DNA of 64,000 nucleotides from Syntrophomonadaceae bacterium (GTDB lineage: Bacteria > Bacillota > Syntrophomonadia > Syntrophomonadales > Syntrophomonadaceae). Each line of letters begins with the position of its first letter. Positions within the stretch are counted from its first letter, which is position 1. Under the pieces are notes generated by a model. The model saw only the letters and a program-made list of their open reading frames with translations, was not told where the DNA came from and did no database searches. Shown here piece after piece: positions 1 to 64,000 of this stretch. The stretch covers positions 446 to 64,445 of the forward strand of contig JAAYRQ010000032.1 in the NCBI GenBank assembly GCA_012518685.1. The letters are read 5' to 3'. Position numbers and translations under genes: made by a program.

Positions 1-1
1 G

Positions 2-517
2 GCAGTTACTTGGTCTTACGATTTCTTTACTTCACTTATGGAAAAAGAGCATGTTGCTAAAAGATGGGCACCTCTGCTTACTTGTTTTTTCCTATTTATA
101 CTTATTAGTAACTACAGTGGTCTCATTCCAGGTGCTGGACATATTTCGGGTTTCCAACCACCAACGAGTAACTGGAACGTGACTATGACACTCGCTCTCA
201 TTACTTTCTTTTCAGTCCATATTGCTGGAATTTCAGAACATGGGGGAGGATATTTTGGGCATTTTATCAGTCCAAGTCCCTTAATGTTACCATTAAACTT
301 AATAGAACAAGTAACTCAACCATTATCTCTAACCGTTCGTTTATTCGGTAATATTTTCGGTGAAGAAATGGTTATTGCTTTCATGTTATTTATGGTGCCA
401 TTCTTTATCCCAATGGCATTAATGGGTTTAAGTGTCCTACTGGGGGCTATTCAGGCAGTAGTCTTTACGATTCTGTCTGCTAGTTATATAGCTGCAGCTA
501 CTTCAGACGCCATTTAA
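2..517 (+). CDS. atpB: F0F1 ATP synthase subunit a, C-terminal part (5' end lies upstream of the window)
   Basis: The frame is open from nt 2. Motif LSLTVRLFGNIFGEE contains the essential Arg of subunit a. The gene lies directly upstream of atpE-F-H-A-G-D-C. Confidence 0.9.
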   Translation, partial: AVTWSYDFFTSLMEKEHVAKRWAPLLTCFFLFILISNYSGLIPGAGHISGFQPPTSNWNVTMTLALITFFSVHIAGISEHGGGYFGHFISPSPLMLPLNLIEQVTQPLSLTVRLFGNIFGEEMVIAFMLFMVPFFIPMALMGLSVLLGAIQAVVFTILSASYIAAATSDAI

Positions 518-570
518 TTTTAATTTATAAAAATACTTATTGGTGATTAATATTGAAGGGAGGGAAAATA

Positions 571-789
571 ATGGGTATAGCATTAGGAGCAGGTTTAGCC
601 GTATCTATAGCAGGTCTAGGAGGCGGTGTTGGAATGGGTGTTGCAGGTGGCAAAGCTATTGAAGCTATTGCCAGACAGCCCGAAGTTGGTGGAGATGTTA
701 GAACACTTATGTTTATTACTTTCGCCTTTATAGAAACTCTAACTATTTACGGTCTATTAATTGCGTTCATGTTAGTCGGTAAAATGTAA
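571..789 (+). CDS. atpE: F0F1 ATP synthase subunit c
   Basis: 72-aa two-helix proteolipid (GLGGGVGMGVAGGKAIEAIARQPE ... FIETLTIYGLLIAF, with the carboxylate Glu). ATG 571 lies about 6 nt after GGGAGGG. The ORF-track TTG at 553 has no RBS. Confidence 0.92.
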   Translation: MGIALGAGLAVSIAGLGGGVGMGVAGGKAIEAIARQPEVGGDVRTLMFITFAFIETLTIYGLLIAFMLVGKM

Positions 790-901
790 TCAATGTTATT
801 TTTTCGTATTTTAGATTTAGGGGCGATAAGTAGTGCGATGACATCCTTTGCCTGTTATCGCCCTAAATACTATTTTCCTTAAGATTGGAGGTAGCACATC
901 C

Positions 902-1516
902 GTGAAGAGGAATAAAGGGTTTTATTTATCTATTCTATTATTAACTTCTATTATGGTATTGGGATTTGCCGCCTTCTGCATGGCAGCAGGAACTACTGTT
1001 GTTGGTGAACCAGCTGGAGCAACGCCAAGATTTGCTAACTGGTATGTAGTCGGTTGGACAGCAGTTAACTTTTTTGTCTTACTAGCACTATTGTATAAAT
1101 TCGGCTATGGCCCAATAGATGCTATGCTTGAACAGCGTACTACTACCATTGAAAGTAACTTAAAACATGCGGAAGAAGTTAAAGTGGAAATTGATCAAAT
1201 GAGAATTGAAACCCAAAACAATTTAGCTGATTCTCGTAAAGAAGCACAAGAAATTGTAGCTCGTGCCACTAAGGCTGCAGAAGATGCGAAAAATGAAATC
1301 CTTGCTAAAGCACAAGAAGACTCGGCTAATCTCAAAAGTAAAGCAACTGCAGAAATTGCGGCGGCTACAGAGCAAGCCAAGATTGAGCTTAAGGATACTG
1401 CAGCAAGTTTAGCTATTTTTGCTGCTGAACAAGTGTTAGGTAGAGCTATTAATGAAGATGACCATAAGAAAATGGTGCAGGAATTTGTCAATGAGGCGGG
1501 CGATCTATTATGTTAA
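902..1516 (+). CDS. atpF: F0F1 ATP synthase subunit b (N-terminally extended form)
   Basis: Canonical b-subunit TM segment plus a long Ala/Glu/Lys-rich coiled coil (WTAVNFFVLLALLYKFGYGPIDAMLEQR...). GTG 902 lies 10 nt after GGAGG (887-891). The start is uncertain (848 or 902). Confidence 0.8.
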   Translation: MKRNKGFYLSILLLTSIMVLGFAAFCMAAGTTVVGEPAGATPRFANWYVVGWTAVNFFVLLALLYKFGYGPIDAMLEQRTTTIESNLKHAEEVKVEIDQMRIETQNNLADSRKEAQEIVARATKAAEDAKNEILAKAQEDSANLKSKATAEIAAATEQAKIELKDTAASLAIFAAEQVLGRAINEDDHKKMVQEFVNEAGDLLC

Positions 1517-2058
1517 ATAAAAGCGTCGCTAGGCGCTATGCTGAAGCATTTTTTAGCATTGCCCAAGAACATGAGAAAGTAGATGCATATCAAGAGGAAC
1601 TAGAATTAGTTGCTAAAACTATTGAGGAAGTGGAGAATTTATCCGAATATTTAGGACATCTAATCATTCCTGCACAGGAGAAAAAAGATGTCATTAATAA
1701 AATATTTGCTGAACAAATTTCTCCTATAACACTAAATTTCCTACTCATGATCATTGATAAAAGAAGAGAAGCCTATATAGGCGCTATTGTTGAAGAGTTT
1801 AAAGAGTTAGCTGATATTTCTCGCAATATTGCTAAGGCAGAATTATTCTCAGCCCAAGAAGTATCGGAAGACAATGTTAAAACTTTGGCAGAACAGCTTT
1901 CAGCTTCTACTGGTAAAACCGTATATTTAAAACAGACAATCGACCCCTCACTAATAGGGGGAATTAAAATACGGATTGGTGACCAGATTATCGATGGTAC
2001 TGTGGCAAAAAAACTGGAAATGCTTAAGTTAAAACTATTGCAAACGAAGTTAAGTTAA
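1510..2058 (+). CDS. atpH: F0F1 ATP synthase subunit delta (OSCP)
   Basis: 182-aa product between atpF and atpA. N-terminus VARRYAEAFFSIA is typical of the delta/OSCP family. The start overlaps the end of atpF. Confidence 0.88.
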   Translation: MLNKSVARRYAEAFFSIAQEHEKVDAYQEELELVAKTIEEVENLSEYLGHLIIPAQEKKDVINKIFAEQISPITLNFLLMIIDKRREAYIGAIVEEFKELADISRNIAKAELFSAQEVSEDNVKTLAEQLSASTGKTVYLKQTIDPSLIGGIKIRIGDQIIDGTVAKKLEMLKLKLLQTKLS

Positions 2059-2082
2059 TCATTGATAGGGGTGAACACATAA

Positions 2083-3597
<1,515 letters not shown>

Positions 3598-3612
3598 GTG
3601 GTGAAATTTTAA

Positions 3613-4497
3613 ATGGCAGGAGCAGGTGTAAGAGAATTTAAGCGGAGAATACGCAGTGTATCTAATACACAGCAGATTACCAAAGCTATGAAAATGGTAG
3701 CGGCTGCTAAGTTACGCCGTGCCCAAGAAAGAGCCGAAGCTGCAAGACCATACACGGATACCTTACAAGATACTTTAAGCAGATTAGCTGGAGTAGCCTT
3801 TGATATTTCTCACCCTTTACTTGAAAAAAGAGAAGATGTAAGAAAAGTAGGCTATATAGTGATTACTGCTGATAAAGGATTATGTGGGGCTTATAATACT
3901 AATATTATAAGAGCGGCAGTTAATGCTATGGAAGAAGATACTCGGGATATAGAAAAAGGGATTATTGCGGTTGGTCGTAAAAGCCGAGATTTTTTCCGTA
4001 AGCGTGGTGGTGTCGATGCAGAATTTGTCAACTTAGGTGACAATACTAATTATGCAGATGCTAGAGAAATTGGGCAGTATATTATTAATGCGTATGAAAA
4101 CGAAGAACTAGACGAAGTCTATGTAGTTTATGCACATTTTGTTAATGTTATTAGGCAAATTCCGACTGTAACTAAGATATTGCCTATAGAACCGCCAGGA
4201 AGTGAAGAAAAGACAGAAGAATACTTTGTAGAATATATTTATGAACCTAGTGCAGAGGAAATTCTGCTTTCATTATTACCAAGGTATATAGGTAGCCAAA
4301 TATTCCATGCCATGCTAGAGGGTAAAGCTAGTGAATTCGGTGCTAGGATGACGGCTATGGGTAATGCGACTGAAAATGCGGGTGAAATAATAGACGCTCT
4401 AACTATGGAAATGAACAAAGTTAGACAGGCCGCAATTACCGATGAAATACTAGATATTGTTGGCGGTGCGGAAGCTCTCAATAAAGGAGGAAAGTAG
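3613..4497 (+). CDS. atpG: F0F1 ATP synthase subunit gamma
   Basis: N-terminal IKRRIRSVSNTQQITKAMKMVAAAKLRRAQ and C-terminal NKVRQAAITDEILDIVGGAEAL signatures. Confidence 0.96.
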   Translation: MAGAGVREFKRRIRSVSNTQQITKAMKMVAAAKLRRAQERAEAARPYTDTLQDTLSRLAGVAFDISHPLLEKREDVRKVGYIVITADKGLCGAYNTNIIRAAVNAMEEDTRDIEKGIIAVGRKSRDFFRKRGGVDAEFVNLGDNTNYADAREIGQYIINAYENEELDEVYVVYAHFVNVIRQIPTVTKILPIEPPGSEEKTEEYFVEYIYEPSAEEILLSLLPRYIGSQIFHAMLEGKASEFGARMTAMGNATENAGEIIDALTMEMNKVRQAAITDEILDIVGGAEALNKGGK

Positions 4498-5925
<1,428 letters not shown>

Positions 5926-5927
5926 TT

Positions 5928-6344
5928 ATGGCAGATAACACCTTCATACTTGAAGTAGTAACACCTGAACATATTCTTTTTAAAGATGAAATTCAGTTTG
6001 TAGTTACTCCTGCTGTCGAAGGTGAGCTTGGAGTATTACGAAACCACGCACCCATGGTAGCATCCTTAGGTATAGGTGTTTTACGCTATACAGATCCTGA
6101 AGGCATGATTAAGCGTATGGCCATTAGTGGTGGATTTATGGAAGTTGTCGATAATACTGCCAGAGTCTTAGCCGAAACAGCGGAACATGGAGACGAAATT
6201 GATGTACTTCGGGCTAAAGCTTCTTTGGACAGAGCCCAAAAAAGAATAGAAGCACGGGAAGAAGAACTAAATTTTATTAGAGCCCAGATGTCGCTTCAAA
6301 GGGCACTTGCAAGAATAAAGGCAGCTGAAGGGAAATTAGATTAA
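5928..6344 (+). CDS. atpC: F0F1 ATP synthase subunit epsilon
   Basis: 138-aa product, last gene of the operon. Beta-sandwich N-terminus plus a helical C-terminus, as in the epsilon family. Confidence 0.93.
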   Translation: MADNTFILEVVTPEHILFKDEIQFVVTPAVEGELGVLRNHAPMVASLGIGVLRYTDPEGMIKRMAISGGFMEVVDNTARVLAETAEHGDEIDVLRAKASLDRAQKRIEAREEELNFIRAQMSLQRALARIKAAEGKLD

Positions 6345-6350
6345 ATTCTG

Positions 6351-6387
6351 AGCCGGAAGAAATAAATATATTCTTCCGGCTTTTTTA
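6351..6387 (+). terminator. Rho-independent terminator of the atp operon
   Basis: Hairpin AGCCGGAAGA / TCTTCCGGCT followed by TTTTTT (6381-6386). Confidence 0.85.
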
Positions 6388-6456
6388 AATGGTATAATTA
6401 AATATAATCTTTATATTAAAAGATTAATTATCGGGGGAGATAGCGGGGTATAATAC

Positions 6457-6648
6457 ATGGATGACATGTTAAAGACGCTTATTATATTAGTCTTAATATA
6501 TTATCTTTTAAAAGGCTTAATTTATATTGTCCTATGGCAAGCAACTTATAAAATTCAAGAAAGAGCCCTAGAAGCAAAAGCTAAAAAACAAGCCGAAAGG
6601 GAAGAACGCAGAAAAGCTAAAAGTAAGCCCAAGGATGAAGAAGTATGA
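6457..6648 (+). CDS. Small membrane protein with Lys/Glu-rich tail (function unknown)
   Basis: 63-aa ORF: one hydrophobic helix (LIILVLIYYLLKGLIYIVLW) followed by a charged tail (ERALEAKAKKQAEREERRKAKSK). GGGGGAG lies upstream. Confidence 0.45.
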   Translation: MDDMLKTLIILVLIYYLLKGLIYIVLWQATYKIQERALEAKAKKQAEREERRKAKSKPKDEEV

Positions 6649-6682
6649 TTAACTTTTTGAAAAATAATACGGCTTAGAATAG

Positions 6683-6862
6683 GTGGTGGTATTTATTAGT
6701 ATAAAAACATCATTCTTAATTTTAATTGCGATAGTTTTTATTACAACTATATTTTTTGGTATCTTATTTTGGCAACAATCAGTCAGATTTGAAAAAAAGG
6801 CCTTAGCAGCGAAGCAGAAACGAGATAAATATATTGAACAAATTGAAAAAGCACAGAAGTAG
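6683..6862 (+). CDS. Possible second small membrane protein, paralogous to 6457..6648
   Basis: 59-codon frame absent from the ORF track, with GTG start and poor RBS. It has the same architecture: TM (FLILIAIVFITTIFFGILFW), then QQSVRFEKKALAAKQKRDKY. The W-Q ... E-[RK]-x-A-L-x-A-K pattern is shared with the preceding ORF. Confidence 0.25.
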   Translation: MVVFISIKTSFLILIAIVFITTIFFGILFWQQSVRFEKKALAAKQKRDKYIEQIEKAQK

Positions 6863-6874
6863 GTTAGCTATAAC

Positions 6875-6915
6875 AAAAAGGCGGATGATAAATAACATCC
6901 GCCTTTTTGTTTTGA
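6875..6915. terminator. Bidirectional terminator hairpin between the small ORFs (+) and the chemoreceptor gene (-)
   Basis: AAAAAGGCGGATG ... CATCCGCCTTTTTGTTTT: A-run, stem, then T-run. Confidence 0.7.
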
Positions 6916-6933
6916 TTAAAAACTTATTTATAG

Positions 6934-8982
6934 TTACATTTTAAAAAGTCCTAATAATTTGTCTAGTTCTGAGGCACTATTTTGTAATTCTTGAGCAACC
7001 TCATTTACCTCTATGGCTGCTTGTGTAGCATGTTCAGAGGCTTTGGCAATTTCTTGGGTTCCATAGGTTGATTCATTAACCGAAATAGAGTTAGCCTCCA
7101 CAGCATTATTAATTTCCGTCATAGCCGTCGAAATAAAGACTATATCTTGGCGTAAATTATTAGTGAGTTCATAAAAACTAGAGGCATCATTAAAATAACT
7201 TTCCCCAATGGTTTCCATCGCATTGTAGTCTCTTAGAATATCGATATTAATAAACTCTAAGAGTTTTTGGGAATTAGCCACTAAATTGTTAATAGCATTT
7301 TGTACTTGTTCGATTATAGTTTGGATGCCTGTAATAGTCTGGGAAGAATTCTCAGCTAATTTTCTAACTTCATCAGCAACTACAGCAAATCCCCGTCCAT
7401 GTTCCCCTGCTCTAGCGGCTTCAATAGCGGCATTTAAGGCTAATAAATTAGTCTGTTCAGCAATATATAAGATATTTTCGGATAGGCTAGCAATTTCTTC
7501 AACAACTTTTGCTTCATCTATAGCCGCTTTTACTTCCGTGTGGATTTCTCGATAAATAGAAGTAGTGTTTTCGCGGGCTTTAACGGCATTTTCTTGTATG
7601 TTTATGGCACTTTCTTTTATCGCTTGAACTTTTTCGTTTTCAGTAGCAATGTTTTCATTAAAGGTATTTAGCATAGAAGATACTTCTTCAGTGGAAGCAG
7701 TAATTTCTTGGATAGCTGCTGATACTTCCTCCATACCTGCGGCTATTTCTTCAGTGGAAGCGGAAGTTTCCTCCATAGTACCAGCTATGTTAGCACCTTG
7801 ATTAGTAAGTGTCTTACTGTAACCTGTTACTTCTTCAGACATATCTTTAATACTATTAATGAGATTTTTTTGCTGTTCTATCATTAGGTTTAGATGATTA
7901 GCTAAAATGCCTACTTCATCTTTACGGTCAATATTAACTTTTTCATCTAATTCTCCATTACTAGCTTTTACTATTACTCTTTGAATATCTAATAAAGGTT
8001 TAGTAAAGGAGTTGGCCATTAAGGTACTTGCTGCTATGGCTATTACTATAGCGATAAGGATTATAAATAATATAATAGATTTTACAGTATTTAAGCTCTT
8101 TAATATCTCATCAGTATAAGCATTAGAAACTAATATCCAGTCTAAGCCCTCAATCTCTTGATAAACAGAAATGACTTCGCGTTTTTTGCCGTTGGCATCA
8201 GCTAATTCATAAGTTATAAGCCCATTTTTTTCTGTCAGAACCCTTTCCATTATATGGACGCCATTAATATCAGCCATGCTTAATAGATTTTCACCTTTTT
8301 TATTAGGATGAATGATAGCATTACCCTCATTATCTAATATAAAAACATGCCCTGTTTCCCCAAATCTTAAATCTTTTAATACTTCATTTAATTCTTCGAT
8401 ATTTACCAGAGTATTAAATTCCGACTTAAAAGTTGAAGCTACGATAATTAAGTCCAAAGGCTCATAATATGTAGAATATTGTGCTTTGGGGAATTCTACC
8501 TCTTCACCAGGGTTCTTCCACATATATTCTTGGTATTGGATAGGATTTTCTAGCATTTTTTCTACGAACTCCATACCTCTAAAATTAGCCCCTTCTGTGG
8601 CTGCGGATGGGTGGATAGTGGCTATGCCTTCCATGTTAGCTCCGTACAAATACCCTGTATCACCAATCTTTTGACTAGTAATGATGGTTCTAATTTGCTG
8701 TTGTAACTGGCTTTCGCTAATATTTCCTGCCAGGTACTGGTAATAGTATTTTTCTACAATCTCTAAATTTTTATCTGCTATAGTTTGTAAATGATTTTTT
8801 ATATTACTTTCCAAATTATTTTCTACTAGATTAGTAATCGTGTTAGTAGATGAAGAAAGCTCAGCTACGGTGTTTTCAGTAATAATCTTACTAACCGTAA
8901 AAAGGGTTACTACACCCGTCAAAATTAATAAAAATAAAAAAATGATTAAATTATTAACCGTAAGTTTTGTCCTAACATTCAT
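6934..8982 (-). CDS. Methyl-accepting chemotaxis protein with double-Cache-like sensor domain
   Basis: TM, about 270-aa extracytoplasmic domain, TM, HAMP, then the conserved MCP signalling hairpin ([36 protein letters not shown]). Confidence 0.92.
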
Positions 8983-9185
8983 AATTATCGCCCCTTTAAC
9001 AACTTTAGTCCTATTTTATATAATTAATTTTACAAATTTATATAAGATAGTGCATTAACTAACTTTATTCCACATTAAGTATATTATTCCTGCTTAGTGA
9101 AGTATTTTGCAAAGATAGTCTGCTCAAAGCATAATTCACATTTTCTATGGCAAGAATTACAGTAGGAATAAAGGAGGAGAATTAT

Positions 9186-9923
9186 ATGAAAAAAGTGTTA
9201 ATTTACTTATCGGTTTTTTTCATTTTAATTGTGGCTAGCAATTATGGTATCGATTATTCGGTAGGAAAACAACTAGAGACAAAATCCCCATATTACCTAG
9301 CTTTTACATCTATCGGTGCAAATTCACTTGAATTTCAACTTGATTGTTGGGCAAAAATAAAAACAATTTCAACTAAAGAAGAATTGCAAATTTATTTACA
9401 GAGTTTACTAAAAACGCTTAATTTACCAGAAGAGGATGCTAGCGTATTTCATTTTAAAAAAGAAGGACTTATCCTACAATATGAAGTCAACGAAAATAAT
9501 GAAAAATATTCTATAATTTTGGAATCTGATAATAAAACCAATGAAACTTATTTTATTATTAATGTTGTTTCTCCAAATGAAATCATCATTAAAAATATAC
9601 CCGAAAAACTTAATAAGATGATAGGAATTAACTGGAGTTTTTATTATTTGTATTCTTGCTTGATTGAAGTTCCCTTAGACTCTAATGGCAGGACGGAAAT
9701 GATAGATGTAATAGTGAAAAATCTTAATGTCAATAATGTTAAGATGTTTGAACTATCTGATCTTACATCTTTTACGGGTTATTCTCCTTTGTTAAATAAA
9801 TATGCCCAAACTATTAGTGTGAATGGCGAAAAAATAAATATTCAAGTAGCTTTAAGAAGTGATAAAGAAGTAAAAAAGACCTATGTCTTAATAGGTTCAC
9901 CATTAATTTTAAATGATTATTAA
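9186..9923 (+). CDS. ywmB: YwmB-like protein (TATA-box-binding-fold family)
   Basis: Signal-anchor N-terminus. It occupies the same position as B. subtilis ywmB, between the atp operon and murAA. ATG 9186 follows AAGGAGGAG, whereas the ORF-track start 9147 has no RBS. The family call rests mainly on synteny. Confidence 0.55.
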   Translation: MKKVLIYLSVFFILIVASNYGIDYSVGKQLETKSPYYLAFTSIGANSLEFQLDCWAKIKTISTKEELQIYLQSLLKTLNLPEEDASVFHFKKEGLILQYEVNENNEKYSIILESDNKTNETYFIINVVSPNEIIIKNIPEKLNKMIGINWSFYYLYSCLIEVPLDSNGRTEMIDVIVKNLNVNNVKMFELSDLTSFTGYSPLLNKYAQTISVNGEKINIQVALRSDKEVKKTYVLIGSPLILNDY

Positions 9924-9940
9924 GGGGGTGAGAAAAAATA

Positions 9941-11176
9941 ATGGCTATTAAAATTACAGGTCCAACTATATTAAGGGGCGAAGTTGAGGTCAGTTCGTCT
10001 AAAAATGCGATATTGCCGATATTGGCTGGTTCTTTGTTGTCTAATGATGAAGTAATTATTAATAAAGTACCTGATATTAACGATGTGGATGTAATTTTGG
10101 AATTGATAATGGATATGGGAGTTAAGGTAGAAAAAAAAGATAATAAGTTAAGTATAAAGTGTTTAGGAAAAATTAATAATCCTTCTTATGAACTAGTCAG
10201 ACAAATTAGGGCATCTTTTTTGGTTATGGGTCCTCTTTTAGCCAAACAAGGTATCGTAAAGATATCACTTCCTGGTGGTTGTGCTATCGGAACTAGACCG
10301 ATAGATTTACATTTGAAAGGATTTGCCGCTTTAGGGGCTGATATACAACTTTCTGGTGGTAATGTGGTAGCTAAGGCTGGGGAATTAATAGGTAATCATA
10401 TATATTTAGATTTTCCAAGTGTAGGAGCAACCGAGAATATTATGATGGCAGCTACCTTGGCTCAGGGAACATCTTATATTGAAAATGCTGCCTTAGAGCC
10501 CGAAATAGTTGATTTGGCAAATTTTCTAAATTTAATGGGGGCTAAAATTACGGGGGCAGGAAGCAATGTTATTAAAATAGAGGGGGTTAAAGAATTAAAG
10601 GGTGTAAACTATACTCCTATTCCTGACCGTATTGAAGCTGGTACCTATATGGTAGCAACTGCAGCAACCAGAGGAGAGGTTATTATAAAAAATGTTATTC
10701 CCGAACATTTGAAGGCTATTTCCGCTAAACTTATTGAAAGTGGTACGATTATAGACGAACAAGATAAGCAAATACTTGTAAAAGGCAGAAATGTGGTTAA
10801 ACCTGTTTATATTAAAACCTTACCCTACCCAGGTTTTCCTACTGATATGCAGGCTCAATTTATGGCTTATTTATGTAGTGCTAAGGGTAGTAGTGTAATA
10901 ACTGAATCAGTTTTTGAAAATAGATTTATGCATGTTCCTGAGCTTTTAAGAATGGGTGCGGAAATTAAGACAGAGGGCAGAACGGCTATAATTAAAGGCA
11001 TACCTACCCTTACCAGTGCCAATGTTAAGGCTACAGATTTAAGGGCTGGAGCTGCTTTAGTATTAGCAGGAATGGTGGCAGAGGGTGAAAGTATCATTAA
11101 TAATAGTCATCATATATACCGTGGATATGAAAATATAATAAACAAACTTAAAAACTTAGGGGCTCATATAGAGTAA
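9941..11176 (+). CDS. murA: UDP-N-acetylglucosamine 1-carboxyvinyltransferase
   Basis: Active-site loop LPGGCAIGTRPIDLH and full-length MurA-like sequence. Confidence 0.96.
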   Translation: MAIKITGPTILRGEVEVSSSKNAILPILAGSLLSNDEVIINKVPDINDVDVILELIMDMGVKVEKKDNKLSIKCLGKINNPSYELVRQIRASFLVMGPLLAKQGIVKISLPGGCAIGTRPIDLHLKGFAALGADIQLSGGNVVAKAGELIGNHIYLDFPSVGATENIMMAATLAQGTSYIENAALEPEIVDLANFLNLMGAKITGAGSNVIKIEGVKELKGVNYTPIPDRIEAGTYMVATAATRGEVIIKNVIPEHLKAISAKLIESGTIIDEQDKQILVKGRNVVKPVYIKTLPYPGFPTDMQAQFMAYLCSAKGSSVITESVFENRFMHVPELLRMGAEIKTEGRTAIIKGIPTLTSANVKATDLRAGAALVLAGMVAEGESIINNSHHIYRGYENIINKLKNLGAHIE

Positions 11177-11183
11177 AGAAGGA

Positions 11184-12101
11184 TTATTCACCTATTTTAT
11201 ACAACTTTACCCCCGTATAGTAATAGCGGATAATCTCTTTATAATCCCGACCATCTTTAGCTAATCCATTAGCACCATACTGGCACAGGCCAGCCCCATG
11301 TCCATATCCACGATTTTTAATAACTAGATTATTCTTTTTAAGACTTATATTAAGCCAATTAGATGGTAGGTTAAGTTTTTGCCTAATAATATTCGTAGTT
11401 ATAGTATTATTTCCGATAGTTACTGTGCTAGACCTACCAGAACTATTATTAGTAATTATTATGTTCATATTAGAATTAAGGCTGATTCCCATTAATTTAC
11501 TAAATTCACCATAGGAAAAAACTTGCTCAGTACGATAGTAACTTGATTCCTTACAATAGGGACATTTTTGCATCGTTAGATAGGCTACCTCCTGACCAAA
11601 GCTATCTTTACCGCTAGCAGTTTGTCCTCCACAGGTAGAATGATATAAGGCATCTATAGGTTTGTTTTTGTAAAATATTACTACACCTTCGGTTTCTGCA
11701 ACCACTTTTTTAATTTTGCCATATAATTGGTCACTATTATGAGGATGTCTTTTATAAAATTCTGTTTCCGTTATATAGGCTTGACAAGTAGTAATATCAT
11801 CAGATAAATCAGCACCTTGAGGATAAAGGTGCTGATCAAGTATTTTTCTAATAGCGTAAGTTCGGGCACATACTGCTTGTGCTTTAAGGGCCTCCAGCTC
11901 AAAACTAGCTGGCATTTCGGCTGCTACACAACCAGTAATATATTCCTCTAAACCCAGACTAATAACCTTATTATCTGCACTTAAATACAAGTTAATAGAT
12001 GGTGGTTCTATAAGCCTAGGTTTAGTACAAGATTGCAAACTTATAACTATTAAAATAATTAAACAAATTATACCTAAAAATATAAATACTCTTTTATGCA
12101 T
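11184..12101 (-). CDS. spoIID: Stage II sporulation protein D (SpoIID/LytB family)
   Basis: Motifs ALYHSTCGGQT and GYGHGAGLCQYGA, an N-terminal signal anchor, and the conserved murA-spoIID neighbourhood. Confidence 0.9.
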   Translation of the reverse strand: MHKRVFIFLGIICLIILIVISLQSCTKPRLIEPPSINLYLSADNKVISLGLEEYITGCVAAEMPASFELEALKAQAVCARTYAIRKILDQHLYPQGADLSDDITTCQAYITETEFYKRHPHNSDQLYGKIKKVVAETEGVVIFYKNKPIDALYHSTCGGQTASGKDSFGQEVAYLTMQKCPYCKESSYYRTEQVFSYGEFSKLMGISLNSNMNIIITNNSSGRSSTVTIGNNTITTNIIRQKLNLPSNWLNISLKKNNLVIKNRGYGHGAGLCQYGANGLAKDGRDYKEIIRYYYTGVKLYKIGE

Positions 12102-12149
12102 ATTTTAATATATAAAAAAATTAGGTAAATTATTACTTAAGAATATAAT

Positions 12150-13955
12150 TTATAAAGAGTATTTTTTTAATTCTTCTCTAAAGCCACCTGTAACTTGTTC
12201 TAACTGATGGACATAGGAAGTTAAGTCCTTAATTTTATCGGAGTACTCGGACACATTAGCACTCATTTCCTGACTAGAAGCCGAGTTTTCTTCGGCAATA
12301 GCCGCTAAAGTATGAAGGTTCTGGAATACCTCGCTAATATGTTTGGTTTCATCAGATAATTCTTCTACTAGATTTACTATCGTATCAGCTACCTTATTAA
12401 TATCTTCGGCTGCACTCATGTTATCGGCTACCGCAGTTTCTAGGCTTTTATTGCCGTTTTCTAATTGGACAAATTGCTTACCGATATCATCTACTAAGCC
12501 ATTAACTTGACTTACAAAATAAAGCAAGTTCTCATTGATAGTCCTAACCGCTTGTTTGACATCATCTGCCAGCTGGCGGATTTCGTCGGCGACTACCGCA
12601 AAGCCACGGCCTTGTTCGCCTGCCCTAGCGGCTTCAATCGCAGCATTAAGGGCTAACAAGTTAGTCTGGTCGGCAATTCCCTCGACGGTTGTAACGATTT
12701 CCATTATGTTTTCTACTCTAGTTGACAAATCTTCCCCTTGTTTATTGACATTCCCAAATTGTTCTTTGGTTTCTAATAAAAGATCAGCCACATTTTTTAC
12801 TTCGGCAAAAGAATTCTCTATATTAGTTACAGCTACTTCTAAACTGTTTTTCGATTCTAATTCTCGTTCGGCTAATTCGTTAAGGGTATCAATATTACCA
12901 GTTAATACACTGACTGATTTTTCCGTTTCGACAGCTTGATATACAGCCCCTTCTGATACTTGATGTACTACATTAGCTATAACATCTGATACTTCACTCA
13001 TTTCTTGGGCTATTTCACTGAATTTATGACTGAATGCGTATAAATCATCTGTGCCGCCTTTTAAGTAGAGAAAATCCTTTTGGATATTTTCTTTAAATTC
13101 ATCTAATCTAAGGCTAATATCTTCTAAGTTATCACTAGTAACGATGGGTACTGCCTTATAAAAATCAAAATCTTTTAAGTTAGTAGCTTGCTCATTTAAG
13201 CCTCTTAATGGTTTAGTGACTATAGTTGTTAATAGGTAAGAAAAGGCGAAAACCGCTATCGTGGAAATTAAAGAATTAATAGTAATTCCCTGAGTTATTA
13301 AAAAAACTACTAAGCTTAGTAAGCTAGTACCTGTAGCAATTTTAAGGGGAATAGTCTTTAAAAAGCCTAGTGACAGTAAGCTAGCGTACTTATATGTTCG
13401 GTTATAAGCTTCACCCTTTTCTAAGGATAAGCGAACTATGATAAAATGTTTATCACCCTCTTGCCCCTTGTTTACCACCTCTACCTGCAAATCTTCCTTA
13501 AAAAATTCAGAACAACCATCTAAAAGGCCTAGGAAGTATGAAAATAAGCCCCTGGTTGAAATGTAATGTAATTCTATTTGTTTGGCACTAATGCGGGTAG
13601 GAATAAGCCGAGGTGGATTAGCTCCTACTATTTTTTTTGTAAGTTGGGCATGTACTTCATCCATCATTAATAGGAAATCGCGTAAATTGCTTCTTTCAAA
13701 ATAGGAAGGATAGGCGGCATGGAATGAATAAACATTACTCTTCCCTATAGCCTTCCACACTTCATCCGTGCTTTTACTTACTTTCCTAGCGACTATTTCC
13801 ACAATTTTAAATGGTTCTTCATCAGGGATGTTTTCTGCTGGGGTTATGATTCTATGTGGTGACCAACCGAATTCCTGTAAAGCTTCATTTAATATATCCT
13901 CACCATAAAAAGTAGCAATACTATTAAACCAAGTATCTACAACAGTACCTTTCAA
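12150..13955 (-). CDS. H-NOX (heme NO/O2-binding) domain fused to a methyl-accepting chemotaxis protein
   Basis: The N-terminal ~185 aa align residue for residue with the Thermoanaerobacter tengcongensis H-NOX domain as recalled (MKGTVVDTW..., [23 protein letters not shown]). This is followed by two TM segments, HAMP and an MCP signalling domain. The TTG start at 13955 (RBS GAGGTG 6 nt upstream) gives the N-terminus MKGT. Confidence 0.9.
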
Positions 13956-14133
13956 GTAGAACACCTCACTTGTATTTTTATAAATATTAAATATATAGTA
14001 ATTAATGGTTATACTAGCAAGTATAACAGAATAATTAATAAATTTGTAACCTTTTAAGGAAGGGAAAAGGGATCTTAATACGAAAAATAGTAAGGAATAC
14101 TTTTTATAGGAAAGGGGCTGGGAGACTTATATT

Positions 14134-14331
14134 ATGCAAAAACCAAGATTAAATATAGTAGGACTATTAAGTATAATAGCGTTTTTTTATTTTAGCTTTG
14201 ATTTGGCTTTACATACTTATGATTTTAAGGGTAAAGTAATAAGGTTAGGCTTAGCATTACTAGCCCTAGCCATCCCCTTACTAATGAAAGCAAGACGGGA
14301 AGGGTTTGGGGAAGACGAGGACGAACTCTAA
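14134..14331 (+). CDS. Small two-TM membrane protein (unknown)
   Basis: 65-aa ORF with two hydrophobic segments, an acidic tail and GGGAG upstream. No recognisable family. Confidence 0.35.
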   Translation: MQKPRLNIVGLLSIIAFFYFSFDLALHTYDFKGKVIRLGLALLALAIPLLMKARREGFGEDEDEL

Positions 14332-14610
14332 GTACCGTTTAGAAAAAGTATTATTAGCTCGAGGGGAAAACTAAATATATGAAGATATGAATACCTCGTA
14401 ACTAGACTTCGTATTGTGATATACCTGCTGCTCAAGTTCTTGAAAAAAGGGTACAGTGCCAAAATCACCTCCTGTTCAGTGGCACTTCTCGCCTCATCTG
14501 TGGGCTCGCCCCGTTTTTTCAACTCACTTTCGCAGGGTCTATCTACTCTACTTCGTCAACCAATTACTTCAATATTCATACCTTCCGTAATTTTAGTAAA
14601 GCTTTCTTGA

Positions 14611-14748
14611 TGTCATTCTGACACTTGATAGGGGGGAGAATGAATTCTCCGCTACTGAATTCGGAAGTGAGAGGGAAAGATCCTTCACTTCGTTCAGGAT
14701 GACATAATGAGGGGTTTAGGATATTGAGCGAGAAGTGCAGGATGACAT
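14611..14748. repeat. Cluster of REP-like GTCATYCTGA... elements (one forward, two reverse copies)
   Basis: GTCATTCTGACAC at 14612 (+). AGATCCTTCACTTCGTTCAGGATGAC at 14678-14703 (reverse). GAGCGAGAAGTGCAGGATGAC at 14726-14746 (reverse, partial). The same motif recurs at 35519 and 46396-46560. Confidence 0.65.
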
Positions 14749-14816
14749 AAGGCAAGGGTTTAGGAAAGCTACTATTACCACTGAGGAATAAGATTAACTA
14801 AGGAGTTATATAAGGA

Positions 14817-15893
14817 ATGAAAATAGCTTTGTCTGGTTATTATGGCTTTGATAATGCAGGTGATGAGGCATTACTCTCAGCTATAACTTCATCTATAAAA
14901 GAATTAGCACCAGAGGCAGAATTCGTTGTTTTTTCTGGTTCGCCAGTCAAGACCACAAATTTGCATGGTATTAAGGCTATTTATTATATGAATCCTTTCC
15001 TTTTAATAAAAGAATTAGTAAGTGCTGATTTATTAATTAGTGGTGGGGGTAGCATTTTTCAAGATGTAACTAGTACCAGATCCTTAATGTATTATATTTC
15101 TATAGTCGCCTTAGCTAAAATGCTTGGAACTCCAGTAATGTTTTATGCCCAAGGGGTAGGACCTATTAACCAAAGAGTTAGCCGTTTTTTAATGCGATTA
15201 GTTGCTAATAAGGTTGATTTCATAACAGTTAGGGACATGGAGTCGGGAGAACTTTTAACTAGGCTAGGAGTAACTAAGCCTCCTCGCAAAATTACAGCTG
15301 ATCCTGTTTTTGCTCTAAAGGCGGAGGAAAGAGATTACATAAAGACTGGAAAAATACTAGCAGAAATTAACCCTGAAAAGGCTAAGATGATAGGGGTATC
15401 AGTCCGTCAATGGCACGAATTAGCAGGCTATAGGACTGAATTAGCTAGGCTCTTAGATGATTTAGCAAATGATGCTTATAAGATTATTTTCATTCCTTTG
15501 GCATATCCTCAAGATATAGCAGAATCGGAAGAGGTGGCTAACTTAATGGTAAAGCAGCCTTATATACTTAATGAAGCATTAAGTAGTACAGAACACATAG
15601 CCTTAATAGCCCAGCTAGATTTTCTAATCGGGATTAGATTACATTCCTTAGTTTTTGCAGCCCAAGGTGGGATACCTTTTGCAGGAATATCCTACGACCC
15701 CAAGGTCACGGCTTTTTTGGAGACTTTTGGACAAAAACCCTTATCTTTAGATTATCCCCAAATGAAAATAGAACTGAGTGGATTACTTAATAATGTGAAC
15801 TTAAAAGAGGAAATTATTAATACTGCCCAGAGCTTAGCTGAAAAATCGGATGAGAATGCTAAGCTGGCTTTAGACCTTATAAGTCATAAATAG
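14817..15893 (+). CDS. csaB: Polysaccharide pyruvyl transferase CsaB
   Basis: N-terminus SGYYGFDNAGDEALL and ~358-aa length typical of CsaB. Genomic context includes SLH-protein and SCWP genes. Confidence 0.85.
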   Translation: MKIALSGYYGFDNAGDEALLSAITSSIKELAPEAEFVVFSGSPVKTTNLHGIKAIYYMNPFLLIKELVSADLLISGGGSIFQDVTSTRSLMYYISIVALAKMLGTPVMFYAQGVGPINQRVSRFLMRLVANKVDFITVRDMESGELLTRLGVTKPPRKITADPVFALKAEERDYIKTGKILAEINPEKAKMIGVSVRQWHELAGYRTELARLLDDLANDAYKIIFIPLAYPQDIAESEEVANLMVKQPYILNEALSSTEHIALIAQLDFLIGIRLHSLVFAAQGGIPFAGISYDPKVTAFLETFGQKPLSLDYPQMKIELSGLLNNVNLKEEIINTAQSLAEKSDENAKLALDLISHK

Positions 15894-15905
15894 AAAGGTA
15901 AAATA

Positions 15906-17411
15906 ATGGGAAAAGAACAGACTACAGGTAAAAATTTCATAGGGGTTACTATAGTAATATTTATCGCCAAACTATTAGGCTTTGCCCGTGACATATTTTT
16001 CGCCTTTGTTTTTGGTACTTCTGTATTAGCGGATATATTTCAGGCGATATTTAGTTTACCTAGTCTATTATTTTCTAGCATAGGTACTGCCATATCATCG
16101 GTTAATATTCCTAATCTAACTTATTATATATCTAGCAAGACACCTGAGGAAAGATATGCTTATATATCTCGGCTTTTTGCTCAAGTAACTTTTTGGGGTG
16201 CAGTAGTATCAGTAATAGGTATTATATTTGCCCCGACTCTGGCAAAATTAATTGTGCCTGGTATTGCTGGGGAAGCATACCAAATGGCAGTTATTATTAC
16301 CCGTATTATGATGCCGACTTTTCTTTTTGTCAATTTAACCTTTGTAGCGACTGGTATCTTACAGGTCCATGCTCATTTTTTACGGGCTGCAGCTATAAGC
16401 ATTCCTTTTAACATTTTAATAATCTTAGCATTAATCTTAAAAGGTAATGACATTGTCTTTATCAGTTATGTTACTACGGCAGGCTGGTTGTTCCAGTTTC
16501 TTATGCAATTACCTGTAATTATTAAGGAAAAGTACAGCTTTTTCCCATTTAATTTACAAAACAATTATACATTTGCCATGGTTAAGCAGTTAGTTCCCGT
16601 ATTATTGGGTAATTCGCTTTTACAATTATGCTTAATTATGGACCGCTCTTCTGGTACTCTACTAGATGAAGGGACTACAGCTGCTTTAGGTTTTGGGGGC
16701 AATCTTTTTGTAACTATTACTAGTGTATTTATAGTGGCTATGTCTAGTGTAGTCTTTCCGCGGATTTCTAAGTATTGCTTGGAAAAGGATTTTGTAGAAT
16801 TAAGGTTGATGTTAAGCAACATTTTTAAAATATTATTGTTTATTTTGATACCTTATTTGATTTATGTAGTAGCATATCATAATGAAATTATTACCCTAGT
16901 TTATGAAAGGGGTGCTTTTACTCGAGAATCTACTATAATTACAGCTTATGCATTTTTATTCTATAGTTTTGCAGTAGTGGGCTATGCTAGTCAAGAAATA
17001 TTCAATCGGGTTTTTTATGCCTTAAAGAAATTTAGTATTCCTATGCGGGTAAGTTTAGTCTGTTTAGCTATTAACCTGATTTTAAATAAAGTTTTGCTAT
17101 CTTATGGCATTATAGCTATTACAGGTGCAACTGCTTTTGCCTTACTAGTTTATGCGATTATAATGGCTTTTTTACTTAGGAAGGAGATAGGCAGCTTTTT
17201 AACCTATGATTTTTTAGTTTATTTGGCTAAGTTATCTATTCCTCTGTTTTTTATGTTAATAATCATTTTTATCTTTAAGTATTTAAAATTTTCTGGCTTA
17301 ATTATGGGCTTTTTATTACCCTTAGCGATAAGCGGTATTATGTATTTGCTGGTAGCTTATTTTACTAATTTAACAAAAGAATTTAACTTAAGGGAGGCAT
17401 CTAATTATTAA
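15906..17411 (+). CDS. murJ: MurJ/MviN-family (MOP superfamily) lipid-linked glycan flippase
   Basis: 501-aa polytopic membrane protein with a MurJ-like N-terminus (ARDIFFAFVFGTSVLADIF). Confidence 0.8.
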   Translation: MGKEQTTGKNFIGVTIVIFIAKLLGFARDIFFAFVFGTSVLADIFQAIFSLPSLLFSSIGTAISSVNIPNLTYYISSKTPEERYAYISRLFAQVTFWGAVVSVIGIIFAPTLAKLIVPGIAGEAYQMAVIITRIMMPTFLFVNLTFVATGILQVHAHFLRAAAISIPFNILIILALILKGNDIVFISYVTTAGWLFQFLMQLPVIIKEKYSFFPFNLQNNYTFAMVKQLVPVLLGNSLLQLCLIMDRSSGTLLDEGTTAALGFGGNLFVTITSVFIVAMSSVVFPRISKYCLEKDFVELRLMLSNIFKILLFILIPYLIYVVAYHNEIITLVYERGAFTRESTIITAYAFLFYSFAVVGYASQEIFNRVFYALKKFSIPMRVSLVCLAINLILNKVLLSYGIIAITGATAFALLVYAIIMAFLLRKEIGSFLTYDFLVYLAKLSIPLFFMLIIIFIFKYLKFSGLIMGFLLPLAISGIMYLLVAYFTNLTKEFNLREASNY

Positions 17412-19429
17412 TGTTTAAGAAAAATAAGGTTTTATGGTTTTTGCTAATCATTACTCTGCTAGGCTCTATAGCTGGAATATCTCTGCGTATGGCTAATGAA
17501 GCCCAAAATAAATCGCTGGTAATGACTATCGATTATCGGGAATTTGACAAGGTAGCAGCGAAGGCTAATGTCAATCTAGATACTCTCTTAGAAGAATTAA
17601 AAGCTAAGGGGCTTACTCGGGCCTCTGTTAAGGAAGTTAGCCTTAGAGATTTGGAGTTTGCTGGTAAAGTTGAGGTTAGACCTTTTGCCGAGGTTAAGGC
17701 TAGTATCATGAATGAAAACTACCGAGATTTTAAAGTAGTCTTACACCAGATAGGTGATATTCCTGTAAGTCCTGTTAATTTAACTATTATTACTAGTGAT
17801 AAGGATACTATTGAATTTTTGGAAGCTAATTTTAGTCGCCGCTATAAGGATGATGAGATAGTAAGCTTCAGCTTAGATGATAAGCATTATTTTGTAATTA
17901 ATACGGAAATAGCCCCTCCTGTTAAGACTAAGGAGGAGGAATTCCCTCAGGATGTTTTAATAGGATTTGACACTAGCTTAATGGATAAATTGGTTGCAGA
18001 CGGCTTTGAAATTGTATTATCCCCAGGGAATAGTACGGGGACTAATCTAGAATACATAGATGATTATCTGCCTATTATTGAGGATTATAATATTAGATAT
18101 GTAGTTATTAATGGGGAAGTTAGCGGTGCACCCGATAATATCGAGAAAATGGCTAAGTTAGTAAGTGATAATGACTTAATTATCGGACTTATTGAGATGC
18201 CTGTCCAGCTAGGCTTTTTAGAACAGAAGGGGCTTAAAACTTTAATTGAGGATACTAATTACCCTGTTAATAGGGTTTACTCAACCCGTAATGATGAATA
18301 TCTTAAAAATGTCGATGAACGCTATTATAGATGGGTAAGAGGGGTAGTTGATCGGGGAATTCGCATAATTCATGTGGTACCTTTTCAAAATGACAAATTA
18401 AGTTATAGTGAGAATTTAGAAGATACCGTAGAAGTTATTGGTCGCTTTAATGACACTATTCAGACCAAGGGTTATTCTATTAATAATCCTATTAACATTT
18501 TATCGGCGAAAACCCCTAATGCTGTTCATCAGCTCATGGTAGGACTTAGCTTGCTATTAGGATTTATATTATATTTGGCTTATTTATTTAAGATTAATCG
18601 CAGATATTTGCTGGCTTTACTAGGGCTAGGACTTTTAGGAATTGCTGGGCTAACCATAGGGCTAGCTGCAGATTTTAGCAAACTATATGCTTTGGCGGCG
18701 GCTATTTTATATCCCTCTTTGTCTAGCTTACTTTTACTTATTTATATAAGGGATAATTATGAACACGGCTTTTTTAGACAGGTATTTACCTCCTTATTCA
18801 TTATTTTAGGGATTAATGCGATAGGTATGTTTACCATTGTAACTAGTTTAGCTGACATTCGTTTTATTATGAATATCGAGTATTTTAGGGGGGTTAAGCT
18901 AGCCTTTCTCTTACCCTTACTCTTGTTTATACTTAATTATTTAGCGGTTTTCAGTGCTGATGAAGGGCTAGTTAAGTATTTAGCTAAATATTTTAGTAAA
19001 AAGCCTAATTATTTTATTCTAATGTTACTAGGCATAGGTGTAATAGCAGTTTACTATTATATTGGTCGTAGTGGCCACACTGCAGGTGTTAGTGTATCTT
19101 CTTTAGAATTAAGGTTAAGGGAAGTCTTGGAAAGTATCTTTACAGCCCGTCCTCGTTTTAAGGAGATTTTAATAGGTTATCCTTCCTTATTAGTTTTGGT
19201 CTATTTGTATCGTAAGTATAGGCATGAATTAATCGCCTTAGTTTTTGGTTTAGGGGTCATGATGGGCAGTATTTCTATGGTGAATAGCTTTGCCCATGTG
19301 TTTACAGCGGTTACTATATCCTTTAACCGTACTGTAGCTGGCTTGATTATAGGGCTGATTATAGCGGTCTTGGTTTTAGTCGGAGTAATGATTCTGGAGA
19401 AAATATATAAGTTGCTAATGGCTAGTTAA
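17411..19429 (+). CDS. Large membrane protein, DUF5693-like (unknown function, SCWP locus)
   Basis: 672 aa: signal anchor, ~350-aa extracytoplasmic domain, then about 9 TM segments. ATG overlaps the murJ stop (TAATG). The family name is recalled from csaB neighbourhoods and was not verified. Confidence 0.6.
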   Translation: MFKKNKVLWFLLIITLLGSIAGISLRMANEAQNKSLVMTIDYREFDKVAAKANVNLDTLLEELKAKGLTRASVKEVSLRDLEFAGKVEVRPFAEVKASIMNENYRDFKVVLHQIGDIPVSPVNLTIITSDKDTIEFLEANFSRRYKDDEIVSFSLDDKHYFVINTEIAPPVKTKEEEFPQDVLIGFDTSLMDKLVADGFEIVLSPGNSTGTNLEYIDDYLPIIEDYNIRYVVINGEVSGAPDNIEKMAKLVSDNDLIIGLIEMPVQLGFLEQKGLKTLIEDTNYPVNRVYSTRNDEYLKNVDERYYRWVRGVVDRGIRIIHVVPFQNDKLSYSENLEDTVEVIGRFNDTIQTKGYSINNPINILSAKTPNAVHQLMVGLSLLLGFILYLAYLFKINRRYLLALLGLGLLGIAGLTIGLAADFSKLYALAAAILYPSLSSLLLLIYIRDNYEHGFFRQVFTSLFIILGINAIGMFTIVTSLADIRFIMNIEYFRGVKLAFLLPLLLFILNYLAVFSADEGLVKYLAKYFSKKPNYFILMLLGIGVIAVYYYIGRSGHTAGVSVSSLELRLREVLESIFTARPRFKEILIGYPSLLVLVYLYRKYRHELIALVFGLGVMMGSISMVNSFAHVFTAVTISFNRTVAGLIIGLIIAVLVLVGVMILEKIYKLLMAS

Positions 19430-19447
19430 CTCGGGGGAAAAAGTTAA

Positions 19448-19502
19448 ACAGTCCCTATAGCTAATTTATTTTCTAAGGGACTGTAAGCTAGGGCCTTTTT
19501 TT
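19448..19502 (+). terminator. Possible terminator after the csaB-murJ-DUF5693 unit
   Basis: Stem ACAGTCCCT / AGGGACTGT with a 19-nt loop. A T-run (19496-19502) follows 11 nt later. Confidence 0.4.
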
Positions 19503-19634
19503 GCGTATTATTTTATAGCTTTTACTAGAAAGAGATATATTTTTGGTACTATATACCGAAAATTGCTATATGGACAAGCAACTAATCAAGGTGTTAGAAT
19601 TAGGCTAGTAATTGGTTTGGGGGTTTGTTTTATA

Positions 19635-20702
19635 ATGCCCATGTTTATATATGTGGTAGCGATATTGTCGGCATTTGTCATAGCCTACTTTACAGTACCT
19701 TTGGTAATAAGGTTAGCTTTTAAAATCGGGGCTATTGATAAGCCTGATGCTCGTAAAGTTCATAGTAATACGATGCCGAGATTAGGTGGGGTAGCTATTT
19801 TTATAGCCTTTTTACTACCCTTGTTCTTAGTTGTTGACAAAAGTCACTCTCCTTTTATAGGTATTATACTTGGAGGCTTAGTTATTTTTGCAGTAGGAAT
19901 TATTGATGACATATATCAGTTATCAGCTAAGGTGAAGCTGGTGGGACAGATACTAGCAGCTAGTATTGCCATTTATTATGGGGTAATGGTGCATTTTGTT
20001 ACCAACCCTTTCGATGGTTTGCTGAGCCTAGGTTTTTTAAGTATTCCTGTAACCTTATTATGGATAGTAGGGGTTACTAATGCCATTAACTTAATTGATG
20101 GTTTAGATGGACTAGCTGGGGGAGTCTCTATAATAGCTGCAGGAACTATGGGGATAATAGCCTTACTACAGGGACAACCAGAAGTGGCTTTTGCAGCATT
20201 TTTATTAGTAGCTGCAGTATTAGGCTTCCTGCCCTATAATTTTCATCCTGCTCAGACTTTTATGGGAGATTCGGGTTCTAATTTTTTAGGCTTTGTTTTG
20301 GGATGTCTAGCTATTATGGGAACGGCCAAGAGTGCCACGATGATATCCTTATTTATTCCGATTGTAATTTTAGGAATTCCTATTTTTGATACCTTTTTTG
20401 CCATCATTAGGCGTATTAATAAAAAGGCACCTATTTTTAAACCTGATAAAGAGCATTTACATCACCGTTTGCTATCCTTAGGGATGGGGCATACCCAGTG
20501 TGTATTGACCATATATGGTATTAGTGGAGTCTTTGCCTTAGTAGCTATCCTGTTAAGCATGACTACTAATCCGAAAGCTATGCTAGTTTTAGCCATTCTA
20601 TTATTTCTAATACTTCTGGGTGCAGATAGGATTGGTCTTTTAACTGGAGAAAAGGCGGTAGCAACTGCCCCAAAGCGGGAAACAGTAAAAAGGGAAATAT
20701 AA
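19635..20702 (+). CDS. tagO: Undecaprenyl-phosphate N-acetylglucosaminyl 1-phosphate transferase (TagO/WecA, MraY family)
   Basis: Motifs NAINLIDGLDGLAGG and FMGDSGSNFLGF in a polytopic protein. The start is uncertain (TTG 19563 or ATG 19635). Confidence 0.85.
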   Translation: MPMFIYVVAILSAFVIAYFTVPLVIRLAFKIGAIDKPDARKVHSNTMPRLGGVAIFIAFLLPLFLVVDKSHSPFIGIILGGLVIFAVGIIDDIYQLSAKVKLVGQILAASIAIYYGVMVHFVTNPFDGLLSLGFLSIPVTLLWIVGVTNAINLIDGLDGLAGGVSIIAAGTMGIIALLQGQPEVAFAAFLLVAAVLGFLPYNFHPAQTFMGDSGSNFLGFVLGCLAIMGTAKSATMISLFIPIVILGIPIFDTFFAIIRRINKKAPIFKPDKEHLHHRLLSLGMGHTQCVLTIYGISGVFALVAILLSMTTNPKAMLVLAILLFLILLGADRIGLLTGEKAVATAPKRETVKREI

Positions 20703-20768
20703 ATAAGAAAGGTTTTTTGGTAGATATCTCAAGATGACATAATAGCAAGGGAAAAAGGTGTTTTAATA

Positions 20769-21986
20769 ATGAATAAAGCTATGAAATATTTTAAATATGC
20801 CTTAATAACTGGTCTAGTTTTTGGTTTATTTTTTGGTATAGGTGCAGGGGTTACCTCTATGTTTTCTTCTTCTACTAATTTGCTTCTGGAAGATGGGGAG
20901 GAAAATGAAGAAGGTCTAACTAGGCAAGATGGTAAACTTACTAATATCTTAGTTTTAGGAGTAGATGCTAGACCGGGTGAAACGAAATCCCGTTCTGACA
21001 CGATGATGATAGTTTCTATTGATCCTAAACTAGATAAAGCTGCTATCATATCTATCCCCCGCGATACAAAGGTAGAAATGCCTGGAACTGATAATGACAA
21101 GATTTGTGTAGCCAATGTTATTGGTGGTCCTGAGTATGCGGTTAAAATGGTAGAAAAATTAACTAATACGAAGTTAGACTACTATGTAGAATTAGATTTT
21201 AAAGGCTTTAAAGAGGTAGTTGATATATTAGGCGGAGTTACGGTAAATGTGCCTGAACGGATGTATAAGCCTTCTGAGGATATTAACTTATACCCAGGCA
21301 CTAAAAAGCTAAATGGCAGAGATGCCTTGGCTTTTGTAAGATATAGGGATTATGTTAATGGAGATATTGACAGGGCTAATATGCAGCAATATTTTCTAAA
21401 GGCTTTGGCCGAGGAAATATTACAGCCTAAGACGATTACTAAACTTCCCAAACTAGTCAAACAGGCTAATTCGCATATTACTACTAATATGGGTGTGACC
21501 GATATGTTACGGATAGCTAGCTGGGCACCTGGTTTTACCGCGGATTCAGTTACTACCCAGACCCTTCCAGGTACCTTTTATGATGTAAGGGATGCTAATG
21601 GGATCCTGGTTAATAGCTATTGGATTGCAGACCAAGGGGCTCTAAAAGGCTTGGTAGATAATATGATGCAGGGCAAAACTGTAGCAGTTATTCAAGGGGT
21701 TAAACAAACTAAGTTACCCCCTGTAAATAATAATGAAGATGATGAGGATAAAAAAGCGGATGAGGAGGGCTCTACTAAAGAACGAGGCAAATTGCCTAGC
21801 CCAGGTCACAAGGATGACAAATCATCTGTAGGATATATAAAATCTGATAAAAACGAACAAGATAAGATAGAGGCAAAACCTAAGTCTGACCAAGATATGC
21901 CTGAGGAAGATTCACCTAAGGTAAAACCCGATACAAAAAGGGATAAATGGGAAGATAACTCTTTAGGGCCCGAAGGGTATATTTAA
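20769..21986 (+). CDS. LytR-CpsA-Psr (LCP) family cell wall polymer ligase
   Basis: Signal anchor plus LCP core (ILVLGVDARPGETKSRSDTMMIVSIDP, ISIPRDT). The C-terminal ~90 aa form a Lys/Asp/Glu-rich low-complexity tail. Confidence 0.9.
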   Translation: MNKAMKYFKYALITGLVFGLFFGIGAGVTSMFSSSTNLLLEDGEENEEGLTRQDGKLTNILVLGVDARPGETKSRSDTMMIVSIDPKLDKAAIISIPRDTKVEMPGTDNDKICVANVIGGPEYAVKMVEKLTNTKLDYYVELDFKGFKEVVDILGGVTVNVPERMYKPSEDINLYPGTKKLNGRDALAFVRYRDYVNGDIDRANMQQYFLKALAEEILQPKTITKLPKLVKQANSHITTNMGVTDMLRIASWAPGFTADSVTTQTLPGTFYDVRDANGILVNSYWIADQGALKGLVDNMMQGKTVAVIQGVKQTKLPPVNNNEDDEDKKADEEGSTKERGKLPSPGHKDDKSSVGYIKSDKNEQDKIEAKPKSDQDMPEEDSPKVKPDTKRDKWEDNSLGPEGYI

Positions 21987-22036
21987 ATACCCCCTATAAG
22001 TGAGATAAGGAAAATACACTTAGGAGAATAGTAGAT

Positions 22037-23476
22037 TTGCTATTTAATTCATTTGAATTTATATTTTTATTCCTGCCTATTAGTATAATCGGATATTTTA
22101 TAATTAATCATTTTCATAATCGTTTAGCCAAGTTCTGGTTAGTTAGTGCATCATTATTTTTCTATAGTTGGTGGAATATAAAATACTTACCTTTAATTCT
22201 AGTCTCTATAGCCTTTAATTACATAGTAGGCAAAATGCTTAATCAAAATAGGCAGCAGACCTCCCGAAAAAACATTTTAATCTTGGGCTTGATAGGTAAT
22301 CTGGGCTTATTAGGCTATTTTAAGTATGCAGATTTTTTCATTAACAATCTTAATTATGTCTTAAATTCCCATCTTAACTTATTAAATATCGTCCTGCCTT
22401 TGGCGATTAGCTTTTTCACCTTCCAGCAAATTGCCTATCTGGTTGATACATATAGGGGTGAAGCTAAGGAGTATGACCTTCTTAATTATGCTTTATTTGT
22501 AAGTTTTTTCCCCCAACTTATTGCTGGACCTATAGTCCATCACAAGGAAATGATGCCCCAATTCTTAGCCAATGATAATAAGGGGCTTAATTATGCGAAT
22601 TTGGCGACAGGCTTATTTATTTTTTTTATCGGCTTATTTAAAAAGGTAGTAATTGCGGATACCTTTGCCGTATGGGCGACTTTTGGTTTTGATGTGGCAC
22701 TTAGCCTTAGCTTTATTGAAGCTTGGTTAATTTCCTTATCTTACACCTTTCAGCTGTATTTTGATTTTAGTGGTTATACAGACATGGCTATAGGTGCTGC
22801 TTTAATGTTAAATATTAAGCTGCCGATTAACTTCTTTTCCCCTTACAAATCCTTAAATATTCAAGAATTTTGGCGAAGATGGCACATGACTTTGAGCCGT
22901 TTTTTACAAGATTATGTCTATATTCCCTTGGGGGGAAACCGTAAGGGGGAATATGTTACCTATCGTAACCTAGTCTTAACTTTTTTAATTGGGGGACTCT
23001 GGCATGGGGCAGGCTGGAATTTTGTCTTTTGGGGTTTTTTACATGGTTTAGCCTTAGTCATACATCGTTTTTGGCGTAAATTTAATATTAATATGCCGAA
23101 AGTCATCGCTTGGTTTTTAACCTTTAATTTTGTTAACCTTGCTTGGGTGTTTTTTAGGGCTAATACTTTTACTGATGCCTTAAAGGTAATTCGTGGCATG
23201 CTAGGCTTAAATGGTATAATATTGCCTAGTAGCTGGGCGGACAAGTTAGCTATGTTTTCGACCAACAGTTTTGCTGCCTATCAGCTCACAGATATAAGAA
23301 ATGCTTTTATATTTGTAATACTGGGCTTAGTTATTACTTTAGCTTGTAAAAATTCCATCGAACTAAAGGATAAGTTTAAGCCTAATATCTTATATTTATT
23401 GTGGGCAGCGATTTTAGCCTTAATTGCTTTTACGCAGCTAACTGGGGTAAGTGAGTTTTTATATTTTAACTTCTAA
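22037..23476 (+). CDS. MBOAT-family membrane O-acyltransferase (AlgI/PatA/DltB-like)
   Basis: N-terminus MLFNSFEFIFLF, the conserved His region GGLWHGAGWNFVFWG, and 479-aa polytopic size typical of AlgI/PatA. Confidence 0.9.
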   Translation: MLFNSFEFIFLFLPISIIGYFIINHFHNRLAKFWLVSASLFFYSWWNIKYLPLILVSIAFNYIVGKMLNQNRQQTSRKNILILGLIGNLGLLGYFKYADFFINNLNYVLNSHLNLLNIVLPLAISFFTFQQIAYLVDTYRGEAKEYDLLNYALFVSFFPQLIAGPIVHHKEMMPQFLANDNKGLNYANLATGLFIFFIGLFKKVVIADTFAVWATFGFDVALSLSFIEAWLISLSYTFQLYFDFSGYTDMAIGAALMLNIKLPINFFSPYKSLNIQEFWRRWHMTLSRFLQDYVYIPLGGNRKGEYVTYRNLVLTFLIGGLWHGAGWNFVFWGFLHGLALVIHRFWRKFNINMPKVIAWFLTFNFVNLAWVFFRANTFTDALKVIRGMLGLNGIILPSSWADKLAMFSTNSFAAYQLTDIRNAFIFVILGLVITLACKNSIELKDKFKPNILYLLWAAILALIAFTQLTGVSEFLYFNF

Positions 23477-23488
23477 GGGGATAGTAAG

Positions 23489-24475
23489 GTGACATACAAA
23501 AGCTGGTTTTTCTCAACTTTATTGATTATTGCTCTACCTTTACTAGTTGTAGCTAGTTTCAACTACTATATTGACCCTTTGTGGAATTTTAACTGTAATA
23601 ATAAATACAATAATAAGCAAATGCCTTTTAATGAAAGACAACAAAAGACTAATTACATTACTTTTCATAAATTTGATTATGACTCTTTAATTTTGGGCAG
23701 TAGCCGAACTACTTACATTAAGCAGACGGATTTTGTAGGCTTAAATGCTTATAATTATGCAGTTAATAACATGCTAATCGATGAATATTATGATTATATT
23801 GAATATGCTAAAAAGGTTAAAGGCAGTGATTTTGATTATATTATTATTGGTTTAGATTTTTATGCAAGTAATAAAAACCTTGACAAAGAATTTGCAGAGC
23901 CAGCCCATTATATAGCCAACACTAATCAGTTTGGCTATCGCTTTACCAGCCTCATTTCTAGGGATACCCTTGACTATGCCAAGCAAAACTATGCCGCCGC
24001 CTTAGAAGAGAATCCTATTAATTATACTTATAACAGAGAGAATATTAAAAGCCTGTTCAAGGTAAGTGAGGAGGAGTCTGTAGCTAATATAGAAACCACT
24101 CTTAATACTTATCGTACAAAAATATATGCTAATTATGAATATACTAATGTACGGGAGATGTTGGAAAAGATTAAAAATAGCAATCCTAATACTAGGTTTA
24201 TTATTTTTACCACCCCCGTTAATCATAAGCTCTATAATCTTATGCTAGAACTCGACTTATCCACACATTATCAACAATTAATTAATGATGTAGTAGAAGT
24301 ATTTGGGGAAGTATATGATTTTAACTATCCAAATGCTATTACTACCGATGATAGGAACTATTTTGATGGTAGCCACTTCTATCCAGAAATAGGCACTCTT
24401 ATTGCCCACCGTATTAGCAACTTATCCACAGAACTAGCCACAGATTTCGGCACTTTAATAACTAAAGTAAAATAG
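23489..24475 (+). CDS. Extracytoplasmic DltD/SGNH-like partner of the MBOAT acyltransferase
   Basis: Signal anchor. Candidate nucleophile in LILGSSRTTY and candidate Asp-His pair in YFDGSHFYPE. The gene lies immediately downstream of the MBOAT gene. Confidence 0.55.
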   Translation: MTYKSWFFSTLLIIALPLLVVASFNYYIDPLWNFNCNNKYNNKQMPFNERQQKTNYITFHKFDYDSLILGSSRTTYIKQTDFVGLNAYNYAVNNMLIDEYYDYIEYAKKVKGSDFDYIIIGLDFYASNKNLDKEFAEPAHYIANTNQFGYRFTSLISRDTLDYAKQNYAAALEENPINYTYNRENIKSLFKVSEEESVANIETTLNTYRTKIYANYEYTNVREMLEKIKNSNPNTRFIIFTTPVNHKLYNLMLELDLSTHYQQLINDVVEVFGEVYDFNYPNAITTDDRNYFDGSHFYPEIGTLIAHRISNLSTELATDFGTLITKVK

Positions 24476-24492
24476 TTGTCAAAATATTATGG

Positions 24493-24522
24493 TTGACCTT
24501 ATTTTGATGATAAAGGTATAAT
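24493..24522 (+). promoter_or_regulatory. Sigma-A-type promoter of the RND efflux operon
   Basis: TTGACC (24493-24498), an 18-nt spacer, then TATAAT (24517-24522). Confidence 0.55.
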
Positions 24523-24531
24523 TTATAATAA

Positions 24532-24547
24532 CCGACTAGCTGGTCGG
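24532..24547. promoter_or_regulatory. Candidate TetR operator (16-bp near-palindrome)
   Basis: CCGACTAGCTGGTCGG has 7 of 8 symmetric pairs. It starts 10 nt downstream of the -10 box, and a TetR gene ends the same operon region. Confidence 0.45.
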
Positions 24548-24584
24548 AAATGATGAAAATTATATTTGGGAGGTACTTGCTGAA

Positions 24585-25679
24585 GTGTTTAGAAGAAGAA
24601 AATCACTAATAATATTTTTAATGGCCTTATTAATAATTACTACTTTATCTGGATGCCAAAAAGATGCCGAAGTAATAAAAGAAACAGAAATTACAGTAGC
24701 TACGGCCAATGTAACTACGCGAGATGTAGCAAAAATGGTTAAATTAACGGGAACAGTGAAGGGGAAGGATGAGGTATATGTAATCCCTAAAATCCCTGCA
24801 CAGGTAACCGCGGTTCTAGTTAGACCTGGGCAGGCGGTAAGTCAAGGGCAGACTATTGCCACCTTAGACAGTAGCGATTTTACTATAGGTGTGGAGCAGG
24901 CCCAAGCGGGTATTCGTCTAGCTGAGATACAGTTGGAAAATGCCCGTATTAATTTGGAAAGATCCGAAAAGCTACACGAGGCTGGAGCCCTAGCTACACA
25001 ACAGCTTGAAGCAAGCCAAGTCGGTTTTGACAGTGCCGAGGCTCAGTTAGAACAGGCCATCGTAGGCTTACAAGGGGCTCAAAATCAACTTAACAATACT
25101 ATAATTACTGCACCTATTAATGGAGTAGTAGGCAGTATCGATATTTCAGTAGGCGATATGGCTAATCCTAGCAGTCCTGCTGCTATAATAAGTAATACCT
25201 CCCAACTAGAAATAGAAATATTGGCAAGTGAATCGGAAGTTAATTTTATCAAGGAAGGCAGCGAAGCACAAGTGTTTATAAAGGCGGCTGCTAGTGAACC
25301 ATTCACAGGTAGAATTGACACGGTATCCTTAGTACCCGACCCTATGAAGAAGAATTATGTGGTTAAGGTGGTTTTACCTAATCAGGATAACTTAATTAGG
25401 TCGGGAATGTTCGCCGAAATTAGTGTAGCTACAGAAAGCAAAAAAGATGTGGTTAGCTTACCAGCTAATGCTATAGTACCGAAGGGTAATCGAACTGTAG
25501 TATATACTATTGATGAAGATAAAAGGGCTCGGGAAACTGAGATTAAGCTAGGATTAGAAAATAGTCAGTATGTAGAAATAGAGGCAGGTCTTAAATCAGG
25601 CCAAATAGTTATTACCAAAGGTAACACTCTAGTAAGTGATGGGACTCTGGTTAGGGTAGCTACCGGGGGTGACAAATAA
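24585..25679 (+). CDS. Efflux RND transporter periplasmic adaptor subunit (lipoprotein)
   Basis: Lipobox LSGC and a HlyD/AcrA-like coiled-coil and barrel-sandwich sequence. The gene is followed directly by the RND pump. Confidence 0.9.
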   Translation: MFRRRKSLIIFLMALLIITTLSGCQKDAEVIKETEITVATANVTTRDVAKMVKLTGTVKGKDEVYVIPKIPAQVTAVLVRPGQAVSQGQTIATLDSSDFTIGVEQAQAGIRLAEIQLENARINLERSEKLHEAGALATQQLEASQVGFDSAEAQLEQAIVGLQGAQNQLNNTIITAPINGVVGSIDISVGDMANPSSPAAIISNTSQLEIEILASESEVNFIKEGSEAQVFIKAAASEPFTGRIDTVSLVPDPMKKNYVVKVVLPNQDNLIRSGMFAEISVATESKKDVVSLPANAIVPKGNRTVVYTIDEDKRARETEIKLGLENSQYVEIEAGLKSGQIVITKGNTLVSDGTLVRVATGGDK

Positions 25680-28600
25680 TGCGAATAGTAAACTTCTCAG
25701 TAAAGCGTCCCGTTACTATGATTATTTCGGTAGCTGTACTGATGATATTAGGATTTTTCACCTTTGCAAAAATGCCAGTTGATTTGTTACCTAAAATGGA
25801 TTTTCCTATAGCGGTTGTTATGACTACTTATACAGGTGCAGGTCCAGAGGAAGTGGAATCTCAGATTACTAAACCTTTGGAACAGTCCTTAAATACTTTA
25901 AGTAATGTTAAGGAAATACAATCTGTATCTGGTGCAGGAAGCTCTTTTGTAATTATTAGTTTTAACTGGGGCACTAATTTAGATAGTGCCATAATTGACA
26001 TTAGGGAAAACATAGGATTTATTGAACGATTTTTACCCTCGGATTCAGAAAAGCCCATGGTTATAAAAATGGATCCTAATATGATGCCTATAGTGCAAAT
26101 GGGCATTAGTGGTGGGGATAATCTATCTCAGTTACAGGATATTGCTAGTGATATTATAGAACCAAGACTGACTCGTATTCCTGAGGTAGCCTCAGTTATT
26201 ATTACGGGCGGTTTTGAACGGGAAGTCCAAGTTGCAGTTGATCCAGTTAAGCTAGAAAACTACGGAATTACTTTATCCCAAGTTACGAATATGCTAATGG
26301 CGGAAAACTTCAATGCTTCGGGTGGTAAAGTCGAGCAGGGTGGTCGCGAATATTTTGTGCGTAACTTGCAGCAGTTTGAGACTGTCGAGGATATCGAAAA
26401 TGTAGCCATTCTTACGGCAACAGGTAATACCTTATATGTCAAAGATATTGCTATGGTAACTGATGGCAGTAAGGATGTAACTCAGTTGACTAGAGTTAAT
26501 GGTACTGATGCTGTAGGTATCCATATTATGAAACAATCGGATGCTAATACGGTTAATACTAGTGCGGCTGTAATTAAGGAAATGGAGAAAATTAAAAAGG
26601 AACTAGGGGCAACTGTTGACTATGAAATAGTTATGGATCAGGCTGAATATATTAATTTTTCACTGGATAATACCAAAAAGATGATTTTCCAAGGTGCTAT
26701 CCTAGCCATGCTTATCCTATTTTTCTTTTTGAGGAATGTGCGTTCCACTATAATAATTTTTACAGCTATTCCCTTGTCTATAATTGCGACTTTTATAATG
26801 ATGTATTTTAGTAAAAATACGATAAATTTACTAACAATGGGTGGCTTAGCTCTAGGAATTGGGCGAATAGTGGATGACTCGATAGTAGTTTTTGAGAATA
26901 TTTATCGTCATAGAACCCTTGGTCTATCTCCAATGGAAGCAGCGGTCAAAGGTACCTCGGAGGTTGGTGGGGCGGTAATTGCTTCTACTACTACGATTAT
27001 TGCAGTATTTTTACCGATTGTATTTGTAGAGGGACTGGCTTCTGTAATATTTAAGCCTTTGGCTTTGACAGTTTCCATGGCCATATTCTGTTCCTTAATT
27101 GTAGCCTTGACTATAATTCCCTTAATGTCTTCTAGGATGCTCACAGATAAGTCTATGGAGCCTAAGGATAATATAGTTGCTAATGCGACTAGGAAATTCG
27201 GTAGCTGGCTAGATAATCTAGGTGAACATTATAAGGTCTTTTTAGCTAAAGCCTTAAGAAGGCGGAGAAGGGTAGTCATTATAGTTACGGTTCTTATGAT
27301 TGGCTCTTTGGCGGCTATTCCTTTTATAGGGGCGGAATTTTTACCTGCTATGGATTCAGGTGAAATAGCGATTTCAGTTGAAATTGATAAGGGTAGTAAG
27401 TTAGAGGATGCTGACCTAATCGCAACGGAAGTCGAGGGTATTTTACACGATATTCCAGAAATAGACTTGATTTTTTCTAGTATTGGTAGTGATGCCAATA
27501 TGATGATGGGTGCAGATGGAGGAGCAGATACTTCTACTATATATGTTAAATTAGTAGCACTTAATGAGCGAAAACGCGATGTTAATACGGTTGCTGAAGA
27601 CATTCGGGTAAAGTTAGCAGATATTGCAGGGGCGAAGATAAGTGTTAGTGGTATGGATGCTACTTCCATGATGGCAGGCGGTGGTGGACCCATAAATGTA
27701 CAAATTCGTGGGGATGACCTTAATATTTTAAAAGAATTATCAGAAGAAGTTACTCAAATAGTTAAGCATACTTCTGGTACGAGGGAAGTAGTAGCCTCAC
27801 TCACTGATGGGCAACCAGAAATGCAAGTAAAAATAGATAGGCAAAGAGCTGCTGCTTATGGGCTAACTCCTATGCAGATTTCAAATGAAATTAAAAGTGC
27901 TATGGATGGAAGTATAGCTACTCGCTATAAAGCTGAAGGCGAAGAAATAGATGTCAGGGTCAAGTATTTGACTACTGAAGAAAAGGATATAGATTACTTA
28001 AGTAATCTTGCTATCCAAACTCCGATGGGATTTTTCGTTAAACTTTCTCAGTTGGCTTCTTTTGATATTGCTCAAGGTCCTATATCTATTGATCGTATAG
28101 ATCAGGTGCGTATTGCTACGGTTAGTGCTTCATTGCTAAATCGAGATTTGCGAAGTGTGGTAGAAGAAATTAAGCTTAAAACTGATGAAATAGCTTTACC
28201 AGCTGGTTATACTATTGATTTTGGCGGCGATAATCAAGAAATGATGGAGAGTTTTGCCAGTTTAGCGGTAGCTTTATTACTCGCCTTAATTTTAGTATAT
28301 TCGGTAATGGCTATTCAATACGAATCATTTTTTAATCCCTTTGTAATTATGTTTTCGGTTCCGACAGCTATTATTGGGGTAGTTCTAGGGCTACTTATCA
28401 CAGGTAGGAGTTTTAGTGTTACGGCCTTCATTGGGCTTATCATGTTAGTCGGAGTAGTAGTATCGAATGCGATTATATTTGTGGACTATTTAAAACAGTT
28501 AAGAGAACGGGGCATAGAAAGAGATGAAGCGATTATCGAAACTGGACGAGTAAGACTTAGACCTATATTAATGACGGCTTTTACTACTATACTAGCTATG

Positions 28601-28798
28601 TTTCCCTTAGCCTTAGGCATAGGGGAAGGTGCAGAAGTGCAAGCACCCTTAGCTACAGTTGTTATTGGCGGCCTATTGGTTTCTACTGTGGTTACCTTGG
28701 TACTAGTACCAGTTGTTTATAGTATATTTGATGATTGGGGACAAGGATTTAGAAGAAGGTTTAACCGTAAGGATCAAGATACTGACATATCGGCATAA
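25679..28798 (+). CDS. Efflux RND transporter permease (AcrB/AcrD/AcrF family)
   Basis: 1039 aa with a duplicated 6-TM plus large-loop architecture and typical RND motifs (GGLALGIGRIVDDSIVV). ATG overlaps the adaptor stop. Confidence 0.95.
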   Translation: MRIVNFSVKRPVTMIISVAVLMILGFFTFAKMPVDLLPKMDFPIAVVMTTYTGAGPEEVESQITKPLEQSLNTLSNVKEIQSVSGAGSSFVIISFNWGTNLDSAIIDIRENIGFIERFLPSDSEKPMVIKMDPNMMPIVQMGISGGDNLSQLQDIASDIIEPRLTRIPEVASVIITGGFEREVQVAVDPVKLENYGITLSQVTNMLMAENFNASGGKVEQGGREYFVRNLQQFETVEDIENVAILTATGNTLYVKDIAMVTDGSKDVTQLTRVNGTDAVGIHIMKQSDANTVNTSAAVIKEMEKIKKELGATVDYEIVMDQAEYINFSLDNTKKMIFQGAILAMLILFFFLRNVRSTIIIFTAIPLSIIATFIMMYFSKNTINLLTMGGLALGIGRIVDDSIVVFENIYRHRTLGLSPMEAAVKGTSEVGGAVIASTTTIIAVFLPIVFVEGLASVIFKPLALTVSMAIFCSLIVALTIIPLMSSRMLTDKSMEPKDNIVANATRKFGSWLDNLGEHYKVFLAKALRRRRRVVIIVTVLMIGSLAAIPFIGAEFLPAMDSGEIAISVEIDKGSKLEDADLIATEVEGILHDIPEIDLIFSSIGSDANMMMGADGGADTSTIYVKLVALNERKRDVNTVAEDIRVKLADIAGAKISVSGMDATSMMAGGGGPINVQIRGDDLNILKELSEEVTQIVKHTSGTREVVASLTDGQPEMQVKIDRQRAAAYGLTPMQISNEIKSAMDGSIATRYKAEGEEIDVRVKYLTTEEKDIDYLSNLAIQTPMGFFVKLSQLASFDIAQGPISIDRIDQVRIATVSASLLNRDLRSVVEEIKLKTDEIALPAGYTIDFGGDNQEMMESFASLAVALLLALILVYSVMAIQYESFFNPFVIMFSVPTAIIGVVLGLLITGRSFSVTAFIGLIMLVGVVVSNAIIFVDYLKQLRERGIERDEAIIETGRVRLRPILMTAFTTILAMFPLALGIGEGAEVQAPLATVVIGGLLVSTVVTLVLVPVVYSIFDDWGQGFRRRFNRKDQDTDISA

Positions 28799-28806
28799 TT
28801 AAAATA

Positions 28807-28840
28807 GTGGGCGGAACAGATTTCGCCCACTTTGGTTTTT
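28807..28840 (+). terminator. Rho-independent terminator after the RND pump gene
   Basis: GTGGGCG / CGCCCAC stem followed by TTTGGTTTTT. Confidence 0.75.
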
Positions 28841-28885
28841 AGGTGAGGGTATTTTTTTAATAGCTAGTTTTTGGGGAGGATTTAT

Positions 28886-29464
28886 ATGGAAAACAAATTG
28901 AGTAAAAGGGAAGCCATAATTAATGCTGCTATCAAAGTATTTTCCACGAAGGGCTATCATAGTACGAGAATGGAAGAAATAGCTATCCTTGCAGAAGTTG
29001 GTAAGGGTACTATTTATGAATATTTTGCCAGCAAATTGGACTTATTCCAGAAGATGTTAGAGGAAAGTGTCAAGGTGTATTTTACCGAAGTAGCTAGCTT
29101 GGATGACGAAAACCTACCTTTTGCAGAAAAATTACTTCTACTTTTAGCAGGTCATATAGACTTTTGTAAAGAACATAAAGAATTAACTAGAATTGTATTT
29201 TGGGATACGGAGATAATTGATGAAGAACTGAAAGAATGGTCTAATCAAATGCGTAAGGAAAAAGAGGACTATATGACTGAGATTATTAAAACTGCTATTA
29301 ATAAAGGTGATATAAAGCCAGTTAATCCCCGTATTTTAACTTATATAATAAGTGGTGTATTAGGCTCTCTTTGGGCACCGATAACTTTGGATAACTGGGA
29401 GGTTAATACTGAGGATTTGGCCCAGGAAATTACGGATATAGTCATACGGGGAATAGGGCTATAA
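28886..29464 (+). CDS. TetR/AcrR family transcriptional regulator
   Basis: N-terminal HTH (GYHSTRMEEIAILAEVGKGTIYEYF). ATG 28886 lies 5 nt after GGGGAGGA. Confidence 0.9.
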   Translation: MENKLSKREAIINAAIKVFSTKGYHSTRMEEIAILAEVGKGTIYEYFASKLDLFQKMLEESVKVYFTEVASLDDENLPFAEKLLLLLAGHIDFCKEHKELTRIVFWDTEIIDEELKEWSNQMRKEKEDYMTEIIKTAINKGDIKPVNPRILTYIISGVLGSLWAPITLDNWEVNTEDLAQEITDIVIRGIGL

Positions 29465-29495
29465 GTTCATAAATTTATGGGTTGGGTAGGTATTT

Positions 29496-32400
29496 ATGGT
29501 AAAAGATATTTTCAAGAATCGTTTTATACTGACAATTTTATTAATTACATATTTTATAGTGGGCATACCTGTAGCTACATGGGCCTTTACGGATACTAAA
29601 AATCATTGGGCTAGCCCCCAAATAGATTATTTAGCCAGTAAGGAATTAATTAGGGGTTATCCTGACCAGACTTTTAGACCTAATTCTTATATTAATCGTG
29701 CTGAATATGTGGCCCTGCTTATTTCCTTTGTAAATAAATTGGATGAAGCTGAAAGACTAGCTCTAGGTACATCTATGTTTAAAGATGTACCTAATTCACA
29801 CTGGGCTAATGGACATATTTCTTTAGCTCGGGAACTTAACATAATAGAAGCTGATGAAAAGGGTAATTTCAAGCCTTATCATTTGATAACTAGGGAAGAT
29901 GCTGTAGTAATGCTGGTAAAAGCTTTGCGGGTGGAAAACCTAGAAAATGAGGATTTAGGCTTTTTGGATAGAAATGACATAGCTAATAATGCGAAAAAGG
30001 CGATAGCTTATTGTACTGAAGTTGGCTTAATCAATGGTTATCCAGATGGTAATTTTAGACCTAATAATAAATTAACTAGGGCAGAAGTGGCTATTTTACT
30101 TGGAAAATCATTAGACTTGCAAGGGCGGAAGTATAATTTTCAAGGCTCCTTAATTGCGATTGATTTACCCAATGGGGAAGCATATATTAAGCTTAATTCG
30201 GGGGAGGAAATGTTTACCCTAGCCGAAAACCTAGTAATTTATAATGAAGGCCGCTTAAGTAGAGTAAGTGATTTAGTTATGCCTGCTAATGTTTATTTTA
30301 ATCTGAATAAAGCAGGGGAGTTAAATTATATAAATCTAAGTGAAAACCTAGAAACTAGCCAGCTCAACCTAGTTTTTAATAGTCTGCCTAATAATAGCCA
30401 AGTGATAGCGGTAGATAATAATATAGTGAAGCTGTCTGATAAGGAGCCTTATGAAATCAATCCTAAGAAGATAGATACTAAGGTGGCTTTAAGCTTGGAA
30501 ACTACTAAGGCTGCTATGGGGGTACAGGATTTTATTAAGGCTACAGGTGCTACAGGTCGTGGACAATTAGTAGCGGTAATAGATAGCGGCATTGATGTAG
30601 GTCATCCCGACTTGCAAAAGACTAGCGATAATTATGTTAAAATTGTAGATTTTGTGGATTTGACTGATGAGGGTAAGGTAACTTTAAACGGTCCGATTTC
30701 AGCTGACAATGGGTTTCTTACTATTGATAATCAGAAAATAGAGGTTAGTGATATAGAAAATGAAGCTGGGGAATATTACTATGGTTATTTAGGTACGGCT
30801 TTTTTACCTAAGTCTATTAAGGATAACCTGACTAAGGATAGATTTCTAGTATTAGTTACGGCTAGCGAATATTTTAACCGTTATGATACAGTATATCTGG
30901 ATACGAATATGGACGGGCAAATCAAGGATGAAAAAGCCATGCAAAAATATAGTCGTAACAATCATTATACAAGTATTCAAGGGCAAGCTAACAAGGTATT
31001 TAATATAGCAGTCGCGGAGTTAGCAGCGGATAATTCTTATGTAAAGTTTGGCTTTGACACGATTGGACACGGAACGGAAGTAGCAGGGGTGGTAGCCGCT
31101 AATGGGGAAATTGAGGGGGTGGCACCAGGTGCCCAAATACTACCGATTAAGGTGCTTAATAATCTAGGATTTGCCTACTTAACTAGGCTAGAAAATGCTA
31201 TCGAATTAGCGGCCGAGATGGGTGCTAATGTGGCGGTGATGAGCATGGGCCAATATCAAATAAGTCCTACTGAACTAAATAAACTTTCGGCTTTGGCTAA
31301 TAAGATGTGGCATACCCATGGTATGATACTTTGCATAGCCGCAGGTAATAATGGACCAGGATTAGGTACCGTAGCTAATACGGCGGCTATTCGTAATGTC
31401 ATAAGCGTAGGGGCTTATGCAACTCCCGAAATGTGGCATAATGATTATGGTTGGGAGGTTAATAAGCCTACTTTATGGTATTTTAGTTCTAGTGGACCAG
31501 GTATAGATGGGATTGCAGCCCCTCTAGTAGTAGCACCAGGAAGTGTTGTATCCACTTTTCCTATGTGGGGTAATTCTATTTATAACTTAGATGAAGGTAC
31601 TAGTATGGCCGCACCCCATGTAGCTGGAGCAGCCGCCTTGTTAATGGATGTAATTATTCATAAGATGTATGTAAAAGACTCCATGTTAGTAACGAAGGGA
31701 ATTATCGCTGGTGCTATGCCCCTTGAAGGGTATGAGGCAGTAGAACAGGGCTTTGGAGCTCTTAATTTAATGCGGACTTGGCAAGAGATTCAAAAGGTAA
31801 ATGGCGAATATGTCGATTATAAAGTTAATCAATATAGTCCGAATTTTGGCTATGGTAATGGCTATTATTCTAAGGAGATAATACCTGCCGAATTATCTAT
31901 TAAAATTTTCAACCATACTAACAAGAATAGTCATTTAGTGGTAGGGGGTCTATCCTCTTGGATAAGACCTGAACAATATACAGTGCAAATTCCGCAAAAA
32001 GGTGAACGACTAATCACTATTAATTATGATAAACTAACCGAACCAGGCTTATATAGCGATTTTTTAGTAGCTGATGATTATGATACTCCTGGCTGGGATG
32101 TGGCAGCCCTACAGACCGTAGTAGTTCCCCATGATTTACAAAGGTTACCTAATTATGAATTACTAGCTCAGGATTCTCTAGGTGCTGGACAGTTTAAACG
32201 GTATTTTATTAAGGTGCCTCAAGGAACTGAGAACTTAAATATTAACTTAGATGTAGGCGATAAGGGACGGGCTAGGATGCATATTATCTCCCCCTTAGGA
32301 TTTCAAGATGTAAGTTTATATGCTGGTGTAGGTACTAATACTAGCCCTAAGGTATATACTTATTATAATAAGCCTGCAGCTGGCACTTGGGAGATAGTGG

Positions 32401-32714
32401 TCTATAGCTCGGCGACTATTAGTAATTATAAGCTTATCTCTTCGGCATATACTTTAAAGGCTAGTATTGATAAGGTGAATAAAGAAGCCCATAGTCCCCC
32501 TGATAAAAAGTATCTAGTGACAGCCTATCCGCCGAGGAATCTTAAAACAGGCGAAAAGAACCAAGTATTAATACAATTTTTTGATGCGGCTACGAAAAAG
32601 CCAGCTGAAGGTATAGTTACCATTAATAATAGACTATATGAAGTAAAAAAAGGCCTAGTAAAGGTGGAAATAGTACCTAAGGAAGGAGAAATTAAGTTTA
32701 AAATAGCTTGGTAA
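29496..32714 (+). CDS. SLH-domain-anchored S8 (subtilisin-family) serine peptidase
   Basis: Signal peptide and three SLH repeats (residues ~30-205). Catalytic residues are D363 (VAVIDSGID), H525 (HGTEVAG) and S703 (GTSMAAPHVAG). There is a long beta-rich C-terminal region. Confidence 0.9.
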   Translation: MVKDIFKNRFILTILLITYFIVGIPVATWAFTDTKNHWASPQIDYLASKELIRGYPDQTFRPNSYINRAEYVALLISFVNKLDEAERLALGTSMFKDVPNSHWANGHISLARELNIIEADEKGNFKPYHLITREDAVVMLVKALRVENLENEDLGFLDRNDIANNAKKAIAYCTEVGLINGYPDGNFRPNNKLTRAEVAILLGKSLDLQGRKYNFQGSLIAIDLPNGEAYIKLNSGEEMFTLAENLVIYNEGRLSRVSDLVMPANVYFNLNKAGELNYINLSENLETSQLNLVFNSLPNNSQVIAVDNNIVKLSDKEPYEINPKKIDTKVALSLETTKAAMGVQDFIKATGATGRGQLVAVIDSGIDVGHPDLQKTSDNYVKIVDFVDLTDEGKVTLNGPISADNGFLTIDNQKIEVSDIENEAGEYYYGYLGTAFLPKSIKDNLTKDRFLVLVTASEYFNRYDTVYLDTNMDGQIKDEKAMQKYSRNNHYTSIQGQANKVFNIAVAELAADNSYVKFGFDTIGHGTEVAGVVAANGEIEGVAPGAQILPIKVLNNLGFAYLTRLENAIELAAEMGANVAVMSMGQYQISPTELNKLSALANKMWHTHGMILCIAAGNNGPGLGTVANTAAIRNVISVGAYATPEMWHNDYGWEVNKPTLWYFSSSGPGIDGIAAPLVVAPGSVVSTFPMWGNSIYNLDEGTSMAAPHVAGAAALLMDVIIHKMYVKDSMLVTKGIIAGAMPLEGYEAVEQGFGALNLMRTWQEIQKVNGEYVDYKVNQYSPNFGYGNGYYSKEIIPAELSIKIFNHTNKNSHLVVGGLSSWIRPEQYTVQIPQKGERLITINYDKLTEPGLYSDFLVADDYDTPGWDVAALQTVVVPHDLQRLPNYELLAQDSLGAGQFKRYFIKVPQGTENLNINLDVGDKGRARMHIISPLGFQDVSLYAGVGTNTSPKVYTYYNKPAAGTWEIVVYSSATISNYKLISSAYTLKASIDKVNKEAHSPPDKKYLVTAYPPRNLKTGEKNQVLIQFFDAATKKPAEGIVTINNRLYEVKKGLVKVEIVPKEGEIKFKIAW

Positions 32715-32790
32715 AAGATATGCACTTATTTTCTGTTTTGCTGTATATTAATTTTAAGGGCTTTTAGCTTATTGAATTGGAGGAATAATA

Positions 32791-33924
32791 GTGTATTTAG
32801 GGAAGGTAATGGTTGTTTTTGGGACTAGACCTGAAGCTATTAAAATGGCTCCCGTAGTTAAGGAATTAGAAAAAGTAGCAGATATAGAAACCATAGTGGT
32901 AGTTACAGCCCAGCATAGGGAAATGTTAGATCAGGTATTATACTTATTCGATATTAATCCTAAATATGATTTGGACTTAATGAAGGAAAAACAGGACTTG
33001 TATAGTATTACTGCTGGGGTCATATTAGGTTTACAAAAGATTATTGAGACGGAAAAACCCGATCTCTTACTAGTACATGGCGATACTAGCACTACATTCG
33101 CGGCTGCTTTAGCTGCCTTTTATCAGAAGGTGCCTGTAGGTCATGTGGAAGCAGGCTTAAGGACGAAGAATAAGTATTCACCATACCCCGAGGAAATGAA
33201 TAGGGTATTAACTAGCCGTTTAGCAGAACTGCATTTTGCCCCTACTGATACAGCTCGGGAAAATTTATTAGCAGAGGCTACGGCTAATTTTAAAATATGG
33301 GTAACAGGTAATACCGTAATAGATGCCCTTTTAAAAGTGGTTAAAGAGGAATATATATTGGCAGACAGTTTAGCTAATATTAATACTGATAATCGGATAA
33401 TTCTAGTTACTACACATAGACGGGAAAACTGGGGTAATAAAATGAAGGATATTTATAAGGCCTTATTAGATTTGGTGGCCGAGTTTGCGGATATCGAATT
33501 AGTATTCCCCGTGCATATGAATCCGATAGTTAGAGACTTAGCTGTGGAAATGTTAGGCAATAAAGAGAGAATCCACTTAATAGAACCTCTTGATTATGAG
33601 CCCTTTGCCAACCTAATGAATAAGAGTTATATGATATTAACTGATTCGGGGGGCTTACAGGAAGAAGCACCTTCTTTAGGCAAGCCTGTATTAGTTTTAA
33701 GGGACACTACCGAGCGTCCTGAAGCAGTAGTAGCGGGTACAGTCAAGCTAGTAGGTACGGTAAGAGACAATATATACAGGGAAGCTAAGCTTTTGCTTAA
33801 TGATGAAGGGGAGTATATGAAGATGGCTAAGGCCATTAATCCTTATGGTGATGGGCAAGCTGCCCTGAGAATAGTCAATGTAATTAAGGACTTTTTATAT
33901 ACCCGAATAGGGTCGGAAGTCTAG
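32791..33924 (+). CDS. wecB: UDP-N-acetylglucosamine 2-epimerase (non-hydrolysing)
   Basis: Motifs VFGTRPEAIKMAPV, HVEAGLRT and DSGGLQEEAPSLGKPVLVLR. GTG start lies 6 nt after GGAGG. Confidence 0.93.
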   Translation: MYLGKVMVVFGTRPEAIKMAPVVKELEKVADIETIVVVTAQHREMLDQVLYLFDINPKYDLDLMKEKQDLYSITAGVILGLQKIIETEKPDLLLVHGDTSTTFAAALAAFYQKVPVGHVEAGLRTKNKYSPYPEEMNRVLTSRLAELHFAPTDTARENLLAEATANFKIWVTGNTVIDALLKVVKEEYILADSLANINTDNRIILVTTHRRENWGNKMKDIYKALLDLVAEFADIELVFPVHMNPIVRDLAVEMLGNKERIHLIEPLDYEPFANLMNKSYMILTDSGGLQEEAPSLGKPVLVLRDTTERPEAVVAGTVKLVGTVRDNIYREAKLLLNDEGEYMKMAKAINPYGDGQAALRIVNVIKDFLYTRIGSEV

Positions 33925-33931
33925 ATAAACT

Positions 33932-33960
33932 TTGACATTTATATATCCATTAAATATTAT
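33932..33960 (+). promoter_or_regulatory. Sigma-A-type promoter upstream of the phosphohexomutase gene
   Basis: TTGACA (33932-33937), a 17-nt spacer, then TATTAT (33955-33960). Confidence 0.5.
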
Positions 33961-34065
33961 TAAGTAGGGAGTTAATATAAAAAGATTAATTTTCCTGTAA
34001 TAAATGCATAATAAGCTTAATGTAATTGAATAAAAATAATTATTCCTAGTAAGGAGGATTAAGTC

Positions 34066-35499
34066 GTGCATCAGGTTAAATTTGGCACTGATGGCTGGCG
34101 GGCCATTATCGCTAGGGATTTTACTTTTGAAAATTGTCGTATCGTAACTCAAGGTATTGCGAGCTATTTAAGTAATAAAAACCTTACGAAAAATGGCATA
34201 GTTATAGGCTATGATAACCGTTTTATGTCGGAGGATTTTGCTCAAGAATGTGCTAGGGTATTAGCAGGTAATGGGATTAAGGTTTATTTTTTAAGGAAAC
34301 CTACCCCTACCCCTGTAACTGCTTTTGCTATTAGGGAATTAGATACTAGTGGGGCGATTATGTTAACTGCTAGTCATAATCCCCCTAAGTACAATGGAAT
34401 TAAATTTATTCCTGAATATGCTGGACCTGCTCTGCCTGATGTTACGGATCTTATTGAAGAGCAGGTTAATCGGGTTATAGAACAAGGGAAGGTGTATGAA
34501 CTCAGTATTGAGGAAGCGAAAACACTAGGTTTGTTCGAGGAGATAGACATAGATATAGCCTACAATAGCCAGTTATTAAAAGTCGTTAAACCAGAGTTTT
34601 TCAAAAATAAGGAAATCAAGGTTGTAGTTGACCCCATGTTTGGGGTAGGCATAGGGTATTTAGAAAAGGTTTTAGTAGAATTAGGCTGTAAAGTAAGAAC
34701 TATTAATAATTATCGAGATCCATTATTTGGTGGAGGCATGCCTGAACCTACGGTGGATTGGTTAGATGATTTACGCAGGGCCGTTCTGAGCTATAATGCT
34801 GACCTGGGTTTAGCTATGGACGGGGATGCTGATAGATTTGGCATTATTGATAAGGATGGCGAATTTATTAACGCTAATAAGTTTATGTACATATTATTAA
34901 ATCATCTATTAGAAACTAGAACCTTTAAAGGCCCAGTTGCGAGGTCTATCGCTACCACTCATATGTTGGATAAGATTGCTAAACATCATGGTCTAACCGT
35001 CTTAGAAACCCCAGTAGGATTTAAGTATGTAGGGGAATGTCTGAGGGAAAAAGGCTGTATTATGGGTGGTGAGGAAAGTGGTGGACTAAGTGTATTTGGG
35101 CATATTCCTGAAAAAGATGGGGTTTTAGCCTGCTTATTAGCTGCTGAACTCTTAGCCTACACGGGTAAAAGTATGGCTGAATTAGCCAGTGAAATTGAAG
35201 CTGAATATGGACAGCTTATCAGTGAACGCTTAGATATTAAGGTAGCAGAAATCGAAAAGGCTAATATTATAGCTAGAATAAATGACTATATTCCTCGTAC
35301 AGTAGCAGACATTAAGGTAGCCTCCCATTCTACCATTGAAGGCAGCAAGATTTTACTAGAAGATGGTAGCTGGGTACTCATTAGGTCATCTGGTACGGAA
35401 CCTCTTTTTAGGATATATGTAGAAACTACTGATGAGGATAAGTTAAGATTAATTCAAAGGGAAGTTCAAGAAGCTATAGGCATAGAAAATCTCGGCTAG
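34066..35499 (+). CDS. Phosphoglucomutase/phosphomannomutase family protein
   Basis: Phosphoserine loop TASHNPPKYNGIK, metal loop DGDADR and sugar loop GGEESGG. Confidence 0.92.
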   Translation: MHQVKFGTDGWRAIIARDFTFENCRIVTQGIASYLSNKNLTKNGIVIGYDNRFMSEDFAQECARVLAGNGIKVYFLRKPTPTPVTAFAIRELDTSGAIMLTASHNPPKYNGIKFIPEYAGPALPDVTDLIEEQVNRVIEQGKVYELSIEEAKTLGLFEEIDIDIAYNSQLLKVVKPEFFKNKEIKVVVDPMFGVGIGYLEKVLVELGCKVRTINNYRDPLFGGGMPEPTVDWLDDLRRAVLSYNADLGLAMDGDADRFGIIDKDGEFINANKFMYILLNHLLETRTFKGPVARSIATTHMLDKIAKHHGLTVLETPVGFKYVGECLREKGCIMGGEESGGLSVFGHIPEKDGVLACLLAAELLAYTGKSMAELASEIEAEYGQLISERLDIKVAEIEKANIIARINDYIPRTVADIKVASHSTIEGSKILLEDGSWVLIRSSGTEPLFRIYVETTDEDKLRLIQREVQEAIGIENLG

Positions 35500-35515
35500 G
35501 TCCGAGATTTTTTTA
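35488..35515 (+). terminator. Rho-independent terminator overlapping the phosphohexomutase stop codon
   Basis: ATCTCGG / CCGAGAT stem followed by a T-run. Confidence 0.7.
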
Positions 35516-35518
35516 TAT

Positions 35519-35547
35519 GTCATCCTGAACGAAGTGAAGGATCTTCC
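35519..35547 (+). repeat. REP-like element, single copy
   Basis: GTCATCCTGAACGAAGTGAAGGATCTTCC. It is the reverse complement of the copy at 14678-14703 and nearly identical to it. Confidence 0.65.
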
Positions 35548-35656
35548 TATTTGCACATCTAATAACCATTCTTAGCCCTTTACGGGCGTACTTCTTGCTT
35601 TTTAGCTATAATGTTATACTATTTAATATATTAATCAGGAATGGGGCAGGATTTTC

Positions 35657-36853
35657 ATGGACAGTGACGAAAGTTATAAGAATAGTGAAAAATTAGGACA
35701 AACGCATGTGGACAACCTTAATGCTTTATTTGCAGGCATTTTAGGTAATCTGGAAGGCGGACGGACCAGTATTTTTGAAATTGCGGAAGAATGTCGTCAT
35801 GCTACACAGCGTTTGCAAACTGAGTTACTAGAGGTTAGATATGCCACAGGAGAACTGATAAAAAAAGTAGATGAATACGAAAAACTAGAAAAGCTAGCTA
35901 GATTAAAACTTATGAAGGTTAGCGGAAATTTTGAACGCTATAATGAAGAAGATATAAAAGATGCCTATAACAGTGCTCGAGAGCTGAAGGTAGCACTTAT
36001 AGGATACCGTAATCAAGAGTATTACTTAAGGAAACGCCGAGATGACCTAGAAATGCATATTAAGCAGTTTCATAAAATTATGCAACAAGCAGAAGGCTTT
36101 CTTAACAGTACGACAATAGCCTTGAAGTTATTACAAGGGAACCTAGACAAAATAAGTGTCGATTTGGAAGATATGCACCGCAAACAACTTATGGAATTGT
36201 GGTTAATAGAATCCCAAGAGGCAGAAAGGCGTAAAATAGCCCGTGAATTACATGATGGACCTGCCCAAAGTCTAGCAAGTATGTTGATTAGGTTAGATTT
36301 GGTTAAATTTTTATGGGAAGATGGGCAGGATAAAGTCTTGGCAGAATTGGATAATATTAAAAGTATGGGACAGGAAAGTATAGCTGATATTAGAAGATTA
36401 ATGTTTGACTTAAAACCGACCATAGTAAATGATGAGGGCTTTGACTATACCCTTAAGGAATATTTTGACGATTATGAAGCTAAATATAATTTTAATATTA
36501 ACTGTGCCTTTCTAAGTACGAAAAAAAGGTATGATTTATCATTAGAAATAGCACTTTATCGCTTAGTGCAAGAAGCTATTACTAATGTCAGAAAACATGC
36601 TGGGGTTAATGAGGCCTTGGTTAAAATGGAAGAAAAATCAGGCATTTTAACTATTATTATTAGGGATGAAGGATGTGGTTTTGACTTAGATAAGATCCAG
36701 GATGGAAGGGAAAGCTATGGCATTTTGGGCATGAAAGAAAGGGTCGAGATTTTTGGGGGCAAGATAGATATTATTTCTGCGGTAGGGAAAGGTACTCAAG
36801 TAATAGTAAGGGTTCCTATTAAGGAGGAGATAGTAGATGAAAGAAAAAATTAA
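35657..36853 (+). CDS. degS: Cytoplasmic sensor histidine kinase DegS
   Basis: No TM segments. Long N-terminal coiled coil with DegS-like RRDDLE, HisKA_3 box ERRKIARELHDGPAQSL and an HATPase_c domain. The gene is followed by degU. Confidence 0.9.
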   Translation: MDSDESYKNSEKLGQTHVDNLNALFAGILGNLEGGRTSIFEIAEECRHATQRLQTELLEVRYATGELIKKVDEYEKLEKLARLKLMKVSGNFERYNEEDIKDAYNSARELKVALIGYRNQEYYLRKRRDDLEMHIKQFHKIMQQAEGFLNSTTIALKLLQGNLDKISVDLEDMHRKQLMELWLIESQEAERRKIARELHDGPAQSLASMLIRLDLVKFLWEDGQDKVLAELDNIKSMGQESIADIRRLMFDLKPTIVNDEGFDYTLKEYFDDYEAKYNFNINCAFLSTKKRYDLSLEIALYRLVQEAITNVRKHAGVNEALVKMEEKSGILTIIIRDEGCGFDLDKIQDGRESYGILGMKERVEIFGGKIDIISAVGKGTQVIVRVPIKEEIVDERKN

Positions 36854-37481
36854 GGTCATAATAGCTGACGACCATGTGCTAGTAAGAGAGGGTTTGAGGA
36901 AACTATTGGAACTAGACAATGGAATTAAGGTTACTACTGAAGTCGGTGATGGACAAGGTGCTATTAATATGGTACGCAGGGAACCACCTGACATAGTATT
37001 AATGGATGTTAATATGCCTGGTACTGATGGCATAACCGCAACCAGAGTAATCAAGCGGGAATTCCCAGCGGTTAAGGTAGTAGCTTTAACTATCTATGAG
37101 GATGAACAAGTAGTAGAAATGGTAAAGGCAGGAGTATCGGCTTATGTCTTAAAGGATGTTGCAGGTGCCGAACTTATAGATACCATTTATAAGGTCATGG
37201 ATGGGGAAGTGGTAATACATCCACGGGTAGCTAACCGTCTAATAAGGGAATTAAGTAAGGCAGAAAATAAAAATACGGCTTTAAAATTAACTCGTCGAGA
37301 AAAAGATGTGCTTGATTTGTTAGTGGGGGGCAATAGTAATAAGGATATTGCTGATATGATGTTTATAAGTGAAAAAACGGTTAAGAATCATTTGACAAGT
37401 ATTTTTAAGAAATTAGGGGTTAAGGATCGTACCCAGGCGGTAGTCTTTGCTATAAAAAACAATTTAGTTGACGAATTGTAG
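36837..37481 (+). CDS. degU: Response regulator DegU (NarL/LuxR family)
   Basis: Receiver domain (IIADDH..., VLMDVNMPG) plus a LuxR HTH (LTRREKDVLDLLVGGNSNKDIA). It overlaps the end of degS by 17 nt. Confidence 0.9.
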   Translation: MKEKIKVIIADDHVLVREGLRKLLELDNGIKVTTEVGDGQGAINMVRREPPDIVLMDVNMPGTDGITATRVIKREFPAVKVVALTIYEDEQVVEMVKAGVSAYVLKDVAGAELIDTIYKVMDGEVVIHPRVANRLIRELSKAENKNTALKLTRREKDVLDLLVGGNSNKDIADMMFISEKTVKNHLTSIFKKLGVKDRTQAVVFAIKNNLVDEL

Positions 37482-37514
37482 GGATTATATTAGTTAGTAA
37501 TTATAGGACTTCCT

Positions 37515-37697
37515 TTGAGCATATTATATATTAAGATGCTAAAAGGGGGTCTTATTTTGAGTATTATACTTAAGGTCTTAAGTTTTTCTATATGGCTGGC
37601 CATTATGATTACCATTATTATTGGCAACCTACGACCTCAACGCATTATAGAAAATCAAGAAAAAACCAAGCTTAGAAATAAAGTGCCTTTTAATTGA
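37515..37697 (+). CDS. Possible small membrane protein
   Basis: 60-aa ORF with one strong hydrophobic helix. No recognisable family and a weak RBS. Confidence 0.25.
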   Translation: MSILYIKMLKGGLILSIILKVLSFSIWLAIMITIIIGNLRPQRIIENQEKTKLRNKVPFN

Positions 37698-37820
37698 TTT
37701 TATAAGATTTTTCCTATCTTTCTTATTATAATAATAATGTACCCTATTAAACAAAAATGGAATATAATAAGGTATCGTTGCACTAGTGAAACGGGGGTGG
37801 GGGAATTGCAGAATTTTATT

Positions 37821-38525
37821 ATGGACTTAATATTTCCACAGAATGTATGCTGCTTATGTAGAAAACCAGGCTTGTATAACACTCGTAATCCTTGGTGCAA
37901 AGAGTGTTGTAATGACCTACTTGATTTGCAGACCAGCTTGCCTATCTGTAAGAAATGCGGCAAGTATTTAGAAGATGGTGAAGGTATTTGTCTTGATTGT
38001 GAGACTAACCCCCCTTTATTTCATGTGGCTAGGTCAGTAGGTCCTTATACCGATTCCTATCGTATTGCTATTAAGGCATTAAAGTTCTTAGGTAAGAAGA
38101 ATCTAGCTGTTCGTATGGGAAGCATGATGGCCTGTGTAGTAAAAAATGAGCCTGAATTTTGGCCTTTAGATATAATTGTCCCTGTGCCTACATCCAAAGG
38201 ACAAATGGAATCAAGGGGATTTAATCAGACCGAAGTCTTAGCTAGGCAGATTAGCAAAGATTTAAGGTTAAGGTTAATAACAGATGCCCTAATTAGGGTA
38301 AAGGAAACCCCATCTCAAAGGGAACTTACCAAGGAAGAACGGGAGAAAAACCTGCTTTATGCCTTTTATTTAAAGGATAATAAGCATTGTTATCGAAAAA
38401 ATATATTATTAGTTGATGATGTTTATACGACTGGCTCTACTAGTAAGGAATGTACTAAAATGCTTTTAGATGGTGGAGCTAATCGGGTGTCAGTTATTAC
38501 TTGGGCTACAGGACAAGGTTTTTAG
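37821..38525 (+). CDS. comFC: ComF family protein (ComFC-like phosphoribosyltransferase-fold)
   Basis: N-terminal Cys-x2-Cys pairs (CCLCRK..., CKKCGK, CLDC) and PRTase motif ILLVDDVYTTGST. The start is uncertain (37806 TTG or 37821 ATG). The track start 37737 runs into AT-rich intergenic sequence. Confidence 0.8.
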   Translation: MDLIFPQNVCCLCRKPGLYNTRNPWCKECCNDLLDLQTSLPICKKCGKYLEDGEGICLDCETNPPLFHVARSVGPYTDSYRIAIKALKFLGKKNLAVRMGSMMACVVKNEPEFWPLDIIVPVPTSKGQMESRGFNQTEVLARQISKDLRLRLITDALIRVKETPSQRELTKEEREKNLLYAFYLKDNKHCYRKNILLVDDVYTTGSTSKECTKMLLDGGANRVSVITWATGQGF

Positions 38526-38542
38526 CTTAAGGAGGGAATATA

Positions 38543-38953
38543 ATGAGTGGACTAAAAAATTGTGCTAGATGTGGTCGGCTTTTTGCAGGAGAAGGTCGTA
38601 CTGTTTGCCGTAAGTGTCAGGTGGCAGAAGACGATGATTATTCGATTGTCAGAAAATATGTCAGGGATTATCCAGGTGCCTCAGTTTTTGAGGTTGCGGA
38701 AGCGACTGGAGTAGAAGAGGAAAAAATCCTACACTTTTTAAGGGATGGTAGGCTGCAATCGCAAGGCTTAGCTTCTATGCTCGAATGTGAACGGTGTGGA
38801 CGCAGTATTAATGAGGGTAAGTATTGTAGCGCTTGTGTAAAAGAATTGCAAAATGAAATAGGACATATACTTCCATCTAAGAATAATATGGATAAGGATA
38901 TACCAAAAAGCTCCAAAGATAGGATGTATACTAAGGAAAATAAAAATCGTTAA
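38543..38953 (+). CDS. yvyF: Flagellar-region zinc-ribbon protein (YvyF / TIGR03826-like)
   Basis: Two CxxC pairs (CARCGRLF...CRKC and CERCGR...CSAC). The position between comF and flgM matches B. subtilis. Confidence 0.75.
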   Translation: MSGLKNCARCGRLFAGEGRTVCRKCQVAEDDDYSIVRKYVRDYPGASVFEVAEATGVEEEKILHFLRDGRLQSQGLASMLECERCGRSINEGKYCSACVKELQNEIGHILPSKNNMDKDIPKSSKDRMYTKENKNR

Positions 38954-39022
38954 ATAAATCATTAACAATAATAGATAAAGCACATAAGACTAAGATAACG
39001 AAAGCATAGTAAGCACAAATAG

Positions 39023-39054
39023 AGCTAAGGGGTGTCAAACTCCTTAGCTTTTTA
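39023..39054 (+). terminator. Terminator-like hairpin between yvyF and flgM
   Basis: AGCTAAGG / CCTTAGCT stem followed by TTTTT. Confidence 0.6.
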
Positions 39055-39100
39055 TGCGAAATAGGTAATAAGTATTTATGTGAACAAGGTGGGATATAGA

Positions 39101-39397
39101 ATGATTATTTCTGGTAAACAAGTTCAAAGCATCTTAAAAACCTATGGTAAACAATTTAATAATCAGGTTAATAAGCCTGAGAATACTAAAAAGGCCAGTA
39201 AAACTGATAACCTAGCTATTTCTAATGAAAGTAAGATTAAACATAAAATTATGCAATCACTGAAGAATTCTGAAGATGTAAGAACTGATATCGTAGAAGA
39301 ATTAAGGGAACAAATAGCTACTGGAACCTATACCGTATCTGATGAAGAAGTAGCGGAAAAAATGATTACAAGAGCCATAGTAGATCATATTGTTTAG
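39101..39397 (+). CDS. flgM: Anti-sigma-28 factor FlgM
   Basis: 98-aa protein whose C-terminus VRTDIVEELREQIATGTYTVSDEEVAEKMI is typical of FlgM. ATG 39101 follows AAGGTGGGA. Confidence 0.85.
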   Translation: MIISGKQVQSILKTYGKQFNNQVNKPENTKKASKTDNLAISNESKIKHKIMQSLKNSEDVRTDIVEELREQIATGTYTVSDEEVAEKMITRAIVDHIV

Positions 39398-39417
39398 GAA
39401 GATGGTGAGCTTTTTTT

Positions 39418-39930
39418 ATGGAGCAAATATTTCATAATTTTTTAGATGCTACAGCTAAGGTTAATAGTATTTTAACATCTTTAATAGAATTAGGCCTTGA
39501 AAAACAGCAGCTAATTATATTTAACCAGATTAATGACTTAGATAATCTTATTCGTAAGGAAGGCATCATAGTTAATAATTTAACTAGGGCTGAACAGCTT
39601 AGATATGATGAGCAGAAAAGGTTGGCGGGGATGTTAGAATTAAGGCCTGAAGAATTAACAGCCTCTGTCTTATTGGCTAAGGTGAATGAAAAATATTCTA
39701 TGCTCCACCCAGAATTAAATAAAGAGTTAAACGATTTAACTCATCAGTTATCTCAACTTAAAGCTATAAATACCCATAATAATGAACTAATTGAGCAATC
39801 ACTGGATTATATAGATGAAATGCAAGCCCTCTTAAGTGGTGATATTGCAGGGACTTATTCTAGTTATGGTGAACAAGAGGATGAAGAAACCTCTAGACCG
39901 AGGATAAGTTTATTAGATAAGAAAATATAG
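39418..39930 (+). CDS. flgN: Flagellar export chaperone FlgN family protein
   Basis: 170-aa helical protein between flgM and flgK, the yvyG position in B. subtilis. Confidence 0.75.
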   Translation: MEQIFHNFLDATAKVNSILTSLIELGLEKQQLIIFNQINDLDNLIRKEGIIVNNLTRAEQLRYDEQKRLAGMLELRPEELTASVLLAKVNEKYSMLHPELNKELNDLTHQLSQLKAINTHNNELIEQSLDYIDEMQALLSGDIAGTYSSYGEQEDEETSRPRISLLDKKI

Positions 39931-39983
39931 ATATAATCATTGTCAATCTGTGTCTATTTATTAATTAAAGTGAGGTTTTAAAT

Positions 39984-41759
39984 ATGTCGCTTTTCGGAAT
40001 GGAAATAGGAAAACGCTCGATTATGGCTCAACAAACCGCCTTAGAGGTTACGGGCCATAATATGGCTAATGCTAATACACCAGGCTATACTAGACAAATC
40101 CCTAACTTAGTTACAACTATTCCCTATCATACTCCCGCATTAACTAACAGCAATAAGGCAGGACAGCTAGGTACAGGGGTGAAGGTAGCAGATATAGAAA
40201 GAATTAGGGATGTTTTCTTAGATCAACAAATTAGGAATGAAGCTAAGACGGCTGGCTACTGGGATTCCATTCATGATGCCCTAGCTAAAATGGAAGTAAT
40301 ACTAAATGAACCTTCTTCAGATGGCTTACGGGCGGTAATGGATATGTACTGGGAATCTTGGCAAGACTTAACAGCCTATCCCGAATCAGAGGCAGTAAGG
40401 TCAACTGTGGCCCAAAGGGGCTTAGCCCTAGCAGATGCCTTCAACCACATGCATAAACAATTAACCGAATTACGAGAAGACTTGAATGCCTCAGTTGAAA
40501 TAAAGGTAAATGAGATTAATACCATTACTAAGCAAATTTCCGACCTTAATGCCCAAATATTAAATATCCAAATAGCGGGTAAACAGCCGAATGACTTAGA
40601 GGATAAAAGGGATTTATTACTGGATCAGCTTAGTCAGATAATAGATATAAAAACCTTTACCGACCATAATGGTATGGTAGCAGTTCAGTTAGGTGGTCGT
40701 ACCCTAGTCCAAGGTCGTGATTATACTGAATTAACTACTGAACAAGACTCCCAAGGTATGCACCTGGTTATTTGGGCAGATACCAAGGTAAGGGCAAGGA
40801 TAGAAAGCGGAGAATTAAGGGGCTATCTCGATGCTAGAGGTAAAACTAATTTATCACAGGAAAAAGATCCTTCCGAGTATCGGGAGATAGTGCCTAACTT
40901 ATTAGATGATTTGAACAAATTAGCCGAAACTATAATTAAACGGACTAATGAAATACATAAGACGGGATATAACTTGGATATAAACGCGGAATCACTCAAC
41001 TTTTACGAAATGCCGACTGGGGCTAATATAGAGTGGGCAGCTATCATTAAAGTAGAAGATGCGATTTTAAATGATCCCATGAAAATTGCAGCAGCAGAGG
41101 ACCCAACCTTTGACCCTGATACAGGAGAAAAAATCAATTTTGGGGATAGCCGCATAGCCATGGCGATTGCTAATTTAAAACATGATTATAATAGTGTAGG
41201 ACAAGTAGCACAATCAGGGAATTTACCAGGATTGCCTGCAACTATTTCAAATAAACATATAAACATCACCTATGATAATACTGTATATAACCTGATAATT
41301 GATGGGGATTTTGACAATAACCAACAATTAGCCGATGCGGTGCAAGCGGAGATAGATCGACACAGATTGCCGATTACGGTAGAAATGCAAGGTGATCGTA
41401 TGGTTATGAGTTCATTTGATAAAGGATTCGAGTCGGTGGAATGGTTTTGGGGTGCGACTTCTGATACTGCCCCGACTTCTGGCTCTATTTCCGATGCGAC
41501 GGTAGATGATTTTTGGCGTTCTGTATGTGCTAATATCGGAGTTAGGAGTCAGGAATCGGTGCGGATGTTAGATAATCAGATAGTCTTATTAAGTGAACTA
41601 ACTAACAAAAAAGAAGCCGTTTCTGGGGTGAATTTAGATGAAGAAGTAATTAATATGATAAAATTCCAACACGCCTACAACGCCGCCTCCCGCTTCATCA
41701 CCACCATGGACGAAGCCATAGATGTAATAGTAAATAGAATGGGGCTAGTGGGACGGTAG
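39984..41759 (+). CDS. flgK: Flagellar hook-associated protein 1 FlgK
   Basis: N-terminus LEVTGHNMANANTPGYTRQ and C-terminus MIKFQHAYNAASRFITTMDEAIDVIVNRMG. Confidence 0.96.
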   Translation: MSLFGMEIGKRSIMAQQTALEVTGHNMANANTPGYTRQIPNLVTTIPYHTPALTNSNKAGQLGTGVKVADIERIRDVFLDQQIRNEAKTAGYWDSIHDALAKMEVILNEPSSDGLRAVMDMYWESWQDLTAYPESEAVRSTVAQRGLALADAFNHMHKQLTELREDLNASVEIKVNEINTITKQISDLNAQILNIQIAGKQPNDLEDKRDLLLDQLSQIIDIKTFTDHNGMVAVQLGGRTLVQGRDYTELTTEQDSQGMHLVIWADTKVRARIESGELRGYLDARGKTNLSQEKDPSEYREIVPNLLDDLNKLAETIIKRTNEIHKTGYNLDINAESLNFYEMPTGANIEWAAIIKVEDAILNDPMKIAAAEDPTFDPDTGEKINFGDSRIAMAIANLKHDYNSVGQVAQSGNLPGLPATISNKHINITYDNTVYNLIIDGDFDNNQQLADAVQAEIDRHRLPITVEMQGDRMVMSSFDKGFESVEWFWGATSDTAPTSGSISDATVDDFWRSVCANIGVRSQESVRMLDNQIVLLSELTNKKEAVSGVNLDEEVINMIKFQHAYNAASRFITTMDEAIDVIVNRMGLVGR

Positions 41760-41825
41760 TTATTGAATTAAACACTGATTCGCTTTGCGAATACACAGAT
41801 ATTTTGGATTTTCACGGATTTTTTA
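41760..41825 (-). repeat. GxxExxY-cassette flanking repeat, copy A (inverted relative to copies B and C)
   Basis: The reverse complement reads AAAAAATCCGTGAAAATCCAAAATATCTGTGTA[ttcgcaaagcgaa]TCAGTGTTTAATTCAA. It starts 1 nt after the flgK stop and carries an extra 6-bp-stem palindrome (41778-41792). Confidence 0.75.
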
Positions 41826-41847
41826 AACTGATTCGGTGACAGTACAA

Positions 41848-41874
41848 TTGATGAAATGATAGGTAAGGTATAAT
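41848..41874 (+). promoter_or_regulatory. Possible own promoter of the GxxExxY gene
   Basis: TTGATG (41848-41853), a rather short 15-nt spacer, then TATAAT (41869-41874). Confidence 0.35.
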
Positions 41875-41890
41875 TTTGGGGATTTATGTT

Positions 41891-42262
41891 ATGGATGAAA
41901 GATTTCTATATGGAGATATTACCGATAAAATTATAGGAAGTGCGTATAAGGTATATAACACACTAGGAACAGGCTTTTTAGAAAAGGTATATGAAAATGC
42001 TTTAAAACATGAATTAGAGAAAAACGGTTTAAAGGTTATGCAACAGTATCCTATAAAAGTCTATTATGAAGAGAAAGTAGTAGGGGAATATTTTGCAGAT
42101 TTACTTGTAGAAGACAAAGTCATTGTAGAATTAAAGGTTGCTAGTGCAATTAATACGATACACGAGGTACAAATTATTAATTATTTAAAGGCGACCAAAA
42201 TAAGAGTGGGGTTACTAATTAACTTTGGTAATGAGATAAAGATAAAAAGAAAAATTGTATAA
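41891..42262 (+). CDS. GxxExxY family protein (PD-(D/E)XK nuclease-fold superfamily)
   Basis: 123 aa with the eponymous motif GFLEKVYENAL near the N-terminus, then a D...ELK core (ADLLVEDKVIVELKV) and the C-terminal INFG motif. ATG 41891 lies 8 nt after TGGGGA. Confidence 0.85.
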   Translation: MDERFLYGDITDKIIGSAYKVYNTLGTGFLEKVYENALKHELEKNGLKVMQQYPIKVYYEEKVVGEYFADLLVEDKVIVELKVASAINTIHEVQIINYLKATKIRVGLLINFGNEIKIKRKIV

Positions 42263-42306
42263 ATTCTAATTGAAAAAAGCACCCGAAGGGTGTTGAAAAT
42301 AATAAA

Positions 42307-42359
42307 GAAAAATCTGTGTAAATCCGAACCATCCGTGAAAATCTGTGTTGAATTAAAAA
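42307..42359 (+). repeat. GxxExxY-cassette flanking repeat, copy B
   Basis: AAAAATCTGTGTAAATCCGAACCATCCGTGAAAATCTGTGTTGAATTAAAAA: four ATCYG(T/A) units phased at about 10 bp. It ends 8 nt before the flgL RBS. Confidence 0.75.
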
Positions 42360-42377
42360 CATTTGGAGGTAGAAGCA

Positions 42378-43316
42378 ATGATTAGAGTTACCAACACCAT
42401 GCTAGTAAACGAACTTACTCGCAACTTAAATACCAATATGCGGCTAATGGAAAAATACCATCGCCAATTAGAAACAGGCCGCAAAATAAATAGACCTTCA
42501 GATGATCCAGCAGGCTTAGTAAAATCTTTGCGTCTAAGGACTAGCCTTACCGAGGGACAGCAATATATAGGCAACATCCACGAAGCGATTAACTTTATGG
42601 AAACCACCGATGCAGCATTTGATAATATAGGTAGTATTATTCATAGAATAAGGGTATTAACAGTTAATGCCGCTAATACAGGGGTAAATGATGCAGGAGC
42701 CTTAAATGCTATTGCCGATGAAATAGAAGAATTAAATGACCAATTAAAAATGATAGCCAATACGACCTATGGCTCAAAACATGTATTTGCAGGCACTAAT
42801 ATTACTGAACAACCCTTTAGGGGAGGAACTCCACCAGACCATTGGGCTGGTAATAATAATAACCTAGAATTAGAGATAGCGATAGGAGTTAAGATGCCAA
42901 TCAACCTAACTGATGAGGCGATGAATAATTTTTTTACAAAATATGATGATATAGATGGGAACTCTATTGATGGAGGAATATTTGCCCTAGTTGAGAAAAT
43001 CGGACAGGATATAAGGGCTGTTGCAGATGGTGATACAAGTATAAGTATAGGAGAGAATCTAACCCTGCTAGATAGCAAAATGGAAGACCTACTTTCAGCC
43101 CGTTCAGCAATTGGGGCGAAGATAAACCGCCTAGAACTACAGTTAAATAGGCTAGAATCAACCCAAATATCCTATACGGAATTACTATCGAAAAACGAAG
43201 ATGCTGACCAGGCTGAAGTAATAATGTATCTAAAAATACAAGAAACTGTCTATAGAGCTTCACTAGCGGCAGGGGCCAGAATAATCCAACCTAGCCTAAT
43301 AGATTTTATTAGATAG
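42378..43316 (+). CDS. flgL: Flagellar hook-associated protein 3 FlgL
   Basis: N-terminus MIRVTNTMLVNE...LETGRKINRPSDDPAG and a flagellin-like C-terminus. ATG 42378 lies 7 nt after GGAGG. Confidence 0.93.
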   Translation: MIRVTNTMLVNELTRNLNTNMRLMEKYHRQLETGRKINRPSDDPAGLVKSLRLRTSLTEGQQYIGNIHEAINFMETTDAAFDNIGSIIHRIRVLTVNAANTGVNDAGALNAIADEIEELNDQLKMIANTTYGSKHVFAGTNITEQPFRGGTPPDHWAGNNNNLELEIAIGVKMPINLTDEAMNNFFTKYDDIDGNSIDGGIFALVEKIGQDIRAVADGDTSISIGENLTLLDSKMEDLLSARSAIGAKINRLELQLNRLESTQISYTELLSKNEDADQAEVIMYLKIQETVYRASLAAGARIIQPSLIDFIR

Positions 43317-43382
43317 CTGGGATGAATAGATACTGATTTCTTTATTAATAAATCGGTGTCTATTAAAAAAGGGGGCCAAAAG

Positions 43383-43940
43383 ATGTTACAAATTCGCATA
43401 GACCAGCAATTCGCCCAGATAGGGCTAAACATACAAAAATCCTTTTTAGGTTTGAGGACGACCCAGCCCCAAATAGAACTAGATATAAAAAAGCCCGAAC
43501 TTAAGATACATTCACCTAGACCCAAGGTATATATAGACCAGAGGCAGTGTTTTGCCGATATGGACAGGAGGGCTCCAGATGCCTTCGGGGAATACAATGT
43601 CCAATTTGCACGCAGGGAGGCCTTTGAAGCTATAGGGGAAATAGCAGCTGAAGGAGACATACTAGCCCAGATAGAAAATGGGGCAACTATAGAGGATATA
43701 GCAGGACGGGCTATGGATAGGGATATAGACTATAATGTTACAGCGATTCCCAAACAGCCGCCTAAGATAGAAGCTGATGTAAGACCCGTAGAAATAGAAC
43801 TGATAAGGGGAAGAGTTGACTTACAATTACAGCGAGGTCGGGTAGAAAACTTATTTGAATGGGGTAAGGTTAATGTATATATAGAACAGAAAAACTATCT
43901 TAACATCAGCTGGGAAGAAATGGTGAATGTGAAAGGTTAG
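43383..43940 (+). CDS. DUF6470/YviE-like protein of the late flagellar operon
   Basis: 185 aa in the conserved slot between flgL and fliW. ATG 43383 follows AAGGGGG. The family name rests on synteny and recollection. Confidence 0.6.
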   Translation: MLQIRIDQQFAQIGLNIQKSFLGLRTTQPQIELDIKKPELKIHSPRPKVYIDQRQCFADMDRRAPDAFGEYNVQFARREAFEAIGEIAAEGDILAQIENGATIEDIAGRAMDRDIDYNVTAIPKQPPKIEADVRPVEIELIRGRVDLQLQRGRVENLFEWGKVNVYIEQKNYLNISWEEMVNVKG

Positions 43941-44031
43941 AAGTAAGAGGGTGGGGCGAATTCACAAGCATAATCGCCGAAATAAAAAACGGTTCAAATT
44001 CATTTGAAACAATAATTAAAAAACAAAAAAT

Positions 44032-44081
44032 AAATCCGTGTAAATCCAAAACATCTGTAAAAATCAGTGTTGAATTAAAAA
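44032..44081 (+). repeat. Solo copy (C) of the GxxExxY-associated repeat
   Basis: AAATCCGTGTAAATCCAAAACATCTGTAAAAATCAGTGTTGAATTAAAAA directly abuts the fliW RBS (AGGAGG 44081-44086). No GxxExxY ORF is attached. Confidence 0.75.
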
Positions 44082-44091
44082 GGAGGCACTC

Positions 44092-44565
44092 ATGCAAATC
44101 CAGACCGCCCTACTAGGCGAACTTAATATAGAAAAAACAGATATAATCGCTTTCCCCGAGGCTATTCCAGGCTTTCCCGAGGAAAAAGAATTTATCTTAA
44201 TCCCCTTAGATGAAGAGAGTCCCTTTTACTATTTACAATCGGTAAAAACTAAGGAATTATGCTTAATCATCGCTAATCCCTTTATATTCTTTCCTAGTTA
44301 TGAGATAAAACTCGAGACAGAAGTTATAACTAAGTTAGAAATAGAGCAGAAACAGCCTAATATAGCCATATATACCATTCTAACTATTCCAGAAGATTTT
44401 AAAAAGGCTACAGCTAACTTATTAGCACCTATAATAATTAATATAAATACTAAAAAAGGACTTCAGTTTATTAGCCAAAATAACGATTATAATACTAAGC
44501 ACTTTATTTTCCCACAACAAAATAATAGTGAGGACATAAAGCCTGCTACCAGAGAGGAGTTGTAA
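44092..44565 (+). CDS. fliW: Flagellar assembly factor FliW
   Basis: Motif FPEAIPGFPEEKEFILIPL...SPFYYLQS, and the gene lies directly upstream of csrA. Confidence 0.93.
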   Translation: MQIQTALLGELNIEKTDIIAFPEAIPGFPEEKEFILIPLDEESPFYYLQSVKTKELCLIIANPFIFFPSYEIKLETEVITKLEIEQKQPNIAIYTILTIPEDFKKATANLLAPIIININTKKGLQFISQNNDYNTKHFIFPQQNNSEDIKPATREEL

Positions 44566-44569
44566 GCCT

Positions 44570-44815
44570 ATGCTGGTATTAAGCAGGAGGAAAAACGAAA
44601 GTATAGTTATCGGGGAGAACATAGAAATAACGGTTATAGAAATACAAGGAGACCTTATTAAGCTAGGTATCGATGCTCCCCAGGAAGTCAGTATTTACCG
44701 CAAAGAATTGTGGCTAGATATTAAAAAGGCTAATGAAGAAGCTACCCAGGCAACTGCGAAATTAGGTGATAAGCTTAAGATGTTAAAAGCTTATAAAGCA
44801 GATAAAAAGGAGTAA
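44570..44815 (+). CDS. csrA: Carbon storage regulator CsrA (FliW-partnered type with C-terminal extension)
   Basis: MLVLSRRKNESIVIGENIEITVIEIQGD.IKLGIDAPQEVSIYRKE. Confidence 0.96.
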   Translation: MLVLSRRKNESIVIGENIEITVIEIQGDLIKLGIDAPQEVSIYRKELWLDIKKANEEATQATAKLGDKLKMLKAYKADKKE

Positions 44816-44839
44816 AATTACGCAAGGAGGCGACAAATT

Positions 44840-46300
44840 ATGTACGGAATTAGCAATATTCGTTTCGGCGGTATAGCAAGTGGATTAGACACTGATGGCA
44901 TCGTAAAAAAATTAATGCAAGTCGAACAAATGAAAATCGATCGATTTCAGCAACAAAAAACTCTATTAGAGTGGAAAAGAGCTGATTATCGCTCCATTAA
45001 TAACCAGTTAAGAACCTTTAGAGAAGGTGCCAGTTGGAATCTTAGTATGGAAAAAACCTTTATGTCCAAAATGGCTACCACTACTAATGATAGTTTCTTT
45101 AATGTGACAGCTACCAATAATGCAGCAGCAGGTAATTATAGCTTTGAAGTAAAACAACTAGCAGAAGGGGTAACAGTAGCAGGGGATTTAACTGGCAAGA
45201 GCGTTGAGGACTTTTTTACTGAGAATAATATAGAGGAAGTTACCTTTGCTATTAATGGTCAGGATGTAACAATTAGTAAAGGCGATGATTATACAGATAT
45301 AGTTGATAAAATAAATGCCTTAAGTGCAGAAACGGGAGTTAGAGCCATTTACGAAGGAAGTATGGAGCGTTTCTTTTTATTCACAGAAGCAACAGGTGTA
45401 GGGGCTAAAATAGAAATAACGGATAATAACAGTTTTACAAATCAAGTATTAGGACTAGAAGAAAGTGTAAACCAAACGGGTAAAAATGCTATAATGGCCT
45501 TTAATGGCATTGACTTGGAATTTACTTCAAACAGTTTTGAATTTATAGGTTTGAACTTCGACTTGAAAAAGGCAGCCCTAGGCGAAATCGTTAATGTGCA
45601 AGTAAGCAATAATGTTGACCAGATAGTTGATGAGATAAAAGCCTTTGTAGAGACCTATAATAATATAATAGATGACCTAGGTACTAAACTATCCGAAAAA
45701 CGCTATCGGGATTTTCCTCCATTGACAGAAGAACAAAAGGCAGATATGAAGGAAAAGGATATTGAAGCTTGGGAAGAAAAAGCTCGTAGTGGTCTATTTA
45801 GGACAGATCCCTTATTAAGTAATATTGCCTCAGATATGCGAATGACAGTAGGTAACGCGGTTACAGGATTGGAAGGGAAGTATAAGACTCTATCATCTAT
45901 CGGTATTACTACTTCCCCAGATTGGAAGGATAATGGTAAGTTATATATCGATGAAGATAAGTTAAGGGCAGCCCTAGCAGAGGATCCAGATGGGGTAGCT
46001 AAAATATTTAATAATGATGAAGCCAACAGCCAAGGTATAGCCAAGCAGTTAAACAGTAAAATAACTGGCTATTTTGAAAAAATAGCTACTACTGCAGGAA
46101 GGGCTACAGATATTTATGATGAAAGCTATTTAGGCAAAGAAATAATGAACATGGATGAGCGTATCGACACCATGCAGTTAAGGATGCAGATGTTAGAGGA
46201 AAAATACTGGCGGCAATTCGCTGCCATGGAAACAGCCCTGCAACAAATGCAATCCCAAGGTGACTGGATTGCAGCCCAATTGGGTGTAGGTCTGGCCTAA
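44840..46300 (+). CDS. fliD: Flagellar filament cap protein FliD
   Basis: N-terminal GGIASGLDTDGIVKKLMQVEQ, central cap domains and C-terminal MEEKYWRQFAAMETALQQMQSQ. Confidence 0.94.
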   Translation: MYGISNIRFGGIASGLDTDGIVKKLMQVEQMKIDRFQQQKTLLEWKRADYRSINNQLRTFREGASWNLSMEKTFMSKMATTTNDSFFNVTATNNAAAGNYSFEVKQLAEGVTVAGDLTGKSVEDFFTENNIEEVTFAINGQDVTISKGDDYTDIVDKINALSAETGVRAIYEGSMERFFLFTEATGVGAKIEITDNNSFTNQVLGLEESVNQTGKNAIMAFNGIDLEFTSNSFEFIGLNFDLKKAALGEIVNVQVSNNVDQIVDEIKAFVETYNNIIDDLGTKLSEKRYRDFPPLTEEQKADMKEKDIEAWEEKARSGLFRTDPLLSNIASDMRMTVGNAVTGLEGKYKTLSSIGITTSPDWKDNGKLYIDEDKLRAALAEDPDGVAKIFNNDEANSQGIAKQLNSKITGYFEKIATTAGRATDIYDESYLGKEIMNMDERIDTMQLRMQMLEEKYWRQFAAMETALQQMQSQGDWIAAQLGVGLA

Positions 46301-46330
46301 ATAACATAAAAACAAATTTCAAAAACCACC

Positions 46331-46353
46331 TAGCGGCGAAAACTTCGCCGCTA
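46331..46353 (+). terminator. Terminator-like hairpin after fliD
   Basis: TAGCGGCGAAAACTTCGCCGCTA is a perfect 9-bp stem. The following T-run is weak (AATTTAT). Confidence 0.5.
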
Positions 46354-46395
46354 AATTTATGCCATAACCCCCATCCTAACACCCCCCCCCTCCCT

Positions 46396-46560
46396 GTCAT
46401 TCTGACACTCGAAAGAGTGGAAGAATCTTAAAACCTATGCCTAAGGGTCAAGATCCTTCACTCCGTTCAGGATGACAATCAATCTAACTAAGCCCAGCCC
46501 CCCCCATGTCACCCAGAGCTAATCTTTTTTGTGTCATTCTGAGCGATAGCGAAGAATCTT
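46396..46560. repeat. Cluster of three REP-like GTCATYCTGA... elements with two poly-C tracts
   Basis: GTCATTCTGACACTCGAAAGAGTGGAAGAATCT (46396-46428, +). AGATCCTTCACTCCGTTCAGGATGAC (46451-46476, reverse). GTCATTCTGAGCGATAGCGAAGAATCTT (46533-46560, +). C9 at 46382-46390 and C8 at 46498-46505. Confidence 0.7.
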
Positions 46561-46666
46561 AAAAGAACATAAGCAGAGAATAATTAGCACCATCTTTCCT
46601 ACCTTAAATATTTGCCTCACCATAATCAAATGATTATATCCCTTAATAGGGAGTGTGATATCAAAT

Positions 46667-46882
46667 ATGTATAAGATAATTAGGCAACCAAAAGTTTTTA
46701 AGAAACTTGTTTATCAAAATTCTACAGGCAATAAAAGTCTTGATTATATAAAAGCAACTATGCTATATGAAGACCTAGACCTACCTACAGATCTACTAAA
46801 AATAGTTTCTGACAATATCAATGATAAAATTACTAATCAAGAAGCGGGAAGTAAAATCCTAAAAAAATATGGATTAGCATAA
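46667..46882 (+). CDS. VbhA-like Fic antitoxin candidate
   Basis: 71 aa. TMLYED resembles the inhibitory [ST]xxxE[GN] motif but has D at the last position. The tail ITNQEAGSKILKKYGL resembles the VbhA family. The stop TAA lies 1 nt before the fic ATG. Confidence 0.5.
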   Translation: MYKIIRQPKVFKKLVYQNSTGNKSLDYIKATMLYEDLDLPTDLLKIVSDNINDKITNQEAGSKILKKYGLA

Positions 46883-46883
46883 T

Positions 46884-47523
46884 ATGTACACTTCCTCAGA
46901 CAATATATATTGTTATCCTCATACAAACATCTTGAAAAACAAATTTCGCATTATGGATGAAGCCGTCTTAGTTGCCGTTGAAAGGGATCTAACGACTTAA
47001 AGATTGGCGGAATTACTACGAAAACCTATAGATGGGGATTTTAATCTTAAGCATTTACAATTTATTCATAAATTCATATTTCAAGATTTATATATCTGGG
47101 CAGGCAAATTAAGGGAAATAAGGATATCAAAAGGTATTACATTTGCATATCCCGAGTATATAAAAATAGAAACTAATAAACTTTTTAGCTTATTAAAAAA
47201 AAGAAAACTATTTAAGAGGAATGCCACTTGATGAATTATGTGAAAGGCTTGCATACTATAAAGCAGAGTTAAATATGATACATCCTTTTAGAGATGGTAA
47301 TGGAAGGACTATTCGGGAATTTATTCGCTAGCTAGTTAATTTTAATAACTATGAAATATTATTCCCAATAGATAAAACAGAATACCAAGAAGCTATGATG
47401 CAATCGCCATTCGATACAAGTCTTCTGGGAGATTTTTTAAAAGCAATATTCATAAGACATAAAATCACTACACCCACATCCCCCAGCCAACCACACCAGA
47501 TAAACCCCGAAAACCACAGTTAA
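46884..47523 (+). pseudogene. fic: Fic/DOC family (AMPylase) toxin gene, inactivated
   Basis: N-terminus YCYPHTNILKNKFRI and Fic motif HPFRDGNGRTIREF (47281-47322) are present. The frame is broken by an in-frame TAA (46998-47000), a +1 frameshift at an A8 run (47195-47202) and an in-frame TAG (47329-47331). Confidence 0.88.
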
Positions 47524-47560
47524 AACACCCTAATCACCCAGAACCGCCCTACAACAACTT

Positions 47561-47587
47561 TTAACCAAAAGAAAATCTACCCGATAA
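47561..47587 (+). promoter_or_regulatory. Sigma-D (sigma-28)-type promoter of the flagellin gene
   Basis: TTAA-N15-CCCGATAA, compared with the Bacillus consensus TAAA-N15-GCCGATAT. It implies a leader of about 250 nt. Confidence 0.55.
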
Positions 47588-47791
47588 CTAATACTAACAG
47601 CACAAGCTGATATTAAACTCCTAGACGAAAGGGCAAGGAGGTCAATTAGTCGAAAGGTCGATACTAATTAATCCTACTTCCCTATCAACCTCGTAGAGGC
47701 GAAATTACAACCTTAATAGTGAAGCATTAGCGAGACATTGGGAGTGCCCCAGGGTAATCGCCGACAAGGAAAGGTATCACTCGTGCTAACA

Positions 47792-47811
47792 CCTAAGCAA
47801 GGAAGCTAAGG
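47792..47811 (+). promoter_or_regulatory. Candidate CsrA binding hairpin (BS1-like) in the flagellin leader
   Basis: CCTAAGC-AAGGAA-GCTAAGG: a 7-bp stem (one mismatch) presenting GGA in a 6-nt loop, 17 nt upstream of the SD-overlapping CAAGGAGGA. Confidence 0.5.
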
Positions 47812-47828
47812 TGAAAAAAATTAAAATT

Positions 47829-47838
47829 CAAGGAGGAA
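47829..47838 (+). promoter_or_regulatory. Flagellin Shine-Dalgarno overlapping a CsrA-type CAAGGAGGA motif (BS2-like)
   Basis: CAAGGAGGAA lies 5 nt upstream of ATG 47844. Confidence 0.55.
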
Positions 47839-47843
47839 TAATA

Positions 47844-49082
47844 ATGATAATTAATCACAACTTAATGGCCATGAATACCCATAGACAACTAAGCTTGAAT
47901 AATGCAGCAGGTGCAAAATCCACCGAAAAATTATCTTCTGGTTTCAGAATTAACCGGGCAGGAGATGACGCAGCAGGTCTAGCTATCTCGGAAAAAATGA
48001 GAGGGCAAATTAGGGGACTTAATCAAGCTTCTAGGAACTCCCAAGATGGTATTTCTTTAATCCAAACTGCTGAAGGTGCACTTAATGAAACTCATGCCAT
48101 TTTGCAAAGGATGAGAGAATTAGCTGTTCAATCTGCGACTGATACTAATACCTCAGCTGATAGGGTTAATATCCAAGATGAAATTAATCAATTAACCAAA
48201 GAAATTACTAGGATTGCTGATACAACTGAATTCAACACCATGAAGCTTTTAGATGGCTCAAAAGGTGGCGGAGTAGCTACTGGGGTAGCAAATGTACAAA
48301 CAAATGCTGCATTGACTGCTTCAGGTGGTGCTGCCATTGCAGCAAGCACGACATTGCTAAAGCTCTTTGATACAGCAGGAAATAACTTAGGTATTGTAGC
48401 TGGAGATAAAATTACTATATCCTTTGTGAAAAATGGAGAACTTAACGAGAAAGTAGTTACAGTTGCTGCTGATACAGCATTATCTGCCTTAACTGCTACA
48501 GGTTCTTTTGCGACATCAGCAACCACTGGTGGAAGTCTAGTTTTTACTGCTAGTGGAGCCGGATTTGAAGGAGCGGTTCATGGAGTTACTATTAAGGTAG
48601 AGAGTGCAGATGGTGAAGTAAAAACTGCAGCAACTAATGCCCTATCAGCCTTTAAGGAGACTGTAGCTGCCCAAAATAAGAGACAGGACGGTACAGCTAC
48701 CTTGCAAATAGGGGCTAACGAGGGACAAGAAGTAAAACTGGCTATAGAAAATATCACAGCCAAAGCACTAGGGGTGGAAAACCTTCAAGTTGGTCAGCGT
48801 ACACAAGCTAGTGTAGCTATTAATGTTATTGACGGTGCTATAGTTAAGGTTTCGGCCGAAAGATCCAAATTAGGGGCTATGCAAAATCGGCTAGAACATA
48901 CTATCAAGAACTTAGACACTTCTTCAGAAAACTTACAAGCTGCAGAAGCTCGGATTAGAGACCTAGACATTGCTAAGGAAATGATGGAGTTTACTAAGAA
49001 TAGTATTCTTCAACAAGCTGCAACTGCAATGTTGGCACAAGCCAACCAAGTGCCACAATCAGTATTACAACTATTAAGATAA
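47844..49082 (+). CDS. hag: Flagellin
   Basis: N-terminus MIINHNLMAMNTHRQL and C-terminus QAATAMLAQANQVPQSVLQLLR, with a central Ala/Thr/Ser/Gly-rich variable domain. The ATG at 47844 is preferred over the track GTG at 47811. Confidence 0.96.
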   Translation: MIINHNLMAMNTHRQLSLNNAAGAKSTEKLSSGFRINRAGDDAAGLAISEKMRGQIRGLNQASRNSQDGISLIQTAEGALNETHAILQRMRELAVQSATDTNTSADRVNIQDEINQLTKEITRIADTTEFNTMKLLDGSKGGGVATGVANVQTNAALTASGGAAIAASTTLLKLFDTAGNNLGIVAGDKITISFVKNGELNEKVVTVAADTALSALTATGSFATSATTGGSLVFTASGAGFEGAVHGVTIKVESADGEVKTAATNALSAFKETVAAQNKRQDGTATLQIGANEGQEVKLAIENITAKALGVENLQVGQRTQASVAINVIDGAIVKVSAERSKLGAMQNRLEHTIKNLDTSSENLQAAEARIRDLDIAKEMMEFTKNSILQQAATAMLAQANQVPQSVLQLLR

Positions 49083-49102
49083 TTTATTAAATCGACCTTA
49101 AA

Positions 49103-49137
49103 AATAGCGAGGGCAAATGCTCTCGCTATTTGTTTTT
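49103..49137 (+). terminator. Rho-independent terminator after flagellin
   Basis: AATAGCGAG / CTCGCTATT stem followed by TGTTTTT. Confidence 0.8.
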
Positions 49138-49145
49138 AAAGCCTT

Positions 49146-49172
49146 TTAAGTTTTATCCCCATTTTACGATAA
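49146..49172 (+). promoter_or_regulatory. Sigma-D-type promoter candidate for the glycosylation operon
   Basis: TTAA-N15-TACGATAA has the same layout as the flagellin promoter candidate. Confidence 0.45.
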
Positions 49173-49210
49173 ATATTATAAGACTTTTATTTTGCAGGGG
49201 GTTTTTTTAA

Positions 49211-49813
49211 GTGAAATTAATTCTGGATGCGGAAATTAAGGAATTTGACAATAATAAGGCTGGTATTGATAAGCTACTATCACTTATAGAGGAAAAAGTC
49301 TTTTCTTATCCAAATAAACTTTTTAGCCATCTACTTATAGATGGCATTGAAGTCTATGAAGGTTTTTCAGAGTATCTAGAAGATAACATTAAAAATGTTG
49401 GGGAAATACAGATGGTGTTTTTCACGATTAAAGAATATATTGCAGGAATATTGACTTCCACTAGTGAATACTTAACTAGGGCTATACCTGCCCTAGAGGA
49501 GTTAGCGAATAGCTTTTATAAGGAACCAGATACCACTAGCTGGCAACAAGTAGATAATCTGCTTGAAGGGATTAGCTGGTTAAACGAAACTTATAACACC
49601 ATCGATAATATACCTAATTTAGCTAATGTTTTTACAGAATATGAAAAATGGAATATATATTCTAAAAGCCTTAGGGAATTACAGGAGGTAATGCGGAACT
49701 TAGAAGAACCTATGGAATCTGGCGATTATGTTACGGTTGCCGATATAATCTTATATGAAATTAAAAGAGTATTGGAAAATATAAGGATTAATATACCTGT
49801 AGTTGAATTGTAA
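49211..49813 (+). CDS. Hypothetical protein, first gene of the flagellin glycosylation operon
   Basis: 200-aa acidic, helical ORF with GTG start, no TM segment and no motif I can recognise. It is tightly followed by maf. Confidence 0.6.
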   Translation: MKLILDAEIKEFDNNKAGIDKLLSLIEEKVFSYPNKLFSHLLIDGIEVYEGFSEYLEDNIKNVGEIQMVFFTIKEYIAGILTSTSEYLTRAIPALEELANSFYKEPDTTSWQQVDNLLEGISWLNETYNTIDNIPNLANVFTEYEKWNIYSKSLRELQEVMRNLEEPMESGDYVTVADIILYEIKRVLENIRINIPVVEL

Positions 49814-49824
49814 GGAGTATTAAT

Positions 49825-51684
49825 ATGATATTAGTGGATAATATAGTATTCATGAAGGACAACTTTCCGTCTATATGGGAAACATATCGGGATAGGGAGG
49901 ATATGCTAAATGCCGATTTGGTAACTGTAGAATCTTCCAAAGTAAAGGGCTATCCGTCTTTAGCTATTAATAAGGATGAAAAGACTTATTATATTCATAG
50001 TCGCTATAATCCCGAGCGAGAGGTTGCTACTATTATAGATAACTTTAATGGGGAAGAATATGAGCATGTCATATTTTATGGAATAGGATTAGGTTATCAT
50101 ATAGAAGCATTTTTGGAAAGATATCCACATCTAACCTTTTCCTTTTATGAACCTATCCCTGAAGTTTTTAGGGCTTATTTATCAAATTCTAAATTAAAAG
50201 ATTTACCTGTACAAGGGCTTAATGAAATAGTTGTAGAAAATTCCCCTATAGATGCAAATAATTTTTTAAATAAAATAGTAAAAAAATATAAGAAAATATT
50301 GTATTTTGATTTACCTAGTTATAAAAGTATATTCCCCAATAAACATAGCCGATTTGCCAAGTTATTTACGGAAATTGCCAGAGGACAGCTTAGTTCACTC
50401 GCCACCAATCTTACATTTGAAAAAAGGTGGATAATTAATTGCTTATTAAATTTTAGAGAGCTATTGGATACGCCTAATATAATTATGGAGAAGGCAGGGC
50501 AATTCAAGAATCTTCCCGCTATTATAGTCGCGGCAGGGCCGTCATTGGACTATGAAATAGAAAACCTAAAGCAGATTAAGGAAAATGGTCTGGCTTATAT
50601 ATTCTCCGTGGGCTCAGCTGTTAATTCCTTAATAGATGCAGGGATTTATCCCGATGCTCAGTGTGCTATTGACCCAGGGGAAGCCAATCAACAGTATGTG
50701 TTTGCACGAATAACTGAAGAAAGGATAGTGGACATTCCCTTAATATTTGGCAGTAGTATAGGGCATGAAGTTTTAGCTAATTATCCAGGGCAAAATAAGT
50801 TACATATGATTACTAGCCAAGATACCATATCATCTTATTTGTTAAAAGTAAATGATGGCAGGAAACTTGACGGGGTAATGGATGCACCTTCTGTAGCGGT
50901 AGTAACTTTGCAAATGCTTTATATACTAGGATTTAATCCTATAATACTAGTAGGGCAGAACCTAGCTTATAAAGATAATCGTCATTATGCAGATGGTATT
51001 GAATATGCCGATAGTATGCGGATTGATTCAAGTAAAACTGAAAGTTTAATGAGAATAAGGGATGTAGAAGGCAATGAAGTATATGCTAGTATTCCTTTTG
51101 AACGGATGCGTTTGGTCATGGAAGAATACATCAAATTAATGCCTGATACTCAAGTAATTAATACCACCCGTGGGGGGGCTCATATCGAAGGGACGGAATT
51201 TAGACATTTAGAAGAATTAATTCATACAAAAGTGTTAGGAAATACGATAGTAGATAAAGAATGGTATAAGTTGTCACCTACTGAATATGACTTAGAATAT
51301 ATTAATAAGCAATTTAAAAAGTTATATAAGGATTATCAAGTATTGGCAGAGGCTTTACTAAGTGTATTAGAAGTTTTGAATGAAATAAGTGCTTTAAAAG
51401 AAGCTAAAAATATAAAACAGCTGGATAAGTCTTGGGGAAAACTAGATAAGGCTTTTAAAAAGGTACAGAATAATCGTTTTTTTGATAAGGCAATTCGCCC
51501 CATGAACAGGGTAGCTTTTGAATTACTGCTTGCTAAGTTGCCAGATATTCGTTTTGAATCAGATTTGCTTAGAAAAGCAGAATTGATAACAGAAAGCTTT
51601 ACAGGGGTTATTTTAGCCTGTATCACTGATTTACAAATGGTGCAGGAAGAAATGGAGGAGATGGGGGAGTTACTAAATGCTTAA
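49825..51684 (+). CDS. maf: Motility-associated factor (Maf) flagellin glycosyltransferase family protein (DUF115/MptE-like core)
   Basis: Central motif AIIVAAGPSLDYEIENLK...FSVGSAVNSLIDAGIYPDAQCAIDP is typical of the Maf/DUF115 family. It lies next to flagellin and pse genes. Confidence 0.85.
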   Translation: MILVDNIVFMKDNFPSIWETYRDREDMLNADLVTVESSKVKGYPSLAINKDEKTYYIHSRYNPEREVATIIDNFNGEEYEHVIFYGIGLGYHIEAFLERYPHLTFSFYEPIPEVFRAYLSNSKLKDLPVQGLNEIVVENSPIDANNFLNKIVKKYKKILYFDLPSYKSIFPNKHSRFAKLFTEIARGQLSSLATNLTFEKRWIINCLLNFRELLDTPNIIMEKAGQFKNLPAIIVAAGPSLDYEIENLKQIKENGLAYIFSVGSAVNSLIDAGIYPDAQCAIDPGEANQQYVFARITEERIVDIPLIFGSSIGHEVLANYPGQNKLHMITSQDTISSYLLKVNDGRKLDGVMDAPSVAVVTLQMLYILGFNPIILVGQNLAYKDNRHYADGIEYADSMRIDSSKTESLMRIRDVEGNEVYASIPFERMRLVMEEYIKLMPDTQVINTTRGGAHIEGTEFRHLEELIHTKVLGNTIVDKEWYKLSPTEYDLEYINKQFKKLYKDYQVLAEALLSVLEVLNEISALKEAKNIKQLDKSWGKLDKAFKKVQNNRFFDKAIRPMNRVAFELLLAKLPDIRFESDLLRKAELITESFTGVILACITDLQMVQEEMEEMGELLNA

Positions 51685-52675
51685 CAATAAATCAATATTA
51701 ATCACGGGTGGAACTGGCTCATTTGGAAAGCATTTCACAGAAATGCTTTTAGAAAGGTATAATCCCCGAAGGATAATTATATATTCTCGGGACGAATATA
51801 AACAAGATGTAATGCAAAAAGAATTAGCACAAAAGTTTCCCGAACAAAGCTCTAAATTAAGGTTTTTCATCGGGGATGTTCGAGATAAGGACAGGCTATA
51901 TCGTGCTTTCAACGGGGTTGATTATGTAATTCATGCGGCAGCAATGAAGCAGGTGCCTGCCTGTGAATATAATCCATTTGAAGCGATAAAAACTAATATT
52001 CACGGAGCCCAAAATATTGTAGATGCTGCCTTAGACTGTGGGGTAAAAAAGGTAATTGCATTATCAACTGATAAAGCAGTTAATCCTATTAACCTTTACG
52101 GGGGTACCAAGCTAGTTTCCGATAAATTATTTATATCCGCCAATTCTTATAGTGGATTTAATGGAACTATCTTTGCAGTAGTAAGATATGGGAATGTGTC
52201 GGGGAGTAGGGGGTCAGTTATCCCGTTCTTTAGAGAACTTATCAATAAGGGTGAAAGGGAATTGCCCATCACTGATGTCAGAATGACTAGATTTTGGATG
52301 ACACTTGGTGAGGCAGTGGAATTAGTCATAAAAGCCTTAGAAGAAGCAAAAGGTGGAGAAACTTATGTATTTAAAAATCCATCTTATAAGGTAGTCGATA
52401 TTGCTGGGGCTATGAGCCCTACGGGTAAGATAAAAATTATAGGAATTAGGGAAGGCGAAAAATTACACGAAGTTATGATAACTAGTGATGATTCAAGAAA
52501 AACATACGATTATGGAGACCATTATATTATTTATCCTAACTATGTATGGTGGACAAAAGACAACTATTTTAAAGAGGGTGGCATTTTAATAGAGGATGGC
52601 TGGGAATATAATTCAGGTACTAATACTGAATGGCTAGATGTAGATATGCTTAAAGAGAAAATAAAGAAACTATAG
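51677..52675 (+). CDS. pseB: UDP-N-acetylglucosamine 4,6-dehydratase (inverting), PseB/FlaA1-like
   Basis: Motifs ILITGGTGSFG, AAAMKQVPACEYNP and LSTDKAVNPINLYGGTK. ATG overlaps the maf stop (ATGCTTAA). Confidence 0.9.
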   Translation: MLNNKSILITGGTGSFGKHFTEMLLERYNPRRIIIYSRDEYKQDVMQKELAQKFPEQSSKLRFFIGDVRDKDRLYRAFNGVDYVIHAAAMKQVPACEYNPFEAIKTNIHGAQNIVDAALDCGVKKVIALSTDKAVNPINLYGGTKLVSDKLFISANSYSGFNGTIFAVVRYGNVSGSRGSVIPFFRELINKGERELPITDVRMTRFWMTLGEAVELVIKALEEAKGGETYVFKNPSYKVVDIAGAMSPTGKIKIIGIREGEKLHEVMITSDDSRKTYDYGDHYIIYPNYVWWTKDNYFKEGGILIEDGWEYNSGTNTEWLDVDMLKEKIKKL

Positions 52676-52697
52676 CTTATAGTAAGGGGTATAAAAT

Positions 52698-53561
52698 ATG
52701 CAGGTGAAATTTATAGCTGAAGTATCCAGTAACCATAATCAAAATATAGAACGTTCTTTAGAATTCATAGATAAGGCGGCGGAAATAGGCTGCAGTGCGG
52801 TGAAGTTTCAGCTCTTTAAAATCGAGGAGCTTTTTGCACCGGAAATACTAGAGAAGAGTAAGGAACATCGCGAAAGAAAAAAGTGGGAGCTACCGGTCGA
52901 ATTTCTTCCAATCCTCAGTGAACGCTGCAAGGAAAGTTCGATTATGTTTTCCTGTACCCCTTTCTATTTAAAGGCTGTGGAGGAATTATATCCTTATGTA
53001 GATTTTTATAAAATTGCTTCATACGAACTGCTATGGGATGACTTATTAAAAGAATGTGCCTATACCAAAAAACCTATGGTCCTTTCTACGGGGATGGCAA
53101 CCATAGAAGAAGTAGCTAAGGCAGTAGAGGTAATAAAAAAAGCCGGCTGTACCGATTTAACCTTACTGCATTGTGTTTCCGGTTATCCTACACCCCTGGA
53201 AGAATGTAATCTCCAGGCAATTCAAACCCTTAGGGAAAACTTTCAATGCGAGGTAGGCTGGTCAGATCACTCCATACTGCCGGCAGTTATATATCGGGCG
53301 ATTAGCGCCTGGCAGGCTAGGATGATAGAATTCCATCTAGACTTAGACCGGCAGGGGGCCGAATATGCCGCAGGGCACTGTTGGCTACCTGAAGAAATAC
53401 AAGCAGTCATACAGACGGTTAGGGATTTTTATAGTGCAGATGGGGATGGAGTAAAGCTACCTGTTCCTAGTGAATTAGCCGACAGGGAATGGAGAGCTGA
53501 CCCCACTGATGGTCTTAGACCCCTTTTGAGTATGCGCCGGAAATGGAAGGGGGAGAAATAA
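52698..53561 (+). CDS. NeuB/PseI/SpsE-like sugar-phosphoenolpyruvate condensing enzyme lacking a SAF domain
   Basis: TIM-barrel NeuB-like N-terminus (FIAEVSSNHNQ..., AVKFQLFK, KIASYE, LLHCVSGYPTP). At 287 aa it ends before the C-terminal SAF/antifreeze-like domain. Confidence 0.7.
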   Translation: MQVKFIAEVSSNHNQNIERSLEFIDKAAEIGCSAVKFQLFKIEELFAPEILEKSKEHRERKKWELPVEFLPILSERCKESSIMFSCTPFYLKAVEELYPYVDFYKIASYELLWDDLLKECAYTKKPMVLSTGMATIEEVAKAVEVIKKAGCTDLTLLHCVSGYPTPLEECNLQAIQTLRENFQCEVGWSDHSILPAVIYRAISAWQARMIEFHLDLDRQGAEYAAGHCWLPEEIQAVIQTVRDFYSADGDGVKLPVPSELADREWRADPTDGLRPLLSMRRKWKGEK

Positions 53562-54331
53562 TGTCAACTGTCGCAATAATTCAGGCCCGTATGAGTTCCA
53601 GCCGTTTGCCGGGCAAGGTGCTTAATAATATAGTAGGCAAACCCATGTTAGCCCACATTGTAGAAAGATTAGCCAGGGTAGCATTAATTAATGAGATTGT
53701 CGTAGCTACTTCTAATGAAATTTCAGATCAACCGATTTATGATTTTTGTCAGCAAAATAATATTAATTGTTACCGAGGCAGTTTGAATGATGTATTAGAT
53801 AGGTTTTATAAAACAGCTATGGAGTATGAAGCCGGAAGAATTATAAGGATTACCGGAGATTGTCCCTGTGTTGATCCTGAACTTGTTACGCAGTTAATTA
53901 ACCTCTCTATCGAAAAACAATATGATCATGTGGGTATCGCAACCGGGGCGGGAGCAATATTTGATGAGGCGCGTTTCCCTAATGGGCTGGATGCTGAATC
54001 TTTTAATATGCAGTCCCTAGAAAGAGCCTGGAAGGAAGCCAAGAAAACTACAGACCGTGAACATGTAACCCCCTATATTTGGCGCAATAAAGATATTTTC
54101 AAATGTGGCAGCCTAAAGCCGGATAAAGATTATTCATATATCAGGTTAAGTGTTGATCATGGAGAAGATTTCGAACTGATAACTAAGATTTTTGAAGAAT
54201 TGTACAACCCCCAAAAGCCTTTTTTAATGAATGACATTATAGAATTTTTATATCAAAATCCGGAACTACTTAAGTTAAACCAGGATTTTATAGGTAAAGA
54301 AGGTTATCGGAACTTATGGAAAGATAAATAA
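53561..54331 (+). CDS. Cytidylyltransferase (SpsF/PseF-like, CTP_transf_3 type)
   Basis: N-terminus AIIQARMSSSRLPGKVL, plus RITGDCP. ATG overlaps the upstream stop (TAATG). Confidence 0.8.
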   Translation: MSTVAIIQARMSSSRLPGKVLNNIVGKPMLAHIVERLARVALINEIVVATSNEISDQPIYDFCQQNNINCYRGSLNDVLDRFYKTAMEYEAGRIIRITGDCPCVDPELVTQLINLSIEKQYDHVGIATGAGAIFDEARFPNGLDAESFNMQSLERAWKEAKKTTDREHVTPYIWRNKDIFKCGSLKPDKDYSYIRLSVDHGEDFELITKIFEELYNPQKPFLMNDIIEFLYQNPELLKLNQDFIGKEGYRNLWKDK

Positions 54332-54362
54332 ATTTTAGAAGACATATTAGGATGGATTATAA

Positions 54363-55400
54363 ATGGTGAAAAAAAGGATTTCGCTACTATTTCGTTGCGA
54401 TGGTGACGAAAAAATCGGATTAGGACATGTGGTACGTTGCTTAGCCTTAGCTGAGGAATTAAGCATTGAACATAATTGTCAGGTGACCTTTGCTGTTTGT
54501 AGTGGTAAAGCTGGAATAGAGATGGTAAAAAAACATGGACATTCATTGCTTACTATAGAAAGTGACATAGAAAACATTAGCGAAGAAGATTTCCTTGAAA
54601 TGGCAGTAGAAAAAACCGCTTGTGATGTCATTATAATGGACTTTCGTAAGGAAATTTCTTTGGACTTCCTGCTATCACTTAAAAAACAGGGAATTTTACT
54701 AGTTGATATAGATGATCCTGATGATAAAAGGCTAGTGGCTGATTTAGCCTTTTATCCACCAGTGCCGCAGGTTAAAAAAATGGATTGGTCAGGCTTTCAG
54801 GGACAACTTTTTAGTGGCTGGGAATGGGTTATCTTGCGTAAAGAGTTCACTGGTGCAGCTAAGCAGCAGCGGATTCCTAATGATAGATTACAGATACTTG
54901 TAACTATGGGGGGCAGCGATCCAGCAGGTTATACTCTAAAAACCATGGAGGCTTTAGAATTGCTGGAAGAAGAATTTGATACTACTGTAGTACTGGGTAA
55001 AGCCTTTTCCGGGAGAAAAGAATTACAAAACTTCCTGACTAGTGCAAAACGTGAATTTACAATACTAAATAATGTAGAAAATATGGCTGAAGTAATGGCT
55101 AGTGCCGATTTAGCAATTGCCACTTTTGGTGTTACTGCTTATGAACTAGCTTACATGGGAATCCCTGCACTATATATATGTTTAACTGATGACCATGCAG
55201 AGTCATGCCAAGTGTTCGTGGAGGCAGGGTTGGGGATTAAAGTGGAAAATATAAATAGTATTTATAATACAGATATAATGAGACAATTAATTTCTCAGAA
55301 AGGCAAAAAAGATGTAATGGATTTTAGCCCTGCAAAAAGAAATGATAATAATGGGGTAAAAAGTCTTGCAGCAAAAATAAAAGACCAGTTTAAACTTTAA
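54363..55400 (+). CDS. pseG: PseG/SpsG-like UDP-sugar hydrolase (GT-B fold)
   Basis: N-terminus FRCDGDEKIGLGHVVRCLALAEEL is the typical PseG signature. C-terminal half has GGSDP... Confidence 0.75.
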   Translation: MVKKRISLLFRCDGDEKIGLGHVVRCLALAEELSIEHNCQVTFAVCSGKAGIEMVKKHGHSLLTIESDIENISEEDFLEMAVEKTACDVIIMDFRKEISLDFLLSLKKQGILLVDIDDPDDKRLVADLAFYPPVPQVKKMDWSGFQGQLFSGWEWVILRKEFTGAAKQQRIPNDRLQILVTMGGSDPAGYTLKTMEALELLEEEFDTTVVLGKAFSGRKELQNFLTSAKREFTILNNVENMAEVMASADLAIATFGVTAYELAYMGIPALYICLTDDHAESCQVFVEAGLGIKVENINSIYNTDIMRQLISQKGKKDVMDFSPAKRNDNNGVKSLAAKIKDQFKL

Positions 55401-55530
55401 CTTATCAGCTAATCTTGCATACTAAAAGATTGCTTTTTAGTGTTTGATCATACTAAATAAATTGCTGATTATAATTGCAAAAAAGAAATTAAAGCATTTG
55501 ATGTGGATTTTAAAATTGGGAGGTGACTTT

Positions 55531-56778
55531 TTGAATAATAGAATCGCTTGGCGTAAAATGGAAAAAAAAGGTGGGGCCGTTTATGGTCATCCTGCCTTTA
55601 CCTATTATCGGGCCTGCCCAATATGCAATAATATTGATTCCAGACCTGTATGGGGATTAAAGCAATTTCAATTTTTTATAGATAATGCCTCGTTGAGCAA
55701 GCAAATTGATATTAATGTACATCAATGCAATGATTGTTATGCATTATACATGAATCCCAACTACACCCAACTCGGTTTTGAGCACCTTTTTTCTCTAGCC
55801 AGTTGTTCTTACGGTTCATTTGATTTCGATTTTAGGGTAAATGAGGAAATCGAATGGCTGAAACAGCGTGATTTATTAAAGCCTAACATACATGTATTGG
55901 ATGTTGGTTGCTATAAAGGTGATTTTTTAAATTATTTGCCAGGGTATACTCGTTGTACGGGTGTTGATATTGATAAAACAGCTATTGATATGGCACAAAG
56001 TAGATATGGATCATCGCGAATGAATTTTATTTGCGCTGATTTTGAATCCTTTCAACTAACTGATTTTCCCGATCTTATCACAATGTTTCACGTGTTGGAG
56101 CACTTGCCTAATCCCTTAAATGTATTAACTAAATTAAGAGAATTAGCCGATAAGAATACCCAATTAGTCATAGAAGTACCAATTATTGAAAACGGGTTTA
56201 CAAATGATATAAATGGCTTCTTTTCGGTACAGCATATGACTCACTTCAGCCGTAATAGCTTGAGGAATATAACTCAAATTGCAGGTTGGCGAATAGAAGA
56301 AATGTTTGAACAAAAAGATTACAATGGATGTAGGGTAGTATGTAAGCCCGATATCCAAAATTGCGATATTACAAGAAATATTAATGAAATATCTCTATGT
56401 TATCAATATTTATCTCATTGGTACCAAAATATTGTAAACATTGAAAATGTACTAAAAGGACATCTGGATAATAATCAATGGGTAATATGGGGAGCTGGTT
56501 TACATACAGAATTTATTTTCCAGGTTTCCTCATTTTTCCTTGGGGCGGGCAATGAGCGTGAATATATTATTATAGATAACGATAAAGGGAAACAGGGAAA
56601 AAGCTGGCGATCTATAAATATTTATAGTCCTGATGCTCTTCGAGGGATTGAATTAGATAAAGTAAAATTCTTAATATCAAGCTATGGAAGCCAAACAAGT
56701 ATTGAAGATTACTTATTACAAGAAGGGGTGCCTCAAGAAAATATAGTAAAGTTATATGAACAATTAAGGGTATATTGA
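55531..56778 (+). CDS. Class I SAM-dependent methyltransferase with N-terminal zinc ribbon and C-methyltransferase-type C-terminal domain
   Basis: CPICN...CNDCYALYMNP, SAM motif I VLDVGCYKGDF and a C-terminal Rossmann-like WVIWGAGLHT...IIIDNDKGKQGKSW...INIYSP. TTG 55531 lies 5 nt after GGGAGGTG. The start is uncertain. Confidence 0.72.
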   Translation: MNNRIAWRKMEKKGGAVYGHPAFTYYRACPICNNIDSRPVWGLKQFQFFIDNASLSKQIDINVHQCNDCYALYMNPNYTQLGFEHLFSLASCSYGSFDFDFRVNEEIEWLKQRDLLKPNIHVLDVGCYKGDFLNYLPGYTRCTGVDIDKTAIDMAQSRYGSSRMNFICADFESFQLTDFPDLITMFHVLEHLPNPLNVLTKLRELADKNTQLVIEVPIIENGFTNDINGFFSVQHMTHFSRNSLRNITQIAGWRIEEMFEQKDYNGCRVVCKPDIQNCDITRNINEISLCYQYLSHWYQNIVNIENVLKGHLDNNQWVIWGAGLHTEFIFQVSSFFLGAGNEREYIIIDNDKGKQGKSWRSINIYSPDALRGIELDKVKFLISSYGSQTSIEDYLLQEGVPQENIVKLYEQLRVY

Positions 56779-56820
56779 TTAATAAACAAAAAGGATACAA
56801 GTGAAATAACGGAGGCGGTT

Positions 56821-57573
56821 ATGAATAAAAACAATAAGAAAGTCGCACTAGTTACCGGGGGAAGCAGAGGAATTGGATGTGGTATAGTAAGATCTTTAGC
56901 AGAAGCTGGGTATAATGTTGCCTTTACATATAATACAAATAAGGAATTAGCGGAAAGATTAGTACAGGATATCGGAAAATTTGATAGCAGAGTAATAGCA
57001 GTGCAAATGTCTTTACAGGATAAAAACACAATAAAAAAAGCTTTAAAAAGTATTACTGACGAATTTGGTATGATTAATATACTAATAAATAACGCAGGAA
57101 TGGCCCAAGAAAAACCATTTATAAACATAACAGGACAAGATTTTGATGATATGATGGCGGTTAATCTGAAAGGACCTTTCATTTTATGCCAAGAAACAAT
57201 ACCGAATATGGTAAGTAATGGCTGGGGCAGAATTATTAATATTTCCTCCATAGGTGGTCAATGGGGAGGATACAATCAAGTTCATTACGCTGCCGCTAAG
57301 GCAGGATTAATTAATTTGACCCGTTCATTGGCCCGTATTTATAGCTCTAATGGTATCACTATAAATGCAGTAGCTCCTGGTCTCATACATACCGATATGA
57401 TTACTCAAGAAATTAATTCGGAATCTGGAAGGGATAAGATAAAAAATATTCCCGCTGGAAGAATAGGGGAAACAAAAGAGGTAGCAGATGTAGTAAAATT
57501 TTTAGTAAGCGAAGAAGCCAGTTATATTACCGGACAGACTATTAATGTAAATGGCGGAATGTATTTTGTTTAA
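56821..57573 (+). CDS. Short-chain dehydrogenase/reductase (FabG/PtmA-like)
   Basis: Motifs TGGSRGIG, NNAG and the catalytic YAAAK. Confidence 0.9.
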   Translation: MNKNNKKVALVTGGSRGIGCGIVRSLAEAGYNVAFTYNTNKELAERLVQDIGKFDSRVIAVQMSLQDKNTIKKALKSITDEFGMINILINNAGMAQEKPFINITGQDFDDMMAVNLKGPFILCQETIPNMVSNGWGRIINISSIGGQWGGYNQVHYAAAKAGLINLTRSLARIYSSNGITINAVAPGLIHTDMITQEINSESGRDKIKNIPAGRIGETKEVADVVKFLVSEEASYITGQTINVNGGMYFV

Positions 57574-57589
57574 AAAGGAGGTATTAGGG

Positions 57590-59299
57590 TTGGATGGAGC
57601 ACAGATTATTAAAAATGCAATTATTAAAAACAAGTTGCAACGGGTTTTTGTTTATCCTGGGGGAACTATTGCCCCAATAATAGATGCCTTAAATAATGAG
57701 GGCATAGGGGTGTTTTGTGCTAGGCATGAGCAAGGTGCTGCCTATGCGGCACTTGCAGTAGCGCGAATAACAGGTTGTCCCCAGGTAGTATTAGTAACTT
57801 CAGGTCCAGGGGTCACAAATGTGCTTACTTCCATAGCTGATGCTTATTTCGATTCTATCCCTTTGATTTTGATAACTGGACAAGTTGCAACCGCGGATTT
57901 AAGTGGACCTAGCCTTCCGGTCAGGCAAAGAGGATTCCAGGAAGTAAATACGGTATCCATTATGAAATCGGTAACTAAAGCACAGTTTTTGGTGAAAGAT
58001 GTTTTACACCTGGAAAAGGCACTGGAAGAAGCCTTTTTTATCAGTCAGGAGGGAAGACCGGGGCCAGTGGTGATAGATATACCCATGGATGTGCAACGGG
58101 GGAATATAAATAATTCCCTAACTAATATAAACAGGCAAGACAAGATTAATAATAAAAAAAATCTTAAATGGATAGATGCGGAAAGTATAGAACAGGTTAA
58201 AAATAAAATTTGTTCCGCAACCCGTCCGGTTATAATTGCCGGGCAAGGTTTATTAACTGCCAAAGCCCATGAAGAATTCAGGGAATTTGTAGATAAAACC
58301 AATATTCCAGTAAGTCATAGTTTGCTGGGGTTAGGAGCCTATCCTACCCAATCTCCTATTGCGATAGGCTTTCATGGTCATACTGGCAATCGTTACGCTA
58401 ATAAAACTATATATGAAGCTGATTTAGTATTAGTACTAGGTTCTAGGCTGGATATACGGCAAACAGGTTCCTGTTATGACCAATTTTCACCCCAAGCTTA
58501 TGTAATTCGAGTAGATATAGATGAAGGCGAGATTGGCAGTTCGCGTATTAAAACAGATTTTTCTCTTTGTACTGATGTTAAAATATTTTTATCCCAATTA
58601 AACAAGTCACTAAATGATATTACTATACCCGAGTGGGCTGAATGGTGGGATTGTATAAATAAATGGCGAACTGATTATCCTTTAACCTATCGGGATGATG
58701 ATAAGGTAAAACCACAATCTATTATTGAGATTACCAATGACTTAACCGAAAATTCCCCAGTTGTTTGCATTTCGGGTGTTGGTTCACATCAACAATGGGT
58801 GGCAAGACATTTTGATTTTGATTATCCTGAAAGGATATGGCTTACTTCCGGGGGACATGGGGCTATGGGTTTTGATTTACCGGCAGCTATTGGTGCCCAG
58901 CTAGCATGTCCGGATAAAATGGTTATTTGTTTTGTAGGCGATGGTTCATTGCAGATGAATATACAGGAACTTGCTACCATAGCTGAATATAATCTACCGA
59001 TTAAGATAATTGTGTTAGATAACAAACGTCTCGCAATGGTTTCACAATTTCAGATGCTAAATTGGGGAGAAGATCCTACTTGTGGAAATAAGACCAATCC
59101 CCCTTTCGCTGACTTAGCATCAGTATATGGTCTTAGAGGATACCTGGTTGATAATAATCAGGAATCCCTAGCTATATTAAAAGAGGCCCTATTTTTTAAC
59201 GGTCCTTGTTTAGTACATTGTATTGTTGATGAAAATGAGGATGTTATCCCGATGTTGTTAGGTGGGCAACCTATGTCGAAGATGTGGCCATATGAGTAA
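57590..59299 (+). CDS. Thiamine-diphosphate-dependent enzyme (acetolactate synthase large subunit / YerE-like)
   Basis: Three-domain ThDP fold: N-terminal VFVYPGG...HEQGAAYAA and a C-terminal GDGS...N Mg-ThDP motif (VGDGSLQMNIQELAT...LDN). TTG 57590 lies 8 nt after AAGGAGG. Confidence 0.88.
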   Translation: MDGAQIIKNAIIKNKLQRVFVYPGGTIAPIIDALNNEGIGVFCARHEQGAAYAALAVARITGCPQVVLVTSGPGVTNVLTSIADAYFDSIPLILITGQVATADLSGPSLPVRQRGFQEVNTVSIMKSVTKAQFLVKDVLHLEKALEEAFFISQEGRPGPVVIDIPMDVQRGNINNSLTNINRQDKINNKKNLKWIDAESIEQVKNKICSATRPVIIAGQGLLTAKAHEEFREFVDKTNIPVSHSLLGLGAYPTQSPIAIGFHGHTGNRYANKTIYEADLVLVLGSRLDIRQTGSCYDQFSPQAYVIRVDIDEGEIGSSRIKTDFSLCTDVKIFLSQLNKSLNDITIPEWAEWWDCINKWRTDYPLTYRDDDKVKPQSIIEITNDLTENSPVVCISGVGSHQQWVARHFDFDYPERIWLTSGGHGAMGFDLPAAIGAQLACPDKMVICFVGDGSLQMNIQELATIAEYNLPIKIIVLDNKRLAMVSQFQMLNWGEDPTCGNKTNPPFADLASVYGLRGYLVDNNQESLAILKEALFFNGPCLVHCIVDENEDVIPMLLGGQPMSKMWPYE

Positions 59300-60515
59300 A
59301 ACATTACTAATAGTTAGCGGTGGAGCAGAGGCAATACCGGGAATATTGAAAGCAAAGGAAATGGGGCTACATGTGGTTGTTAGCGACTATAATCCCGATG
59401 CTCCCGGATTTTTGTATGCTGATGATCGAATAATTGCTAGCACTTATGATGTGGAAGAGACAGTTGGTGCTGCAAAGGAGTTTCATGAAAAGGTCCGACC
59501 TATTGATGGGGTAATCTGTGTGGCCTCGGATGTGCCCCTAACAGTGGCTAGTGTGGCTGAAAAATTGGGTTTACCGGGCTTAAACGTAGAAACTGCCAGA
59601 TTAGCTAGTGATAAACTGGCCATGAAAGATAAATTTTGTGCAACAGGAATTCCTGTACCCTGGTATAAGGCAGTATTTTCAGCTGAGGAATTACGATCTC
59701 TTTGTATGGAAAAGGGTTTTTCGCTTATTATAAAGCCCGTAGATAGCCGGGGAGCAAGGGGAGTACTTTTAATTAAATCAGACACCGACTTGAAAGAGGC
59801 TTTTAATACCGCACTTGAAAATTCGCCTACGGGCAGGGTTATGGTAGAGGAGTTCATAAGTGGTCCGCAGATAAGCACAGAAGCGGTCATAGTGGATGGG
59901 ACAGGATATAATCTGGGATTCGCAGACAGGAATTATGAAGAAATGGAAAAATATGCTCCGCACATAATTGAAAACGGAGGAACCCAACCCTCAATTTTGC
60001 CTGCACCTATCCAAAAAGATATAGCCAATTTAGCGATCAGGGCAGGAAAGGCTTTGGGTGTTACTAATGGTATAGTTAAAGGTGATATGGTATTTGGACC
60101 CAGGGGTCCTATGGTTATAGAGGTTGCTACTAGATTATCGGGGGGGTATTTTAGTTCAGATCAAATACCCTTGCATACGGGTGTGGACATTTTAAAAGCT
60201 GCTATTAAACTAGCTTTAGGGCAAAGGGTTAATCCGCACGAACTGGAAAGGACACGTGATCAAGCAGTAGCCATTCGTTATTTCTTTCCTCCGGAAGGAT
60301 TAATAAAAAAGCTGCCCGATATTTCGGCAGTAAAACAAATGCCGGGGGTTAATAAGGTTGTGTTAGCAGTTGCAGAAGAGGAAGTAATTGAAAAACAAAC
60401 GAATCATACCAAAAGGGCCGGCTGCGTAATTACGGTGGCTGTAAAACGTGAAGATGCAGTTCGATATGCCCGGGATGTTGTTGCTAAAGTGGAGCAAGAA
60501 TTTATAATTAGCTAG
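59292..60515 (+). CDS. ATP-grasp domain ligase
   Basis: Pre-ATP-grasp Rossmann N-terminus, then KPVDSRGARGV and VEEFISGPQISTE (ATP-grasp core). ATG overlaps the end of the ThDP gene by 8 nt. Confidence 0.85.
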   Translation: MSKTLLIVSGGAEAIPGILKAKEMGLHVVVSDYNPDAPGFLYADDRIIASTYDVEETVGAAKEFHEKVRPIDGVICVASDVPLTVASVAEKLGLPGLNVETARLASDKLAMKDKFCATGIPVPWYKAVFSAEELRSLCMEKGFSLIIKPVDSRGARGVLLIKSDTDLKEAFNTALENSPTGRVMVEEFISGPQISTEAVIVDGTGYNLGFADRNYEEMEKYAPHIIENGGTQPSILPAPIQKDIANLAIRAGKALGVTNGIVKGDMVFGPRGPMVIEVATRLSGGYFSSDQIPLHTGVDILKAAIKLALGQRVNPHELERTRDQAVAIRYFFPPEGLIKKLPDISAVKQMPGVNKVVLAVAEEEVIEKQTNHTKRAGCVITVAVKREDAVRYARDVVAKVEQEFIIS

Positions 60516-60527
60516 GGGTTAATATTA

Positions 60528-62495
60528 ATGAAACTGGTTTACTCATTTTTCCATCTTAATCTGGCCTTCTCCTCTATCGAAGAGGAACAACGGGCAGAAG
60601 TCATGGCGAAATGCTACTGGCCTTTGTTGCATTTAATTGAAGATTTAAAGATTTTGGTAGGAATTGAAGCTACTGTTTATACCCTGGAGAACATAGCTCT
60701 TATTGATCATAGGTGGATCGATAAGATTAAGGAATTAATCGGGCAGGGCTTAGTGGAGTTTGTAGGAAGCGGCTATGCCCAAATAATTGGTCCTTTGGTG
60801 CCGGCCTATGTGAATAAGGCCAATTTATACCTAGGTAATCAGGGTTATGAGCGTATATTAGGGATTAGGCCGCAAATAGCCTTAGTTAATGAACAAGCTT
60901 ATTCGGCCGGACTTGTTGAGATATATAAAGAAGCTGGATATGAAACCATTATCATGGAATGGAATAATGCGGCTCATCTTCACCCAAACTGGCAGGAAGA
61001 GTTACAGCATTTTCCCCAGTACATATTAGGCAGTGATGGCAGTCATCTCCCTATAATATGGAACAATTCGGTAGCCTTCCAAAAGTTTCAGCGTTATGCT
61101 CATGGCGATATGGAATTAGAAGAATACCAGGAGTATTTAGATAAATATTTTGCAATTGGGGAGGGAATGTTTTCCCTGTACGGAAATGATGTGGAGATAT
61201 TTGACTTTCGTCCGGGGCGCTATCATACCGAAGCGATTTTGGTTGGCGAAAGTGAATGGCAGCGTATTAATAGGCTATATAGAATGCTTAAAAATGATAA
61301 AAGGGTTAAATTAGTTAAACCAAGTGAAGTCTTAGGTCTAATGAAGGAAAAACCGGCGGGCAATATATTATCCCTAGAAGTACCTGCCCAACCGATTCCG
61401 GTTAAAAAACAAGCTAAGTACAATGTGACCCGCTGGGCGGTTACGGGACGGGATGATTTAGGGATTAATACTAGATGTTGGCGTATTTATGAAGTACTAG
61501 TTAATAACAATGCTTTAGAGGAAGAATGGCAGGAACTCTGCTATTTATGGAGCAGTGATTTTCGTACCCATATTACTGAAAAACGCTGGCAAAAATATTT
61601 GACCCGTTTAAATAATTTTGAAAACTATCTAAGGAAAAAATACCCGGGGGGAAAGCTGAAATCGTCTGATATTGGGGAAAAAATCAATAAATCAAATCTT
61701 ATGGATGTAAAAGAGCAGGGTAGATATATAATCGTAAAGACACCGCAATGTGACGTAAGCCTTGATTCTCAAAGGGGATTAGTTATTAACCATTTTAAGG
61801 TGGGTGAAGGGGAGACTAATTTGTTTGGTACCCTTGCTCATGGTTATTTTGATGATATTTCCGTAGATATGGATTGGTATAGCGGGCATAGTATAGTCGA
61901 ATGTCTGGGTAAGCCTAAAATTACTGATTTGAATCCGGCCCGGGATGTTGAGATAAACTATTACCCGGATGGCCTAATGATTAGCGGAGCAGTTGATACG
62001 AGCGAAGGAAGGGTATATAAATCAATTAAGGTTTTTGCTGATAGTCCTGAACTAACTATACATTATCGTTATCTTTGGGGGGCCCTTCCCCCGGCAACCA
62101 TACGCTGTGCCCATATTACTCTTAATCCGGAAGCTTTTTCCCGCCAAAGCCTCTACTACGCAACTCATAATGGGGGCACCAGTAAAGAGGTATTCCCCTT
62201 GAATGGTATGGAAGTAAATTTAGGAACATCCGTTTCCTTTTTAGTTTCTTCTAACGGGTGTTTAGGTATGACTGAAGGCTGGATCGAGATAGGGGACGAT
62301 AGGCAGGCTTTGCAGATCCGGATTGATAAAACCGAAGCTGCTTTAGTCGGTTTATTAAAATACCAAGAAGTAAAGGACAAGTATCTTCTGCGTTTAGCTT
62401 TTTCTGCGGGAGAATGGGATGAAACCAGGAAGAATAATCAGGTTGATATAGAATCATTAGAATTTACAGTCAGGATTAAGGCAGTAACCAAGTAG
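60528..62495 (+). CDS. Glycoside hydrolase family 57-like / deacetylase-fold protein (tentative)
   Basis: The N-terminal ~300 aa resemble the GH57 (beta/alpha)7 barrel (FFHLNLAFSSI, GSGYAQIIGPL, ALVNEQAYS). The C-terminal 350 aa are unassigned. Confidence 0.45.
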   Translation: MKLVYSFFHLNLAFSSIEEEQRAEVMAKCYWPLLHLIEDLKILVGIEATVYTLENIALIDHRWIDKIKELIGQGLVEFVGSGYAQIIGPLVPAYVNKANLYLGNQGYERILGIRPQIALVNEQAYSAGLVEIYKEAGYETIIMEWNNAAHLHPNWQEELQHFPQYILGSDGSHLPIIWNNSVAFQKFQRYAHGDMELEEYQEYLDKYFAIGEGMFSLYGNDVEIFDFRPGRYHTEAILVGESEWQRINRLYRMLKNDKRVKLVKPSEVLGLMKEKPAGNILSLEVPAQPIPVKKQAKYNVTRWAVTGRDDLGINTRCWRIYEVLVNNNALEEEWQELCYLWSSDFRTHITEKRWQKYLTRLNNFENYLRKKYPGGKLKSSDIGEKINKSNLMDVKEQGRYIIVKTPQCDVSLDSQRGLVINHFKVGEGETNLFGTLAHGYFDDISVDMDWYSGHSIVECLGKPKITDLNPARDVEINYYPDGLMISGAVDTSEGRVYKSIKVFADSPELTIHYRYLWGALPPATIRCAHITLNPEAFSRQSLYYATHNGGTSKEVFPLNGMEVNLGTSVSFLVSSNGCLGMTEGWIEIGDDRQALQIRIDKTEAALVGLLKYQEVKDKYLLRLAFSAGEWDETRKNNQVDIESLEFTVRIKAVTK

Positions 62496-62526
62496 TAGCT
62501 ATTATTAAAGTGATTGGGGAATAAAT

Positions 62527-63507
62527 ATGGGAAAAACCTATTTAATCACCGGCGTAGCCGGCTTCATCGGTTATCATTTAGCGGAAAAAATGCTAGAACT
62601 AGGCATGACCGTAATAGGGCTTGATAATCTAAATGACTATTATGATGTAAATCTAAAACGTAGTCGCCTAGATATATTAGGAGGATTTGATAATTTTAAT
62701 TTTTTCAAGGGTGACATAGCTGATAAGGTTAAAGTAGGCAGTTTATTTAAAAAATATAATTTTGATATCGTGATTAACTTAGCTGCTCAAGCAGGAGTCC
62801 GTTATAGCATTGAAAACCCTGATGTATATATCCAAGCTAATATTATCGGTTTTTATAATATCTTGGAAGCCTGCCGCTATAATAAAGTAGAACATCTTGT
62901 CTATGCATCCTCCAGCTCCGTTTATGGAGCCAATAAAAAGACCCCTTTTTCTACTGAAGATATGGTAGATAAACCAGTAAGCCTCTATGCAGCGACCAAG
63001 AAATCTAATGAGCTAATGGCTTATACCTATAGCCATCTCTATAATATCCCTACTACGGGATTACGGTTTTTTACCGTATATGGGCCTTACGGAAGACCAG
63101 ATATGGCTTATTTTTCATTTACCAGGGCCATCTTAGAAAATAAACCTATTAAGATATTTAATAATGGAGATATGTATAGGGACTTTACTTATATAGATGA
63201 TATTATAACCGGTATTATTAACATTTTACCTAAGCCACCGCAAGAGGATGAAACAGGTGCTCCATATAAACTATATAATATAGGCAATAATCGTCCGGAG
63301 AAATTAATGGATTTTATTCATACCCTTGAAAAGTGCTTAGGGAAAGAAGCAATTAAAGAATATCACCCTATGCAGGCCGGGGATGTTTATCAGACCTATG
63401 CCGATGTAGCAGACTTAATGAAGGATTTTAACTTTAAACCCGATACCCCTATTGATATAGGGCTAGGTAAATTTGTGGAATGGTATAGGGAATATTATGA
63501 GATTTAA
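62527..63507 (+). CDS. NAD-dependent nucleotide-sugar epimerase (UDP-glucuronate 4-epimerase-like)
   Basis: Motifs [21 protein letters not shown] and YAATKKSNE, adjacent to ugd. Confidence 0.85.
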
Positions 63508-63536
63508 AAATAGAAAAGCTAGAGAGGGGAAATTAT

Positions 63537-64000
63537 ATGAAAATCACCGTAGCGGGAGTAGGTTATGTAGGATTATCTAATGCTGTATTATTAGCCCAAC
63601 ACAATGAAGTAATAGCCTTTGATATTATTAAGGAAAAAGTAGATATGCTTAATGCTAGAAAATCTCCTATAATAGATGCGGAAATAGAAGATTACCTAGC
63701 TAATAATAAACTTAATTTAAAAGCGACCAACGATAATTATGAAGCCTATAAGGAGGCCGAATATGTAGTAATAGCTACCCCCACTGATTATGACCCGGAG
63801 AAAAACTATTTTAATACTAGAACGGTAGAAGCAGTTATTGCTAATGTCTTATCTATTAACCCTGGAGCTATAATGATTATTAAGTCTACGGTGCCGGTAG
63901 GCTATACAGAATTAATTAAAGAAAAATTCGAAACAGATAACATCATCTTTAGCCCAGAATTTCTAAGAGAAGGTAAAGCCTTATATGACAACCTATACCC
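63537..64000 (+). CDS. ugd: UDP-glucose 6-dehydrogenase, N-terminal part (runs off the window)
   Basis: Hand translation gives [25 protein letters not shown]...[11 protein letters not shown]...[18 protein letters not shown]. The RBS GAGAGGGGA lies upstream. The ORF is absent from the track because no stop codon falls within the window. Confidence 0.9.

Follow-up and report, generated by a model that had tools for sequence, protein, structure and literature searches.

Free-standing homing endonuclease genes lie between conserved genes, as do the seg and mob genes of T-even phages, and at least one homing enzyme, I-Ssp6803I, is of the PD-(D/E)XK type. In the REPIN/RAYT systems, doublets of REP sequences are found together with REP-associated tyrosine transposases (PMC3116915, PMC3337134). 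The intervening sequences (IVSs) of the 23S rRNA of Coxiella and Leptospira carry an open reading frame that belongs to the S23p/PF05635 family, are bounded by inverted repeats, are cut by RNase III and have a sporadic distribution; the reading frame of the Coxiella IVS is reported to be decaying (PMC4990558). The function of the GxxExxY protein family, which is the subject of the present work, is listed as unknown (PMC3424549), and we found no description of an association between GxxExxY genes and repeats in the searchable literature.

Here we describe a GxxExxY gene that separates the flagellar genes flgK and flgL in a Syntrophomonadaceae bacterium. The whole stretch of DNA that was analysed, 64 kb long, is referred to as the window. 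The comparison of this locus with related genomes and with about 80 environmental loci suggests the existence of a widespread class of insertion-polymorphic elements.

The gene between flgK and flgL

The interval between flgK and flgL is 618 bp long and is occupied by the GxxExxY gene and by two inverted arms that flank it (Table 1). The gene had been proposed in an initial annotation of the sequence; its presence is confirmed by the coordinates of the reading frame and by its HMM matches, which reach 145.4 bits for TIGR04256 (cut-off 35) and 144.6 bits for PF13366 (cut-off 22). It is the only reading frame of the cassette and matches these two models alone, and no transposase was recognised. 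The downstream gene, flgL, is annotated as a protein of 312 amino acids in other assemblies.

Table 1. Positions in the window of the cassette, its host genes and the related repeats of the same operon
Feature	Position	Strand	Evidence or details
Single terminal unit ATCTGTGTCTAT (ATCTGTG-TCTAT), flgN/flgK spacer	39946-39957	+	Junction listing
flgK (hook-associated protein 1), upstream host gene	39984-41759	+	TIGR02492, E 3.3e-110
Left arm	41760-41826	-	Units CACTGAT (41773), CACAGAT (41794), CACGGAT (41813); half unit GGATTT
Small hairpin TTCGCTTTGCGAA inside left arm, 13 nt	41779-41791		Alignment; folds as side hairpin
RBS GGGGA of GxxExxY gene	41878-41882	+	8 nt 5' of ATG; sequence reading
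GxxExxY/PDDEXK_3 gene, 123 aa	41891-42262	+	TIGR04256, E 8.5e-43; PF13366, E 2e-42
GC-rich hairpin CACCCTTCGGGTG	42280-42292	-	T-run on minus strand only
Right arm	42303-42360	+	ATCTGTG (42312); half unit AAATCC; ATCCGTG (42331); ATCTGTG (42341)
flgL RBS GGAGG	42365-42369	+	3' of right arm
flgL, downstream host gene	42378-43316	+	TIGR02550, E 7e-72
Gene-less mini-pair AATAGATACTGAT...ATCGGTGTCTATT, flgL/DUF6470 spacer	43325-43364		18-nt inverted repeat
Solo right arm	44026-44081	+	88% identity to right arm over 50 nt, blastn E 8e-10

The protein has the motif G28-F-L-E31-K-V-Y34 and the catalytic-type residues D70, E80 and K82; in an alignment of 71 sequences, G28, E31, Y34, E35, D70, E80, K82 and Q94 are invariant. 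The AF2 model (pLDDT 95) has a PD-(D/E)XK fold, with the order alpha-alpha-beta-beta-beta-alpha-beta-beta, and its Foldseek matches include Cas4 (4ic1, E 6e-4), lambda exonuclease and Hjc, as well as tRNA-splicing endonucleases. A sequence search of the PDB returned no solved relative. The dN/dS ratio between the window gene and its counterpart in the related genome L005 is 0.08: this apparently catalytically intact nuclease, from a family without data on nuclease activity, DNA binding or transposition, is under strong purifying selection. Members of the family are 60–70% identical across phyla; such conservation is unusual for a purely selfish nuclease, and a host function could be possible. 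Neither the PADLOC nor the PHROGs models matched the cassette gene, so that its reading as a defence system or phage gene was dropped; scans of IMG/VR viral contigs for both the GxxExxY family and the four-helix-bundle family discussed below confirmed nothing.

Regarding transcription, the cassette had been credited with a candidate promoter of its own, which we do not retain: the TATAAT at 41869-41874 is just 16 nt 5' of the ATG, with a spacer of 15 nt, and a sigma-70 scan detected no promoter at the proposed site upstream of the GxxExxY gene. The RBS of this gene is conserved in L005. The T-run of the hairpin that follows the gene is restricted to the minus strand, as had been stated, and this hairpin, which looks like a terminator for the antisense direction, is conserved both in L005 and in a gene-less element of the related genome L007. 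The idea that the cassette leaves the operon intact also stands, since the GxxExxY gene is co-oriented with its neighbours, the sole terminator-like hairpin is antisense and the RBS of flgL comes after the right arm.

Inverted arms and their repeat units

We could verify that one repeat lies on both sides of the gene, in inverted orientation. Of the 30 positions in the segments 41794-41823 and 42308-42337, 80% are complementary, including a perfect core of 13 nt, and the Smith–Waterman score of one flank against the other is 30, compared to a mean of 17 and a maximum of 23 for shuffled sequences. Each arm is about 55 nt long and consists of three to four tandem units of 9–10 nt of the form ATCNGTG, which reads CAC-N-GAT in the left arm and ATC-N-GTG in the right arm. 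The left arm, whose sequence is the consensus of the right arm read on the opposite strand, begins immediately after the stop codon of flgK, and the right arm terminates in GTGTTGAATTAAAAA. The small hairpin of the left arm is also present in the orthologous L005 cassette.

The same operon contains a solo arm, a gene-less mini-pair and a single unit, all of which are absent from the initial annotation. The solo arm lies immediately 5' of the RBS of fliW, in the orientation of the right arm; a degenerate copy of an internal hairpin module known from L007 comes before it. The two halves of the mini-pair are 83% complementary and 4 nt apart. The single unit, in an otherwise short spacer, shares its sequence and its TCTAT end with the mini-pair (43347-43364), and is probably the remnant of an arm. 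There are no further clusters of units elsewhere in the 64-kb window, where single units are not enriched (42 observed vs about 62 expected).

No clear target-site duplication is visible at the ends of the cassette. A direct match of 9–13 nt, TTGAATTAA, is found at both ends, and was not taken as a duplication: the near-palindromic AATT end of the arms can explain it, it turns up again at the solo arm, and we ascribe it to the end of the arm, not to the target. A defined cleavage site was not found either. Binding sites for CsrA or CodY were discarded as the origin of the units (GGA is not conserved, and arrays also flank GxxExxY genes that are not flagellar), and so were DnaA boxes as their identity, because the sequence does not fit.

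In the minimum free energy and centroid folds of the transcript, the two arms of the cassette pair with each other and close it in a long stem, with a z-score of only -2. We detected no pair-specific covariation between the arms, and the complementarity within pairs (67–80%) is no higher than the identity between unrelated arms (73%). As far as can be judged from sequence comparison, it is the motif that is conserved in the arms, and not the pairing partner. Neither the arms nor the nested insert correspond to any Rfam family, whether in E-value mode (window region and four relatives) or in gathering mode (80 loci).

Related genomes and metagenomic loci

In related Syntrophomonadaceae, the junctions of the operon are a patchwork of empty, filled and replaced states. 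L097 is compact, with 21 nt between flgN and flgK, 5 nt between flgK and flgL and 10 nt between flgL and the DUF6470 gene. The cassette of the window is found again in L005. In L007, the flgK/flgL junction is filled by a gene-less arm pair, which retains the post-gene hairpin and the right arm of the window cassette. Four genomes (L007, L009, L094 and L095) have the GxxExxY gene, 63–72% identical, one junction upstream, between flgN and flgK, and gene-less arm pairs are found at other junctions in L005, L007, L094, L095 and L096. The closest genome, L004 (FlgK 93% at the amino acid level), contains between flgK and flgL an unrelated gene, which codes for a four-helix-bundle protein of the PF05635 (23S-rRNA-IVS-protein) family and lies between inverted arms made of heptamers; another PF05635 gene occupies the flgN/flgK junction of L096. 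The DUF6470/fliW junction contains arm units in 4/4 relatives examined, even in the otherwise compact L097. The flgK/flgL junction is therefore not identical in all relatives, so that the test set by the initial annotation does not refute a mobile feature, and these comparisons establish a polymorphism of presence, absence and replacement at several junctions.

The sequence divergence points to a cassette that is younger than its host genes, in one pair only. Between the window and L005, the DNA identity is 78–93% in the cassette, compared to 30–62% in the body of flgK and about 68% in flgL; likewise, pS is 0.47 for the GxxExxY gene and 0.73–0.80 for flgK and flgL. The flgN/flgK cassettes of L094 and L095 have diverged about as much as the host genes, and look vertically inherited. 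No co-conversion tract could be distinguished in the ends of flgK and flgL in the comparison of the window with L005: a higher identity is confined to the final 120 nt or so of flgK, and since this is a conserved C-terminal coding region, the effect cannot be told apart from a conversion tract. In L007, if nested inserts are disregarded, the GxxExxY cassette and the element at the flgL/DUF6470 junction seem to have almost the same left arm (a comparison made by eye, the spliced arm being unaligned).

The link between gene and repeat is general. It was examined in 80 metagenomic GxxExxY loci, of which subsets of 64 (those with complete flanks) and 67 were used for the counts. The association of the repeats with other GxxExxY genes holds, since unit arrays are present in at least one flank of 58 of the 64 loci; in 58/67, the similarity between flanks exceeds that of every shuffle. 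Two or more units occur in 76% of the flank windows vs 8.8% of the control windows; it is important to note that the motif set used for this enrichment was chosen after the flanks had been inspected. Across loci, the units are spaced by 9–10 nt and their central base is free, and the gene has the same orientation as its neighbours much more often than the opposite one (++ 26 vs -- 2). The gene-plus-array architecture is also found in unrelated gene contexts, across phyla. The type of repeat unit co-varies with the protein clade (18/18 loci of the ATCCTGT type belong to a single clade), which could reflect a common host lineage and not recognition. The flagellar GxxExxY genes of Syntrophomonadaceae neighbour one another in the protein tree. 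None of the 80 loci has an rRNA next to the gene, nor is there any tRNA context according to Rfam. No other four-helix-bundle gene was found in the remaining loci examined.

Comparison with known systems and proposed mechanism

Like REPIN/RAYT systems, the cassette consists of a single enzyme gene between its own short inverted repeats, its gene-less inverted doublets are scattered between genes, often within operons (in the window, L005, L007 and L094–L097), and the enzyme is under purifying selection. However, this enzyme is a PD-(D/E)XK nuclease whereas RAYTs are Y1 HUH transposases of the IS200/IS605 type, and the arms are arrays of 9–10-nt units whereas REP sequences are hairpins or palindromes of 20–40 nt with a GTAG or CGTC tag. 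The similarity with the 23S rRNA IVSs lies in a small reading frame within terminal inverted repeats, whose pairing in the transcript is for the cassette only a weak prediction, in the insertion into a transcribed region whose function is not destroyed, in the sporadic distribution and in the PF05635 gene at the flgK/flgL junction of the nearest genome, L004; the host site, on the contrary, is the spacer of an operon mRNA and not an rRNA helix, and the window encodes a nuclease-family protein, not a four-helix bundle.

Free-standing homing endonuclease genes are also nuclease genes in the spacer of conserved, co-transcribed genes, and they too differ in presence among relatives and may be less diverged than their flanks, as the cassette is in one pair. 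They differ from it in that its palindromic unit arrays also occur without the gene, that no co-conversion tract is visible beside it (the flanking identity being confounded) and that cleavage of the empty site has not been shown. Finally, the cassette shares with insertion sequences and MITEs its terminal inverted repeats, the coexistence of autonomous-looking gene-bearing forms with miniature gene-less forms, and insertion polymorphism, but it is without a DDE, serine or tyrosine transposase, a clear target-site duplication is not visible, and its ends are multi-unit arrays.

We propose, with moderate confidence, that these 618 bp represent a single copy of a compact element that is insertion-polymorphic and whose nuclease would act on its own arms, a mechanism that is inferred. 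The element consists of a palindromic pair of arms of about 50 nt with a small PD-(D/E)XK nuclease gene at its centre, and its forms with the gene and those without it, which resemble MITEs or REPINs, both occupy late flagellar operon junctions in Syntrophomonadaceae. The GxxExxY gene may be expressed by read-through of the operon, from its own RBS. The nuclease would recognise the ATC-N-GTG units of its arms, as several sites spaced by slightly less than one helical turn whose central base is free, and cut the DNA there; cutting may in turn promote the copying of the element, be it to new sites or to arm pairs that lack the gene, the arms providing homology. The element is presumably tolerated because it has no terminator on the sense strand and leaves an RBS to the downstream gene. 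To our knowledge, PD-(D/E)XK enzymes cut DNA and do not perform strand transfer unaided, so that the "paste" step is left without a candidate enzyme. The proposal of a small mobile-type cassette at an operon junction, made in the initial annotation, is thus supported by the polymorphism of the junctions and by the gene-repeat link, while movement by the nuclease itself has not been shown.

It may also be that the arms serve the host as RNA elements, either as stabilisers of the REP/BIME type or as RNase III sites that uncouple adjacent flagellar genes, while the GxxExxY gene would be a mere passenger or else encode a factor that works on the hairpins at the RNA level. The arms are indeed inside a co-transcribed operon, always just 5' of the RBS of the next gene, both predicted folds join them in a long stem, units persist at the DUF6470/fliW junction of 4/4 relatives, L097 included, and tRNA-splicing endonucleases are among the fold matches; yet three junctions of L097 are devoid of any element, the fold z-score is just -2, and the pairs show neither specific covariation nor a complementarity above the similarity of unrelated arms. 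The unit has a free central base that is frequently mismatched between partners, the same architecture exists in unrelated contexts across phyla, and the invariant D...ExK residues suit a metal-dependent DNA nuclease, so we regard this explanation as unlikely, without dismissing it. It seems quite improbable that the cassette is a selfish insertion of the IVS type, which does no harm because RNase III removes the RNA stem of its inverted repeats, which spreads by recombination or by means of an unknown trans factor, and whose protein is dispensable for mobility: 0/80 metagenomic GxxExxY loci adjoin rRNA, the complementarity of the arms is modest (about 73%) and not kept pair by pair, and the GxxExxY reading frame is constrained (dN/dS 0.08) whereas that of the Coxiella IVS is reported as decaying (PMC4990558). 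This hypothesis draws its strength from the genes for a "23S rRNA intervening sequence protein" at the same junction in L004 and at flgN/flgK in L096, from the predicted pairing of the arms in the transcript, and from the combination of reading frame, inverted repeats, RNase III cutting and sporadic distribution in the Coxiella and Leptospira IVSs (PMC4990558).

A last possibility is that the cassette and the arm pairs are an ancient fixed feature that the family's ancestor already possessed, without current or recent mobility, so that the patchwork results only from differential deletion and local rearrangement. For this to be so, all junctions of the ancestor must have held elements, and there would be no explanation for the two genes with two types of arms at one junction (L004 vs the window), the one gene at two junctions, the left arms, near-identical by eye, at two junctions of L007 and the far lower divergence of the window/L005 cassette compared to the flanking genes. 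We therefore consider it very unlikely, even though it fits the host-like divergence of the L094 and L095 cassettes, the proximity in the protein tree of the flagellar GxxExxY genes of Syntrophomonadaceae, and the resemblance of the flgK/flgL element of L007 to a deletion derivative of the window cassette.

Our preferred reading, that of an insertion-polymorphic element with its own nuclease, can be extended, tentatively and with more doubt than conviction, to a joint claim: GxxExxY nucleases and ATC-N-GTG arrays would form unrecognised self-propagating palindromic elements that span phyla, a PD-(D/E)XK counterpart of REPIN/RAYT; a parallel class made of four-helix-bundle genes and heptamers would compete for the same junctions; and the rRNA IVSs that bear a reading frame would be the special case of elements that have landed in rRNA. 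The link between PF05635 genes and heptamer arrays rests on only five cases so far.

The GxxExxY (PF13366) and four-helix-bundle (PF05635) families are both very large, with at least 7,900 database clusters each, and we know of no function for either. Should these genes prove to be the active cores of palindromic repeat elements, this would account for two abundant families of "hypothetical" proteins, and also for the origin of numerous short repeats between genes, together with the spurious small reading frames across them. The hypothesis would also provide a concrete, testable model for an old question, the spread of rRNA intervening sequences that bear a reading frame, and would add a type of nuclease to the short list of enzymes that maintain miniature repeats in bacterial genomes. 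In the Syntrophomonadaceae, it would mean that an essential, tightly packed operon tolerates repeated insertions at almost every junction.

The cassette and its protein

The window derives from an uncultured bacterium of a biogas-fermenter metagenome, and contigs of ENA ERZ925077, ERZ773357 and run SRR3184648 encode a protein identical to its 123-residue GxxExxY protein. The order of its late flagellar operon is flgM-flgN-flgK-[insert]-flgL-DUF6470-fliW-csrA-fliD. The initial annotation described the insert as a selfish or mobile cassette, a GxxExxY gene flanked by repeats and having its own candidate promoter. Gene calls, family profile scores and an inverted repeat beyond what shuffles give confirm the repeat-flanked gene: the ORF is intact, scores far over the curated cut-offs of TIGR04256 (GxxExxY) and PF13366 (PDDEXK_3), and has a GGGGA ribosome-binding site (RBS) in front, while the repeat finder returns for the flanks an inverted repeat of 30 nt with 80% complementarity and a 13-nt perfect core (flank-to-flank score 30, above all 20 shuffles, whose maximum is 23). 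Each arm is an array of 3–4 units, ATC-N-GTG plus 2–3 bases, with a pitch of 9–11 nt. The hairpin after the gene does have its T-run on the minus strand only. The promoter, on the contrary, is unsupported: a promoter scan gave no site, the spacer is 15 nt, and as the proposed -10 box precedes the ATG by just 16 nt, a transcript initiated from it would be missing most of the RBS. Expression of the gene by read-through of the operon is more likely.

The same operon contains a solo right arm, an 18-nt mini-pair and a lone unit (see table); no further unit clusters occur in the 64-kb window, only single units without enrichment. As a side observation, 1.5 kb between fliD and a flagellin gene contain short ORFs only, one of which, of 75 aa (FIHKFIFQDLYIWAGKLREIRISKG), resembles by look, without any domain search, part of a Fic/DOC-type domain.

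Positions of the features in the window and in the other loci
Locus	Position	Feature	Remarks
Window	39946-39957	Lone unit	flgN/flgK spacer
Window	41759	flgK end	
Window	41891-42262	GxxExxY ORF	Between flgK and flgL
Window	42280-42292	Hairpin	T-run on minus strand only
Window	42378	flgL start	
Window	43325-43364	18-nt mini-pair	flgL/DUF6470 spacer
Window	44026-44081	Solo right arm	Directly 5' of fliW RBS; 88% identity to right arm over 50 nt, E 8e-10
Window	46300-47810	Stretch with short ORFs only	Between fliD and flagellin gene (47811-49082)
Window	47004-47231	75-aa ORF	Within the previous stretch
L004	5537-6000	AATTNNN array family	
L096	1894-2600, 4827-5000, 7548-7727, 9558-9700	AATTNNN array family	
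L094	6780-6879	AATTNNN array family	
L095	4881-4920	ACGTAAA-like array	Flagellar-operon spacer
L094	6674-6740	ACGTAAA-like array	Flagellar-operon spacer
L004	6967-7228	Tandem duplication	Post-flgL spacer
L005	4437-4490	Nested insert	
L007	4412-4460, 7585-7620, 7648-7700	Nested insert	
L008	about 1063	Nested insert	
L021	4288-4332 (-), 4448-4492 (+)	Acido-Lenti-1 RNA motif	Inverted copies

The gene appears to encode a maintained nuclease whose catalytic motif is intact and which has no known substrate, its activity being inferred. Eight residues are invariant in a 71-sequence alignment (G28, E31, Y34, E35, D70, E80, K82 and Q94), and dN/dS is 0.08 relative to L005, the relative that carries the same cassette. 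The AlphaFold2 model obtained with this alignment (pLDDT 95.2) has the order helix-helix-strand-strand-strand-helix-strand-strand. Searching the PDB by sequence gave no solved structure; Foldseek found relatives there at the level of the fold only: Cas4 SSO0001 (E 6e-4, TM 0.57), lambda exonuclease, the archaeal Holliday-junction resolvase Hjc, tRNA-splicing endonucleases and the homing enzyme I-Bth0305I. The protein matches no PADLOC or PHROGs model, and no copy was confirmed on IMG/VR contigs. A survey of PD-(D/E)XK proteins lists PF13366 as "function unknown, multiple transfers" (PMC3424549).

Flagellar junctions in relatives

A comparison of empty and filled sites in relatives had been proposed, and the flgK–flgL junction turns out to be polymorphic. 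It shows every state predicted for a mobile cassette: there are empty and filled sites, a decayed copy, a cassette one junction away, and an unrelated cassette in its place. In L097 (GCA_900198705.1, FlgL 62% identical) the sites are compact and empty (flgN–flgK 21 nt, flgK–flgL 5 nt, flgL–DUF6470 10 nt). L005 (amino acid identities: FlgL 71%, FlgK 74%, GxxExxY 87%) has the window's cassette at flgK–flgL and a gene-less arm pair at flgN–flgK. In L007, L009–L013, L094 and L095 the GxxExxY gene (63–72% identical at the protein level) lies between inverted arms one junction upstream, at flgN–flgK; gene-less pairs, scored in this group only where the contig reaches the junctions, are found at flgK–flgL and flgL–DUF6470 in L007 and L094, and at flgL–DUF6470 only in L095. 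L096 (Ca. Syntrophocurvum alkaliphilum, FlgL 61%) has gene-less pairs at four junctions and a different gene at flgN–flgK. In the closest genome, L004, a Syntrophomonadaceae MAG (FlgL 81%), flgK–flgL holds a four-helix-bundle gene (PF05635) instead, whose arms are inverted arrays of AATTNNN heptamers.

These heptamer arrays form a second element family, at the same flagellar junctions, with or without a four-helix-bundle gene (PF05635/TIGR02436); they also flank three unrelated PF05635 genes, for only five cases in total. A third type, with ACGTAAA-like units (gacgtaaaacgtaaacagacgtaagg), is possible in two relatives. In L004 the spacer after flgL consists of a tandemly duplicated stretch of about 130 nt, both copies having a right-arm-like array (GAATTCAGTGTAAATCAGCGAAATTCAGTGGCTATT) at their end; the contig breaks there, probably due to the repeat.

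The gene-less flgK–flgL element of L007 keeps the hairpin and the right arm of the window's cassette, and looks like an internal-deletion derivative. The left arms of the flgL–DUF6470 element and of the GxxExxY cassette of L007 are nearly identical once nested inserts are removed (by eye; the spliced arm was not aligned). Both observations support copying between sites.

We consider it very unlikely that the cassette is old and fixed, with losses alone accounting for its present distribution. Between the window and L005, DNA identity is 78–93% for the cassette, 30–62% for the body of flgK and about 68% for flgL, and pS is 0.47 for the GxxExxY gene versus 0.80 for flgK and 0.73 for flgL; since GxxExxY genes from other junctions reach a pS of 0.69–0.88, the value of 0.47 is below saturation. 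The host of L004 is closer to the window than that of L005, yet it does not have the gene. The simplest reading of these sequence comparisons, which concern the single pair window/L005, is that the cassette arrived or was refreshed at flgK–flgL after the hosts diverged. The L094 and L095 cassettes are about as divergent as their hosts, in keeping with vertical descent.

Arrays around other GxxExxY genes

The family is large (at least 7,970 clusters at E<=1e-10) and unusually conserved, with 60–70% identity across Syntrophomonadaceae, Anaerolineae, Brocadiia, Ignavibacteria and others. Scanning metagenomes yielded 80 loci, of which 67 had usable flanks, and in 58 of these 67 the similarity of the upstream and downstream flanks beats every shuffle (inverted in 45, direct in 36). 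As anticipated, the repeats accompany other GxxExxY genes: unit arrays are present on at least one side in 58/64 loci and on both sides in 42. Of 144 flank windows, 76% contain at least two units, versus 8.8% of 909 control windows; the unit patterns were defined after inspection of the flanks, so this enrichment is partly post hoc, while the shuffle test is unaffected. Units are 9 or 10 nt apart in 79/124 cases, and their fourth base is free. The unit type follows the protein tree: all 18 ATCCTGT loci fall in one clade (66.5% identity within the clade versus 51.8% to the ATCNGYG type), and the two TTCTGTG loci pair together. The gene has the orientation of both neighbours in 26 cases and is opposite to both in 2.

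In loci of the ATCCTGT type (L021, L027, L028, L036 and L041, for instance), arrays on the two sides are often direct rather than inverted, so the gene may be placed between one arm and the next instead of within a pair. L022, L040 and L043 each have two GxxExxY genes 1–2 kb apart, with arrays of their own around each, consistent with multi-copy families in one genome. About 1.5 kb downstream of its GxxExxY gene, L021 has inverted copies of the Rfam motif Acido-Lenti-1, unrelated in sequence to the unit arrays.

Proposed recognition of the arms and comparison with known systems

The arms may act as DNA or as RNA. In the predicted fold of the transcript, both MFE and centroid, they pair and enclose the gene (z = -2), which would be as in an rRNA intervening sequence. 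When 14 arms of four genomes are aligned, complementarity within pairs (67–80%) is no higher than the identity of unrelated arms (mean 73%), and partners often mismatch at the unit's free central base. Judging from this alignment, conservation concerns the unit sequence and a roughly helical spacing, not the partner, which would suit recognition by a protein more than selection of one given stem; both remain undemonstrated. The arms could also be mRNA elements that serve the host, the gene then being a passenger or a factor acting on RNA; we hold this unlikely. We find it a little harder still to believe in an element of the intervening-sequence type, neutralised by RNase III and with a dispensable ORF. 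The cassette does resemble ORF-bearing 23S rRNA intervening sequences (PMC4990558), whose protein family occupies the same site in the closest genome, but it lies outside rRNA, and none of the 80 other GxxExxY loci has an rRNA context (0/80).

A nested insert of 36–48 nt (CAACCTTARTRGTGA...CCCCAGGG, +/- 2 nt) splits the arm unit, always between ATCYG and TGTT, and matches nothing in Rfam. This insert may be a very small secondary mobile element with the unit as its target, or it may indicate where in the unit the cut is made.

We lean, without great assurance, towards a palindromic repeat element that is insertion-polymorphic and carries at its centre the gene of a nuclease; this enzyme would recognise and cut the ATC-N-GTG units of the arms and so drive the copying of the element. 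What is observed is the element's anatomy, polymorphism and generality, the co-variation of units and protein, selection acting on the gene, and a bias of orientation. The GxxExxY nuclease would bind the units and cut there, and the break would lead to copying of the element into new spacers or, through repair by arm homology, into gene-less pairs; binding, cleavage and route are inferred. The operon would tolerate the element because it is co-oriented with transcription, has no terminator on the sense strand and one on the antisense strand, and leaves or supplies an RBS 5–20 nt past the right arm. The interpretation as a mobile cassette is supported, promoter excepted, with movement driven by the nuclease remaining an inference.

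Among known systems, the cassette works most like REPIN/RAYT (PMC3116915, PMC3337134), whose defining features it does not meet: its enzyme is not a Y1 transposase and its repeat is not a GTAG-/CGTC-tagged REP. It resembles free-standing homing endonuclease genes in placement and polymorphism, and IS/MITE pairs in that forms with and without the gene exist. Unlike the latter, it encodes no recognised transposase and shows no clear target-site duplication. We found no published description of the association of GxxExxY genes with repeats, which, given our incomplete coverage of the literature, is absence of evidence only. The cassette looks like a member of a widespread class of elements, so far without a description that we could find, and is a new take on the theme of an enzyme gene inside its own palindromic repeat.

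Follow-up and report, generated by a model that had tools for sequence, protein, structure and literature searches.

Four closely spaced genes in the analysed stretch of 64 kb (hereafter the window) lie downstream of a flagellin gene and of genes for flagellin glycosylation, raising the question of which sugar they help to make. They form the core of a larger, widespread nonulosonic-acid tailoring cassette, designated Sfm-type, that also comprises a short NeuB-family synthase (NeuB-short; SfmA/PseI), a KdsB/SpsF-like cytidylyltransferase (CT), a PseG-like hydrolase, and a GH57-like protein. At this locus, the cassette is tied to PseB, Maf, and flagellin.

All four open reading frames (ORFs) in 55531-60515 are real, lie on the + strand, and encode the domains assigned to them in the preliminary description. 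The first (55531..56778) encodes a Zn-ribbon SAM methyltransferase (MT) with a C-terminal Rossmann-like domain, assigned by Methyltransf_23 (72 bits), a motif, and a family profile. Its TTG start at 55531 is accompanied by a ribosome-binding site (GGAGGTGA), and orthologue N-termini line up at the same point. A FabG-like short-chain dehydrogenase/reductase (SDR, 56821..57573) was identified by adh_short_C2 (213 bits) and scored 255 against FabG TIGR01830, under the cutoff of 298. The third gene (57551..59299) encodes a ThDP enzyme resembling acetohydroxyacid synthase (AHAS), in which TPP_enzyme_N, M, and C were all found. The last product (59292..60515) is an L-amino-acid-ligase-type ATP-grasp protein matching ATP-grasp_3, ATPgrasp_N, and LAL_C2; L-amino-acid ligases and BacD are among the related structures in the PDB. 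For the ThDP gene, the probable start is TTG 57590, 3′ of AAGGAGGT, in line with the 569 amino acids called by NCBI. If this is right, the overlap with the SDR gene arises only from choosing the longest ORF. The 8-nt overlap between the ThDP stop and the ATP-grasp start (ATGAGTAA) is genuine.

A TylC3-type architecture had been proposed for the MT. Single-sequence Pfam analysis gave no match to Methyltransf_13 or Methyltransf_14, even at E ≤ 10, but a family profile built from 12 sequences matched 4rv9, the D-mycarose 3-C-methyltransferase MtmC (E = 6e-9). The alignment is nearly full-length (profile positions 27-383, chain residues 11-389) and takes in both the Zn ribbon and C-terminal domain. 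TcaB9 is matched by this profile as well, and the Cys4 motif CPIC...CNDC is invariant in the 12 orthologues compared. The predicted NDP-hexose C-methyltransferase architecture is thus supported at the level of the family profile.

The flanking genes were likewise assigned by domain and family profile searches, and the upstream maf, pseB, neuB-like, CT, and pseG-like genes were all confirmed. The flagellin gene (47844..49082, + strand), recognized by the typical N- and C-termini of its translation and presumed to encode the glycan acceptor, is preceded by flagellar genes (FlgN, FlgK, FlgL, FliW, FliD) and followed by a strong, 13-bp terminator-like hairpin at 49102-49131. Next come, all on the + strand, a 200-aa ORF (49211..49813) and a Maf-type flagellin glycosyltransferase gene (49825..51684; MptE-like 125 bits, Maf_flag10_N 25 bits), the product of which is 21% identical to Maf-2 of Shewanella oneidensis MR-1 over 244 aa. 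The 200-aa ORF gave no match in the Pfam search. Its C-terminal ~40 aa weakly resemble an 87-aa DUF8042 ORF at the same place in locus L011 (30% over 40 aa, E = 7e-5), and MR-1 GlfM (SO_3260, 89 aa) likewise has a weak DUF8042 match; the ORF may encode a Maf accessory factor of the GlfM type.

Further downstream on the same strand, PseB, an inverting UDP-GlcNAc 4,6-dehydratase (51677..52675), scored 530 bits with TIGR03589 (cutoff 408). NeuB-short (52698..53561, 287 aa; PF03102, 214 bits) is without a SAF domain and scores under the PseI and NeuB equivalog cutoffs. The CTP_transf_3 protein CT (53561..54331; PF02348, 121 bits) is SpsF/KdsB-like and not PseF-like (TIGR03584 only 29, cutoff 206), and the PseG-like UDP-sugar hydrolase (54363..55400) reached 158.5 with TIGR03590 (cutoff 153.55). 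Following the four core genes, the GH57-like protein (60528..62495, + strand) matches PF03065 in its N-terminal half (60 bits); its family profile matches 1k1w (E = 5.7e-6), and all 20 orthologues keep E122 and D221. Cassette membership is uncertain for the next ORF (62527..63507, + strand), encoding an NAD-dependent sugar epimerase/dehydratase-family protein, homologues of which lie 3′ of the GH57-like gene in L009, L093, and L098 and on the opposite strand in L006 and L094. From 49211 to 63507 all genes are co-directional with gaps of at most 130 nt, a gap of this size lying 5′ of the MT gene, and no intergenic terminator was found within this block. Neither a PseC-type aminotransferase nor the class-III aminotransferase seen in many cassettes is encoded in the 64-kb window.

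Comparison with the sfm genes of MR-1 gave identities of 44% for the ThDP enzyme with SfmB (E = 1e-168), 50% for the SDR with SfmC, 45% for the ATP-grasp protein with SfmE, and 64% for NeuB-short with SfmA; for the MT with SfmD the figure is only 24% (E = 3e-13). Judged from these alignments, the ThDP, SDR, and ATP-grasp genes are orthologous to sfmB, sfmC, and sfmE, and the MT gene is more distantly related to sfmD. Similarly, the GH57-like protein is 40% identical to a 638-aa MR-1 protein, and a 574-aa MR-1 CT fusion aligns with CT in its N-terminal half and with the PseG-like protein at residues 264-505. Genetic work in S. oneidensis has shown that sfmABCDE are needed for flagellin to carry a modified pseudaminic-acid sugar. 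Flagellin is unmodified in MR-1 ΔsfmA-D mutants and partly modified in ΔsfmE (Bubendorfer 2013); the pseI deletion of MR-1 affects So3261. Together with the co-directional, terminator-free arrangement after flagellin and maf, this orthology supports the proposed link to flagellin glycosylation.

Neighbours of the ThDP gene were counted in 39 metagenome loci, the GH57-like gene in 27, and gene context in 17. Both the SDR and the ATP-grasp gene adjoin the ThDP gene in 36/39 loci, the GH57-like gene lies within 3.5 kb in 23/27, and L006, L009, L011, and L093 carry this same set of genes. NeuB-short, CT, and the PseG-like and GH57-like genes thus share one conserved cassette with the four genes, contrary to the earlier view that the latter had been added to a canonical Pse operon.

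The ThDP enzyme might have been a housekeeping acetohydroxyacid synthase (IlvB) located here by chance, as its top NCBIfam similarity is to TIGR00118 (520 bits) and it is 38-40% identical to annotated ilvB/G/I products. The score is, however, under the cutoff of 538, neither ilvN nor ilvC adjoins the gene, and the enzyme clade is split from IlvB with 100/100 bootstrap support and a between-group identity of at most 43%. The catalytic Glu and the yeast R380 equivalent are retained, and the acceptor-carboxylate-binding Arg of AHAS is invariant. K251 is replaced by M and W586 by F, and a 6-7 residue insertion with 'RQRGFQE' takes the place of 'GTDAFQE'. By these sequence criteria the enzyme forms its own clade with altered acceptor pocket residues. 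This separation, the position of the gene within a conserved glycan cassette, and the effect of MR-1 ΔsfmB on flagellin modification effectively refute the housekeeping assignment.

The reading preferred here, to which we give a rough probability of 0.45, is that the ThDP enzyme and SDR, with the MT, build a hydroxy acid that the ATP-grasp enzyme joins to the amine that PseH would otherwise acetylate. PseB would supply UDP-4-keto-6-deoxy-HexNAc, to be converted to the 4-amino sugar by a PseC-type aminotransferase encoded elsewhere in the genome. The amine would be left free because the PseH acetyltransferase is absent; no acetyltransferase was found inside the annotated blocks of L006, L009, L011, L093, and L174, nor was a PseH orthologue found in MR-1. 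These two steps, and the last, are based on family assignment and MR-1 genetics, and we infer the three between them. The AHAS-like enzyme, with its carboxylate-binding Arg retained and its acceptor pocket apparently remodelled, would join pyruvate-derived hydroxyethyl-ThDP to a 2-keto-acid acceptor, giving an α-hydroxy-β-keto acid. The FabG-like SDR would then reduce the β-keto group and the MT would methylate the intermediate. The ATP-grasp enzyme would activate the carboxylate of this acid and couple it, as an amide, to the free amine of the sugar, which becomes N7 of the nonulosonate. Finally, the PseG-like protein, NeuB-short, and CT would complete and CMP-activate the sugar for transfer by Maf to Ser/Thr of flagellin.

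Several points stand against the hydroxyacyl amide. The MR-1 substituent, which we calculate as C9H16O7, exceeds in size the C5 acid of a plain acetolactate route. ΔsfmB-D abolish all modification, whereas a role in the side chain only predicts that they phenocopy ΔsfmE, so that dead-end intermediates or strict downstream specificity must be assumed in addition. The outer moiety of the MR-1 glycan is 'easily cleaved in source' and was not interpreted as an amide by its authors. Given its NDP-sugar C-methyltransferase architecture, the MT is suggested to act on a nucleotide sugar and not on a free acid. The amine acceptor is itself an assumption, as the window is without PseC. These last features would suit a YerE/YerF-like route, in which the ThDP enzyme attaches a pyruvate-derived two-carbon unit to the PseB product at its 4-keto carbon, the SDR reduces the acetyl branch thus added, and NeuB-short extends the branched hexose to a branched nonulosonic acid; the MT, with full-length homology to NDP-4-keto-hexose 3-C-methyltransferases, may C-methylate beside the keto group. 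The Arg-rich insertion specific to the subfamily, which adjoins the FQE motif of the active site, might serve to bind a nucleotide diphosphate, and the need for each of sfmB, sfmC, and sfmD for any MR-1 glycosylation fits on-pathway steps. We nevertheless consider such branching unlikely and favour it less than the hydroxyacyl amide. PseB and DegT/PseC genes are side by side in 10/17 cassette loci and in MR-1, and the 4-keto group is aminated, as judged from the loss of glycosylation in MR-1 ΔpseC. The MR-1 core (C11H18N2O6) equals mono-N-acetyl Pse with zero extra carbons, and the AHAS acceptor-carboxylate Arg is invariant. An amide-forming ATP-grasp enzyme, to our knowledge without a role in yersiniose-type pathways, goes with the ThDP and SDR genes in 36/39 loci.

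That the cassette serves a cell-surface polysaccharide here, together with the epimerase downstream and with further genes, its proximity to maf being only incidental, seems improbable. The context in the 17 metagenome loci is mostly that of polysaccharide loci (Maf 1/17, flagellin 2/17), with a Wzx flippase, a polysialyltransferase-like gene, GT2, and UDP-glucose dehydrogenase as neighbours, and the gap 5′ of the MT gene offers space for a possible internal promoter. At this locus, however, no nonulosonate synthase or activating enzyme other than NeuB-short and CT lies beside Maf, and these two are cassette members; the genes form the uninterrupted block described above, and flagellin-Maf-linked cassettes recur in L011, L093, and MR-1, in the last with genetically proven function. 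The N-methyl-aminoacyl alternative raised earlier, modelled on Leg5GluMe7Ac of Clostridium botulinum, clashes with the nitrogen-free MR-1 moiety, the methyls of which include O-methyl. It would have the ATP-grasp enzyme ligate an amino acid to the sugar amine, the skeleton of this amino acid supplied or altered by the ThDP enzyme and SDR, and the MT N-methylate it; LAL_C2 and the L-amino-acid ligases among the nearest solved relatives of the ATP-grasp protein agree with this, and the class-III aminotransferase of 9/17 cassettes could convert a keto acid to an amino acid. The absence of this aminotransferase from the window, and an MT like sugar C-methyltransferases and unlike N-methyltransferases, make this alternative very unlikely.

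The preliminary description knew of no characterised flagellin glycan pathway with a ThDP-dependent branching step; taken as a claim of no precedent, this does not hold genetically, as SfmB (SO_3262) was described in 2013 (Bubendorfer 2013), and the precedent is genetic, not enzymological. Its expectation of a product unlike Pse5Ac7Ac is reasonable. In MR-1, a 274-Da core bearing a basic group carries a nitrogen-free, methylated outer part of 236/250/264 Da. The outer oxonium ion was never observed and the 274 fragment retains the basic group, so these spectra could fit neutral-lactone loss of a hydroxyacyl group from an amide. By the hydroxyacyl amide route, the product here would be a mono-N-acetyl Pse-like core (274 Da) with a methylated polyhydroxy-acyl group. 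The flagellin of T. denticola carries a nonulosonic acid with a 2-methoxy-4,5,6-trihydroxyhexanoyl group (274 + 176 Da by our arithmetic), an O-methylated hydroxyacyl substituent, which agrees with that route.

A co-directional, tightly packed row of genes was mapped on the + strand of the window at 47.8-63.5 kb. It opens with flagellin (47844-49082), followed by a 200-aa open reading frame (ORF; 49211-49813), Maf (49825-51684), PseB (51677-52675), a short NeuB-family synthase (NeuB-short; 52698-53561), a CTP_transf_3 cytidylyltransferase (CT; 53561-54331) and a PseG-like hydrolase (54363-55400). Next come genes for a methyltransferase (MT; 55531-56778), an SDR (56821-57573), a ThDP enzyme (ending at 59299) and an ATP-grasp protein (59292-60515), and after these a GH57-like protein (60528-62495) and an epimerase-family protein (62527-63507). 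The MT gene starts at TTG 55531 with GGAGGTGA as ribosome-binding site, and its orthologues start at the same position. Of two candidate ThDP starts (57551 and 57590), the most likely is TTG 57590, which is preceded by AAGGAGGT and gives the 569 aa of the NCBI record. The preliminary description had the four genes from MT to ATP-grasp as packed and partly overlapping. This held for the ATP-grasp gene, the start of which overlaps the ThDP stop by 8 nt; the SDR/ThDP overlap, however, is probably not real, given the preferred ThDP start.

A strong terminator-like hairpin of 13 bp with a T-run was found directly 3′ of flagellin (49102-49131, + strand), and scanning of the window revealed no intergenic terminator-like site from 49211 to 63507. 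Scans of the window with a sigma-D/sigma-28-type promoter pattern and for generic promoters gave nothing above chance, and transcription units were therefore deduced from gene spacing and missing terminators. Given this hairpin, transcription of the glycosylation genes probably requires a separate promoter. Genes upstream of the row encode DegS/DegU-like regulators, FlgN, FlgK, FlgL, FliW and FliD; flagellin, the 200-aa ORF and Maf lie directly 5′ of the cassette, with FlgK, FlgL, FliW and FliD further 5′. The DegS/DegU-like two-component pair (35657-37481, + strand) is located just 5′ of the late flagellar genes. At 14817-15893 (+ strand), an ORF resembling polysaccharide pyruvyl transferases was found (24% identity over 95% of its length to the PS_pyruv_trans protein of L011, a flagellin/Maf-linked locus), a hint that the window holds further genes for surface glycans. 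The contig belongs to a Syntrophomonadaceae MAG that occurs in biogas-fermenter metagenomes.

The 200-aa ORF between flagellin and maf had no Pfam match. Its last ~40 residues are 30% identical (pairwise E = 7e-5) to an 87-aa DUF8042 ORF that occupies the corresponding place in L011. In Shewanella oneidensis MR-1, the Maf-2 specificity factor GlfM (89 aa, weak DUF8042 match) adjoins maf-2. Judged by this resemblance, the 200-aa ORF may encode a factor of the GlfM kind that is extended at its N terminus.

Domain assignments proposed for the four proteins were borne out by Pfam and NCBIfam. The SDR matched adh_short_C2 with 213 bits and the MT matched Methyltransf_23 with 72 bits. The ATP-grasp protein matched ATP-grasp_3 (PF02655, 53 bits), LAL_C2 (PF18603, 50 bits) and ATPgrasp_N (PF18130, 34 bits), all above cutoffs, and its PDB matches were 3vot, 4wd3 and BacD, so that L-amino-acid ligases are among its closest solved relatives. 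With an ATP-grasp fold, ATPgrasp_N and a C-terminal LAL_C2 domain, it is of the L-amino-acid-ligase (LAL) type. The MT had been described as having the architecture of NDP-hexose C-methyltransferases (TylC3 type), to be recognized with Methyltransf_13 and Methyltransf_14. The single sequence matched neither profile even at E ≤ 10, and single-sequence Pfam and PDB searches detected no TylC3-like domain; a family profile was needed. Using a profile of 12 MT sequences, the architecture described beforehand was confirmed, being recovered almost end-to-end in MtmC (4rv9), a TylC3-type D-mycarose 3-C-methyltransferase (E = 6e-9; positions 27-383/412, including the Cys4 ribbon and the C-terminal Rossmann-like domain), and TcaB9 was matched at E = 2e-6. 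All four cysteines of the Zn ribbon are invariant in the orthologue alignment. The MTs found in cassettes are of at least two kinds, one long with a Zn ribbon and the other of ~305 aa.

For the GH57-like protein, a single-sequence PDB search likewise gave no match and a profile was needed, which matched the catalytic domain of 1k1w (T. litoralis 4-α-glucanotransferase) at E = 5.7e-6. In this alignment, E122 falls on the Glu of LTERVW in 1k1w; E122 and D221, invariant in 20 orthologues, are the likely counterparts of the GH57 catalytic residues, a Glu nucleophile and an Asp acid/base. No homology was detectable for the C-terminal ~380 residues. Among 1.84 billion 50%-identity clusters, 511 representatives were retrieved at E ≤ 1e-30, and the protein seems to be specific to the cassette.

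The ThDP protein contains TPP_enzyme_N, M and C and scored 520.4 bits against TIGR00118, below the cutoff of 538.35. Among the matches listed, IlvB proteins from 22 genomes and annotated ilvB/G/I products are at most 43% identical to cassette ThDP proteins, and a genome-contig scan with the ThDP alignment listed housekeeping IlvB at 37-41% identity, which served as outgroup. In a neighbor-joining tree, 24 cassette ThDP proteins were split from IlvB/G/I in 100/100 bootstraps; loci with the gene order of the MR-1 sfm cluster (L156/L172 type) fell within the cassette clade. Residues were compared with the yeast and plant AHAS structures and 21 orthologues. The catalytic Glu (E60), the Mg/ThDP motif and R303 (yeast R380) are kept, yeast K251 is replaced by Met and W586 by Phe, and the C-terminal MWPY is conserved. 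Just ahead of the active-site FQE, 6-7 residues are inserted, the GTDAFQE loop of AHAS being replaced by an invariant RQ(R)GFQE (RQRGFQE in the window). In AHAS, yeast K251 and W586 line the acceptor pocket and R380 binds the carboxylate of the acceptor. The ThDP gene is flanked by the SDR and ATP-grasp genes, and no ilvN adjoins it. A housekeeping IlvB/IlvG/IlvI identity was thus excluded by the sub-cutoff TIGR00118 score, the separate clade, the changed acceptor-pocket residues and the missing ilvN neighbor. From its residues, the enzyme probably performs AHAS-type chemistry on a different acceptor, larger and more polar yet still bearing a carboxylate.

The closest characterized precedent is the flagellin modification cluster sfmABCDE (SO_3261-SO_3265) of MR-1, located beside the Maf gene SO_3259 and encoding a 290-aa NeuB-domain protein, a 581-aa TPP enzyme, a 3-oxoacyl-ACP-reductase-like SDR, a 395-aa SAM methyltransferase and a 412-aa ATP-grasp protein (Bubendorfer et al. 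2013, PMC3765264). In-frame deletion of sfmA, sfmB, sfmC or sfmD left flagellin unmodified and abolished motility, whereas a sfmE deletion gave a partial mass shift with motility kept (PMC3765264). So3261 acts as PseI, and pseC is required, its deletion abolishing glycosylation (preprint 10.1101/2023.12.03.569772). The MR-1 locus (L174) was reached by a homologue search seeded from the sfm-order metagenome locus L156, which recovered the MR-1 protein P0184. Its gene order is Maf-2, GlfM, SfmA to SfmE and two MTs on the opposite strand, followed by a 638-aa GH57-like protein, a 574-aa CT and DegT. In pairwise, near full-length alignments, NeuB-short is 64% identical to SfmA, the SDR 50% to SfmC and the ATP-grasp protein 45% to SfmE; the ThDP protein is 44% identical to SfmB over 568 aa (E = 1e-168) and the GH57-like protein 40% to the 638-aa protein. 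The MT is 24% identical to SfmD over 308 aa (E = 3e-13), the alignment beginning past the Zn ribbon of the window MT. CT and the PseG-like hydrolase align to residues 5-259 and 264-505, respectively, of the 574-aa protein (SO_3269; L174 19194-20918), which is therefore a CT-PseG fusion; an 804-aa equivalent is found at L093 7031-9445. SO_3269 has been described as an unusually large cytidylyltransferase (preprint 10.1101/2023.12.03.569772), and the fusion explains its size. We conclude, at a probability of about 0.9, that the cassette in the window is of the Sfm type and serves to make a modified nonulosonate for flagellin. The tie to flagellin glycosylation, as read from the sequence beforehand, is well supported.

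Around the cassette, canonical pseudaminic acid (Pse) synthesis is only partly represented. PseB scored 530 (equivalog cutoff 408) and the PseG-like hydrolase a marginal 158.5 (cutoff 153.55). NeuB-short, which has no SAF domain, reached 186 against the PseI cutoff of 340, and CT, which is KdsB/SpsF-like, 29 against the PseF cutoff of 206. No PseC or PseH was found in the 64-kb window, nor, although PseB is present, any homologue of DegT/PseC-type aminotransferases at positions 1-64000; the full equivalog set (PseB, PseC, PseH, PseG, PseI and PseF) is hence not present in the window. DegT adjoins PseB in 10 of 17 cassettes and in MR-1. PseH-type acetyltransferases were not found inside the annotated cassette blocks of L006, L009, L011, L093 and L174.

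By exact-match and homologue look-ups, the order (PseB-DegT)-NeuB-short-CT-PseG-like-MT-SDR-ThDP-ATP-grasp-GH57-like was recovered in contigs of unrelated bacteria, with ThDP proteins 54-79% identical to that of the window. L011 and L093 are linked to flagellin and Maf; the neighbors of L006 and L009 are genes for a Wzx flippase, UDP-glucose dehydrogenase, glycosyltransferases or a protein resembling polysialyltransferases. Scanning metagenomes with the subfamily-specific motif GVGSHQQW / ARHFDFDY as seed yielded 80 more loci, in which gene presence was mapped by tblastn; these loci were not de-replicated and several pairs are near-identical. The SDR gene adjoins the ThDP gene in 36 of 39 loci with enough flank, the ATP-grasp gene is adjacent or one gene off in 36/39, and both hold in 34/39. 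In 23 of 27 loci, a GH57-like gene is no more than 3.5 kb away. Long-flank loci (n = 17) contained CT (14), NeuB-short (13), PseG-like (13), PseB (11), DegT (10), class-III aminotransferase (9) and aldo-keto reductase (8), with flagellin in two and Maf in only one. The cassette was found in anaerobes of the Firmicutes type and in marine metagenomes, and also in samples from soil and freshwater. It is widespread and conserved and resides mostly in polysaccharide, non-flagellar loci. The conserved unit is larger than the four-gene module originally delimited, comprising NeuB-short, CT, PseG-like, MT, SDR, ThDP, ATP-grasp and GH57-like genes. A tblastn search of plasmids with the ThDP protein returned no cassette member, only annotated ilvB/G/I (38-40% identity).

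Several variants were recorded. A marine lineage (L096, L099, L154, L128, L132 and L133; marine/Tara) has the order ThDP-SDR-ATP-grasp-GH57, to which are added another, divergent ATP-grasp gene and genes for a class-III aminotransferase and an aldo-keto reductase. The ThDP proteins of this lineage, 569 aa long, abound in ocean metagenomes, with 248 members in one cluster. In the flagellin-linked L093, a PIG-L-type de-N-acetylase and a formyltransferase are inserted between the ATP-grasp and GH57-like genes (12995-14620), which suggests exchange of N-acetyl for N-formyl on the same sugar. L134 encodes a radical-SAM protein (5475-6830) and an FkbM-type methyltransferase (6848-7966), both with Methyltransf_14-like (C-methyltransferase C-terminal) domains, suggesting a nucleotide-sugar-binding module shared among tailoring enzymes.

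The chemistry of the MR-1 glycan bears on what the cassette makes. Its core of 274 Da (C11H18N2O6) was read as mono-N-acetyl Pse with a basic group, and its outer moiety of 236 Da is nitrogen-free and carries 0-2 methyl groups, at least one of them O-methyl, giving a range of 236-264 Da for the sfm product (PMC3765264). In the published spectra, no oxonium ion of the outer moiety ever appears, and the fragment left once this moiety is lost is the basic one of 274 Da (PMC3765264). As of 2023, the biosynthesis of the 538 Da derivative was unknown (preprint 10.1101/2023.12.03.569772), and a literature search returned no further paper tying ThDP or ATP-grasp enzymes to Pse. The 236 Da part was computed from the published accurate masses as C9H16O7. 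Several of glucosyl-glycerate, an acetolactate-derived diol acid, a deoxy-nonose, a methyl-octose and a branched heptonic acid fitted this composition, which by itself does not discriminate; glucosylglycerate and Kdn-type residues were ruled out by the accurate masses.

AHAS chemistry yields α-hydroxy-β-keto acids, FabG-type SDRs reduce 3-oxo groups, and LAL-type ATP-grasp enzymes amidate carboxylates. The reading we tentatively favor, at somewhat less than an even chance, is that the ThDP enzyme and the SDR, with the MT, build a hydroxy acid which the ATP-grasp enzyme ligates to a sugar amine. The amine made by PseC would be free for acylation, since the annotated blocks contain no PseH while PseB and PseC are usual; the ThDP enzyme would form an α-hydroxy-β-keto acid, the SDR would reduce its 3-oxo group, and the ligase would join carboxylate and sugar amine as an amide. 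This proposal was based on the free amine, the three chemistries, and the near-inseparable ThDP, SDR and ATP-grasp genes. It is in keeping with the FlaB glycan of Treponema denticola, a 2-methoxy-4,5,6-trihydroxyhexanoyl nonulosonic acid (Kurniyati 2017, as cited in PMC13439194), in which an O-methylated polyhydroxy-acyl group replaces an N-acetyl on a flagellin nonulosonic acid (274 + 176 Da, computed). The missing oxonium ion and the basic 274 Da fragment of MR-1 could fit a γ/δ-hydroxy-acyl amide lost as a neutral lactone. Weak points are that the MR-1 substituent has nine carbons rather than five, that sfmB-D deletions are harsher than that of sfmE, that the MT resembles a nucleotide-sugar enzyme, that the GH57-like protein fits no step, and that the window is without PseC. 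A bolder reading, less likely than not, is that the AHAS-like enzyme forms a C-C bond in a new nine-carbon, nitrogen-free unit (C9H16O7 plus 0-2 methyls in MR-1) which is then joined to the Pse core. Candidates for such a unit are a branched 2-C-(1-hydroxyethyl)-3-deoxy-aldonic acid, a sugar with a longer carbon chain and a branched sugar.

In yersiniose biosynthesis, the ThDP flavoenzyme YerE attaches a two-carbon branch to a CDP-4-keto sugar, with the reductase YerF acting next. Comparable branching of the PseB product, as originally suggested, is a less favored, rather improbable reading. In its favor, the window has PseB without PseC, the MT is C-methyltransferase-like, and sfmB-D are essential in MR-1. 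Yet PseC is usually present in cassettes and is required in MR-1, where the core sugar has no extra carbons, and the ThDP enzyme keeps the carboxylate-binding Arg and is coupled to ATP-grasp in 36/39 loci. YerE, compared by description only, resembles the cassette in pairing an AHAS-superfamily ThDP enzyme and a reductase with a 4-keto-sugar-forming dehydratase in a sugar-nucleotide pathway, whereas the Sfm-type cassette adds an ATP-grasp ligase and usually a 4-aminotransferase. Aminoacyl decoration of the flagellin sugar, the other initial suggestion, is made unlikely by the nitrogen-free outer moiety of MR-1. A role in a polysaccharide rather than in flagellin, common for the cassette elsewhere, is unlikely in this organism given the flagellin/Maf-linked operon layout.

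Filament assembly, motility and immune recognition are under the control of the nonulosonic-acid glycans on flagellin, which owe most of their diversity to their side chains. The preliminary description knew of no characterized flagellin glycan pathway with a ThDP-dependent branching step; the Sfm cassette has been known genetically since 2013 (Bubendorfer et al.), and the window contributes one more member. Contrary to the view of the original paper, the cassette is not a Shewanella oddity, and its spread provides many orthologue sets for enzymology and testable substrates. If the nine-carbon unit were confirmed, it would represent a new class of ThDP-dependent glycan tailoring, spread over hundreds of bacterial lineages in flagella and surface polysaccharides, including those of abundant marine bacteria.

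Compared with TylC3, TcaB9 and MtmC, the MT shares the Cys4 Zn ribbon, the class I SAM domain and the C-terminal Rossmann-like domain at low identity; these are C-methyltransferases, whereas the methyls detected in MR-1 are O-methyls on the outer moiety. With the Campylobacter/Helicobacter PseB-C-H-G-I-F pathway, the window has in common PseB, a PseG-like hydrolase, a NeuB-family synthase, a cytidylyltransferase and a Maf transferase, and differs by the added ThDP enzyme, SDR, MT, ATP-grasp and GH57-like proteins. The MR-1 sfm cluster has the same parts list (NeuB-short, ThDP, SDR, MT, ATP-grasp, GH57-like, CT and PseG-like), Maf lies beside flagellar genes in both, and SfmB and the window ThDP enzyme share the motifs VRQxGFQE, PMDVQ, VSQFQ and MWPY. 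The order is NeuB-ThDP-SDR-MT-ATP-grasp in MR-1 versus NeuB-CT-PseG-MT-SDR-ThDP-ATP-grasp-GH57 in the window, where CT and PseG-like are separate genes rather than fused. MR-1, moreover, has two extra MTs and an adjacent PseC (pseC/pseB flanking the cluster), missing from the window, and differs from the host of the window, a Gram-positive-type anaerobe.
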